Position numbers and translations under genes: made by a program | Notes under the pieces: generated by a model | What the model saw: the letters and a program-made list of their open reading frames with translations, nothing else | The model's database searches: none | Told to the model about the DNA's origin: nothing | Origin: Verrucomicrobiota bacterium | GTDB lineage: Bacteria > Verrucomicrobiota > Verrucomicrobiia > Verrucomicrobiales > DEV007 | Direction of reading: 5' to 3' | Assembly: GCA_024277195.1 (NCBI GenBank) | Contig: JAJRVS010000007.1 | Coordinates: 1-22,424 of the forward strand | Length of the DNA: 22,424 nucleotides | Shown: positions 1-22,424 of the stretch, piece by piece | Layout of the letters: each line of letters starts with the position of its first letter | How positions within the stretch are numbered: position 1 is the first letter of the stretch

Positions 1-288
1 GATTTGTTCCTGAGCGAAGTCAGCACCATGGAAATGGTGATGAAAAATTCGGCAGGTAAACTACCCTTTTCTGATCCGCCTAAAGAATGGATACCCGCAA
101 GATTGGATCACCATCAGATTACATCTCTACCTATATTACCGGAGGTAATTTACCTGAGCGGAGAACTGAGTCGGGTTCACCATGATCCATTTGATCGGTT
201 AATTGCGGCTCATGCCATCACAGAGGCAATGACAATCATTTCGCCCGACCATCCCCTTTCGCTTCTTGGCGCAAGTCGCTTGTGGTAA
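1..288 (+). CDS. PIN-domain (VapC-like) toxin, C-terminal fragment; the gene starts upstream of the window
   Basis: The ORF is open to the window edge. Its C-terminal motif 'HHDPFDRLIAAHAITEAMTIISPD' matches the conserved acidic 'DPFDRhhhAqA...T.D' segment of VapC/PIN nucleases. Confidence 0.5.
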   Translation, partial: DLFLSEVSTMEMVMKNSAGKLPFSDPPKEWIPARLDHHQITSLPILPEVIYLSGELSRVHHDPFDRLIAAHAITEAMTIISPDHPLSLLGASRLW

Positions 289-664
289 CTGAAGAAAGTC
301 AGAGGGGTCATCAGAGGCAGCGGGATCCTCAAACACGAGGATTTTGCTTTCGATTTGCGCTGAGCTTGAATAATTGCCATCCCGATTGAGGTAGTCATTG
401 GCTCACCCAGCGCGAGTTTTTTATCGAGTGTCGCCAGTAGCGTATTTACTCACTTGGCAAGCTCAAGGTAGGCATCATCATAAATGCTGGGCCATAACTA
501 AAGTCAAGCAATGAGCTAATATCCCCTATCTTAAAATCCGCTAATTTTCAAACCCGCCAAGCCAAACGAAAGACCCCTTGTGATATACACAAACCGTATC
601 ACATTGCGAGAATATGAATATCATCTGTGAATAACCTTCATCTCTTCGCTCTTCACTTCCACCC

Positions 665-1591
665 ATGCTCCGCTACATCACCAGTCGATTGCTACAGGGA
701 CTACTCGTCCTCTTCGCACTCTACACCATCACTTTCTTCCTAGTGAAGGCGATGCCGGGTGACGCCTTCACCGGCGAAAAAAACATCCCCGAAGATATCA
801 AACATCAGATGCGCGAGCAATCTGGTCTCAATGACCCACTCTTCATTCAATATCTAAATTACCCCAAAAACATCCTCTTGCACGGCGACTTCAATTATTC
901 AATCAAAAAACGCCGTCCAGTGGCCGACCTCATCGCCCAGTCTTTTCCCGCCTCGCTGATCCTCGGCCTGGTTGCCCTTGTTTTTGCCATCGCGATTTCC
1001 ATCCCCATCGGCGTGATCTCTGCCGTGCGCAAAAACACCTGGGTCGATTATTCCGGCATGGCCATCGCCATGATCGGCATCTGCATACCCGCTTTTGTCG
1101 TCGGCCCTTTATTACAAATAGGCATTGCCACCCGCATCCCCTCCCTCAAAATCGCTGGATGGGATTCACCCGTCGATGTCCTGCTGCCGGCCATCACCCT
1201 CGGCCTCGCCACCGCCGCCTATCTCGCCCGTCTCACCCGTGGAGGCATGTTGGAGATCCTCTCACAAGACTACATCCGCACCGCCCATGCCAAAGGCGTG
1301 CCGCTGCCGCGACTGATCATCGTGCACACCCTGCGCGGCGGCCTCATCCCCTCGGTCGCCTTCATCGGACCCGCTTTTGCCGCACTGATCTCCGGATCCT
1401 TCATCGTAGAATCAATTTTCCAAATCCCCGGCATGGGCCAACACTTTGTCACCGCCATCTTTGATCGCGACGAATTCCTCATCATCGGACTGGCACTCTT
1501 TTACGGATTTCTCGTCGTTGTCATGAACCTCGCATCCGACCTGATGGTCGGCCTGCTCAACCCAAGAGTGCGCATCGCCGAGCAGTCATGA
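665..1591 (+). CDS. oligopeptide/dipeptide ABC transporter permease (OppB/DppB family)
   Basis: 308 aa. The N-terminus 'MLRYITSRLLQGLLVLFALYTITFFLVKAMPGDAF' and the multi-TM profile are typical of OppB/DppB. The stop overlaps the next start as ATGA, indicating translational coupling. Confidence 0.9.
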   Translation: MLRYITSRLLQGLLVLFALYTITFFLVKAMPGDAFTGEKNIPEDIKHQMREQSGLNDPLFIQYLNYPKNILLHGDFNYSIKKRRPVADLIAQSFPASLILGLVALVFAIAISIPIGVISAVRKNTWVDYSGMAIAMIGICIPAFVVGPLLQIGIATRIPSLKIAGWDSPVDVLLPAITLGLATAAYLARLTRGGMLEILSQDYIRTAHAKGVPLPRLIIVHTLRGGLIPSVAFIGPAFAALISGSFIVESIFQIPGMGQHFVTAIFDRDEFLIIGLALFYGFLVVVMNLASDLMVGLLNPRVRIAEQS

Positions 1592-2544
1592 GCAACGAGC
1601 AAAACACCGCGAACGACGAAGTGGTCAAAGGCACCTCCTTGGGACGCGACGCCTGGCTGCGCTTACGCAAAAACTCCATCGCCATGATCAGCTCGTTTTT
1701 TCTGATCCTGATCATCTTCCTGTGCTTCGTTTTTGCCTGGTTCTGCGAAAACCCCAATACCATAAATTTAACTAACAAATTCGCCTCGCCTTCCGCTCAA
1801 CATTGGTTCGGCACCGACCAACTTGGCCGCGACCTTTTTTCACGCATCCTCTATGGCGGACAAATCTCTCTCTTAGTTGGTTTTGTCGCCACCGCCGTCT
1901 CGCTCATCATCGGCATCAGCTACGGCGCGGCGTCCGGATATGCCGGCCCCAAAACCGACGCCGTGATGATGCGCATCGTCGACATTCTCTACGCCATCCC
2001 CTTTCTCGTCCTAGTCATCATCCTAAAAGTCGTGATCGCCAACCCCATCGACATTGCCGCTGGGTGGACCGTCGTGAACTTTGGCTGGAACAAAGAACTC
2101 GTGATGCGCAGCGCCAACATCCTACCGCTCTTCATCGCCATCGGCGCACTAGGCTGGCTCACCCTCGCCCGCATCACCCGCGCCCAAGTCATCTCAATCA
2201 AAAACCAGGAATACATCGAAGCCGCCGTTTCCCTCGGCCTGAGCCGCCGCCGCATCCTCTTCCGCCACATCATCCCCAATACCATCGGTCCGGCCATCGT
2301 TTACGCCTCACTCACCATCCCCGGTTTCATCCTCTACGAAGCCGCCCTCTCCTACCTCGGTATGGGCGTCGAAGCCCCCAACTCCTCCTGGGGAATCCTG
2401 ATCAAAGAAGGTGCCAATTTCCTCGAAACCCAACCCTCATTGTTAGTCATTCCCGGCTTGGTCTTTTCACTCACCCTCTTCGCCCTCAACTTCCTCGGCG
2501 ACGGCCTGCGCGACGCCTTCGACGTCAGAACCTCCAAAGATTGA
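1588..2544 (+). CDS. oligopeptide/dipeptide ABC transporter permease (OppC/DppC family)
   Basis: 318 aa. The N-terminal TM helix is followed by 'FGTDQLGRDLFSRILYGGQISL', the OppC signature. The ORF overlaps the upstream permease by 4 nt. Confidence 0.9.
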   Translation: MSNEQNTANDEVVKGTSLGRDAWLRLRKNSIAMISSFFLILIIFLCFVFAWFCENPNTINLTNKFASPSAQHWFGTDQLGRDLFSRILYGGQISLLVGFVATAVSLIIGISYGAASGYAGPKTDAVMMRIVDILYAIPFLVLVIILKVVIANPIDIAAGWTVVNFGWNKELVMRSANILPLFIAIGALGWLTLARITRAQVISIKNQEYIEAAVSLGLSRRRILFRHIIPNTIGPAIVYASLTIPGFILYEAALSYLGMGVEAPNSSWGILIKEGANFLETQPSLLVIPGLVFSLTLFALNFLGDGLRDAFDVRTSKD

Positions 2545-2552
2545 AACCTGCA

Positions 2553-3530
2553 ATGAGCCTGCTCACCGTCAACGACTTACGCTGCTACTTCCATACCCGG
2601 GAAGGCGTGGTGCGTGCCGTGGATGGCGTATCCTTCGACCTCGAGCGCGGCGAGACCATCGGCATCGTCGGCGAATCCGGCTCGGGTAAATCGGTCACCT
2701 GCTACTCCATCATGGGACTGATCCCCAAACCTCCCGGCAAAATAGAATCCGGCAGCGCCCTCTTCGACGGCACCGACCTACTCACTTGCGGTGAAAAAAA
2801 ATTGCGCAGCATCCGCGGTAGCCGCATTGGCATGATCTTCCAGGATCCCATGACCTCGCTGAACCCTTTCCTGCGCATCAGCCAGCAACTGATCGAACCC
2901 CTGCTGCTGCATACCGATACCAGTAAAAGCGATGCTCTCAAAACCGCCACCCGCGCGCTCGGCGAAGTCGGCATCCCCGACCCAGAATCCCGTATCCAAT
3001 CCTACCCCCATGAATTCTCCGGCGGCATGAGGCAACGTGTCATGATTGCCATGGCCTTGATCGCCAAACCAGAGATTCTCATAGCCGACGAACCCACCAC
3101 CGCGCTCGACGTCACCGTGCAAGCCGAAATCCTCGAGCTGATCAAAGAACACCAGCAGAAACTCGGCATGGCCGTCATCTTCATCACCCACGATCTGGCC
3201 GTCATCTCCCAAGTCTGTGACAGCATCAAAGTCATGTATGCCGGCCGTATCGTCGAAGCCGCCCCCACCGCCGAACTCTTTCGCAATCCCTTGCACGCCT
3301 ACACCCGCGCCCTGCTCAAGAGCATCCCCGCCATCCACGACAAAAACACCGAACTCTACACCATTCCCGGTCTCCCCCCCAATCCCACCGACCTCGGCCC
3401 CGGCTGCGCCTTCCACCCCCGCAACACCCTCGGCAACCCAGCCCTTTGCCTGCTCGACCACGCCCCCCCCTTCGAACAAATCCAAACCCACCACTACGCC
3501 CAGAACTGCCCCGGTTGCCTCGCCCAATAA
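2553..3530 (+). CDS. ABC transporter ATP-binding protein (OppD/DppD family)
   Basis: The ATG at 2553 gives 326 aa. It carries Walker A 'GESGSGKS', the ABC signature 'FSGGMRQRVMIAMAL', Walker B 'ILIADEPTTALD' and an OppD-type C-terminal extension. The long upstream ORF extension from 1803 is an out-of-frame overlap with the OppC gene and is ignored. Confidence 0.9.
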   Translation: MSLLTVNDLRCYFHTREGVVRAVDGVSFDLERGETIGIVGESGSGKSVTCYSIMGLIPKPPGKIESGSALFDGTDLLTCGEKKLRSIRGSRIGMIFQDPMTSLNPFLRISQQLIEPLLLHTDTSKSDALKTATRALGEVGIPDPESRIQSYPHEFSGGMRQRVMIAMALIAKPEILIADEPTTALDVTVQAEILELIKEHQQKLGMAVIFITHDLAVISQVCDSIKVMYAGRIVEAAPTAELFRNPLHAYTRALLKSIPAIHDKNTELYTIPGLPPNPTDLGPGCAFHPRNTLGNPALCLLDHAPPFEQIQTHHYAQNCPGCLAQ

Positions 3531-3576
3531 ATCTATTTAAAATAACTCTAAAGCTAACCTTTAAAGGACTCCCTTT

Positions 3577-3588
3577 TTCGATATTCCC
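3577..3588 (+). repeat. Isolated core fragment of the repeat ('TTCGATATTCCC') between the convergent oppD and kinase genes
   Basis: This is an exact 12-mer of the repeat core in a 65-bp convergent intergenic spacer. It is short, so the call is weak. Confidence 0.3.
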
Positions 3589-3595
3589 AATCGCT

Positions 3596-5923
3596 TTACT
3601 TATTCCTCATCTCCCGCGCCTTCTTCAAAAAGTCATCAACCGAAGTGGTTTTACTTTTAGGAGGAGCGACCGTAGGCCGTGGTCGGGAACTAGCTGTTTT
3701 GGTCGATTTCGGCTTACTTTTCGGTTTAGGCGTCGGAATCCTCGCCAACTTCACGCTACTGCTCGCGGTTTTATCCCCCACGACTTTCACCTTCGCCTCA
3801 GCCTCCCTATAATTCGCCAGCTTTAATTTCAAAGTATGATCCCCCACCGGTGCCTGTAGTTTCAACGGAGTTTTACCCAGGGAAAGCCCCCCCGGTCCGG
3901 TCACCTCCGCCCCCGACGGACTGCTCACAATTTCCATCGTCCCCTGCTCAAAGATCCCGCCCACATCCACTTTTCCATCCCGAACGACTTTATGGCTTTC
4001 CTTGGACAACAACCAGCCGTTCAAAGTCATCGTCACCTCATACTCTCCCGTCGGCAACTCGGCCACTCTCGCCGGTGTCACCCCCTTGCGTGTTGCAAAG
4101 GCCCCGTCGTATGACTCCACCTCCGATGACAGTCGAGCCAGCTCGTAAGCCACACCCTCCGGAGAAGAACCAATCATCAGTGTGCCACGACTGCGCTTCA
4201 ATGTGAGATCGACCTCGGAAAGTTCACCGTTCAACATCGAAACTTCCCGGGTCACCGGCTCAAAACCCGGAGCCTGCACCTCCAGCTGGTAGTTCCCTAA
4301 AGCCAGCCCTTCCATTCTCTGCGGACTGGTGCCACTACTCATTTCCACTCCTTCCTTCCCGGATCCCGCCCCGCCGATCAGCTTCATTGCGGCTCCCTCC
4401 GGTACCGTTTTGACATCTATCCGCCCCCGCAAGGCGTCAATCCGACCCAACTCCCTGAGAGCTTTCACGTCGACCGGCTCCAGCTTCAAAATATTCTCGT
4501 AGATGATCTTCTTCTTCAACTCGTCTGTCCCAGCCTCCATCACACTCTCATGCAGTGCCGTCACCTGTGCACTGAGCTGTGCTTTCTGCTTCGCTGACAT
4601 TTCAGATTTCAGCTTCGCCGCAGCCGTCGCTTTATTCCGGTCTTCCTCTTGTTGGGTCACCAGTAAAGCGGCCGCCTTTGCCTTGCCTGCTGCTTCAAGA
4701 TCAGCCGCTTGCTGGGCCTCGAACTTCACCAATGCGGCCTGCTCACGCTTCGGCGCTTCCACTCCGTACCACCAACCGGCAGCGCCACCGCCCACAAGGG
4801 TGATCACCGCAACCAGGGTCATTACTTTTTTTCCTGACCCACTTTTCTTTTTCCGTCGTTTCGCAGATTGTCCCGGCACCTCCCCACCCGACAGTTCCAG
4901 CCACAAGGCCTCCGCACTCTCCGGGCGCATCTCCGGGTCCTTCGCCAAACAGGACGCCACCACCATTTCCCACTCCTTAGGAATTTTCACAACTTCCACT
5001 CCCTCCGTTCTTAACTCTTTGCGCCGCACAGTGATACTCGGCACCTCGACCGTCTCGATCTGGTGCTGGATATTTCCCCGGTAAAACGGCGGTTTGCCCG
5101 TCAGCAATTCGTAAATGGTCGCACCCAATGCATAGATATCATCGGACACACTAGGCGGATAGCCTGAAGCCTGTTGCGGGCTCATATAGGGCAGCGTCCC
5201 GCTCACCTGCACACTACCCGATGTCAATCGGCTCATCGAATCGGTCAAACTGCCAGCAATGCCAAAGTCCAGCATCCGCAAGGTTCCGTCCATATCCGAC
5301 ATCAAATTGGCAGGTTTCAGATCACGATGCACCACCTTGCAGCTGTGCGCATATCCAAGAGCCTCACAGGACTGCTCAATCCAGTCGGTAATTTCCGCCA
5401 CCTCGAAAGTCTTGTTCGGTTTGCCCACACGCAGCTTGCTCAAAGTCTCGCCCTCGACGTATTCCATCACAATGGCCGCAGAGTGATCATCCTCTACCAG
5501 GTCATGGATACGCACGATATTCGAGTGAGTTAAATCCAGGCAGCGTTTGGTTTCTTCACGCAAGTCATCCAGGGCAGCATCATCCCCCTGCACCGCTTCA
5601 GGTAGAAATTTCAATGCTACTTCCCGGTTCAGTCGCTCGTCCCTTCCCAGCCACACCACTCCCATACCGCCACGACCAATTTGACGAATCAGCGAATATC
5701 GACCAAATGTTTTCAACCCCTCCCGCAATCCCTTCAACGTCACCCCGAAATCAAGATCATCTTCACTGACTTCTGCCTGAGCTTTCAACGAAACCGTTGT
5801 GAGATGTTTTGACGGCAAATCCACCTGCGGTTCCTCCGAAGGTTGCGGATGCCCGGAAACATCGCCGCGCAAAGTCGACCCGACACCGAGATCGTCTTCA
5901 CTATGGTTTGACTCGTCGCTCAT
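3596..5923 (-). CDS. Ser/Thr protein kinase with TM helix, coiled-coil region and C-terminal tandem PEGA domains plus a Lys/Pro-rich tail
   Basis: 775 aa. Kinase motifs are 'GRGGMGVVW', 'VALKFLPE', 'HRDLKPANLM', 'DFGIAG' and 'YMSPQQA'. A hydrophobic segment 'VMTLVAVITLVGGGAAGWWYG' follows. The C-terminus has PEGA-like repeats ('GSSPEGVAYEL', 'VSSPSGAEVTG') and a 'PKPKSKPKS' tail. Confidence 0.85.
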   Translation of the reverse strand: MSDESNHSEDDLGVGSTLRGDVSGHPQPSEEPQVDLPSKHLTTVSLKAQAEVSEDDLDFGVTLKGLREGLKTFGRYSLIRQIGRGGMGVVWLGRDERLNREVALKFLPEAVQGDDAALDDLREETKRCLDLTHSNIVRIHDLVEDDHSAAIVMEYVEGETLSKLRVGKPNKTFEVAEITDWIEQSCEALGYAHSCKVVHRDLKPANLMSDMDGTLRMLDFGIAGSLTDSMSRLTSGSVQVSGTLPYMSPQQASGYPPSVSDDIYALGATIYELLTGKPPFYRGNIQHQIETVEVPSITVRRKELRTEGVEVVKIPKEWEMVVASCLAKDPEMRPESAEALWLELSGGEVPGQSAKRRKKKSGSGKKVMTLVAVITLVGGGAAGWWYGVEAPKREQAALVKFEAQQAADLEAAGKAKAAALLVTQQEEDRNKATAAAKLKSEMSAKQKAQLSAQVTALHESVMEAGTDELKKKIIYENILKLEPVDVKALRELGRIDALRGRIDVKTVPEGAAMKLIGGAGSGKEGVEMSSGTSPQRMEGLALGNYQLEVQAPGFEPVTREVSMLNGELSEVDLTLKRSRGTLMIGSSPEGVAYELARLSSEVESYDGAFATRKGVTPARVAELPTGEYEVTMTLNGWLLSKESHKVVRDGKVDVGGIFEQGTMEIVSSPSGAEVTGPGGLSLGKTPLKLQAPVGDHTLKLKLANYREAEAKVKVVGDKTASSSVKLARIPTPKPKSKPKSTKTASSRPRPTVAPPKSKTTSVDDFLKKAREMRNK

Positions 5924-6025
5924 GATTTAATTCTCTATTATCAATTTTTCATTACCACTTGTCAATTTCCCATTACCCCACCAAAATTCACTCAAAGAAT
6001 ACCAACAGCGTTACTATACGAACTA

Positions 6026-7822
6026 TCATTCAACAAGCTTGCCCTCTAACGCTTGAATCAGAAAACCATCCCCAGTCTTCACCACCACCATTGAAGCCTC
6101 CAGCTCCAGAGAACTTTTTAGCCCGATAAGATTCCGATAAATTTTATTTAACGTCTCATCCGTATCCTGAAAATATTTTACCGCGCCCGATCCGCTACTC
6201 TCGCCATCATACCCATGGTTATTATAACACTCCAAATTAGCATTCAAGATTATCTGATTGAGATTGAGCCCCCCAGACATTTCATTCGTGGGTAGATTCC
6301 CCAAAACCCGCCGGATCTCCCACTCAATATGCGGTTTGATATATTGCCTTTGAACCCCTGCCCCGGATCCTCCCGACATCAACGTCCCAGCCCCACCCAA
6401 ATAAAGATCCTCAAGCATGCCACTGAGGATATTCGCCTTACCAGGGTAGTTTTCCTCATTCAAGCGCTGTTGATACCGGGTGTAGAAATCAACTTCATAC
6501 TCAATAACAACTCTATAATGAGGCTTCTCATTACCCCATTCAAATTTCCCAGTTCCATCCGGACTATTCCTCGGGGGGAAAAGAAAGCCCTTGTCATCAG
6601 CAATACCCGAAGCCAGCCAAACCTTTGCCAGATGGCGATAATAATCTGCAACCTTCGACGGTCTCTCTGCGGCCTCAACAATAATTCGAAAGCCAAGAAA
6701 GTCCCGGCGATCCGAGGGAATCAGGTAGCGACGACGCGATGAGCGAACGGTTAGGGTGTCATCATTGAGCCAAGCTCCTCCGCGAAACACACGGTATTGC
6801 CTCCCACCACCATCATCGTATCCACCTTTGCTGAGAACCGCCCGCACATCGTCGTCGTTCATTTCATCTCGATACCAGTCGTCACACCACTCCCACACGT
6901 TGCCGCCCAAATCATAGAAGCCGGAGGGATTCATCTTATAACCTCCCACTCGAGCTGTGCGCACTGCTCCATCGTCGTAATTCCATCCCTTCCCTGGAGT
7001 TCCTTCCCAACATTCGGAGCCAGCATAGTTTCCCGATCCTCTTGGTGCTGGCCACTCATTTCTCCAGGGATACACCCCACTCGATGCCACCGCGGCACCC
7101 CACTCGCTGTCCCTGGGTAAGTGATAACCAAAACCGGGGTTCTGCTGCGTCAGCCAATTGCAAAAGGCCTGCGCTTCGTTCCAGCTCACACACACCACCG
7201 GATGATCCTCGCTCTGCTTGAATCCAGGATTTTCCCACGAAGCTCCCTTTTCCAATTTCCATTTCTTCAAATTGGAACCACCACTCTTCACATACTTCAC
7301 CACCTCTGCCCCACCTTGCTGCACATAGCCGCTCGCCTCGGCATAAGCCCGAAAATCCCGCACCCGTGTCTCATGACGGCACATCAATACACCAGCTTTT
7401 CCCGGCACTGGTATGAACTCCATACCCAGCGAATTAATAAAAGGGCCCTCCTTCGTCGCCGCCTCCAAACGCTCGACTGCCAGCTCTTGCTGCGATTTTG
7501 GTAACACCGGTGTTAGTTTCGGCGGCGTTACCTTCGATGACATGGATTTTGGCGGCGTTGGTTTCATCACCACCCGCACCGCTGCATTGCTCCCCGGTTT
7601 CAACATCACTCTATGCACCATCCTCTCATACCCCGCCAGACTCAGCTCCCACTTCATCTCCCCGGGCTGCAATTCTTTCAACCCGTTCAGCGGTGTCACT
7701 CCCAGCACTTTTCCGCTTCCGATTTCCCTCACCTCCGCCCCCACCGGATCGCTCAACACCTCCACCTCAACCGGCTCAAAGACAAAGACCATTTCCTTCT
7801 CAACTCCGGCCGACAATGTCAC
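6026..7822 (-). CDS. PEGA + non-catalytic FGE-sulfatase (SUMF1/C-type-lectin fold) domain protein with a ~230-aa C-terminal extension; GTG start; probably a decayed kinase-fusion paralog
   Basis: 598 aa. The PEGA segment is 'VFVFEPVEVEVLSDPVGAEVREIGSGKVLGVTPL'. The FGE domain runs 'MEFIPVPGKAGVLMCRHETRVRDF...HPVVCVSWNEAQAFCNWL...GGNVWEWC...RGGAWLND...GFRI'. The ORF begins with GTG immediately after an in-frame TAG (see pseudogene 7823-8067). Confidence 0.7.
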   Translation of the reverse strand: MTLSAGVEKEMVFVFEPVEVEVLSDPVGAEVREIGSGKVLGVTPLNGLKELQPGEMKWELSLAGYERMVHRVMLKPGSNAAVRVVMKPTPPKSMSSKVTPPKLTPVLPKSQQELAVERLEAATKEGPFINSLGMEFIPVPGKAGVLMCRHETRVRDFRAYAEASGYVQQGGAEVVKYVKSGGSNLKKWKLEKGASWENPGFKQSEDHPVVCVSWNEAQAFCNWLTQQNPGFGYHLPRDSEWGAAVASSGVYPWRNEWPAPRGSGNYAGSECWEGTPGKGWNYDDGAVRTARVGGYKMNPSGFYDLGGNVWEWCDDWYRDEMNDDDVRAVLSKGGYDDGGGRQYRVFRGGAWLNDDTLTVRSSRRRYLIPSDRRDFLGFRIIVEAAERPSKVADYYRHLAKVWLASGIADDKGFLFPPRNSPDGTGKFEWGNEKPHYRVVIEYEVDFYTRYQQRLNEENYPGKANILSGMLEDLYLGGAGTLMSGGSGAGVQRQYIKPHIEWEIRRVLGNLPTNEMSGGLNLNQIILNANLECYNNHGYDGESSGSGAVKYFQDTDETLNKIYRNLIGLKSSLELEASMVVVKTGDGFLIQALEGKLVE

Positions 7823-8067
7823 TTTCCGCTACTGCAGCGGCCAGCCCTTATACCGTACCGCCAATTGATATATTCCTTCCGTCAACTCCTTCGTCAACCG
7901 TCCACTACTCCCCGTCGTACCCGCTGCCTCGCCTCCAATCAATATCTCCGCTCCTGCAGGTTCACTACTTATCTTCAAAAACGCAGGTTTGACGAGAGGC
8001 TTCACAGGAGTTGGCTCACTTTCAACTGAATTGTGGGTCCAAAATCAAGATCATCTTCGTTACCCAT
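7823..8067 (-). pseudogene. Remnant 5' end of a kinase-PEGA-FGE paralog: a 12-codon kinase N-terminal stub, a frame change, a PEGA segment and an in-frame TAG
   Basis: The reverse complement of 8032-8067 encodes 'MGNEDDLDFGPT', which is the conserved N-terminus of the three kinases here. The frame then shifts into 'KISSEPAGAEILIGGEAAGTTGSSGRL...VRYKGWPLQ' (PEGA), which ends in TAG at 7829-7831 exactly where the intact paralog has Gln ('SWPSQQREVEL'). Confidence 0.6.
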
Positions 8068-8083
8068 TGTTAATGATTATTTA

Positions 8084-9904
8084 TTAACGCTCCAATTCCA
8101 CCTGATAGATCGCATTTCCTAGCTCTACGGTCATGCCGGATGCCAGTGGAGCCAGTTCGCCAGCTCGCAGCCCCTGACCATTCACACGCACTCTGCCAGT
8201 ACTGCTGCCAGTTCTACGATCGCCATCAGCTCCATCGGCACTGTTCTCAACCCAAAAGCAGCCACGGTAATGATGAAAAATCCCCTGTGAAGAAGCCAAA
8301 CCGGAGTCGGGCAAATAAATCGGATTATCTTCACCACTGCCGAATGCCGCCTCAGTCAGCAACCAGATGCACAGACGAAATGCAGGGCTCGATTCCACCG
8401 GACGAAAAACCACACAGCCCGTGACCGGTTTCAACTCCGGCTGGGGCCCCTGCCAAAGCTGATGATTCTCCGCCTCTGGTGCCTGACTACCAGCAGCACC
8501 ATGGTGCTGCAAATCGATGAGATAATCTTCCCCCGGCACCGCATTCAGGGAAAGCCTGCCCTGATTCTCAAATCGAGCACCAGGCTCTCTTTCATTCAGT
8601 TCATCAGAGTTGAGCTTAGCCCCATTGGTATCCGGCCGAGTGCGGAAATAGAGCCCATCTTTACCCGCACTTGCTACCACATGCACCTTGCTGATACTAC
8701 GAGTGCATTGGTCTCGCTCCTCTGAACGTGGTAAAAACCAGGTCACCAGATCACAACAATCACGCTGACGACCAATAGCTACCTCCTCACGCGCTGTCAG
8801 ACGAAGTGGCAAGCCCTCATCGCCTCCTCCCTGGGGAAGCAGAGTCAGACAAGCTGCTGGCTCCACTGTTGTTAGAAAAGCAGAGCAGATGCGGCGGGCA
8901 CCCGTCGGCTCATCGGAAATCTGACTCAACTCCACTGTAAAATAATTATCTGGCAGCTTAGCTTCAAGCAGATCGTTGATCGTTTTTATTTTACTTAAAG
9001 CAGCTAAACCACTAAAATCCATATCCGCTTTGTGCTCAGCTCCGAGCCCCGCATTGCCCCCATCCCCCGCTACCACTTGATTACCGAAATTTTCTAAATT
9101 AATATTCGGCTTGGATTCATCAGGTTTGGTCAAAATAGTAAGCCTGACTTCTCCCTCGAAGACCCGGTGCCTACCCAACTGGGTAAAACTGACCTGAAAG
9201 TTAAACAGGCGCGTCCCCCTGGAGTTTTCAGAAAACTCAAATTCACACAGTTTTTTCACTGGCCGACCGTGCTCGAACTGAGCAAAGTTTTTCTTAATCG
9301 GATAAGTAAGCACCCGAGCACAATTGATCTCAAATTTCACATCAAGCAAAGGCTCCTGAGTGAGTGCCTTCATGCTCACCTCGAGCACCGTCGCCGTGTC
9401 CTCCACCAGCACCCGGTTCACATTCAAATTCAACTCGACAAACTGCCGCAGGCCGATGGTGATTGGCTCCACCTCCTCTTGTAGCTCCTCCTTCGCTGCA
9501 TCCATCAGCCCTAATGCCTGGCGCTCTATCGGCACCGCATCAAGCCGGGAAAGCGTCGCCGAACCACTAGAGCTCGCAGCTTGGACTTGGGCTCCCATAG
9601 ATATCAGTTTTTCCACAGGCGCGGACAAGGATTCCCCACCACTCACCTTAGTCCCCTCTTGCGGCGTCGGTATAGTCGGTGCATCCCGCTGCTTCTGCAC
9701 TACAGGCGCAGGCGTAGGCGCATCCATTGGCAACGTTTGTGCATCCATATCGCAGACCGTTTGCGCATCATCTGTATCGATCCTCCCCCCAGCTGCCTCG
9801 GGCGCTGTCGTTTCCATGCCAGGCTTAGGCAGCGGCAGCTGGCACTTACTACAAAAATTCACCCGAGGATGGTAATTCTGCAGGCATTTTGGGCAAATAA
9901 TCAT
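8084..9904 (-). CDS. N-terminal zinc-ribbon protein with two FHA-like domains (phosphothreonine-binding)
   Basis: The likely start is 'MIICPKCLQNYHPRVNFCSKCQ', a CxxC...CxxC ribbon. An internal FHA-like segment is 'VAIGRQRDCCDLV...ISKVHVVASAGKDGLYFRTRPDTNGAKLN'. The C-terminal FHA is 'GSSTGRVRVNGQGLRAGELAPLASGMTVELGNAIYQVE'. Confidence 0.65.
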   Translation of the reverse strand: MIICPKCLQNYHPRVNFCSKCQLPLPKPGMETTAPEAAGGRIDTDDAQTVCDMDAQTLPMDAPTPAPVVQKQRDAPTIPTPQEGTKVSGGESLSAPVEKLISMGAQVQAASSSGSATLSRLDAVPIERQALGLMDAAKEELQEEVEPITIGLRQFVELNLNVNRVLVEDTATVLEVSMKALTQEPLLDVKFEINCARVLTYPIKKNFAQFEHGRPVKKLCEFEFSENSRGTRLFNFQVSFTQLGRHRVFEGEVRLTILTKPDESKPNINLENFGNQVVAGDGGNAGLGAEHKADMDFSGLAALSKIKTINDLLEAKLPDNYFTVELSQISDEPTGARRICSAFLTTVEPAACLTLLPQGGGDEGLPLRLTAREEVAIGRQRDCCDLVTWFLPRSEERDQCTRSISKVHVVASAGKDGLYFRTRPDTNGAKLNSDELNEREPGARFENQGRLSLNAVPGEDYLIDLQHHGAAGSQAPEAENHQLWQGPQPELKPVTGCVVFRPVESSPAFRLCIWLLTEAAFGSGEDNPIYLPDSGLASSQGIFHHYRGCFWVENSADGADGDRRTGSSTGRVRVNGQGLRAGELAPLASGMTVELGNAIYQVELER

Positions 9905-9979
9905 GATTAAAAAAGGTATACTCTGAAAACATTTTAACATCGCTATTGTGATCTATCAATGCTCCGATTCTTCGCAAGG

Positions 9980-11491
9980 TCACTCCTCCTTGAATTTCGC
10001 TTTGAGCGCATCCGCCACGGCTGGACCAAAATCCTCTGGCGACTGCTCGGCGACGAAGGCCATCGACTGCTCAGGCGTCATGCCCTCCCGCATTTTCATT
10101 TCCGTAAGCTTCATCAAGCGCTCAGCCTGCTCACCACTGAGTGTCGCCAACAGCGCCTGCATATCAGCGCCTCCACGTATTTCCAGCAATTGCTTTTCCA
10201 CATCAATCTTAAGCTGCTCATCAAGAGCCGCGGCTTCGTTTTTGGCCTGTTTCACCAGCTTCAACGCTTCAACGCCCTGCTTCGCCACCTCCAGATCGGA
10301 AGCCGCCTGATCTTGCTCCTGCTCGCGCTGATGAGCACCACGTTCCCCCCCCTCCTCCAACTCTGCGCCCAGGCTCTTTTTACGCTCTTCCCGATTAGCT
10401 TCAGCGCGGATCCTTTTTTCCTCAAGCTCATAACCCACTTCCTCGATGCGGATAGCCCAATCCAACTGCATACCCGTGCGTCGCAGCTCTTTCTCCGCAC
10501 TCTGGAGAAACGCCTTTTTCTGCTGCGCACGATCACTGCTCTTCAATCCTAGTTCGTGAGTCAGCTTCTCGAAGTGCTCGTTCAAATCATGCTCGTCGCG
10601 GAACAAATCCACCTTCTCCTTCCGTAGCGCATCGCTCAAACGACTGTCGAGTTCACGCTCCAAAGTTTTTTCCCGAAACTCTGCCATCTTCCCTCGCAGC
10701 GTATCCACCACCTCACCGCTCATATCAGCAAGCCGAACCCCGTCACACTTCAGTCCCGCTCCAGTAAAAGCTTTGCTCAGCTTTGCCATCACCGCTTGTT
10801 CGATCAGCTCCCGGATATCACCCGTGTCGAGCAATTCCTGCATCGTCTTTCCACCGATCCGCTCCTGCACCGCAATACGCACCTCACCGTGAAATTCATC
10901 AGACAAATCCTGTTGGGTGAAAGTCGACTGCCCAGTCAAAAAACGATCAGTGAACAATTTCGGATCGGTCACTTGAAAGAGAGTGCGCGCCCGCACGTCC
11001 ACTGGCACCCCATCCTTTGTATTTATCTTATCGAGATAGAAATCAATCTCCGCGCTGCGTATATCCAACAAGATAGCATGGCTAGCTCCTCCTCCTTCTA
11101 CTTTCAGGAAGCGCTTGATGAAATTGTCGAACTGAGTGTACCCCGGGTCCAGAGCTCCTTGGTATTCACCGTTCTGGAAGATCAACGCCAAGGTGCCCTC
11201 GTCCACCTGCAAACCGTGATGAAAAGTCTTGTCAGGAATCACCAGATCCACTCGAACCGCAAAATCACCCGGAGATCGCTGCCAGCGATCATAATAAATT
11301 CGCCGCCGAGCTTCGAGATCCTGTTTATCGCCGCACTTCCAGCAAAACTCAGAATCAGATCCCACGGAAGCCCCGCAACGGTTACAAGAAGCCCAAGAGT
11401 TTGCACTCGGACATCCACAATCATTACAAAAATCGGCGTTCTTGGAGACAGCCTTGGCGCAGTTCGGACAGCGTTCGTTAAAAAATCCCAT
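9980..11491 (-). CDS. N-terminal double zinc-ribbon + SPFH/band-7 domain protein with an acidic coiled-coil C-terminus
   Basis: 503 aa. The N-terminus is 'CPNCAKAVSKNADFCNDCG...CNRCGASVGSDSEFCWKCG'. An SPFH-like core follows ('LALIFQNGEYQGALDPGYTQ...ILLDIRSAEIDFYL...VRARTLFQVTDPKLF'), then a long Glu/Lys-rich coiled coil. Confidence 0.7.
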   Translation of the reverse strand: MGFFNERCPNCAKAVSKNADFCNDCGCPSANSWASCNRCGASVGSDSEFCWKCGDKQDLEARRRIYYDRWQRSPGDFAVRVDLVIPDKTFHHGLQVDEGTLALIFQNGEYQGALDPGYTQFDNFIKRFLKVEGGGASHAILLDIRSAEIDFYLDKINTKDGVPVDVRARTLFQVTDPKLFTDRFLTGQSTFTQQDLSDEFHGEVRIAVQERIGGKTMQELLDTGDIRELIEQAVMAKLSKAFTGAGLKCDGVRLADMSGEVVDTLRGKMAEFREKTLERELDSRLSDALRKEKVDLFRDEHDLNEHFEKLTHELGLKSSDRAQQKKAFLQSAEKELRRTGMQLDWAIRIEEVGYELEEKRIRAEANREERKKSLGAELEEGGERGAHQREQEQDQAASDLEVAKQGVEALKLVKQAKNEAAALDEQLKIDVEKQLLEIRGGADMQALLATLSGEQAERLMKLTEMKMREGMTPEQSMAFVAEQSPEDFGPAVADALKAKFKEE

Positions 11492-11712
11492 AATCTTGGC
11501 GTAGTTAGTAGTTATATAAATCGTTTCAAAGAGTAATTAGGCAATATCCGTGCCAACTTAATCTTTACCATGAAATTTTTCCTAAAAATCCCATTGCCTC
11601 GTGATACTTACATAAAACCATTTAGAAGAGTAGCAAAAAAGAACGCTTTCATACCATTTGAACAGTTAGATTGCCGCAATCTGATACTACAGACTCCCTT
11701 GCATAATTTTGC

Positions 11713-14529
11713 TCATTTTTTCAGACCTCCACAATGCAGCATCTTCCTTCCCAAATATGGATTAAACGGCTTCTCACTGCTGGTCTGCAACCAATCCCCG
11801 CCCCCACCCTTCACCAGCGGGCAATGCAGCACGTAATAACCTTCACGTCCCTGCGCAATCCCAATCACCTGTTTGCTCAGCATTTCAAATTCCTTGCGAA
11901 ACTCTTTGAGCGTTTTTGCAGTGGTTAGAGAGTCGAATTCACTACTCAATAAACGACGACCCTTACCTTCAAGTAATAATGCCGCGTGGCGTTTTGCACT
12001 TGCCAAGTCATCCTTGCTCAAAGCCGTCGCCATATTTATATAAGCTCGCAACATTTGATCGACCTCTGGGACCCCGTCCCTATTGACATATCCAGAGTCA
12101 TTAACGACGACACGGAAACCAAAATTGTCATCCCTCCGCGTTGCAATATTGCTCATCCTTGTCGATAAAAAATAATTATACTCTTCAGCATGCGCCCAGG
12201 ATCCACCACGCATTACGTACCCCTCAGGTTCCATGTGAACACATCCCTGTTTTTTGCAATATTCAAGCGCATAACTACCTTGCATCTCCTTACGAAACCA
12301 GTCTTCACACCACTCCGACACGTTGCCGCCCAGATCATAAAAACCGAAACGATTCACTCTATAACTACCCACCGAAGCTGTCCGTGGATGCCTATCGGCG
12401 TATCCTCCTTCAATTACAGACCAATTGGCTGAAGTAATATTAACCTCTTTACCTTTAAAGTTGCCCTCATCTCCCCTGCTCGGCGGCCATTCATTCCCCC
12501 ATGGATATTTATCAATAGACCCCACCGCAGCACTCCACTCCCCATCACTCGGCAGACGATAGGTATAACCGGGATTCTGCTGCGTCAGCCACTTGCAAAA
12601 TGCTTGTGCTTCATTCCAGCTCACGCACACCACTGGGTGATCCTCGCCCTGCTCAAATCCCGGCCTCTCCCACGAGGCATCCTTGTCCAGCTCCCAAGGC
12701 GTTAAATATTCTCCTTTTTCATTCTTCTTCACTTTCAACACATACGCCCCGCCGCTCTGCACATAATCCGTCGCCTCCACATACGCCCGGAAATCCCGCA
12801 CCCTTGTCTCCGTCCGGCACATCAACACGCCCGGCTTCCCCGGCACCGGCACAAACTCCATCCCCAGTGAATTCATATAAGGGTTCTCCTTCGTCGCCAC
12901 GCCCAGACGCTCACTCGCCAGTTGCTTAGCGGTCTTCGGCAGTCGCTTCATCACCACTCTCACAGCCGCATTGTTTCCCGCTTTCAGCATCGCTCTGTAC
13001 TCGATCTTCTCATATCCCGCCAGACTCAGTTCCCACTTCATCTCGCCAGGCTGCATTCCTTGTAATCCCGTCAACGGTGTCACTCCCAGCACCTTGCCGT
13101 CCCCGACTTCCCTCACCTCCGCTCCCAGCGGTTCGCTCAATAGCTCCACTTCAACCGGCTCAAAAGTAAAAGTCACCCGCGCATTCTCCTCCCCTCCCTT
13201 CAGTTCCACCTCACGTTGTTGTGACGGCCAACTCTCATACTCCGCCACCACCAAATGATTGCCTGGCAACGCTTTATACCTCAACAAACCATCCCCGCCA
13301 GTCGTCCCGACCTCCACTCCGTCCACTCGAATTTTCGCTCCTCCGGGTTCAGTGCCGATTTCCAGCAGCACCGGCGTATTCATCAAGGCCACCTGCCTCG
13401 CCTCTGCTTTTGCCAACTCATCCGCTGCTCGCTTAGCCTCCAGATCCGCCAACGCCACCGCCGCTCGTTTCGGTGCCTCCACTCCATACCACCACCCAGC
13501 CGCCACTCCTGCCGCCAGAACCATCACTGCAGCCATCGTCACCCACTTCTTTCCAGCAGCACTCTTTTCCACTGCCGGTTTCTGGCATTTTTTCACCAAC
13601 GCTTTTTTCTTTCGCCCCTGCACCGCGCCTCCAGACAACTCCGCCCACAACGCCGCCGCACTCTCCGGGCGCTCTTGCGGGTCTTTCGCTAGGCAGGACG
13701 CCACCGCATCTTCCCACAGCAGCGGAATCTTTCCTGCATCTTCAATATCCAACTGCTTGCGCCGCTCCTCCATGCTCGGCGCTTCCAGAGTCTCGATCTG
13801 ATGCTGCACATTGCCCCGGTAAAACGGTGGCCTACCCGTCAACAATTCATAAATTGTCGCTCCCAGCGCATAGACATCATCCGTCGCCGTCGGCGGGTAT
13901 CCCATCGCCTGCTGAGGACTCATATACACCAGCGTGCCACTGGTCGGCGCCCCGGCTGCGGTCAGACGGCTCATCGAATCGGTCAAACTGCCGGCGATTC
14001 CAAAGTCCAACACCCTTAGTTTTCCCTCACCGTCGATCATCAAGTTGGCAGGCTTCAGATCCCGGTGCACCACCTTACGCCCATGCGCGTATTCCAATCC
14101 CTCGCAAGCCTGCCCAATCCACTCGTTGATTTCCCCTACCTCGAACACTTCCTTGTCTTGTTTCAGACGCCTCGCTGTCAACGTATCCCCAGCGACATAC
14201 TCCATCGAAATCGCCGCTGAAGTCCCATCCTCCACCCAGTCGTAAATCCGCACAATGCTCGGATGCGTCAGATTCAGACATTGCATCGTCTCTTTTTTCA
14301 AATCGTTGATCGCTACCGGATCCCCCTGCACCACCTCCGGCAAGAACTTCAGTGCCACCTTGCGCCCCTCAAGCTTTTCATCCTGCCCCAACCACACCAC
14401 TCCCATGCCCCCACGACCCAGCTGGCGGATCAGCGAATAGCGCCCGAACCCCTTCCGCCCAGGCTGCAAACCTTTCAGCGTCGGACCAAAATCAAGGTCA
14501 TCTTCGTTCTGACTGGGATCAGTATTCAT
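11713..14529 (-). CDS. Ser/Thr kinase - TM - PEGA - non-catalytic FGE-sulfatase domain - C-terminal Cys/His-motif (DUF3347-like) domain fusion protein
   Basis: 938 aa. A full kinase motif set is present ('GRGGMGVVW', 'HRDLKPANLM', 'DFGIAG'). The TM helix is 'WVTMAAVMVLAAGVAAGWWYG'. PEGA is 'GTEPGGAKIRVDG' and 'SEPLGAEVREVGDGKV'. The FGE domain runs 'MEFVPVPGKPGVLMCRTETRVRDF...HPVVCVSWNEAQAFCKWL...RGGSW...FGFRVVV'. The C-terminus is 'YVLHCPLVKGGGGDWLQ...NPYLGRKMLHCGG'. Confidence 0.9.
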   Translation of the reverse strand: MNTDPSQNEDDLDFGPTLKGLQPGRKGFGRYSLIRQLGRGGMGVVWLGQDEKLEGRKVALKFLPEVVQGDPVAINDLKKETMQCLNLTHPSIVRIYDWVEDGTSAAISMEYVAGDTLTARRLKQDKEVFEVGEINEWIGQACEGLEYAHGRKVVHRDLKPANLMIDGEGKLRVLDFGIAGSLTDSMSRLTAAGAPTSGTLVYMSPQQAMGYPPTATDDVYALGATIYELLTGRPPFYRGNVQHQIETLEAPSMEERRKQLDIEDAGKIPLLWEDAVASCLAKDPQERPESAAALWAELSGGAVQGRKKKALVKKCQKPAVEKSAAGKKWVTMAAVMVLAAGVAAGWWYGVEAPKRAAVALADLEAKRAADELAKAEARQVALMNTPVLLEIGTEPGGAKIRVDGVEVGTTGGDGLLRYKALPGNHLVVAEYESWPSQQREVELKGGEENARVTFTFEPVEVELLSEPLGAEVREVGDGKVLGVTPLTGLQGMQPGEMKWELSLAGYEKIEYRAMLKAGNNAAVRVVMKRLPKTAKQLASERLGVATKENPYMNSLGMEFVPVPGKPGVLMCRTETRVRDFRAYVEATDYVQSGGAYVLKVKKNEKGEYLTPWELDKDASWERPGFEQGEDHPVVCVSWNEAQAFCKWLTQQNPGYTYRLPSDGEWSAAVGSIDKYPWGNEWPPSRGDEGNFKGKEVNITSANWSVIEGGYADRHPRTASVGSYRVNRFGFYDLGGNVSEWCEDWFRKEMQGSYALEYCKKQGCVHMEPEGYVMRGGSWAHAEEYNYFLSTRMSNIATRRDDNFGFRVVVNDSGYVNRDGVPEVDQMLRAYINMATALSKDDLASAKRHAALLLEGKGRRLLSSEFDSLTTAKTLKEFRKEFEMLSKQVIGIAQGREGYYVLHCPLVKGGGGDWLQTSSEKPFNPYLGRKMLHCGGLKK

Positions 14530-14684
14530 AGGGCTAGTAGAAAAGGATACAAAGACAAAACAATATCAGACTAACGGAGATCATTTCCCCTGTAAATAGG
14601 CATTTTCCAATGAAGGGTCAGTTCCTGCCATTAAGTCATAAATAAATCTTTAAAGATTATATATACTCATGTATAATACTTTAT
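14530..14684. promoter_or_regulatory. AT-rich divergent promoter region between the kinase gene on the minus strand and hipB on the plus strand
   Basis: This 155-bp AT-rich spacer contains 'TATAAT' at about 14672-14677 and several TTG/TATA-like elements. It lies between two divergent gene starts. Confidence 0.3.
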
Positions 14685-15044
14685 ATGAAATCTTCAGTAA
14701 CAGATATCATGCCGCAGCAACTGCGCCGCTCACTCAGCAAATTTGGCAGCGACCTGTCCATAGCGCGACGCAAACGACGCTTAAGCATCGCGATGATATG
14801 CGAACGGCTTGGCGTCTCCAAGTCCACCTGGCAACGAATGGAAAAAGGCGACCCTACGGTCTCCATGGGTGCCTATATTCAAGCGCTCTTTGTCCTAGGC
14901 TTTGGCACTCCGCTAACTGAATTGATTGACCAACGCAACGATGAGCAAGGTCTATTGCTGGAAATCGAGCATCTGCCAAAACGCATCACCCAGCCACGAC
15001 AAAAAAATCATCATGAAACGAAACATTCAGGTATTTTTAGCTGA
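14685..15044 (+). CDS. hipB: XRE-family HTH transcriptional regulator, HipB-like
   Basis: 119 aa. The segment 'RRKRRLSIAMICERLGVSKSTWQRMEKGD' is an HTH_XRE motif. The gene sits directly upstream of, and overlaps by 32 nt, a HipA-N-domain ORF. Confidence 0.7.
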   Translation: MKSSVTDIMPQQLRRSLSKFGSDLSIARRKRRLSIAMICERLGVSKSTWQRMEKGDPTVSMGAYIQALFVLGFGTPLTELIDQRNDEQGLLLEIEHLPKRITQPRQKNHHETKHSGIFS

Positions 15045-15327
15045 AGAAGACACCCCACTGGGAGAACTGCGCTACGACCATCAAGGGCAGCGGGAGAACG
15101 CAGCTTTTGCCTATTCCCATACCTGGCTCGAAAACGGCGAACGGTTTTCTGTCGACCCCGCCTTGCCATTGGTGAGTGGATTCCAATTCCACGCGCGACG
15201 AAGCCAAGGCACTCTATTTCATGGAGCTATCGCCGACACCGAGCCCGATGGTTGGGGACGAAAAGTAATTCTCCGAAACCACGCGAAACTCAGAAAAACA
15301 GCAAAAGCCCAAGGCGAAAAAAAATAA
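15013..15327 (+). CDS. hipS: HipS-like protein, equivalent to the HipA N-terminal subdomain
   Basis: 105 aa. 'MKRNIQVFLAEEDTPLGELRYDHQG...FSVDPALPL...DTEPDGWGR' matches the HipA N-terminal domain. It ends in TAA inside an A8 run, and the next gene starts at the very next codon in the same frame. Confidence 0.6.
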   Translation: MKRNIQVFLAEEDTPLGELRYDHQGQRENAAFAYSHTWLENGERFSVDPALPLVSGFQFHARRSQGTLFHGAIADTEPDGWGRKVILRNHAKLRKTAKAQGEKK

Positions 15328-16272
15328 GTGGACGTCTTGGGGGAACTCGACTTCCTATTGGCAGTGGATGATGAAAGCCGTATGGGAGCTTTACGTTTTT
15401 GCGACGAAGATGGAGTCTTCCAAGCCACACACGGTGAAGGCGAACGGCGCACTCCCCCGCTGATAGAGCTCCACCAGCTTTTTTGCTCTTCCCGCGCTAT
15501 TGAAACCAATACCGAGACTGCTCAGGATCTCGCTTATTTGCAAGGGCGAGGAACCTCCCTCGGGGGTCTGCGTCCAAAATGTTCGATCCGAGATGAAGAC
15601 GGTTCTCTTGCCATTGGAAAATTCCCAAGTGTGGCAGATGAACGCGCTGTGACCAAAGCAGAAGTTCTCACCCTTACCTTAGCAAAACAGGCAGGCATTC
15701 AAGCCGCCGACGCACGCATCGTGATGAGTGAGCAAATACCGATAGCAGTGATCAAGCGCTTTGATCGAACGCCGACCGGGTTCCGCATCCCCTACCTGTC
15801 CGCCGCCACACTTTTGGGAGCAGAACGCGATGACCCCAACGATCATTCCTACACTGAAATAGTTGATGCCCTACGCATCCACGGATACGACGTTCAAGCC
15901 GATATCGAAGAACTCTATCGCCGCATCGCTTTCTCCATACTGATCAACAATGTCGATGACCATCTACACAATCACGGTTTTTTGCATGTAAGGCATGGCC
16001 AATGGCGGCTAGCACCCGCCTTTGATCTAAACCCCTTTCCCCATCGCGCCCGCGAATTAAAAACCTGGATTTCAGAGGATACAGGACCCGAAAGTTCCCT
16101 TACAGCCTTACAGTCAGTAGCCCCCTATTTCCGTATCAAAAAATCCTTGAGCGATACGATCATAGCTCAAGTAACTTCAGCCGTGCAAAACTGGCGGCAA
16201 GTAGGAGCAAAACTGAAGATGAGCAAAACAGAACTCGATGCCTTCAGCGAAGCTTTCGAGGGAAACGCATAA
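15328..16272 (+). CDS. hipT: HipT-like Ser/Thr kinase toxin, equivalent to the HipA core kinase domain; GTG start
   Basis: 314 aa. It carries 'LGGLRPKCSI' (G-x-Q/R-x-K loop), 'NNVDDHLHNHGF' (the catalytic DDHLKN motif) and 'RLAPAFDLNP' (the HipA C-terminal signature). Confidence 0.7.
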   Translation: MDVLGELDFLLAVDDESRMGALRFCDEDGVFQATHGEGERRTPPLIELHQLFCSSRAIETNTETAQDLAYLQGRGTSLGGLRPKCSIRDEDGSLAIGKFPSVADERAVTKAEVLTLTLAKQAGIQAADARIVMSEQIPIAVIKRFDRTPTGFRIPYLSAATLLGAERDDPNDHSYTEIVDALRIHGYDVQADIEELYRRIAFSILINNVDDHLHNHGFLHVRHGQWRLAPAFDLNPFPHRARELKTWISEDTGPESSLTALQSVAPYFRIKKSLSDTIIAQVTSAVQNWRQVGAKLKMSKTELDAFSEAFEGNA

Positions 16273-16289
16273 GATCTACAATGCCCCCT

Positions 16290-16336
16290 CTTCCCTTCAT
16301 CATTCATCAGTTCCTTGTTCGATATTCAATATTCCC
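16290..16336 (+). repeat. ~48-bp repeat copy between the hipT 3' end and the amidase 3' end
   Basis: 'cttcccttcatcattcatcagttccttgttcgatattcaatattccc'. Confidence 0.8.
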
Positions 16337-17189
16337 GCCCTCCCTTCACCGGAATCGCCAGAAAACGCTCAATCCCTCTCGCCACAGCCGCAACGATGCG
16401 CCGCTGAACAATCGGATCCTGAAGCTCCAATTCTTCCTGACGGTTGACAATCACCCCACATTCGACCAGCACCGCTGGCATATCAGCACTGTGCAATACA
16501 ATCAGATCCGGAAAATCATACACCCCGTATTGTGGCAGTCGAAGATCACGACCCTCCCCCTTTATCTTAGCCGCATGATGCAGGGTCGGATGAAATTTCC
16601 CAGCATCCAGAGCCGCACCAATTTCAGCAGCCAATTGAAAACTTTTCACCATCTGTTTATTCCTGGTTGAGAAAAAAACAGAATAACCGCTAAACTGGTC
16701 CGCATACTCCTGTGTCTTCCCATCCACGACCCATTTTTTCTTAAAATGATCCTGACAGGAATCGTGATGTATCGAGATGAACAGACCCGCCTTCGCCTTT
16801 TTGGCTATTTTGGTTCGCTCGCGGAGCGAGGCCACTTTGCCATCCCCGTTGATCAACACCGTCTCATACCCCAGGCCAAGCAATTTTTCATTCAACTTCC
16901 TACCGATCGCCTGATTGAAGTAAAACTCGCCGACCCCACGTGCACTGCCTGCCCCTTGCACCTTGATTGAGTGCCCTATATCAATCGCCACCTTGATATT
17001 TTTCCCAGCCCCAGACTTTGAATCGTCCGTTGATTTCGATGCAGGTGATGCGGCCTTTTTTATTGAGACTCCGCTACTGTCCCCCGAGACAATCTGAGAA
17101 CACCCGCTTTGAACAGTCCCCATAGCAATCCATACCACTGCTGGCAGAATCTTGCAGAAACCCAACATCGTTCTATGATACGCTCTCAT
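16326..17189 (-). CDS. N-acetylmuramoyl-L-alanine amidase (Amidase_3 family) lipoprotein
   Basis: 287 aa. The signal peptide plus lipobox is 'AMGTVQSGCSQ'. The Amidase_3 core is 'IKVAIDIGHSIKVQGAG...LFISIHHDS'. The last codons overlap a copy of the 48-bp repeat. Confidence 0.8.
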   Translation of the reverse strand: MRAYHRTMLGFCKILPAVVWIAMGTVQSGCSQIVSGDSSGVSIKKAASPASKSTDDSKSGAGKNIKVAIDIGHSIKVQGAGSARGVGEFYFNQAIGRKLNEKLLGLGYETVLINGDGKVASLRERTKIAKKAKAGLFISIHHDSCQDHFKKKWVVDGKTQEYADQFSGYSVFFSTRNKQMVKSFQLAAEIGAALDAGKFHPTLHHAAKIKGEGRDLRLPQYGVYDFPDLIVLHSADMPAVLVECGVIVNRQEELELQDPIVQRRIVAAVARGIERFLAIPVKGGREY

Positions 17190-17297
17190 TATTTCGTTGC
17201 TTCAAAAGCCGCCCAATCCCCTGCTGTTTTTCCCCTGTCAAAAAGCAGTCTTCCAAAAACCAGTCGCAGCCCTCATTATTCTACTATTTTTTACGGT

Positions 17298-19292
17298 TTA
17301 CTGTTTCACTTCATTTATCTCTACCACTTCAAAACTGGAACCACTTTCCCTAAGTTTATAGATCCCGCGCATTCTACCACTGTGGACGTGAGAACTTCCC
17401 GAGCTCACCCGGTAATCAAACAACGTCTCTGCGGTGAAATATCCTCCTCCGATATCGCGCACACTCGTCGATGATCCGGAAACAAGTGAATAACTACGGT
17501 TCGGGTATTTCTTGATGTAGGCCCGTCGCCCGTTTCTAATCGTACTCTTACCCACACTGCCTTCGTCATAAAAACGCTCTACCGTGGCGGCATAATACGG
17601 CAGCACTTCATCTATCTGGTTGCTCTCGCCCGCCGCAATGAAGTTAGTGATAAATCTACCGACCGCATTTGCCTTGTTCTGTAGTGTCTGTTGCTTCATT
17701 TCCTCCTGACGCATCGTGGCTTCCTTGGCTCGTTGGATCCCAGCCAAACGGTCAACTTCCTTCTGCCTGGCATCGGCCAACTCCTTCCGACGCCGATCCT
17801 CATCCATCTGTTTCTGACGATCGAGTTCAAGCTGCTTTGCGGCCTCATTTGCCCGTTTTAAATCAGCGGCGGCTTTTTCCATGCGCGCCGTTTTATCAGC
17901 CATATCCCGATCCGAAATCCGTCTCACCACCTGTGCCAAATCCTCCTTTGCCCTCACATTATCCGGATCAATTTTCAGTATCTGCTCGTAGACCGCCTTC
18001 TTCTTGTAATCATCAACCGCAGTCATTCCCACCACACTCTCATACAGCGCCTTCACCCTGTCCTCCCGCTCAGTCACTTGGCGGGCTTGCTCCTGTTCCA
18101 GCTCCGCTTGCGCCTTCGCCGCCTGCGCTTTTTTCTGATCTTCCTGCCATTGCGTCTTCGCTGCCGCCAGATCCACCGGCTCCGGCTCCGTTGACTCTGC
18201 TCCCGGCTTCGGAGCCGCCACCCCTAACCACCATCCCGCCACGGCTAAGACCATAACCGCAGCCACCGCCGCAAAGACCTTCTTTTGTTTCCCCCCCTCG
18301 ACAGCCTCGGTTCCCTGGCTTTTCCCCGTCGAGCGCCGCTTCCCGATCCCATCTCCCACTATCTTTTTTTCCCTCACAACCGGAGTGCTACCACCCGATA
18401 GTTCCGCCCACAGTGCCTCCGCGCTCTGCGGCCGATCCTCCGGATCCTTCGCCAGACAAGACGCCACCACTTCTTCCCACAACTGCGGAATTTTCCCCAC
18501 CCCTTCAATCCCCAATTCCTCACGCCGCTGCTCCATGCTCGGCGGCTCCATGGTTTCAATCTGGTGTTGCACATTGCCCCGGTAAAAGGGCGGTTTACTA
18601 GTCAGTAATTCATAGATCGTTGCTCCTAACGAATAAACATCATCCGTCCGGGTCGATGGGTAACCCATCGCCTGTTGTGGACTCATATAGACCAAAGTTC
18701 CACTCGTCATCGCCCCTCCCGAGGTCAGACGGCTCATCGAATCGGTCAGGCTGCCCGCTATGCCGAAGTCCAGTACCCGCAGCATCCCTTCCCCGTCGAT
18801 CATTAAATTCGCCGGCTTCAGATCCCGGTGCACCACCTTGCGCCCGTGCGCATAATCCAAACCCGCACAGGCCTGCTCGATCCAGTCGCCGATCTCTGCT
18901 ACCTCAAACACCTCGCTGCCTTTCGCCAAACGTCGAGCTGTCAGCGTTTCCCCATTGACATACTCCATCGAGATCGCCGCCGCCGCTCCGTCCTCCAGCC
19001 AGTCGTAAATCCGCACTATGTTCGGATGAGTCAACTCCAGACACTGCATCGTCTCCTTTTTTAAATCATTAATCGCCGCCTGATCCCCCTGCACCTGATC
19101 CGGTAGCCGCTTCAGCGCTACCTCGCGCCCGTCGAGCTTTTCATCCTGCCCCAGCCACACCTCCCCCATCCCACCGCGCCCCAACTGACGAATCAGCGAA
19201 TAGCGCCCGAATACCTTCAAACCATCCCGCCAGCCCCTGAGCGTAGGGCCTGAACCAAGGTCATCTTCGTTGCTGTGCTGGTTGGAATTCAT
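17298..19292 (-). CDS. Ser/Thr protein kinase with TM helix, long charged coiled-coil region and a C-terminal domain of unknown function
   Basis: 664 aa. The N-terminus 'MNSNQHSNEDDLGSGPTLRG' and the kinase motifs are shared with the other paralogs ('HRDLKPANLMID', 'DFGIAGSLTDSMSRLT'). The TM helix is 'VFAAVAAVMVLAVAGWWLG'. The C-terminus shows no FGE domain. Confidence 0.9.
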   Translation of the reverse strand: MNSNQHSNEDDLGSGPTLRGWRDGLKVFGRYSLIRQLGRGGMGEVWLGQDEKLDGREVALKRLPDQVQGDQAAINDLKKETMQCLELTHPNIVRIYDWLEDGAAAAISMEYVNGETLTARRLAKGSEVFEVAEIGDWIEQACAGLDYAHGRKVVHRDLKPANLMIDGEGMLRVLDFGIAGSLTDSMSRLTSGGAMTSGTLVYMSPQQAMGYPSTRTDDVYSLGATIYELLTSKPPFYRGNVQHQIETMEPPSMEQRREELGIEGVGKIPQLWEEVVASCLAKDPEDRPQSAEALWAELSGGSTPVVREKKIVGDGIGKRRSTGKSQGTEAVEGGKQKKVFAAVAAVMVLAVAGWWLGVAAPKPGAESTEPEPVDLAAAKTQWQEDQKKAQAAKAQAELEQEQARQVTEREDRVKALYESVVGMTAVDDYKKKAVYEQILKIDPDNVRAKEDLAQVVRRISDRDMADKTARMEKAAADLKRANEAAKQLELDRQKQMDEDRRRKELADARQKEVDRLAGIQRAKEATMRQEEMKQQTLQNKANAVGRFITNFIAAGESNQIDEVLPYYAATVERFYDEGSVGKSTIRNGRRAYIKKYPNRSYSLVSGSSTSVRDIGGGYFTAETLFDYRVSSGSSHVHSGRMRGIYKLRESGSSFEVVEINEVKQ

Positions 19293-19383
19293 ATAGAATA
19301 GGAGAAATCGTTGTTAATCTATCGAAAAACGGTAGCCAAGTAAACTGTCATTTTTTTACTACCAAACAGCCTTCAATCCAACT

Positions 19384-19668
19384 TTAAAAATTCCTTGCTC
19401 GATATTGGATATTCCCACCCCTTGCTCGATATTCGATATTCCCCACCTCCCCCACATGCCACAGCAGGCGAAAGGCATTGCCGGATGAAACCTTAAACTT
19501 CTTTCCCCATTGATCGACCACCACAGGATTGTCGGGCAGCAAACCCCACAAAAATGCGTGCACCGCTTTATGTCCATGTTCCTTACTAGCCATCGACATC
19601 GAGAGTGGAAACGACGCCTGGGATTCCCGCCACTCGCTAGTGTAGCGGAGCGTATCACCGCTATGTCA
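19384..19668 (-). pseudogene. Truncated hipA-like fragment (N-terminal domain only), cut off by the 48-bp repeat
   Basis: Translation gives 'DTLRYTSEWRESQASFPLSMSMASKEHGHKAVHAFLWGLLPDNPVVVDQWGKKFKVSSGNAFRLLWHVGE'. This resembles the HipA region 'F.Y...W......LSLSLPL........F..LLPEG...........DPFALL..IG'. An upstream stop is present, and the 3' end runs into repeat copies at 19391-19444. Confidence 0.4.
19391..19444 (+). repeat. Two adjacent copies of the heptamer-repeat core ('TTGCTCGATATTSGATATTCCC') of the ~48-bp repeat family
   Basis: Direct reading: 'ttccttgctcgatattggatattccc' and 'cttgctcgatattcgatattcccc'. Confidence 0.8.
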
Positions 19669-19778
19669 CTGATTAGCCATAGCCGCACTGAAGATGGACA
19701 TGTTGAACGAAGATTTCGCCGAATTCGCAAGACTTCTTGAAAAAGCCGAAGTGCGAATTATTACACCCCAAGGGGGTA

Positions 19779-19940
19779 GCCCTATGATAGCCCAGGACAT
19801 CGCCCTGGGTCTGGTCAACAGACCACCATTAGCCCTGAATGGGCGGCCCTAAAGCGTTGAGGATTAATGCCACCCATTCAGGGCTGAAAGATTGGAACTC
19901 AAATACCCAAGGTTTCACCCTGGGCTATCATAGAGTCAGC
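19779..19940. other. A ~150-nt nested-palindrome element: either a structured ncRNA or a MITE-like element
   Basis: A perfect 15-bp inverted repeat 'ctatgatagcccagg' (19782-19796) pairs with 'cctgggctatcatag' (19919-19933). It encloses a 6-bp hairpin 'ggtctg/cagacc' (19810-19824) and a perfect 13-bp inverted repeat 'agccctgaatggg' (19831-19843) with 'cccattcagggct' (19873-19885). A small UUCG-like hairpin 'gcccttcgggc' lies just 3'. No ORF explains the region. Confidence 0.35.
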
Positions 19941-20056
19941 CCTTCGGGCCTGTTAGCCTGACGCGTATGCGAGATCGACTCCCGTACTCCACGAACCACC
20001 CCCAACCCACGCAATGCCATTGCGTCCCACATCCCGCCATTCACACGTCACCTCCT

Positions 20057-20146
20057 CTTCACTTCATCATTCTTCGGTTCCTTGAGGTGCGCTAGATTGA
20101 ACGCCGAAGCTTTAGCGAAGGAGGTTGCTCGATATTGGATATTCCC
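20057..20146 (+). repeat. Long variant of the ~48-bp repeat, with a ~42-bp insert containing 'gcgaaggaggttg'
   Basis: 'cttcacttcatcattcttcggttcct...gccgaagctttagcgaaggaggttgctcgatattggatattccc'. The same insert class occurs in the copy at 21283-21356. Confidence 0.8.
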
Positions 20147-20237
20147 TTCGGGTAATTTCCTCCAGCTGTTTGACTCCGTCTATCTCCACTCCGTTACGGT
20201 TCGTCAGCGAACTGACTCGGCTCCCATTCCTATCTTT

Positions 20238-20284
20238 CTTCCCTTCATCATTCTTCGGTTACTTGTTCGATATTCGATATTCCC
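20238..20284 (+). repeat. ~48-bp repeat copy
   Basis: 'cttcccttcatcattcttcggttacttgttcgatattcgatattccc'. It overlaps the 3' end of the truncated four-helix-bundle ORF. Confidence 0.8.
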
Positions 20285-20640
20285 ACCCTCTTCCTCCACG
20301 CGCCCGCCATTCGGCCGACTTCATCGATCAAGCGGTTCACATGCAGGCATTGCCGCCCACTGATCCAGCTTTTGCTTTCCGCCAGTCGCCACAGAATGCG
20401 TAAAAGTTCCAGTATCAGGTTCAGCTCGTCGAGGTGACCTATGCGCTTAGCAGACTGTCTGGAAAAACGCGCCCGGGTGATTTCCTCCAGCGTAGTCAAG
20501 CACAGATTATCAATCTTTTGCCCGAGAGTAAAACGCTGGCCTTTCGGAAAGTCCGCTGTGCGGCCCAGCGACCATTCAGTCAGCTCGACCGCTACCGTGT
20601 GGATCGGCGGACGTGATGTTTTTATACCTTTGATACCTAT
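20248..20640 (-). pseudogene. Four-helix-bundle protein (PF05635 / 23S-IVS / Avd family) lacking a canonical start codon; its C-terminus is fused into the repeat
   Basis: Translation is '...AVELTEWSLGRTADFPKGQRFTLGQKIDNLCLTTLEEITRA...LDELNLILELLRILWRLAE...RLIDEVGRMAGAWRKRV'. It matches the family pattern 'FPK.ERY.L.SQ..RAA.SI..NIAEG ... ELETQL.IA ... EEIGKML'. Upstream there is no ATG/GTG before an in-frame TGA, so the only start is a TTG mid-protein. The last residues 'GISNIEQ' are encoded by the repeat. Confidence 0.45.
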
Positions 20641-20765
20641 TCACTCCCTATGAACGGCCACGCGGATTACCAATCGGCAATCTCACCAGTCAATTGTGGG
20701 GCAATCTTTTCCTCGATGCCTTGGATCACCTGATCACAGAAACAGAAGCTCATGGATGACAAGAA

Positions 20766-20826
20766 ATGAATATCGAATATCGAGCAAGGAGTGTTGAATG
20801 ATGAAGGAAATAGAATGAAGAAAGAG
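20766..20826 (-). repeat. Inverted copy of the ~48-bp repeat
   Basis: The plus strand reads 'gaatatcgaatatcgagcaaggagtgttgaatgatgaagg'. Its reverse complement is 'ccttcatcattcaacactccttgctcgatattcgatattc'. Confidence 0.7.
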
Positions 20827-20862
20827 TAACCAAATAAAGCTTAGTAAATAAGCTAGGTAACT

Positions 20863-21231
20863 TTATTGCTTTTTTAGGTTTTTCTGGGCGGTTGTGATAC
20901 TTACCACAAAAATGGAGATCAGTTCATTGTTTTCCTCGATGATCGAAGATAGTTTATCTGGAGCATCTACTAAAGGTTTGCGCTGGATAATGAGAAGCCA
21001 GACTAGTGTTTCTCTCAATTCTTTAAGAGCAATTTTCATTTTATGAATGAAGTCTTTCCGGGATTCGGCACTCTGCGCTTCCCCATAGTTCGGCGCAGGT
21101 GATGTACAAGATCGCACAAGTTGCCCCGCCACATGATTCCCCGCTCGCGAATCAGGCAATATCTCAACGACATTCAAAATCCTAACCGCAAATTCAATCA
21201 GCCGTTCCTGCAAGTCATAATCACGTTTCAT
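20863..21231 (-). CDS. Four-helix-bundle protein (PF05635/TIGR02436; the family that includes DGR Avd and 23S rRNA IVS proteins)
   Basis: 122 aa. The sequence 'LIEFAVRILNVVEILPDSRAGNHVAGQLVRSCTSPAPNYGEAQSAESRKDFIHKMKIALKELRETLVWLLI' fits the 'FPK..RY.L.SQL.RSA.SI.SNIAEG..R.S.KEFI.FL.IA.GSL.E' pattern. Confidence 0.75.
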   Translation of the reverse strand: MKRDYDLQERLIEFAVRILNVVEILPDSRAGNHVAGQLVRSCTSPAPNYGEAQSAESRKDFIHKMKIALKELRETLVWLLIIQRKPLVDAPDKLSSIIEENNELISIFVVSITTAQKNLKKQ

Positions 21232-21282
21232 CTTTACTACTCCCCCTCCAATTTTTCTTCATTCTTATATTTCTTCACTTCA

Positions 21283-21460
21283 TCATTCTTCGGTTCCTCT
21301 TGACCGCAGAAGCCTTGGCGAAGGAGGTTGTTCGATATTGGATATTCGATATTCCCTTCTTCTTCACTTCATCATTCTACTGTTCCTTGTTCGATATTCG
21401 ATATTCCCATCTTCTTCACTTCATCATTCTACTGTTCCTTGTTCGATATTCGATATTCCC
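21283..21460 (+). repeat. Tandem array of three ~48-53-bp repeat units: one long variant and two near-identical 53-bp units
   Basis: The units are at 21283-21356 (with the 'gcagaagccttggcgaaggaggttg' insert), 21362-21408 and 21414-21460. Both short units read 'cttcacttcatcattctactgttccttgttcgatattcgatattccc' with a 53-bp period. There are no unique spacers. The array ends 5 bp from the stop of the FGE-domain gene. Confidence 0.85.
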
Positions 21461-21464
21461 TACC

Positions 21465-22424
21465 CTAGCCGCCAACGCCAACCACCACCAAACGGAAGCC
21501 GTAGTAATCGTTTGGCTCCGCCGGAGTAGCGCCGTCGCGGTACGAGGAACGGAGAGCGATCTCCCTACCGCCGAACCAGGAACCACCACGCAACACGCGG
21601 TAACTAGTTCCTCCTTTATCATCAAACCCTAGCTTCTTCAAATCAGCCACCACATCACTGTCATTCAGCTCATCTCGATACCAATCCTCGCACCACTCCC
21701 ACACATTGCCGCCCAAATCATAAAACCCAAATCGATTCATCTTATATCCTCCCACTCGCGCTGTTCTCTCCGCTCCATCTTCGTAGTCATACGCAACACT
21801 CCATTCACTTTTGAAACTATTCATTACCTCCTTACCAAAATAATTGCCCGCCCCTTTCGGCGCCGGCCATTCATTTCCCCATGGATACTTGCCCAGCGAC
21901 CCCACTGCCGCACTCCACTCCCCATCACTCGGCAGACGATAGCTATATCCGGGATTCTGCTGCGTCATCCACTTACAAAAGGCCTGCGCTTCATCCCAAC
22001 TCACGCACACCACTGGATGATCCTCACTCTGCTCAAATCCTGGTTTCTCCCACGATGCTTCTTTATCCAATTCCCACCCCAGTGAATACTTCCCCTCATC
22101 GTTCTTTTTATCTTCCAACACATACGCCCCGCCACTCTGCACATAATCTGTAGCCTGCGCATACGCCCGAAAATCCCGCACCCGTGTCTCCGTCCGGCAC
22201 ATCAACACCCCCGGCTTCCCCGGCACTGGCACGAACTCCATCCCCAACGAATTCACATAGGGACTCTCCTTGCTCGCTGCTGCCAAGCTCTCCGCCTTCA
22301 GTTTCTTTTCCAATAGACCACCACCCGAGGTCACCCCCAGCGCCTCTCCATCAATCACAATTTTTGCCCCTCCAGGTTCACTGCCAATCTTCAAACTCGT
22401 CATCAGCGCCGACTCTGCCGCTGC
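21465..22424 (-). CDS. PEGA + non-catalytic FGE-sulfatase domain protein, 3' part; the ORF continues past the window edge and is probably another kinase-fusion paralog
   Basis: The FGE domain runs 'MEFVPVPGKPGVLMCRTETRVRDF...HPVVCVSWDEAQAFCKWM...GGNVWEWCEDWYRDE...RGGSWFGG...YYGFRLVVV' followed by a stop. The frame stays open upstream of the internal Met through 22424 ('AAAESALMTSLKIGSEPGGAKIVIDG'). This is collinear with the TM-proximal part of the 938-aa paralog. Confidence 0.85.
   Translation of the reverse strand, partial: AAAESALMTSLKIGSEPGGAKIVIDGEALGVTSGGGLLEKKLKAESLAAASKESPYVNSLGMEFVPVPGKPGVLMCRTETRVRDFRAYAQATDYVQSGGAYVLEDKKNDEGKYSLGWELDKEASWEKPGFEQSEDHPVVCVSWDEAQAFCKWMTQQNPGYSYRLPSDGEWSAAVGSLGKYPWGNEWPAPKGAGNYFGKEVMNSFKSEWSVAYDYEDGAERTARVGGYKMNRFGFYDLGGNVWEWCEDWYRDELNDSDVVADLKKLGFDDKGGTSYRVLRGGSWFGGREIALRSSYRDGATPAEPNDYYGFRLVVVGVGG

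What the first reader, a model, noticed from the sequence alone, without database searches (positions are those of the whole stretch)
7823..8067. Kinase-domain deletion scar: a 12-codon kinase N-terminal stub fused out of frame to PEGA-FGE, plus an in-frame TAG
The reverse complement of 8032-8067 encodes 'MGNEDDLDFGPT'. The nucleotide stretch 'aaaatcaagatcatcttcg' is nearly identical to the 5' ends of the three intact kinase genes (5747-5770, 14495-14516, 19256-19275). The reading frame then changes. A PEGA segment follows and terminates at a TAG that replaces the Gln codon of the intact paralog. The downstream 598-aa PEGA-FGE ORF restarts with GTG. Either about 1.1 kb encoding the kinase and TM region was deleted, leaving a pseudogene, or a stand-alone secreted/sensor FGE protein was produced. 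Either way this is a snapshot of paralog turnover in the family.
Basis: seen in the sequence. Interest (0 to 1): 0.6.

Follow-up and report, generated by a model that had tools for sequence, protein, structure and literature searches.

The report
Decayed receptor-kinase gene: deletion plus stop
This is the broken remnant of a membrane receptor kinase gene in an uncultured Verrucomicrobiota genome: a roughly 1.07 kb deletion removed its kinase and membrane anchor, and a stop codon then hit the remaining sensor part, which is ordinary gene decay that also occurred independently at the same spot in related genomes.

Summary
On the minus strand, ATG 8067 opens 12 codons (MGNEDDLDFGPT) that match the conserved N-terminal motif of the window's intact Ser/Thr kinases. 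The PEGA reading frame that follows is offset by 2 nt. An in-frame TAG (7831..7829) aligns with Gln438 of the intact paralog 11713..14529. A 598-codon ORF (GTG 7822 to 6026) carries the rest of PEGA1, PEGA2, an FGE-sulfatase domain and an orphan 215-aa tail.

About 356 codons are missing: the kinase domain, the juxtamembrane region and the single TM helix. In relatives that keep the upstream gene pair (SPFH/zinc-ribbon p503, then p618), six distinct loci have an intact kinase-TM-(PEGA)-FGE gene in this slot as far as their contigs reach. One relative has a TAG inside FGE, one has a shredded roughly 280-nt kinase relic, and two have nothing. The ancestral gene was therefore an intact receptor kinase, and it decays recurrently.

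The surviving PEGA-FGE part shows no detectable decay, so the lesions are recent or the remnant is still used. The remnant has no TM helix or signal peptide, so a secreted product is not supported.

Best reading: a recent pseudogene (about 0.75). Rivals: a functional kinase-less product (about 0.12), an assembly artefact (about 0.08), and recoding (about 0.02). This is ordinary and of low interest.

The parts
8032..8067 (-). 12-codon relic of the kinase gene start (MGNEDDLDFGPT). It lies 16 nt downstream of the p618 stop, in the syntenic position of the intact kinase start in relatives.
   Evidence: 26/29 nt to paralog; chance expectation 0.01. Synteny.
8002..8067 (-). The stub ORF as it now reads: 21 codons (MGNEDDLDFGPTIQLKVSQLL) plus TGA 8004..8002. 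The TGA overlaps a GTG (8005..8003) of the PEGA frame (GTGA).
   Evidence: direct reading of the sequence.
8014..8031 (-). Interval containing the deletion junction. It lies between the last conserved stub codon (ACA 8034..8032) and the Pro-rich linker (ESEPTPVKP) that precedes PEGA1 in the other frame. About 356 codons (kinase, juxtamembrane region, TM) are missing relative to the paralog, and the deleted length is not a multiple of 3.
   Evidence: No TM in the remnant, against one TM in each intact kinase. The exact breakpoint is inferred, not mapped.
7832..8044 (-). 71 open codons in the PEGA frame (offset 2 nt from the stub frame): linker plus the N-terminal two thirds of PEGA domain 1.
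   Evidence: Pfam PEGA profile positions 4-45 of 71, E = 2e-4. Alignment to paralog residues 374-437. Coding-like codon usage in this frame only.
7829..7831 (-). In-frame TAG inside PEGA domain 1, aligned with Gln438 (CAA) of the paralog 11713..14529.
6026..7822 (-). 598-codon ORF from GTG 7822 (annotated publicly as 588 aa from ATG 7792). It holds the tail of PEGA1, PEGA2 (about 7556..7765), FGE-sulfatase (about 6680..7375) and an orphan 215-aa C-terminus (6029..6673).
   Evidence: It keeps 72 of 76 family-invariant columns. The other two frames carry 34 and 39 stops. The orphan tail has no homolog but codon usage typical of coding sequence.
8084..9940 (-). p618, an uncharacterised zinc-ribbon protein. 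It is the upstream neighbour and the syntenic anchor used to find orthologous loci.
9980..11491 (-). p503, a double zinc ribbon plus SPFH/Band 7 protein. It is the second syntenic anchor.
11713..14529 (-). Intact 938-aa paralog (kinase-TM-PEGA-PEGA-FGE-DUF3347-like tail) used as the reference for what is missing.

Best explanation
The locus is a recently inactivated copy (pseudogene) of a transmembrane Hanks-type Ser/Thr receptor kinase with the architecture: N-terminal EDDLDFGPT motif, kinase, one TM helix, PEGA x2, non-catalytic FGE-sulfatase (C-type-lectin-like) ectodomain, C-terminal tail.

Two lesions disable it. First, an out-of-frame deletion of about 1.07 kb joins codon 12 to the linker before PEGA1. 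It removes the kinase domain, the juxtamembrane region and the TM helix, and translation from the native ATG now ends after 21 codons. Second, a nonsense TAG sits in PEGA1, most simply explained as CAG to TAG.

What is shown: the lesions, the missing domains, the ancestral state from synteny, and independent decay of the same gene in relatives. What is inferred: that the lesions are real in the organism, that the remnant is not functional, and the order of the two events.
For: - The stub matches the conserved kinase N-terminus far beyond chance. It sits 16 nt after the p618 stop, where relatives start an intact kinase gene.
- The syntenic gene in relatives is kinase-TM-...-PEGA (L024) or kinase-TM-FGE (L026, L021). 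The remnant's PEGA-FGE part therefore belongs to the same ancestral gene type.
- Each intact kinase in the window has one TM helix. The remnant has none.
- The TAG cuts PEGA domain 1 in the middle (Pfam 4-45 of 71 lies before it). Any restart product therefore begins inside a beta-sandwich domain.
- Two independent disabling lesions occur in one gene, while its five large neighbours (775, 618, 503, 938 and 664 aa) are full-length. This argues for relaxed selection on this gene and against generally poor sequence.
- The same slot is independently degraded in L019/L020 (two samples), carries a nonsense TAG in L021, and is empty in L017/L018 and L023.
- No promoter-like site lies between 7830 and 8100 (weak evidence).
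Against: - The 598-codon ORF downstream of the TAG is fully open (34-39 stops in the other frames).
- It keeps 72 of 76 family-invariant residues, the same as the intact paralog, and has normal codon usage. There is therefore no positive sign of neutral decay. This fits a very recent pseudogene, but it fits a still-used product equally well.
- dN/dS of 0.2-0.25 against the paralogs reflects old history only, because dS is saturated.
- Only one contig of one MAG carries this allele, and read support could not be checked.
Confidence: 0.75

Rival explanations
1. The truncated gene is functional. A kinase-less, TM-less cytoplasmic protein (partial PEGA1 + PEGA2 + FGE + orphan tail, 588-598 aa) is translated from GTG 7822 or ATG 7792. 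It would act as a stand-alone binding or decoy module within the p503-p618 kinase island.
For: - The ORF is long and intact, with all family-invariant FGE/PEGA residues retained and coding-like codon usage, including in the orphan tail.
- The public annotation calls it a gene.
- FGE-sulfatase domains occur with many N-terminal partners, and some hits show no recognised N-terminal Pfam domain (PMC5758913).
Against: - The product would start in the middle of PEGA1 and has no TM helix or signal peptide. In every intact relative this part lies after the TM helix, so it would be outside the cell.
- No homolog with this truncated architecture was found above 55% identity.
- No promoter-like site lies upstream.
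- The TAG upstream of the restart is itself a second lesion. It would have destroyed the longer product that could have restarted at the GTGA overlap at 8005. That is what relaxed selection predicts.
Confidence: 0.12
2. The deletion and/or the TAG are assembly or consensus errors in a metagenome-assembled contig, or a minority population variant. The real genome would have an intact kinase-TM-PEGA-FGE gene.
For: - The window is a single 22,424-nt MAG contig containing several paralogs that could confuse an assembler.
- A second gene in the contig, HipA, also has an in-frame stop, TAA 15325..15327.
Against: - The junction joins non-homologous positions (codon 12 to the pre-PEGA linker). Jumping between paralogs at a shared k-mer would not produce that.
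- The stub shares no exact stretch longer than about 11 nt with the most similar paralog 5' end (26/29 nt with 3 interspersed mismatches).
- Two independent lesions fall in one gene, while the five large neighbouring genes are full-length.
- Comparable decay of the same syntenic gene is seen in independent assemblies, identically in two samples for L019/L020.
Confidence: 0.08
3. The interruptions are programmed: ribosomal frameshifting from the stub frame into the PEGA frame, and TAG read-through or recoding as Gln. A single fused protein would result.
For: - The TAG aligns with a Gln of the paralog.
- Another syntenic gene (L021) also has an in-frame TAG at a position that is Gln in the window's paralog.
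Against: - Even if read through, the product would lack the kinase and TM, so nothing is rescued.
- TAG, TAA and TGA all serve as ordinary stops in this contig. For p618, homolog alignments reach residue 617 of 618, so its stop sits at the conserved C-terminus.
- CAG to TAG is a single common transition.
- No slippery motif was looked for, so nothing positively supports programmed frameshifting.
Confidence: 0.02

Closest known systems
Transmembrane Hanks-type Ser/Thr kinases of Verrucomicrobiota with PEGA and FGE-sulfatase (SUMF1/EgtB/PvdO-family) ectodomains. Examples: the in-window paralog 11713..14529 (P0003) and hits P0028, P0050, P0066, P0087.
   Same: - N-terminal EDDLDFGPT motif (the stub).
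- PEGA-PEGA-FGE order, with 53% aa identity to the paralog over 458 residues.
- All family-invariant residues kept.
- Same genomic island, with p503/p618 and further kinases.
   Different: - The kinase domain and TM helix are absent.
- The reading frame is broken between the stub and PEGA.
- A TAG interrupts PEGA1.
- The C-terminal 215 aa are unrelated to the paralog's DUF3347-like tail and have no detectable homolog.
FGE-sulfatase-type C-type-lectin target proteins of diversity-generating retroelements (TvpA class; kinase-FGE fusions are listed as category b12 in PMC5758913), and 'FGS' sensor domains of bacterial conflict systems (PMC7159879).
   Same: - FGE-sulfatase domain at the C-terminal side of a signalling domain.
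- No cysteine in the C-terminal part of the FGE domain where the catalytic pair of true FGEs lies. The sequence is; the location of the catalytic pair is from general knowledge of FGE and was not tested by alignment.
- The paralogs differ most in the last roughly 40 residues of the domain, where DGR variable regions lie (31-45% aa identity there against 65-69% in the rest).
- A bAvd-like gene lies next to another FGE gene of the window.
   Different: - No template repeat for any of the three FGE C-termini was found in the window.
- No reverse-transcriptase domain was detected among the ORFs scanned there.
- A DGR link is therefore not shown.
Ordinary bacterial pseudogenes formed by deletion plus nonsense mutation in members of multigene families.
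   Same: - Truncation relative to homologs.
- Frame disruption.
- Premature stop.
- Intact paralogs nearby.
- Independent losses in related lineages.
   Different: Nothing essential. The only notable point is that decay is caught early, because the downstream 1.8 kb is still pristine.

Membership tests
Hanks-type Ser/Thr receptor kinase (kinase-TM-PEGA-FGE), as a functional member | Protein kinase catalytic domain (Pfam PF00069) | tested here: not met
   No Pkinase hit in the stub, the PEGA segment or the 598-aa ORF. All three intact paralogs hit at E = 1e-46 to 1e-50. tblastn/BLAST finds only the 29-nt N-terminal relic.
Hanks-type Ser/Thr receptor kinase (kinase-TM-PEGA-FGE), as a functional member | Single transmembrane helix between kinase and ectodomain | tested here: not met
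   Kyte-Doolittle 19-residue maximum is 1.06 in the remnant, against 1.63-2.18 for one segment in each intact kinase.
Hanks-type Ser/Thr receptor kinase (kinase-TM-PEGA-FGE), as a functional member | PEGA and FGE-sulfatase ectodomain homologous to family members | tested here: met
   Pfam PEGA and FGE-sulfatase hits. 53% identity to the paralog. 72 of 76 invariant columns kept.
Pseudogene of that family | Clear homology to a functional gene, plus disabling lesions (truncation, frame disruption, premature stop) | tested here: met
   Out-of-frame deletion of about 356 codons and an in-frame TAG.
Pseudogene of that family | The ancestral state at this locus was an intact gene | tested here: met
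   An intact kinase gene lies directly after the p618 homolog in L002, L012, L013, L024, L025 and L026.
Pseudogene of that family | Relaxed selection or accumulating damage in the remnant | tested here: inconclusive
   No excess of changes at invariant positions (4 of 76, the same as the intact paralog), and the ORF is still open. There is no close ortholog that would allow a branch-specific test.
Pseudogene of that family | No functional product (no expression) | not testable with these tools
   Needs transcript or proteome data from the source community.
DGR target gene (FGE-sulfatase/CLec variable protein) | A template repeat matching the variable region, with mismatches at template adenines | tested here: not met
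   An adenine-tolerant scan of both strands found at best 35 or more non-A mismatches per 117-120 nt for all three FGE C-termini. The rest of the genome is not available.
DGR target gene (FGE-sulfatase/CLec variable protein) | Reverse transcriptase and Avd nearby | tested here: inconclusive
   A bAvd-like gene (PF22296) at 20251..20640 and a 23S_rRNA_IVP four-helix-bundle gene at 20863..21231, but no RT domain among the ORFs scanned. The contig ends inside the neighbouring FGE gene.
Catalytic formylglycine-generating enzyme (SUMF1-type) | Conserved catalytic cysteine pair in the C-terminal part of the domain | tested here: not met
   The C-terminal segment YRVFRGGAWLNDDTLTVRSSRRRYLIPSDRRDFLGFRIIV contains no cysteine. 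NCBIfam scores are far below every equivalog cut-off. The position of the catalytic pair is taken from general knowledge of FGE.

The most novel reading that the evidence does not exclude
Loss of the kinase moiety at this syntenic slot might be selected rather than neutral. The gene after p503-p618 was hit independently in the window, in L019/L020 and in L021, and is absent in L017/L018 and L023. The surviving pristine PEGA-FGE-orphan-tail ORF, and perhaps the 21-aa stub peptide carrying the conserved EDDLDFGPT motif, would then be retained as a kinase-less decoy or regulator of a fast-evolving sensor-kinase (conflict-system-like) island.
Probability: 0.08. Interest if true: 0.45.

Novelty: new member of a known kind. 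Interest (0 to 1): 0.2.

Why it matters
It matters little beyond annotation. The 588-aa protein deposited for this contig is most likely the tail of a dead receptor kinase and should be flagged as a pseudogene, not as an 'FGE family enzyme'.

The comparative result is modestly useful. It shows fast birth-and-death of FGE-sulfatase sensor kinases in a conserved Verrucomicrobiota island (SPFH/zinc-ribbon protein, p618, several kinases, and in relatives FHA-trypsin and caspase genes). The same gene slot is caught at four stages: intact, nonsense, stub and gone. That could serve as a small natural series for studying turnover of such sensors.

Tried and rejected
- **DGR hypothesis.** It was prompted by a bAvd-like gene beside an FGE gene. 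No template repeat was found in the window and no reverse-transcriptase domain among the ORFs scanned, so it was not adopted.
- **Orphan C-terminal 215 aa.** The word-index search and a full HMMER scan of 1.84 billion representatives both gave zero hits. Pfam gave none. The single-sequence AlphaFold2 model had pLDDT 36 and is uninformative, so no fold search was run.
- **Source of the contig.** Exact look-ups of P0001 and P0003 found no record, and the cluster listing gave no names or accessions. The organism is only inferred as Verrucomicrobiota, from the closest p618 homologs.
- **Close ortholog of the remnant.** None was found above 55% identity. The 55% hit, P0002, is an ortholog of the intact paralog, not of the remnant.
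- **RNA and signal scans.** Rfam on the whole window gave no hits. The promoter/terminator scan around the locus found nothing above shuffled expectation.
- **p618.** No hits in PDB or NCBIfam. An FHA-like appearance of its C-terminus is only my reading of the sequence and is not claimed.
- **Stop-codon recoding.** Rejected, because all three stops terminate other genes in the contig, p618 at a conserved C-terminus.
- **Microhomology at the deletion junction.** It cannot be assessed without the ancestral sequence. BLAST of the junction against the paralogs found nothing.

Full report
**What is in the sequence.**
The window is a complete 22,424-nt contig of an NCBI metagenome-assembled genome (P0001 and P0003 come from a contig of exactly this length). 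Its closest relatives are Verrucomicrobiota.

On the minus strand, ATG 8067 lies 16 nt after the stop of the upstream 618-aa gene. It opens MGNEDDLDFGPT (8067..8032), then IQLKVSQLL and TGA 8004..8002.

The ten residues NEDDLDFGPT are identical to residues 8-17 of the intact 938-aa kinase at 11713..14529, with 26/29 nt identity. The third kinase, at 17298..19292, is more diverged.

A frame offset by 2 nt is open from 8044 to 7832. It encodes a Pro-rich linker and the first two thirds of a PEGA domain (Pfam profile positions 4-45 of 71). It ends at TAG 7831..7829, which aligns with Gln438 (CAA) of the paralog.

GTG 7822 then opens a 598-codon ORF ending at 6026. This ORF holds the rest of PEGA1, PEGA2, an FGE-sulfatase domain (E = 2.8e-36) and a 215-aa tail. 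The public annotation uses ATG 7792, giving 588 aa.

**What is missing.**
Alignment with the paralog and other kinase-PEGA-FGE proteins shows that residues about 18-373 are absent. That stretch covers the kinase domain, the juxtamembrane region, the single TM helix and a short coiled segment, about 1.07 kb in all.

Each intact kinase in the window has one hydrophobic segment (KD19 of 1.63-2.18). The remnant has none (maximum 1.06).

The junction lies between 8031 and about 8014. The deleted length is not a multiple of three, so the 'frameshift' and the 'deletion' are one lesion. The TAG is the second lesion.

The stub's TGA overlaps a GTG of the PEGA frame (GTGA at 8005..8002). Without the TAG, a coupled restart could in principle have produced a longer truncated protein, so the TAG is a further hit on the remnant.

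**Ancestral state from synteny.**
The two upstream genes form a conserved pair: p503 (double zinc ribbon plus SPFH/Band 7) and p618 (zinc ribbon, otherwise unassigned).

State of the slot directly after p618, in loci recovered from genomes, metagenomes and Logan assemblies:

| State of the slot | Loci | Detail |
|---|---|---|
| Intact as far as the contig reaches | L002 (Brevifollis) | kinase N-terminal motif, present twice |
| Intact as far as the contig reaches | L012 | motif plus the start of the kinase domain |
| Intact as far as the contig reaches | L013 | kinase plus TM |
| Intact as far as the contig reaches | L024 (closest relative, p618 57% identical, GCA_020439985.1) | motif, kinase, TM, start of PEGA |
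| Intact as far as the contig reaches | L025 | motif plus the start of the kinase domain |
| Intact as far as the contig reaches | L026/L027 | kinase, TM, FGE (L026); L027 reaches only the kinase start |
| Damaged | L021 | kinase-TM-FGE with an in-frame TAG inside FGE (VSWEDA*AF) |
| Damaged | L019/L020 (two samples, same sequence) | roughly 280-nt kinase relic, MTDNDLDFGPILHG*REGLKVFDRYQLVRR..., with several stops and frameshifts |
| Empty | L017/L018, L023 | no kinase remnant detected |

The intact cases are documented, and the damaged and empty cases.

The window's stub therefore marks the start of what was an intact receptor-kinase gene. This particular gene has decayed independently in several lineages.

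**State of the remnant.**
- The PEGA-FGE part keeps 72 of 76 columns that are invariant in seven intact homologs. That is the same score as the intact paralog.
- Divergence from the two in-window FGE paralogs is old and was constrained: dS is above 1 and dN/dS is 0.15-0.25.
- The ORF has 0 stops, while its other two frames have 34 and 39.
- All three segments, including the orphan tail, have the codon usage of real genes in their frame only.
- The lesions are therefore recent relative to the age of the gene, or the remnant is still under selection. With no close ortholog (best non-self hit 55%, and that one is an ortholog of the paralog), these cannot be separated.

**Why I favour a pseudogene (0.75).**
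- The native start now yields 21 residues.
- Any restart product would begin inside PEGA1. It would lack the TM helix that places this part outside the cell in all intact relatives, and it has no signal-like N-terminus.
- Two independent lesions hit this gene while its large neighbours are intact.
- The same slot decays repeatedly elsewhere.
- The 'secreted stand-alone FGE' alternative is not supported. A cytoplasmic kinase-less product cannot be excluded (0.12).
- An assembly artefact (0.08) is unlikely. The junction joins non-homologous positions, and the stub shares no long exact repeat with the most similar paralog 5' end. Read support was not checkable.
- Recoding or frameshifting (0.02) would not restore the missing domains. 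All three stop codons also terminate other genes in the contig, p618 at a conserved C-terminus.

**Comparison with known systems.**
The family is that of Verrucomicrobiota receptor Ser/Thr kinases with PEGA and FGE-sulfatase ectodomains, named 'SUMF1/EgtB/PvdO family' by NCBI.

The FGE domain here has no cysteine in its C-terminal segment and scores far below every enzyme equivalog cut-off. By analogy with TvpA-type C-type-lectin FGE domains, which are the largest class of DGR targets and include kinase fusions (PMC5758913), and with the 'FGS' sensor domains of conflict systems (PMC7159879), it is probably a binding module.

A bAvd-like gene and a related four-helix-bundle gene lie beside a fourth FGE gene at the contig end. 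No template repeat and no reverse-transcriptase domain were found in the window, so a DGR connection remains only a lead.

**Verdict.**
It is an ordinary case of gene decay in a multigene family. Two things make it slightly more informative: the pristine state of the remnant, and the independent decays of the same syntenic gene in relatives.

Noticed in passing
window 14926..16272 (+): A HipA toxin gene is split by an in-frame TAA at 15325..15327. The Couple_hipA part (14926..15324) and the HipA_C part (15328..16272) are in the same frame, and an HTH antitoxin-like gene lies at 14685..15044. It is a second nonsense-interrupted gene in the contig.
   Followed up: partly
window 21465..22424 (-): A fourth family member runs off the contig end. 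It has the first third of a PEGA domain joined directly to the pre-FGE linker and an FGE-sulfatase domain, and it stops 5 residues after the domain. Relative to the 938-aa paralog it lacks about 100 residues (the rest of PEGA1 and all of PEGA2) in frame. Its FGE domain is 62% identical to the remnant's.
   Followed up: partly
window 20251..20640 (-) and 20863..21231 (-): Two four-helix-bundle genes (PF22296 bAvd-like; PF05635 23S rRNA-intervening-sequence protein) sit next to the FGE gene. This is a DGR-like neighbourhood, but no template repeat or reverse-transcriptase domain was found in the window.
   Followed up: yes
window 16288..16345, 19368..19452, 20044..20293, 20768..20815, 21260..21469: A repeat of about 58 nt (…CTTCATCATTC…GTTCCTTGTTCGATATTCGATATTCCC…) occurs in six or more full or partial copies, some in tandem. 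The copies flank the four-helix-bundle genes and a HipA-N-like ORF fragment (19359..19730). It is REP- or MITE-like.
   Followed up: partly
window 19765..19965 (-): A 201-nt element folds into a long, nearly perfect nested hairpin (MFE -105.9 kcal/mol, z = -7.3 against shuffles). It has no Rfam match and its nature is unknown.
   Followed up: partly
window 6029..6673 (-): The 215-aa C-terminal tail of the remnant ORF has no detectable homolog in 1.84 billion representative proteins or in Pfam, yet it is an open frame with gene-like codon usage. It is an orphan domain attached to a dying gene.
   Followed up: yes
window 3596..5923 (-); L002 3501..3651: The conserved N-terminal kinase motif occurs twice in the 775-aa kinase (SEDDLGVGSTLRG at aa 8-20 and SEDDLDFGVTLKG at aa 63-75). 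It also occurs twice in the Brevifollis syntenic kinase. Its role is unknown.
   Followed up: no
whole window: There is strong strand asymmetry at third codon positions. Minus-strand genes have G3 of about 0.45 and C3 of about 0.15, while the plus-strand permease genes (665..2544) have C3 of 0.54-0.63. The plus strand is therefore C-rich regardless of gene orientation.
   Followed up: no
L021 6511..8508; L019 5290..5600 and L020 4050..4360: The syntenic kinase gene downstream of the p618 homolog is damaged in other lineages too. L021 has an in-frame TAG at 8068 inside the FGE domain. L019 and L020, from two different samples, share the same roughly 280-nt kinase relic with multiple stops and frameshifts.
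   Followed up: yes
L001 1..100: This Logan contig carries the ortholog of the intact 938-aa paralog. It has an in-frame TAA 16 nt from the contig start, inside the tail of the kinase C-lobe. This is either a contig-end artefact or another truncated copy.
   Followed up: no
L017, L019, L020, L023: The p503-p618 pair belongs to a larger conserved island in relatives. The island holds FHA-trypsin fusion genes, a caspase (Peptidase_C14) gene, small unassigned genes and several kinases, which is reminiscent of described bacterial conflict or signalling islands.
   Followed up: no

Follow-up and report, generated by a model that had tools for sequence, protein, structure and literature searches.

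A heptad repeat found at gene ends forms the inverted terminal arms of a small cassette around an S23p/Avd-like four-helix-bundle gene

Why does a short repeat with a 7-nt rhythm lie again and again at the 3' ends of genes, and of what is it a part? We took up this question for a window of 22,424 nucleotides, the whole stretch of DNA that was analysed, in which an earlier note had described at least nine copies and had read the repeat as a MITE/REP-like element, a recombination site delimiting cassettes or a terminator-associated motif. The observation of the repeat is confirmed, and the interpretation overall is partly supported. The core TTCGATATTSRATATTCC, with up to two mismatches, occurs ten times in the window (at 16318, 19398, 19425, 20128, 20266, 20767 (-), 21331, 21338, 21390 and 21442) and not once in shuffles, and a profile search recovered nine arms at the places where copies had been described. 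Our analysis shows that this repeat makes up the inverted arms at the two ends of a small cassette, which is built around an S23p/Avd-like four-helix-bundle (4HB) gene (PF05635/TIGR02436). A single full cassette is present in the window (20766-21462, minus strand), the rest being solo, tandem or interrupted arms; the features concerned are the following.

3577..3588, minus strand: 12-nt remnant TTCGATATTCCC (repeat family D16), 8 nt 3' of the stop codon of the kinase gene 3596-5923
16293..16337, minus strand: solo arm (core and profile matches), overlapping the amidase stop codon
16326-17189, minus strand: amidase gene, ending inside an arm
19374..19444, minus strand: full arm and half arm (core and profile matches), giving the hipA N-terminal fragment its C-terminus and stop
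19384-19599, minus strand: hipA N-terminal fragment, ending inside an arm
20057..20146, minus strand: solo arm with a 43-nt insert (core matches)
20238..20286, minus strand: solo arm (core and profile matches), giving the truncated Avd-type gene its last 11 codons (GISNIEQVTEE) and stop
20248-20499, minus strand: truncated Avd-type gene (NF033474, phrog_3206), separate from the 4HB gene of the intact cassette
20766..20826, minus strand: 3' arm of the intact cassette (profile match 20768-20808, minus strand), reading ...CTTCATCATTCAACACTCCTTGCTCGATATTCGATATTC on the gene strand and pairing with the 5' arm in the RNA fold
20863..21231, minus strand: intact 4HB gene, 122 aa, the cassette cargo (PF05635, E=1.4e-13; TIGR02436, E=4e-23)
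21273..21356, minus strand: 5' arm nearest the gene, split by a 30-nt insert, its distal half being three heptads; in the fold its partner is the 3' arm
21357..21462, minus strand: second and third 5' arms in tandem, 52 bp each (period 52 and 97% matches by Tandem Repeats Finder; profile matches 21364-21410 and 21416-21462)

According to the profile search, each arm unit of about 45 nt contains TTC six times at a spacing of 7 nt, which upholds the heptamer structure that had been described but not its restriction to a core of two units; only two or three adjacent heptads of a unit are identical, and the remaining ones have only TTC in common. Tandem Repeats Finder placed a 52-bp tandem array at 21341-21461 (2.3 copies, 97% matches), and this array does adjoin the FGE stop codon (21465), its 5' arms ending 2-4 nt from it. 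Tandem 5' arms were also seen at two other loci, L019 (five copies) and L118 (two copies). The inserts of the two interrupted arms, 43 nt (20084-20126) and 30 nt (21300-21329) long, both end in GCGAAGGAGGTT, as the earlier reading of a shared insert had it, and the 43-nt insert is absent from all 213 loci examined. The core 12-mer reported at 3577 is the remnant listed above. On the gene-sense strand the arm variant of the window has, as read from the sequence, a stop codon in each of the three frames within 45 nt, and ORFs reading into an arm therefore terminate there; the stops of the amidase gene (16326), the hipA fragment (19384) and the Avd-like fragment (20248) indeed lie within arms, and the copies adjoin the 3' ends of co-oriented genes, both of which had been recognized correctly. 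The four-helix-bundle gene is however not a mere victim of truncation, the part previously assigned to it, as the intact neighbouring 4HB gene is the cargo of an arm-bounded cassette. Most arms in the window are without an inverted partner and therefore cannot form a stem, and those outside the intact cassette are probably products of decay and recombination in the intergenic island between the FGE and kinase genes, the arms at 19374..19444 lying 81 nt upstream of the kinase start (19292).

The short segments that these arms bound hold Avd' and hipA' fragments and a toxin-antitoxin-type remnant, and at one locus elsewhere (L103) the arms flank a 203-aa ORF which is not a 4HB gene. Both observations would be in agreement with the idea, close to one of the earlier proposals, that the arms are attC-like site-specific recombination sites delimiting mobile gene cassettes. 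Sites of the attC type have RYYYAAC and GTTRRRY cores. Neither core can be read in the arm, no integrase gene was found among the ORFs scanned near the arms of the window, and most copies are single and located in housekeeping operons rather than in arrays, so that we give this idea barely any probability. Besides the ORF of L103, the 4HB gene is the only coding partner of the arm ends at the copies examined.

On the gene strand, the cassette begins with a 5' arm of about six heptads, which is followed by the 4HB ORF, about 370 nt (about 122 aa) in length, and then by the inverted complement of the arm. The 5' arm is built of GAAT/GAAC-N3 heptads (GAA-N4), followed at its inner end by GAAGGA, the ribosome-binding site (consensus GGGAATATCGAATATCGAACAAGGAATGTCGAATGTCGAAG), and in the RNA fold of the window the 5' and 3' arms pair around the ORF (-167 kcal/mol, z=-4.8). 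The protein encoded in the window matches PDB entry 2RLD (E=1e-15), which has five chains, and has more than 7,900 homologues at E<=1e-10, mostly on very short contigs. Among 80 metagenome loci encoding the window-type 4HB subfamily, a sample obtained by protein search, a GAA-type arm was present within 150 nt upstream of the gene at 60 of 79 loci, a TTC-type arm downstream at 60 of 77 and both at 55 of 80, with 446 bp as the commonest total length; 4HB loci without the canonical arm bear other heptads (GATTGTT, CAATATC, GAATGCA). Spacings divisible by 7 made up 51% for GAA upstream and 64.5% for TTC downstream, compared with 15% in shuffles. The two arms of one element also align better with each other than arms from different elements do (local alignment score 22.9 versus 15.1; higher in 59 of 70, p=7e-11). 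For ORF-less hairpins the arm complementarity of 1895, against 1823 +/- 19.5 for arms of different elements, is a slight excess, which argues that perfect pairing is not strongly selected outside the 22-nt core.

It might be proposed that such heptamer arrays are neutral products of replication slippage which survive wherever an intergenic gap tolerates them, next to 4HB genes as elsewhere. In many bacteria no long simple repeats are more abundant than heptamers, slippage has been suggested as their origin and 7 nt has been proposed to match a polymerase footprint (PMC4679880, PMC4692102); furthermore, the number of heptads varies between Bacteroides strains (L228 versus L230) and between Coxiella strains (PMC4990558). 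However, within 130 nt of a 4HB gene the density of period-7 windows is 10.8 times that elsewhere in the same loci, periods of 5, 6, 8 and 9 being essentially absent, and the arrays are inverted pairs on either side of a gene, in which GAA/TTC is constant while the other four positions of the heptad vary. Moreover, at one common site, which lies between two ketoacyl-synthase genes, the arm structure is kept with synonymous positions at saturation. Slippage therefore has little probability in our view. At the same site dN/dS of the 4HB gene is 0.06-0.11, and the gene is under strong purifying selection.

Cassettes lie directly 3' of a co-oriented host gene, often within an operon. The upstream neighbour is on the strand of the cassette in 51 of 55 cases (93%) and the downstream neighbour in 45 of 56, and these neighbours represent 77 Pfam families upstream and 52 downstream, from many different housekeeping operons. 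The bias to gene 3' ends which the earlier note had seen in the window is also present in other genomes, where for solo arms it is modest (30 versus 16, with crude gene calls), and at 13 of 41 non-redundant sites the arm directly follows a stop codon, at -4 to +3 nt. This proximity, and the stable hairpins that inverted pairs could form, might suggest that the host has selected the arms as transcription terminators or as hairpins that stabilise mRNAs at their 3' ends. Of the 13 stop-adjacent cases, however, six or seven are a single site shared by descent, most copies in the window are single arms incapable of forming a hairpin, and cassettes are found between co-transcribed operon genes. An intrinsic terminator would consist of a G+C-rich hairpin and a T-run, whereas the bases after the arm are a mixture of T, C and A, and the window has no surplus of terminator-like sites over shuffles nor a surplus of promoter-like ones, with neither signal visible in the cassette itself. 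A role in termination, as had been suggested, is consequently very unlikely.

A count beyond the window had been named as the means of telling a dispersed element from a local duplication. Among the matches listed for a 23-nt core pattern there are more than 118 genome loci with at least eight phylum-level labels (Planctomycetota, Verrucomicrobiota, Kiritimatiellota/Lentisphaerota, Bacteroidota, Rhodothermales, Desulfobacterota, Nitrospirales, Acidobacteria and Pseudomonadota are represented), at least 17 of the loci being in one MAG; the repeat is thus no local duplication, and, since the loci were selected by the pattern itself, the agreement of the core between phyla is in part built in by the search. 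The same listed matches include at least 52 inverted arm pairs, mostly with loops of 4-90 nt; a recognised 4HB gene is present in two of the loops of 340-520 nt (that of the window and that of L052), and ORF-less pairs exceed ORF-bearing ones by about 10 to 1. We regard the inverted pairs without an ORF, like the solo and tandem arms, as derived from the cassette. Terminal inverted repeats, many copies per genome, this preponderance of ORF-less pairs and insertion into many unrelated operons would also be expected of a MITE/REP-type DNA element that is moved in trans by a transposase encoded elsewhere (e.g. REP-associated or IS-family) and carries the 4HB gene as passive cargo. The very short contigs of the 4HB homologues point the same way, since a repeat breaks assemblies. 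The MITE/REP-like reading of the repeat thus holds only as an analogy, and not in respect of a transposase or a target-site duplication: no duplication is visible at 50 complete elements, no transposase adjoins any copy examined, and a search for empty sites and a mobility enzyme found none. The strong purifying selection on the 4HB gene and the 93% co-orientation with host genes also speak against this explanation, as does the finding that heptads differ by 4HB lineage while the period stays at 7, which one pair of transposase ends would not predict. On balance we regard it as unlikely.

This change of heptads is also seen in distant relatives. Heptamer arrays flank all 11 distant plasmid-borne 4HB genes (from Nostoc, Aulosira, Dolichospermum, Anabaena, Planktothrix, Bernardetia and Treponema); in about ten cases they are clearly inverted and in one, that of Bernardetia, direct. 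Bacteroides relatives of PDB 2RLD (98% and 79% identical) have AATTGAC/GTCAATT arrays on either side of the gene at two sites. The Planktothrix gene is flanked by CCCCAAT, which we take to be STRR1, a name reportedly introduced by Mazel in 1990. The feature common to the lineages is the 7-nt period and not the exact sequence. For the plasmid and Bacteroides genes, 14 of 26 arms are 4.3-4.7 units long, which corresponds to a core present five times; arms have between 2 and 11 heptads, and a strict five-site rule therefore fails.

We consider it probable that the arm is the end of a 4HB cassette which is expressed by read-through and forms a stem, with the heptads as putative 4HB-binding sites. 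The cassette is probably expressed through read-through transcription. Pairing of the arms in this transcript is predicted to give a stem of about 40 bp, of which a 22-bp core is perfectly paired, and a loop that encloses the ORF. The stem may then be processed by RNase III, a step suggested by the architecture that the cassette has in common with ORF-containing 23S rRNA intervening sequences, the stems of which are cut by this enzyme. The 7-nt register, which is kept while the heptad sequence changes between lineages, may represent an array of binding sites, about five per arm, for a pentameric 4HB ring.

Several known systems can be compared with the cassette. Avd of diversity-generating retroelements has the four-helix-bundle fold of the cassette protein family and is, as the cassette protein presumably is too, reportedly a pentamer, which Alayyoubi is said to have described in 2013. 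Avd is a nucleic-acid-handling accessory protein (PMC10053308). The cassette gene is of the TIGR02436 type and, unlike Avd, has no adjoining reverse transcriptase, template repeat or variable repeat; the ORFs scanned contain no reverse-transcriptase domain, and the FGE 3' end (21465-21572) is repeated nowhere in the window. TRAP and its trp leader RNA provide an analogy only, with a ring oligomer and spaced triplets (GAG/UAG for TRAP, GAA for the putative 4HB sites), one per subunit; TRAP has an unrelated fold, 11 subunits and spacers of 2-3 nt. MITEs and REP elements resemble the arms in being short intergenic palindromes present in many copies, of which a large number are non-coding for each coding one. 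The arms differ from them in their internal 7-nt periodicity and near-identical core across phyla, and in being without target-site duplications (50 complete elements) and a transposase partner (copies examined).

The 23S rRNA intervening sequences of Coxiella burnetii, Leptospira, Xanthomonas and Brucella share with the cassette an inverted-repeat stem around a sense ORF whose product, of about 120 aa, belongs to the same protein family, heptamers in tandem upstream of the ORF, and carriage on a host transcript, in the cassette presumably by read-through. A PF05635/TIGR02436 ORF, terminal inverted repeats predicted to pair and upstream tandem heptamers are all present in the cassette. The Coxiella element has three to four GACAGAT heptamers upstream of an S23p ORF within an RNase III-cut inverted-repeat stem, is 428 nt long compared with about 446 bp, and is regarded, as is the cassette, as selfish and horizontally spread; Xanthomonas S23p is cited in the same work as a homopentameric ring (PMC4990558). 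Cassettes are located in protein-coding operons and intergenic gaps and not in 23S helices: Rfam found no rRNA in the window, and the genes flanking cassettes are protein-coding. No Rfam family reached its gathering score, and the sole match at an arm pair was a sub-threshold chance one to a plant miRNA precursor. The heptads are GAATATC/GAATGTC rather than GACAGAT, and ORF-less and single-arm derivatives are numerous, unlike for the intervening sequences. The ORF of the cassette, with its good ribosome-binding site, experiences strong purifying selection, in contrast to the Coxiella ORF, which is in decay and probably not translated.

Intergenic heptanucleotide repeats are known as the cyanobacterial STRR (CCCCAAT and others), GGGAATC in Xanthomonas, GGGGATT in Nostoc and TAACTGA in Beggiatoaceae, cyanobacteria and Bacteroidetes; they often occur as convergent inverted pairs (70 in X. 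campestris), are conserved in position between species and are scattered over phyla (PMC4692102, PMC4679880). The arms are likewise tandem 7-nt units in intergenic DNA with an STRR-like period, and the Xanthomonas heptamer, read in another register as GAATCGG, has their GAAT core. In the published families one heptamer is repeated almost perfectly, whereas the arm is a fixed series of six different heptads with only GAA/TTC in common. These reports do not link the repeats to a four-helix-bundle gene and do not mention S23 or a helix bundle (PMC4692102, PMC4679880). The gene-plus-heptamer design found in many phyla ties intergenic heptanucleotide repeats to S23p/Avd-like proteins, both of which have long been unexplained.

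The repeat family described in the earlier note is confirmed, and it belongs to something larger than was supposed there. The core TTCGATATTSRATATTCC occurs ten times in the window and not at all in shuffled sequences, and a profile made from related copies recovers nine arms, as we call the approximately 45-nt repeat unit, which is of TTC type or, when inverted, of GAA type. The tandem array was recovered by Tandem Repeats Finder with a 52-bp unit at 21341-21461, and it does lie just past the gene for an FGE-sulfatase-domain (FGE) protein, at 2-4 nt from the stop codon. The insert said to be shared by two copies proved to be two related inserts that interrupt their arms at an identical point.

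Features of the window that involve the repeat
16293, 19374, 19420, 20125, 20242, 20768 (minus strand), 21328, 21364 and 21416: arms found by profile search
20084-20126 (43 nt) and 21300-21329 (30 nt): related inserts, each splitting an arm at the same position
21462 to 20766, minus strand: intact cassette, with three 5' arms (the innermost interrupted), gene and one 3' arm
21231-20863, minus strand: four-helix-bundle (4HB) gene of the cassette, 122 aa
20248-20499, minus strand: truncated Avd gene of the type found in diversity-generating retroelements (DGR; NF033474, phrog_3206), with the N-terminal third missing

In an alignment of 132 copies from the window and from other genomes, the unit carries TTC at six positions with a spacing of exactly 7 nt (ACTTCnnnATTCnnnATTCCTTGTTCGATATTCGATATTCCC). 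The heptamers of the previously proposed tandem heptamer core are real, but this core is one end of an array of six heptads, the end with the highest conservation. As had been observed, the amidase gene, a hipA N-terminal fragment and the Avd-type fragment have their stop codons within arms, because the arm variant of the window has a stop in every frame on the gene strand. Targeting of stop codons was considered and rejected, as the cluster at -4 nt mostly represents one site common by descent; the arm was also considered as a carrier of a CsrA-type site (ACAAGGA) or of a mini-ORF (MMK), and both ideas were dropped because only some variants have them. The two arm inserts end in GCGAAGGAGGTT, which on the plus strand is strongly Shine-Dalgarno-like, and the 213 loci fetched at that stage contained neither of them.

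The larger unit is a cassette, in which a GAA-type 5' arm, a gene for a 4HB protein (PF05635/TIGR02436) and an inverted, TTC-type 3' arm follow one another. Invariant positions of the 4HB protein include N48, E51, R58 and K64. In the predicted RNA fold of the window's cassette the 5' and 3' arms pair around the ORF. Promoter-like and terminator-like sites were in no excess over shuffles, and no tRNA or tmRNA was found. An Rfam search of the window and of seven loci that carry hairpins or cassettes gave no match at an arm or a cassette. Among the repeat matches listed there are 52 inverted arm pairs, whose loops are mostly 4-90 nt long, and among the loops of 340-520 nt two enclose a recognised 4HB gene, the window's included.

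The coupling of gene and arms is best seen in 80 metagenome loci that were retrieved by protein search alone and whose 4HB proteins are 62-75% identical to that of the window. A GAA-type arm lies upstream, within 150 nt of the gene, in 60 of 79 of these loci and a TTC-type arm downstream in 60 of 77; both sides carry arms in 55 of the 80, and most of the remainder have heptads of another sequence (GATTGTT, CAATATC, GAATGCA) in inverted arrays. Spacings between GAA triplets upstream are multiples of 7 in 51% of cases, and those between TTC triplets downstream in 64.5%, against 15% in shuffles for each. Windows of period 7 are 10.8 times denser within 130 nt of the 4HB gene than elsewhere in the same loci, and periods of 5, 6, 8 and 9 are essentially absent. 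The two arms of one element also align better with each other than arms of different elements do (scores of 22.9 versus 15.1; higher in 59 of 70, p=7e-11). Complete elements are compact, with a modal length of 446 bp, and the GAAGGA at the inner end of the 5' arm stands 2-10 nt from the start codon, in the position of a ribosome-binding site. Tandem 5' arms also occur outside the window, five in locus L019 and two in L118. In a Sediminibacterium MAG (L103, 4441-5267), GAA-type and TTC-type arms surround a 203-aa ORF that is not a 4HB gene and has a signal-peptide-like N-terminus; this may be a cargo swap.

Cassettes are mostly co-oriented with their host genes. In the set retrieved by protein search, the upstream neighbour is on the same strand in 51 of 55 cases and the downstream neighbour in 45 of 56, and these neighbours, mostly housekeeping genes, belong to 77 Pfam families upstream and 52 downstream. 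One cassette lies within a Bat operon, between MoxR and DUF58, and another has a MiaB-like radical-SAM gene on one side and an HD-domain gene on the other. In 11-13 loci the cassette occupies one recurrent site, between two ketoacyl-synthase genes; there the 4HB gene is under purifying selection (dN/dS 0.06-0.11, with synonymous sites saturated), and the heptad structure of the arms is still kept. The many insertion sites and the conservation at this recurrent site indicate that the cassette has been widely inserted and that, where resident, it is old and maintained by selection. No target-site duplication was found at 50 complete elements, a comparison of joined flanks with all fetched loci returned filled sites only, and no mobility enzyme for the cassette was found. 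The 12-nt remnant at 3577 of the window is a possible footprint.

The repeat is not a local duplication, since a 23-nt core pattern matches more than 118 genome loci. Among the matches listed are loci labelled Planctomycetota (17 from a single MAG), Verrucomicrobiota, Pontiellaceae, Victivallales, Rhodothermales, Desulfobacteraceae, Nitrospirales, Acidobacteria, Pseudomonadota and Bacteroidota, the last comprising Saprospiraceae, Chitinophaga-labelled MAGs, Sediminibacterium and Bacteroidales; five loci come from one Desulfobacterium scaffold set. Several core matches sit on contigs longer than 1 megabase. The less conserved half of the arm has its own variant in each lineage, which speaks for homogenisation inside individual genomes and against contamination; among the matches listed, the variant nearest to that of the window is in a Verrucomicrobiota MAG (L067). 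The repeat is hardly present on phages and plasmids: the arm was not found by blastn in plasmid or phage collections, the core occurs in one of 2.9 million viral contigs, and the cassette 4HB subfamily has no relative among viral contigs. The sole viral carrier, an IMG/VR contig (L214, 9346-9431), has the core as an inverted pair. DGR Avd genes, intended as a negative control, gave two weak viral matches only. The 4HB family as a whole comprises 8,178 clusters (50% identity) at E<=1e-3.

The surroundings of the window's cassette deserve a description of their own. Ser/Thr kinase and FGE-sulfatase/PEGA genes form three paralogous sets (3596-7822, 11713-14529 and 17298-22403) with 63-84% DNA identity (repeat families D1-D10), and in one set kinase and FGE are fused into a single 938-aa protein. 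The spacer of the pair at 3596-7822 is 102 nt long; 2.2 kb separate the two genes of the pair at 17298-22403. This 2.2-kb stretch holds the intact cassette, the truncated Avd gene, the hipA N-terminal fragment, a 190-nt hairpin and five further arms, and we infer that it is an arm-bounded island of insertion and recombination debris. The hairpin (19755-19965), nested and near-perfect, has an arm on one side and the hipA fragment on the other. Folded as RNA, it reaches -107 kcal/mol (z=-7.6, none of 200 shuffles being as stable); it has no Rfam match and is possibly a structured RNA or else an unrelated MITE. The hipA fragment (19384-19599, minus strand), which ends in an arm, is separate from a complete HipA-type toxin module at 14669-16272 on the plus strand, where a Couple_hipA ORF is followed by a HipA_C ORF. 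The FGE-sulfatase fold is common among DGR target proteins, and the truncated Avd gene is near three FGE-sulfatase-domain paralogs (6026-7822, 11713-14529 and 21465-22403); together they may be a decayed DGR, the window having yielded neither a reverse transcriptase nor a template repeat. Nearly all genes of the window are on the minus strand, and the GC skew is uniformly and markedly below zero between 500 and 22000 (about -0.1 to -0.45), so the contig probably lies within one replichore.

Distant 4HB genes carry heptads of other sequence. In all 11 distant plasmid 4HB genes that were examined (36-48% identical) heptamer arrays stand on the flanks, about ten of them clearly inverted.

Heptads on the flanks of distant 4HB genes
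Nostoc, Aulosira: TTCAAAA / TTTTGAA
Nostoc, Dolichospermum: AATTCGT / ACGAATT
Nostoc: AATTCGC / GCGAATT
Nostoc: GAGGTCG / CGACCTC
Planktothrix: CCCCAAT and CGTAAAT
Treponema: TGGAAAG / CCGCTCT

Nine of the 11 plasmid genes are co-oriented with their annotated neighbours, those of Anabaena and Aulosira being antisense. The Anabaena cylindrica PCC 7122 gene (L223, plasmid pANACY.01), which has AAAGTRA heptads, is flanked by cas2 and cas1 and runs antisense to the two. In Bacteroides, relatives of the 4HB structure 2RLD, which is from B. thetaiotaomicron, are found in the araD-araA spacer (98% identical) and between aminotransferase and DAHP synthase genes (79% identical), at both sites with flanking AATTGAC / GTCAATT arrays whose copy number varies among strains. 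In the araD-araA spacer, two AATTGTC/AATTATC units stand upstream of the gene in L228 versus four in L230, which indicates that arrays change by slippage in natural populations. Array length is 4.3-4.7 units, equal to five copies of a core, in 14 of 26 plasmid and Bacteroides arms. The Xanthomonas S23p structure 2GSC gave no match with the 4HB profile.

Based on these data, we suggest that the cassette would be expressed by read-through transcription, that its paired arms may be a substrate of RNase III, by analogy with intervening sequences, and that the heptads are putative binding sites of a 4HB pentamer. The last suggestion is drawn from a period conserved without conservation of sequence, the approximately five units per arm and the ring-forming nature of the protein. 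Against this mechanism count the little extra complementarity between the arms of ORF-less hairpins, the widely varying number of heptads per arm, one case with direct rather than inverted arrays, and the different ORF enclosed in L103.

Two questions have been pending since the early 1990s: what purpose is served by the intergenic heptanucleotide repeats that abound in cyanobacteria, Xanthomonas, Beggiatoaceae and Bacteroidetes, and what role S23p/Avd-like 4HB proteins have outside DGRs. Repeats and proteins are physically coupled, as the sampled 4HB lineages are all flanked by lineage-specific heptamer arrays of strict period 7, and this coupling makes the protein a concrete candidate for binding the repeats and the repeats its candidate ligand. 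S23p/TIGR02436 proteins could accordingly be looked upon as the missing partners of such repeats (STRR, GGGAATC, AATTGAC and the present arms), a proposal that, taken whole with binding, co-evolution and trans targets, we consider possible but rather doubtful. A pentameric ring would sit on about five GAAT/GATT-N3 heptads, one per subunit, in RNA or single-stranded DNA. Every 4HB lineage and its particular heptad would co-evolve, with the gene flanked by two cognate arrays. The protein would act in trans on the far commoner ORF-less arrays and inverted pairs, which would constitute a post-transcriptional regulon or else be non-autonomous members of a cross-phylum selfish element, new in kind. 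Bacteroides, a cultured host with a crystal structure (2RLD) at hand, makes the question tractable. We also attribute to the flanking repeats the breaks in metagenome assemblies at 4HB genes, and to the arms the spurious annotated ORFs with the peptides GISNIEQ or NIEYR.

The main value of this work is the link between gene and repeat, of which no report was found in the literature searched; subscription journals were mostly outside its coverage and an earlier report is possible. Intergenic heptanucleotide repeats are a recognised class without explanation, including GGGAATC of Xanthomonas (186 sites, 70 inverted pairs), GGGGATT of Nostoc, the Calothrix repeats and TAACTGA of Beggiatoaceae, cyanobacteria and Bacteroidetes; G-quadruplexes, polymerase slippage and binding of S1, Csp or CsrA have been proposed for them, and 4HB proteins are mentioned in neither source (PMC4692102, PMC4679880). 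In Coxiella, the 23S rRNA intervening sequence has an inverted-repeat stem, cleaved by RNase III, around an S23p ORF, ahead of which stand three or four GACAGAT heptamers (PMC4990558); the Xanthomonas S23p is a homopentameric ring, as cited in the same paper. The cassette has the same plan as this Coxiella element. It departs from rRNA intervening sequences in one defining feature, its location, and the arm departs from a classical heptanucleotide repeat in one defining feature, the single reiterated unit.

Follow-up and report, generated by a model that had tools for sequence, protein, structure and literature searches.

Among the closest described counterparts of the element analysed here are the REPtrons (Nunvar 2010; Bertels & Rainey 2011; Ton-Hoang 2012; reviewed in PMC3733652 and PMC6006769), in which dispersed REP/REPIN hairpin repeats go together with a RAYT, i.e. 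a low-copy Y1/HUH gene that lies between inverted copies of the same repeats. In the part of Di Nocera et al. 2013 (PMC3733652) that deals with TIRtrons/TIRYTs, these are described as tyrosine-transposase genes located between long inverted repeats, which are also dispersed as dimers, and one such repeat family is reported there from Koribacter versatilis, which is also a seed host of the Rfam motif Acido-Lenti-1. This motif (RF01687) is entered in Rfam as 'Gene; sRNA' of unknown function; the sections of Weinberg et al. 2010 drawn upon here (PMC2864571) present it without a function and as being on occasion found close to group II introns, and regard it, because of its covariation, as likely RNA. 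No link between Acido-Lenti-1 and a transposase was found in the literature searched, which included parts of Weinberg et al. 2010 and of its supplement. Additionally, TnpAY1 proteins of subclass 1.2 (Quentin et al. 2018, PMC6006769) have a length of 148 aa, carry DH[IV]H, WQ and YIKNQKEHH motifs together with a specific C-terminal domain, and occur at 1.7 copies per genome with 36% identity. This subclass is mostly cyanobacterial or from Bacteroidetes, and is listed as 'REP: no' and as lacking IS properties or typical terminal structures (PMC6006769).

The window, i.e. the entire 22,424-nucleotide stretch of Verrucomicrobiota DNA that was analysed, had been proposed in a sequence-only reading to carry an unexplained nested palindrome at positions 19779-19940, and the component features named there are all present. 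Perfect 15-bp arms, CTATGATAGCCCAGG (19782-19796) and CCTGGGCTATCATAG (19919-19933), stand in inverted orientation with 122 nt between them, and their pairing can be lengthened to 30 nt (19767-19796 with 19919-19948), over which 80% of the positions are complementary. These arms enclose a perfect 13-bp stem formed by AGCCCTGAATGGG (19831-19843) and CCCATTCAGGGCT (19873-19885), which is indeed extendable, to 22 nt at 86%, while the 6-bp hairpin CCCAGG...CCTGGG is found within 19791-19809 and the UUCG-type hairpin GCCCTTCGGGC at 19939-19949. The range assigned to the palindrome was slightly too small, as the true element extends from 19761 to 19954. The chance expectation of the 15-mer with at most three mismatches is 0.4 occurrences per window. 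Folding of a 196-nt stretch gave -97.2 kcal/mol for the plus strand and -105.5 kcal/mol for the minus strand, compared to shuffled means of -62 and -69, respectively (z-scores of -7.8 and -7.4), and none of 200 shuffles was as stable. The two strands fold equally well, which was a first hint that the structure is a DNA palindrome rather than a directional RNA.

With regard to the surroundings of the element, it had been stated that it sits between a truncated hipA fragment and a repeat-rich segment, and this description was borne out, the repeats to the right belonging to a different family. The fragment corresponds to 19384-19599 (-), which encodes a truncated HipA N-terminal portion (34 bits against positions 41-90 of the 99-position profile Couple_hipA); the open reading frame at 19359-19730 (-), which overlaps it in another frame, was ruled out as hipA. 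Gene fragments and other repeats are abundant around the element, and nearby genes include those for FGE-sulfatase/PEGA kinases and Avd-like or 23S-IVP four-helix-bundle proteins. A link with a diversity-generating retroelement was considered and rejected, as no reverse transcriptase was detected among the ORFs tested against Pfam and no template/variable repeat pair emerged from the repeat search.

The scan with Rfam covariance models (cmscan) suggested in the sequence-only reading returned no family at threshold in the window, but it was the right lead since the arms of the palindrome are diverged copies of RF01687. In a permissive scan, the model scored 20.0 bits (E = 0.04) at 19906-19951 on the plus strand and 15.3 bits at 19764-19809 on the minus strand against a threshold of 37, i.e. 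below the score for membership, while the architecture of the motif is present in both arms: an 8-bp hairpin, then the conserved linker GGCUA-N-UA, then a 5-bp hairpin whose loop is UUCG-like. As each arm separately resembles RF01687, the nested palindrome represents two inverted copies of a single unit. The Rfam model spans about half of the real unit, of which it covers the part comprising the second hairpin (hpB), the linker and the third hairpin (hpC). The same upstream hairpin (hpA) and spacer precede the RF01687 seeds of Lentisphaera araneosa and K. versatilis in the portion of the published flanked alignment that was used, where they occur in tandem arrays.

The left half-unit (hpA-spacer-hpB-CTATCATAG-hpC; 19761-19856, minus strand) carries on its outer side the small hairpin hpC' (ACCCC-AAG-GGGGT, 19765-19777), the counterpart of a hairpin for which all five pairs show compensatory changes in the family alignments. 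This is followed by the conserved linker CTATGATAG (19782-19790, minus strand), which is the reverse complement of CTATCATAG, by the hpB hairpin CCCAGGACATCGCCCTGGG (19791-19809) with one G.T in its stem, and by hpA' (19831-19843), which consists of AGCCCTGAATGGG and pairs with 19873-19885; in relatives its equivalent is a small hairpin, GCCCTTTCAGGGC, located directly beside a Y1 transposase gene. The 29-nt centre between the hpA stems of the two half-units (19844-19872) contains no coding remnant and, judging from the geometry of the relatives, corresponds to the place that the Y1 gene occupies there. The right half-unit, of the same composition (19860-19954, plus strand), consists of hpA (CCCATTCAGGGCT, 19873-19885), the hpB hairpin CCCAAGGTTTCACCCTGGG (19906-19924) with one A.C mismatch in its stem, the linker CTATCATAG (19925-19933, plus strand) and the outer small hairpin hpC (GCCC-TTC-GGGC, 19939-19949), which is the above-mentioned UUCG-type hairpin. 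The perfect 13-bp stem between the arms results from the same T-to-A change in both hpA copies of the window.

To what extent this layout recurs elsewhere was assessed by scanning one genome per species for exact matches to the half-site pattern CCCANGG-N4-8-CCTGGGCTATCATAG. This yielded 54 loci in approximately 35 genomes, with up to nine loci from a single MAG, and these counts represent lower bounds because matches had to be exact. Nearly all of the hosts belong to the Planctomycetota (Pirellulales, Lacipirellula, Thermoguttaceae and Gemmataceae), the exceptions being one locus each from Puniceicoccales, Verrucomicrobiota and Hydrogenedentes. Canonical copies from Planctomycetota pass the RF01687 threshold, with 26 matches at 37.2-50.3 bits, and two matches from Rhodopirellula baltica are already contained in the portion of the published Acido-Lenti-1 alignment consulted (PMC2864571). 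Searching viral contigs for the bare 15-mer produced 15 single matches that are apparently due to chance. The subtype specific to the window (hpA = CCCATTCAGGGCT) was sought in metagenomes, with zero matches.

Anchored alignments of the relatives define a half-unit of approximately 95 nt, in which TAG-NNC leads into hpA (GCCCTTTCAGGGC), after which come a spacer of approximately 20 nt that varies in sequence, hpB (CCCAGGGC-NNN-GCCCTGGG, a GC-rich hairpin of 8 bp), the linker CTATCATAG, NNC and finally hpC (GCCCC-TTCG-GGGGC). The linker is invariant in the alignment of pattern-derived units by ascertainment, and is CT-R-N-N-A-T-A-like in loci that were retrieved by protein similarity (see below). 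Spacers differ from copy to copy and show no complementarity between the arms of a doublet, so that conservation resides in the individual hairpins and the linker rather than in one long stem. Half-units occur alone, in tandem arrays with a period of 71-84 nt and, most commonly, as inverted doublets, in which a minus-strand unit precedes a plus-strand unit such that the hpA modules face each other; this order was seen in approximately 30 clusters and the reverse order almost never. The arms in the window likewise display the canonical (-)(+) order. Gene contexts of the relatives, as predicted by a home-made GC3-based gene caller and hence indicative only, comprise 27 co-directional, eight divergent and six convergent intergenic regions; on these crude calls approximately 20% of the copies lie between divergent genes and no bias towards gene 3' ends is seen.

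The relationship between the window and its relatives was evaluated with a covariance model (R2) built solely from units at Y1-gene loci and excluding the window sequence. When the whole window was searched with filters switched off, this model returned exactly the two arms at full length and nothing else, the left at 59.3 bits (E = 9.5e-13, model positions 1-96) and the right at 51.4 bits (E = 6.5e-11, full coverage), although these E-values are rough owing to a short calibration. The window thus holds one doublet only, and the element is a member of the hpA-spacer-hpB-linker-hpC repeat family, of which homologous units are known from more than 130 loci in many genomes and metagenomes.

Base pairing among homologous units was assessed on two alignments, one of 64 units (A1) and an independent one of 85 units from the protein-fetched loci (A3). 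In A1, 95.6% of the cells pair versus 89.1% after shuffling, with none of 500 shuffles reaching the observed value, and five of five hpC pairs are compensatory; hpB could not vary in this alignment because it formed part of the search pattern. In A3, compensatory changes were found in 17 of the 18 pairs, including eight of eight in hpB, and all three hairpins covary. Pairing involves 97.1% of the cells in this second alignment as opposed to 77.5% when shuffled (again 0/500 shuffles reach the observed value) and collapses to 16-60% in slid registers; because A3 had been fitted to the model, it is biased towards structure, but by far less than the wide margin seen here would require. The covariation supports the existence of the hairpins and is compatible with RNA and with single-stranded DNA alike.

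Inspection of the 54 motif-fetched loci (phmmer against six-frame ORFs) identified nine IS200-like Y1 ORFs in seven of them, while no Y1 ORF was detected by the same approach anywhere in the 22-kb window. The encoded proteins match Pfam Y1_Tnp (PF01797; 79 bits for L017:1437-1889 and 90 bits for L069:4023-4493) and NCBIfam transpos_IS200 (61-73 bits, cutoff 55). With 17.2 bits against a cutoff of 80 for NCBIfam REP_Tyr_transpos, they are not REP-associated tyrosine transposases. In loci L069, L032, L052 and L041, a minus-strand unit ends at the start of the Y1 gene and a plus-strand unit begins at its stop, as determined with covariance model R1, and in some loci (seen in L069) the conserved TAG preceding hpA is itself the stop codon of the Y1 gene.

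The association was then examined in the reverse direction by fetching 80 metagenome loci on the basis of protein similarity alone (43-56% identity), starting from an alignment of seven Y1 proteins (A2). At least one repeat unit was detected with R1 in 76 of these 80 loci. Among the loci with sufficient flanking sequence, 52 of 76 have a minus-strand unit immediately beside the start codon (median gap of approximately 8 nt) and 56 of 75 have a plus-strand unit immediately beside the stop codon (median gap of approximately 6 nt), and both flanking units are present together in 39 loci; the opposite orientation alone was encountered in only four and six loci, respectively. With a minus-strand unit at its start and a plus-strand unit at its stop, the Y1 gene sits where the window doublet has its 29-nt centre. 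The Y1-flanking units include those of low-GC lineages, in which the hpB stems differ and covary. Furthermore, the repeat has lineage-specific variants, and within a MAG the units beside the Y1 gene and the dispersed doublets are of the same variant: the DATKZY variant carries TAGTAC and the hpB loop GTT (L069 versus L019, L036 and L051), while the DASVCM variant carries AGCGC and the loop TGC (L017 versus L039).

The Y1 proteins are 150 aa in length and contain a HuH motif of the form DH[IV]H, a WQ motif, a tyrosine motif Y-x3-Q-x2-HH (YIxxQxxHH, for example YIARQREHH) and a conserved C-terminal tail, FQDEF..L..Y.VE.DERYVWD. Neither DH[IV]H (the HUH motif) nor the Y motif varies across A2. 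Y1 paralogues share 35-69% identity, and those within one locus 35-45%. The nearest solved structures are those of IS608 TnpA (E = 1e-14) and ISDra2 TnpA, both of which act on single-stranded DNA hairpins (see PMC6006769), while no RAYT structure matches. Length, HuH, WQ and Y motifs, the tail and the occurrence of divergent paralogues are shared with subclass 1.2 of the TnpAY1 proteins, an assignment based on motif inspection only. In contrast to the published description of this subclass, a structured repeat is present at the gene ends in 76/80 of the loci analysed here and many of the hosts are Planctomycetota. Class 3 TnpAY1 proteins, which are known from Planctomycetes and Acidobacteria with CnGA-footed structures (PMC6006769), were considered as an alternative and rejected as their Y and HuH motifs differ.

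When compared to the known systems, the relatives of the window element share with REP/REPIN-RAYT systems the possession of short, intergenic hairpin repeats that occur several times per genome and mostly as inverted doublets, the lineage-specific nature of the repeat variants, and a low-copy Y1/HUH gene located between inverted copies of the same repeats, this gene being absent from the window. Conversely, the GTAG/CGTC tag of REPs is lacking, the feet of hpA and hpC being preceded by TAG-NNC instead and hpB being followed by CTATCATAG; the unit comprises three hairpins and a 9-nt linker as opposed to the single palindrome of a REP; and the partner protein is not a class-2 RAYT, as it is devoid of the Y-x3-NP motif. 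The likeness to TIRtrons lies in the arrangement that the published account describes for them. Elements of the IS200/IS605 type and PATEs possess non-inverted ends, their subterminal hairpins LE and RE being distinct from each other and located on one strand, and exist as near-identical copies, whereas the ends observed here are inverted copies of one unit and the Y1 paralogues are divergent. Since the element falls short of the RF01687 score and departs from the canonical REP/RAYT arrangement (no GTAG tag and another enzyme class), it is best described as a variant of the REPtron/TIRtron kind.

The same half-units, in the same (-)...(+) order, bracket a Y1 gene in the relatives, so that the window copy corresponds to the non-autonomous form. 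We therefore consider it likely that the element at 19761-19954 is a gene-less, non-autonomous, REPIN/MITE-like doublet of a Y1-linked hairpin repeat. By analogy, its standing is most likely comparable to that of a REPIN relative to its RAYT, or of a MITE or PATE relative to its IS.

Several other explanations have to be weighed against this assignment. The resemblance of the arms to RF01687, whose threshold is exceeded by their relatives, the strong covariation of the hairpins, the far greater stability of the fold relative to shuffled sequence and the opinion of Weinberg et al. 2010, in the sections drawn upon, that the motif is likely RNA could all be taken to indicate a structured sRNA gene, with a product whose stable hairpins would enable it to function in trans or as a riboregulator. 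However, covariation is equally expected of hairpins in single-stranded DNA, the doublet is symmetric with both strands folding equally well, and units are seen in either orientation and between genes that are co-directional, divergent or convergent; promoter or terminator signals around the element do not exceed background, and the oriented units that abut the Y1 gene on either side in most of the 80 loci are what is seen at the ends of transposons or REPtrons, and do not resemble the setting of an independent sRNA gene. Such a gene is accordingly regarded as quite improbable, and the earlier interpretation of the palindrome as a riboregulator or ribozyme-like RNA is not supported, given the symmetry of its strands, the distribution of its relatives over every intergenic orientation class and the lack of an Rfam family at threshold in the window. 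Rather unlikely, too, is a structural element that serves the host at the RNA or DNA level, by terminating transcription in both directions, by stabilising the 3' ends of mRNAs or by binding a protein, and whose link to a transposase is merely historical. The intergenic location, the GC-rich hairpins that are stable in both reading directions, the conservation across phyla far above that expected of a neutral relic and the secondary roles known for REPs, as reported for enterobacterial REP/BIME (PMC3733652), would agree with such an element. Against this, the hairpins are without a U-tract and terminator-like matches occur at the background rate, gene 3' ends are not favoured and approximately one fifth of the copies lie between divergent genes (on crude gene calls), and the bracketing of Y1 genes is left unexplained. 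A role for the host is compatible with a Y1-linked doublet, as an addition to it and not as a replacement.

The proposal of a MITE made in the sequence-only reading was partly sustained, in that the palindrome belongs to a multi-copy, dispersed family and has a gene-less, two-ended architecture, but its ends are three-hairpin half-units of approximately 95 nt and not 15-bp repeats, no target-site duplication is visible and the enzyme is of the Y1/HUH and not the DDE type. A classical MITE, meaning a deletion derivative of an insertion sequence with a DDE transposase, short TIRs and a target-site duplication, would be in keeping with the perfect 15-bp inverted repeats, the small size and the multi-copy nature of the family. 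Target-site duplications were sought in the window and at several doublets and none was found, the only direct repeat being a 'TTA' on each flank of the element, which is within chance; additionally, homology spans the structured 95-nt half-units rather than short ends, solitary and tandemly arrayed half-units exist as well, and the sole type of transposase found with the element is Y1/HUH, all of which renders this explanation very improbable. As only one copy is present in the window, and the neighbourhood is rich in gene fragments and other repeats, the palindrome could at first sight have arisen by chance or represent a recombination scar that belongs to no family. This has next to no probability and is refuted by the homologous units in more than 130 loci and by the E-values obtained with the independent model R2 (9.5e-13 and 6.5e-11).

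How a Y1-linked doublet might be propagated can be outlined from the known chemistry of IS608 TnpA, ISDra2 TnpA and RAYTs, i.e. recognition of hairpins in single-stranded DNA, HUH/tyrosine cleavage and rejoining. The hairpins would be extruded in single-stranded DNA, for example on the lagging-strand template, where a Y1 enzyme expressed from another genomic locus may recognise a hairpin together with the linker, nick the strand and then rejoin it. Doublets could thereby be copied or maintained in intergenic DNA, as REPINs are by RAYTs. By the same analogy, catalysis by Y1 on the repeat sites and current mobility are presumed for the family, and the window doublet would likewise have been mobilised by a Y1 enzyme. 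The ends of the doublet are inverted, whereas IS608-type excision makes use of ends on the same strand, and this transposition chemistry is thus not simply transferable. The non-Watson-Crick position in each hpB stem of the window (G.T on the left, A.C on the right), together with arm scores well under the Rfam threshold, suggests that this copy may be an inactive relic; among the loci, all of which were retrieved through either the repeat or the Y1 gene, there was neither an empty-site polymorphism nor other direct evidence of movement.

As far as the window is concerned, the outcome is modest and the copy that it carries is ordinary: being one copy of a dispersed repeat family, the palindrome should be annotated or masked as a repeat and not be treated as a candidate riboswitch or ribozyme. 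At the level of the family, on balance, Acido-Lenti-1 may be not an RNA gene but a portion of the repeat that subclass-1.2 Y1/HUH endonucleases recognise at the DNA level, within a REPtron-like host-replicator system that would have three-hairpin half-units, REPIN-like doublets and a gene at the doublet centre, that would extend across Planctomycetota, Acidobacteriota, Lentisphaerota and other phyla, and of which the window element would be one non-autonomous doublet. The connection between an orphan Rfam motif and a Y1 subclass held to be 'repeat-less' appears to be previously undescribed. It would offer a testable function for an Rfam family that has been without one since 2010, as well as a cognate DNA substrate for a Y1/HUH subclass that was described without any. 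Possible uses include in vitro studies of single-stranded DNA cleavage and joining, and the employment of the repeats as markers of genome structure in Planctomycetota. Furthermore, REP/RAYT-type biology, in which a domesticated transposase is paired with dispersed hairpin doublets, would thereby be broadened to include another enzyme lineage as well as the PVC and Acidobacteria phyla.

The left end of the element, an inverted doublet of an Acido-Lenti-1-like repeat, is entered by a 26-codon ORF on the plus strand (19700-19779; MLNEDFAEFARLLEKAEVRIITPQGG*), whose TAG stop lies immediately past hpC', the left outer hairpin. This ORF has no Pfam match, and it might be the remnant of a gene that the element interrupted.

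A repeat search of the window revealed a second repeat family, unrelated to the element, with the layout CTTCATCATTCTTCGGTTCCTTG followed by TTCGATATT(C/G)GATATTCCC. At least six direct copies, plus inverted ones, were found, and members of the family occupy positions 16277-16345, 19368-19452, 20044-20144, 20225-20293, 20756-20825 (inverted) and 21260-21469. Inverted copies lie on either side of a 23S_rRNA_IVP four-helix-bundle gene (20863-21231, minus strand), and other copies adjoin two gene fragments, one from a truncated hipA and one that is bAvd-like (20248-20499, minus strand). The second-family repeats may be the terminal sequences of a small mobile cassette carrying IVP/Avd-like genes.

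Elsewhere in the window, a HipA homologue (14926-16272, plus strand) contains an in-frame TAA after an A8 run (GCGAAAAAAAATAAGTG), which splits the gene into a 133-aa Couple_hipA ORF and a 314-aa HipA_C ORF. This layout matches that of HipS/HipT-type split toxin systems; alternatively, the locus may represent a pseudogene or reflect an artefact of the slippery run.

The window additionally harbours a cluster of paralogous genes with Ser/Thr-kinase, PEGA and FGE-sulfatase (C-type-lectin-fold) domains, all on the minus strand (3596-5923, 6026-7822, 11713-14529, 17298-19292 and 21465-22403), which have DNA blocks of 63-82% identity in common. Together with the nearby Avd-like genes, these paralogues resemble the ingredients of a diversity-generating retroelement; Pfam scans detected no reverse transcriptase among the tested window ORFs, and the repeat search identified no template repeat in the window. 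GC skew, calculated for 44 windows of 500 nt across positions 1-22424, fell below zero in 42 of them (minimum -0.45; cumulative skew -11.3), which is consistent with the minus-strand location of most of the long genes. The GC content of the window (42-61%) is lower than that of most related repeat-bearing Planctomycetota loci (55-70%).

Among the repeat-bearing loci of other genomes, L041 (5523-7408) and L069 (1604-4493) each carry two divergent paralogues of the IS200-like Y1 transposase gene, located within 1-2.5 kb of one another and displaying 35-45% identity to each other's group. Each paralogue is bracketed by its own repeat variant, and these variants score differently. In a Hydrogenedentes MAG (L049, approximately 3640-3800), a canonical unit is followed by a tandem array of at least three copies of a shorter derivative, GGGCTTTCATAGCRTGCCCCGTTGGGGTGCC. 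Furthermore, doublets in MAGs DATKZY01 and JBGLNR01 possess an extra conserved outer module, CCAGGATTGGGGGCCATRCTC, at both ends, situated some 12-22 nt outside the hairpin hpC on either side (loci L016, L050, L051, L055, L065 and L066). At L065, L050 and L036, this module is followed by a near-consensus, outward-pointing promoter-like site (TTGACA-N17-TAnAAT), with looser matches at other copies. The DATKZY01/JBGLNR01 lineage may possess a longer element, or one that carries or attracts promoters.

Follow-up and report, generated by a model that had tools for sequence, protein, structure and literature searches.

Organisation of the locus

The window (the whole stretch of DNA that was analysed) is an entire contig of 22,424 bp. 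Its last part carries a gene with an FGE-sulfatase/C-type-lectin fold, two four-helix-bundle genes, a fragment of a reverse transcriptase (RT) gene and several arrays of heptamer repeats (Table 1). The features listed in a preliminary description of this DNA were all found where it had placed them, among them the FGE protein that ends in GFRLVVVGVGG and a stop codon, with its stop side at 21465.

Table 1. Positions of genes, gene fragments and repeats at the locus
Feature	Position	Strand	Evidence
Two further solo heptamer arrays, edge of junk region	19368..19452	-	Family D1, motif matches
Nested palindromic element, ~190 nt	19763..19952	.	Inverted repeats I5 and I9; folding z = -6.6, -7.2
Solo arm, long variant with internal GC-rich spacer	20044..20144	-	Families D2/D4; 90% identical to 21300-21347
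Solo heptamer-array arm overlapping avd end	20225..20293	-	Families D1/D2, motif matches
avd without start codon, 130-codon open frame	20248..20640	-	PF22296, NF033474
RT pseudogene fragment, 40 codons	20637..20756	+	tblastn/blastn against relatives' RTs
Cassette 3' arm, inverted copy of heptamer array	20757..20825	-	Inverted repeats I1-I15
Intact 122-aa four-helix-bundle gene, TIGR02436/PF05635 (23S-rRNA-IVS/S23p) type	20863..21231	-	Family models, PDB 2RLD
5'-type cassette arm, three copies in tandem (GGGAATATCGAATATCGAACAAGGAAC...GAATGATGAAGTGAAGAAG)	21260..21464	-	Repeat families D1-D4
Former variable repeat and TAG stop	21465..21600	-	Ends GGCGGCTAG, as do relatives' variable repeats
Target gene of the former retroelement, 3' part (PEGA-like stretch and FGE-sulfatase/C-type-lectin fold)	21465..22424	-	PF03781 7e-40, domain reaches stop codon

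Both four-helix-bundle genes had been assigned to the Avd family. This is true of the one described as truncated, whose product matches PF22296 (bAvd) with 69.7 bits (cut-off 40) and the DGR-Avd model NF033474 over positions 5-104 of 104 with 68.7 bits, which is below the cut-off of 80. PF05635 had been named for the open reading frame listed at 20248-20499 on the minus strand; the match is to PF22296 instead. The gene does lack a canonical start, but its frame is full-length: ATG, GTG and TTG are absent before codon 48, ACA stands at 20617-20619 where relatives carry ATG, and at its C-terminal end the frame continues into a repeat array. Because the frame is free of internal stop codons and frameshifts, and because the sister sequence P0001 (93% identical to the avd product) has an upstream ATG, some residual Avd expression or function is possible. 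Avd homologues are 57-93% identical overall, and those in intact Verrucomicrobia-type diversity-generating retroelements (DGRs) 57-83%; P0002 (82-83%) and P0003, P0005 and P0007 (62-74%, values that vary with the measure) all adjoin RVT_1 genes. A PDB search with the single Avd sequence gave no match, and an Avd profile returned 4DWL (BPP-1 Avd, first) and 8UB7 as weak top matches.

The reported lack of an RT open reading frame in the window holds, yet a 40-codon RT fragment had been missed between the two four-helix-bundle genes. It corresponds approximately to RT residues 197-236 and stops one codon ahead of the AYLRYTDD of relatives, i.e., before YxDD. In tblastn it is 82-88% identical to the RTs of the related loci L009, L001, L004 and L011 (E 1e-14 to 1e-17), and in blastn 71-76% identical. 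Among the elements of a functional RT core, motif 4, [I/L]GxxxSQ, is retained as IGNLTSQ, while YxDD and both termini are missing. Searches of the window with relatives' proteins (tblastn), together with Pfam scans of all small open reading frames in 19300-20400, revealed no further RT remnant and no remnant of a second target. A 23-aa match of L009_T2 at 20861-20929 was rejected: it involves low-complexity sequence, runs antisense to the four-helix-bundle gene and is attributed to chance.

Intact relatives and the variable repeat

In the relatives, the DGR genes are laid out as target-RT-Avd-target. The flanking targets of L001, L004 and L011 are Peptidase_C14-FGE proteins; the genes flanking L009 and L010 are without recorded domains. 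The blast alignment of the L009 template repeat (TR) with its variable repeat (VR) contains 21 mismatches, and the TR base is an adenine at all 21. The L004 TR/VR pairs differ at 19 and 16 adenine sites and at none of 103 other sites, and those of L011 at 19 adenine and 0 other sites and at 11 adenine sites and 1 other. Judged by these repeats, the relatives are working DGRs. At our locus, target, RT fragment and avd follow one another in the same order and orientation as in these relatives. The matches to intact DGRs, whose E-values range from 1e-14 to 1e-107, show that the association with a DGR is not due to chance.

The target frame remains open at base 22424 and, since the window is the entire contig, the 5' part of the gene lies beyond the contig end. 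Its product shares 59-61% amino acid identity with T1 of L001 and L004, both of which carry an intact DGR. As expected of a functional DGR cassette, the VR is situated at the 3' end of a C-type-lectin/FGE target gene: the last ~135 nt can be aligned in register, column for column, to the VRs as well as the TRs of L004, L009 and L011, and the alignment takes in the GGCGGCTAG end. Because the cognate TR is missing, adenine bias was scored against heterologous TRs, which also give 20-34% mismatch at non-adenine sites; compared with the L004 TR, the VR mismatches at 21 of 32 TR-adenine sites versus 20 of 100 other sites (p = 4e-6). The control, VR1 of L001 against the same TR, yields 21/32 and 14/103, respectively. 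Adenines make up 13 of 132 positions in the target VR (true VRs have 9-22 and TRs 32), and the residue changes are located at Asn codons of the TR. The tail thus behaves as a genuine heterologous VR would.

The preliminary description left the choice between a DGR remnant and a coincidental association undecided. If it were a coincidence, two members of the four-helix-bundle superfamily would lie beside an ordinary FGE-domain sensor gene that had never belonged to a DGR. Such genes do exist here, since further kinase paralogues with an FGE domain, 62-65% identical to that of the target, occur in the window with no trace of a DGR next to them, and TIGR02436 genes are scattered everywhere. However, the IGNLTSQ-bearing fragment between the two genes, an Avd frame from a DGR-resident lineage with its cognate RT fragment adjacent, the gene arrangement of intact relatives and the VR-type pattern of adenine sites in the tail of an FGE gene homologous to DGR targets all speak for a remnant. 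The RT fragment, the relatives' gene order, the VR/TR alignment and the adenine-site comparison already refute the coincidence, to which we give next to no credence. We conclude, with a probability of roughly 0.85, that the locus is a decayed DGR. Still present on the contig are the first target with its frame intact, an internal stretch of 40 RT codons that lacks the catalytic YxDD, and an avd gene without start codon or upstream region.

As noted before, no template repeat matching the FGE 3' end is present: self-blast of 21465-21760 (word size 7) did not reveal the last 108 nt a second time in the window, and matches further upstream are ordinary paralogue matches. A TR/VR pair with differences confined to TR adenines, as the relatives possess, is likewise absent from the window. 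Since a TR, a second target and an intact RT are all absent from the 22.4-kb contig, the element cannot function in cis, and its VR has probably become frozen. The target may survive as a frozen variant of its predicted ligand-binding domain.

The VR could still be diversified in trans if another DGR of the same genome supplied a compatible TR and 3' recognition sequence, with only the local RT, TR and Avd being dead. The intact target frame and the GGCGGCTAG end common to relatives' VRs would allow for this, related DGRs serve two targets, additional C14-FGE paralogues lie close to L011, and remote DGR targets are known (PMC7517822). On the other hand, the TR is absent from the whole contig, and the available data contain no pointer to a second RT. 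Moreover, repeat arrays replace the sequence directly 3' of the target stop codon, so any downstream cis element is gone. We therefore consider diversification in trans unlikely, and a VR that is frozen the better description of this decayed DGR.

A four-helix-bundle cassette between inverted repeat arrays

The intact 122-aa four-helix-bundle protein is not an Avd but the product of an unrelated IVS-type cassette gene. It belongs to TIGR02436 (81.6 bits, cut-off 24) and PF05635 (51.4 bits, cut-off 33.8), matches PDB 2RLD with 1.2e-15 and has more than 7,900 close homologues. Comparison with the Avd profile gave no detectable similarity. The choice of model thus sorts four-helix-bundle genes next to FGE genes for annotation: PF22296 and NF033474 identify Avd, PF05635 and TIGR02436 the IVS type.

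The gene sits in a low-GC cassette of ~500 bp between inverted arrays of GAATATC-like heptamers. Its GC content is 0.40-0.41, compared with 0.50-0.60 in the flanks, and the arms at 20757-20825 and 21260-21354 form inverted repeats that enclose the open reading frame. The 3' arm abuts the break of the RT fragment at 20756/20757, and the tandem 5'-type arms begin 3-8 nt past the target stop codon. Arm motifs were counted 10 and 7 times, against chance expectations of 0.02 and 0.21. GC content and flanking inverted arms mark the gene as an insertion and, judged by its sequence, the cassette is foreign to the locus.

Homologues of the cassette, 59-82% identical, are sited in unrelated loci that bear the same inverted arms, and both here and in L012 the cassette is found between protein-coding sequences. 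The arm arrangement lies above the 99th percentile of a shuffled null in 61 of 66 homologous metagenome loci, and heptamers in homologous loci are spaced by 7, 14 or 21 nt. L012 and L013 also show this arrangement. Inverted heptamer arrays are thus near-universal around TIGR02436 genes in the loci examined, which indicates a function or a mobility mechanism. A comparison of transitions in the arms that G:U pairing would tolerate in an RNA stem with those it would not gave 94 versus 77, which tells neither for nor against a stem.

Could the intact TIGR02436 protein instead be a working DGR partner, such as one that has taken over from Avd? Its fold is of the same class as that of Avd, its gene is sited on the same strand with the target on one side and avd on the other, and PF05635 was reported as the Pfam family most common near DGR RTs (PMC10053308). 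Yet no RT is present to assist, and the lack of similarity to the Avd profile and the signs of insertion described above argue against such a role, as do the unrelated neighbourhoods of its close homologues, where 279 kb around 80 of them contain no DGR part. We regard this as very improbable, and an intruding cassette as the appropriate reading.

Further arrays and RNA signals

Solo arms without a cassette gene lie at and beyond the avd end (Table 1). The structured element noted nearby is indeed present as a nested hairpin. It was rejected as an RNA element of the DGR because no DGR relative has a counterpart; its only partial match is L034 1016-1095, near another four-helix-bundle cassette. 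Rfam searches of the window at gathering thresholds and at E <= 1 revealed no family, rRNA included; one sub-threshold match, Acido-Lenti-1, reached 20 bits, the gathering score being 37. No tRNA genes were found, and promoter-like or terminator-like sites do not exceed the frequency seen in shuffled sequences.

Proposed history of decay

By analogy with the relatives, the ancestral RT and Avd would have copied TR RNA into cDNA with errors at adenines, and the cDNA would have overwritten the 3'-end VR of one or two targets with an FGE/C-type-lectin fold. The ancestral layout was probably target1(+), RT(-), Avd(+) and target2(-), with a TR beside target1 or between Avd and target2. RT codons 1-196 may have gone in a deletion of ~650 bp, together with the start of avd and the intergenic region from which the two genes diverged, so that the "truncation" of avd would be the loss of its start codon and promoter. 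The low-GC TIGR02436 cassette of ~0.5 kb presumably lies where the RT 3' part and, next to it, the TR used to be. Extra arrays would likewise stand in place of everything that once followed avd, among it target2 and the second TR position. Insertion of the cassette and array-array recombination are the most likely cause of the deletions, and either the insertion or the deletion may have come first. After these events the locus could presumably no longer diversify in cis.

We consider it possible, although less likely than not, that TIGR02436 cassettes represent small mobile or selfish elements of a large class that has yet to be described, related to the intervening sequences (IVS) of 23S rRNA but located outside rRNA genes, in which a pentameric Avd-like protein would recognise its own arrays or the arms would form an RNase III-processed stem, and that such an insertion, with array recombination, destroyed the DGR. 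If so, an Avd paralogue would have killed an Avd-dependent retroelement. The DGR remnant itself is ordinary biology, and the cassette is the more interesting by-product. TIGR02436 is a very abundant and still uncharacterised gene family, and the cassette may therefore matter more than the remnant. The latter nevertheless illustrates that comparison with intact relatives can prove a DGR remnant even where no RT open reading frame exists, and it is a clean example of the death of a cellular DGR, in which the internal RT fragment, start-less avd and frozen VR trace the path.

Comparison with known systems

DGRs whose FGE/C-type-lectin targets are joined to conflict or signalling domains include the prototype of Bordetella phage BPP-1, the STK-CLec and orthocaspase-CLec systems of cyanobacteria (PMC7517822), those of Thiohalocapsa and other multicellular bacteria (PMC10907252) and FGS-domain systems (PMC7159879). 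Our locus shares with them a bAvd-family Avd, a DGR-type RT fragment (IGNLTSQ), a target that terminates in the FGE/CLec fold with the VR at its extreme 3' end, and variable positions at template AAY (Asn) codons. In contrast to working systems of this kind, its RT is reduced to 40 codons without YxDD, TR and second target are missing, and avd has no start. It also differs from its closest intact relatives in the visible N-terminal context of the target, with a PEGA-like stretch where they have Peptidase_C14.

Degraded DGR cassettes, and kinase- and orthocaspase-CLec variable proteins with dispersed paralogues, have been described (PMC7517822), and the paralogous kinase-FGE genes near our locus resemble these cyanobacterial paralogues. 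Degraded or partial cassettes and orphan VR paralogues are exemplified by an RT-only remnant in Anabaena sp. 90 and by Nostoc all3226 with remnant TR-VR homology (PMC7517822). As in degraded cassettes, diversification parts have been lost here, the variable-protein gene has been kept, and mobile or repeated DNA is present at the site; the kept variable protein is in keeping with the view that the machinery is given up after fixation of a useful variant (PMC7517822). Unlike in the Anabaena and Nostoc remnants, the survivors are Avd, an internal RT fragment and the VR, and the disrupting DNA is a four-helix-bundle cassette with solo arms rather than an IS200/IS605 transposase.

The 122-aa gene alone is comparable to the IVS of 23S rRNA, which carry an S23p/PF05635 open reading frame in Leptospira, Coxiella burnetii and Xanthomonas (PMC4990558). 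Both have the same protein family, an element of ~0.4-0.6 kb with a GC content below that of the host, and an open reading frame within terminal inverted repeats with tandem heptamers just upstream. The cassette differs from the IVS in its location between protein-coding genes and not in helix 9, 25 or 45 of 23S rRNA, in its GAATATC-like heptamer (GACAGAT in the Coxiella IVS) and in having arrays on both sides as well as solo copies. RNase III processing, a feature of the IVS, is a candidate mechanism for the cassette.

Two four-helix-bundle genes of different families

The FGE-sulfatase-fold gene, the 122-aa gene and the short ORF of the preliminary description are all present where it placed them. 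The latter two had been described as PF05635 genes, one of them truncated. The 122-aa protein does match PF05635, scores 81.6 bits with TIGR02436 (cut-off 24) and matches PDB 2RLD; the short ORF belongs to a different family, bAvd. Read upstream, it becomes a frame open for 130 codons (20248–20640), which scores 69.7 bits with PF22296 bAvd (cut-off 40) and covers positions 5–104 of 104 of NF033474, the NCBI equivalog "DGR protein Avd", at 68.7 bits, below the strict cut-off of 80. Since the full model is matched over an open frame, avd cannot be called truncated. It has no canonical start codon, with ACA at the codon aligned with the relatives' ATG, and its C-terminus runs on into a repeat array (...AWRKRVG, then ISNIEQVTEE and the stop codon).

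Features of the region and of related cassettes
Feature	Position	Strand	Remark
HTH protein	14685-15044	+	HipBST-like layout
Small Couple_hipA/HipS-like ORF	14926-15327	+	HipBST-like layout
HipA_C kinase	15328-16272	+	HipBST-like layout
Solo unit copies	20225-20293, 20044-20144, 19368-19452, 16295-16334		
Second, shorter ORF	20248-20499	-	match to PF22296 bAvd
RT fragment	20637-20756	+	blastn and tblastn onto residues ~197-236 of all four relatives' RTs
Inverted copy of ~52-nt unit	20757-20825		after 122-aa gene
122-aa four-helix-bundle gene	20863-21231	-	PF05635, TIGR02436 match
Cassettes with inverted GAATATC-like heptamer arrays	window 20757-21464; L012 5889-6447; L013; L014-L093		~500 bp

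Intact relatives

Database homologues of the avd frame number nine. Genomic context was sought for five of them and was on record for four: P0002 (82–83% identity) and P0003, P0005 and P0007 (62–74%, depending on the measure). All four loci, one of them from a Verrucomicrobia MAG, have the same layout of first target (+), RVT_1 reverse transcriptase (RT, -), Avd (+) and second target (-). The targets in L001, L004 and L011 are Peptidase_C14-FGE proteins; the flanking genes of L009/L010 have no recorded domains. The variable repeat (VR) of L009 (1650–1755) differs from its template repeat (TR, 1977–2082) at 21 sites, and the TR base is A in all of them. L004 has two VRs, with 19 and 16 differences from the TR at adenines and none at the 103 remaining sites, and L011 shows the same pattern. 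The relatives are working DGRs.

The place and strand of the TR vary among these close DGRs: L009 has it on the plus strand beside target 1, whereas L004 (10529–10680) and L011 (6108–6249) have it on the minus strand, with Avd on one side and target 2 on the other. Avd and RT genes in these three DGRs are divergent, not co-oriented. The copy at the TR position of L001 (10531–10670), a locus otherwise intact, ends TR-like in GGCGGCAAG; it is not adenine-rich (15 A versus 32 in other TRs), has many non-A differences from VR1 and may represent a TR that is unusual or in decay.

The target gene carries a probable former variable repeat

The FGE gene ends at 21465 on the minus strand (...GFRLVVVGVGG, stop); since its frame has not closed by base 22424 and the window is the complete contig, the gene is cut by the contig end. 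The protein is 59–61% identical to the first targets of L001 and L004 and has the C-terminal ...GFR.V....GG in common with them. Its last ~135 nt (21465–21600) line up position by position with the VRs and TRs of the relatives, ending in GGCGGCTAG where TRs have GGCGGCAAG.

Because the cognate TR is missing, adenine bias was measured against heterologous TRs. Compared with the L004 TR, the window VR mismatches at 21 of 32 TR-adenine sites and 20 of 100 other sites (p = 4e-6). The controls gave 21/32 and 14/103 (L001 VR1) and 21/32 and 25/103 (L011 VR1), so that the tail behaves as genuine VRs of other loci do against a heterologous TR. Adenine accounts for 13 of 132 bases (9–22 in true VRs, 32 in TRs). 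The tail encodes LRGGSW-FGG-R-EI-A-LRSS-Y-R-DG-A-TP-AEP-ND-YY-GFR and the TR LRGGSW-NNN-S-EI-N-LRSS-N-R-NN-D-TP-TNR-ND-NN-GFR; it is mainly the template Asn codons that differ.

As first reported, the window holds no template repeat for the FGE 3' end: self-comparison found no second copy of the last 108 nt, upstream of which there are ordinary paralogue matches (67–73%) to two other FGE genes. This speaks against the main rival, namely that the VR is still diversified in trans by another DGR elsewhere in the genome, which we consider improbable.

Paralogues with Ser/Thr-kinase, PEGA and FGE domains are clustered at 3596–5923, 6026–7822, 11713–14529 and 17298–19292, all on the minus strand. 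In 6026–7822 and 11713–14529, the FGE domains are internal, with extra domains C-terminal to them, and keep the VR scaffold RGG[SA]W...GFR with other residues at the DGR-varied positions; they may be variable-protein copies that became frozen long ago.

A reverse transcriptase fragment and a probable deletion

The RT fragment is 82–88% identical to the four RTs at the protein level (tblastn) and, just as the RT and avd do in the relatives, it and avd occupy opposite strands. It contains IGNLTSQ, which fits the [I/L]GxxxSQ motif typical of DGR RTs. Similarity ends at 20756, one codon short of the catalytic motif AYLRYTDD of the relatives, and TGA is the codon that follows in the window. The fragment and the avd frame are only ~20 nt apart, whereas the equivalent L009 interval of ~650 bp comprises RT codons 1–196 and the divergent intergenic region. 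This spacing and the ACA in place of ATG point to a single deletion that cost the RT its 5' half and avd, in effect, its start, together with the upstream region that the two shared. An intact RT is absent from the whole contig, and tblastn with the relatives' second targets detected no second-target remnant downstream of avd.

The 122-aa gene lies in a repeat-flanked cassette

Between the target stop codon and the RT fragment, where L009 has its TR and the RT 3' part, there are three tandem copies of a ~52-nt unit (minus strand, GGGAATATCGAATATCGAACAAGGAAC...GAATGATGAAGTGAAGAAG), then the 122-aa gene and one inverted copy. The GC content is 0.40–0.41 over the gene and 0.50–0.60 in the flanks, and there are 10 and 7 occurrences of the core motifs versus 0.02 and 0.21 expected by chance. 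The gene is thus foreign and repeat-flanked.

Close homologues of the 122-aa protein number more than 7,900 (67–100% identity among the top 120), most on ~1-kb contigs, typical of multicopy DNA. One homologue, at 82% identity, is flanked by sulfatase and MFS genes and has the same inverted arms (5', GGGAATATTGAATGTTGAACAAGGAA; 3', reverse complement of GGGAATAATTAATATTGAACAAGGAA). Among 66 metagenome loci with both flanks available (59–75% identity), flanking inverted repeats exceed the 99th percentile of a shuffled null in 61. The arms are GAAYRTC-like heptamers spaced by 7, 14 or 21 nt, sense upstream and antisense downstream, with a median arm-to-arm span of 497 bp; they match within a locus and differ between loci. 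An RNA-level pairing test of the arms gave G:U-compatible transitions of 94 vs 77. No RT, Avd or target homologue was found in 279 kb around 80 cassette-type genes. Given inverted arms in unrelated loci and 279 kb free of DGR parts, the 122-aa gene does not belong to the DGR and is an intruding cassette.

Solo arm copies have a single orientation and are intergenic or extend across the ends of genes; one, far from the DGR remnant, has the HipA_C gene on one side and the amidase gene on the other. A long arm variant (20097–20144, 21300–21347) has a GCGAAGGAGG spacer. A ~190-nt nested palindrome (19763–19952) has a fold much more stable than that of shuffled sequences, with z = -6.6 and -7.2 for the two strands, and has no match in Rfam; L034 has an 80-nt relative (1016–1095), placed ~230 nt upstream of a further four-helix-bundle cassette, and the palindrome may be a second small repeated element. 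Elsewhere, 14685–16272 (+) has a HipBST-like three-gene toxin-antitoxin layout, and a separate HipA N-terminal fragment (19384–19599, -) lies in the junk region adjoining the remnant.

Discussion

We consider it about 85% probable that the locus is a decayed DGR. For the VR-bearing target, RT fragment and avd, homology, location and break points are direct observations, as is a contig devoid of TR, intact RT and second target. With no catalytic RT and no TR, the locus is not a functional DGR; it does qualify as a DGR remnant. The degenerate DGR initially proposed therefore holds as a remnant, through the RT fragment, Avd homology and VR-like tail; the 122-aa gene drops out of it as an Avd-type component. 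The ancestor would have been a working DGR of the relatives' type, its losses most likely came through cassette insertion and array-to-array recombination, and the VR would now be frozen. The sister sequences P0001 (Avd, 93%) and P0011 (four-helix bundle, 91%) are each reported on a 7,809-bp NCBI contig, and this equal length, our one basis for the link, suggests that a related genome shares the disrupted state.

Diversification by DGRs of FGE/CLec domains that are fused to kinases, caspase-like peptidases or NTPases is well documented (PMC7517822, PMC10907252, PMC7159879), and so are degraded DGR cassettes and orphan VR-bearing paralogues (PMC7517822), and the remnant is an ordinary one of this kind. 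The cassette, a candidate mobile element, is the testable lead beside it. Inverted heptamer arrays around non-rRNA TIGR02436 genes are not described in the literature searched, nor do we know of such a description. In 23S rRNA, intervening sequences that encode S23p are low in GC, end in inverted repeats and carry heptamer repeats ahead of the ORF (PMC4990558); the cassette resembles them in these features but does not lie in rRNA.
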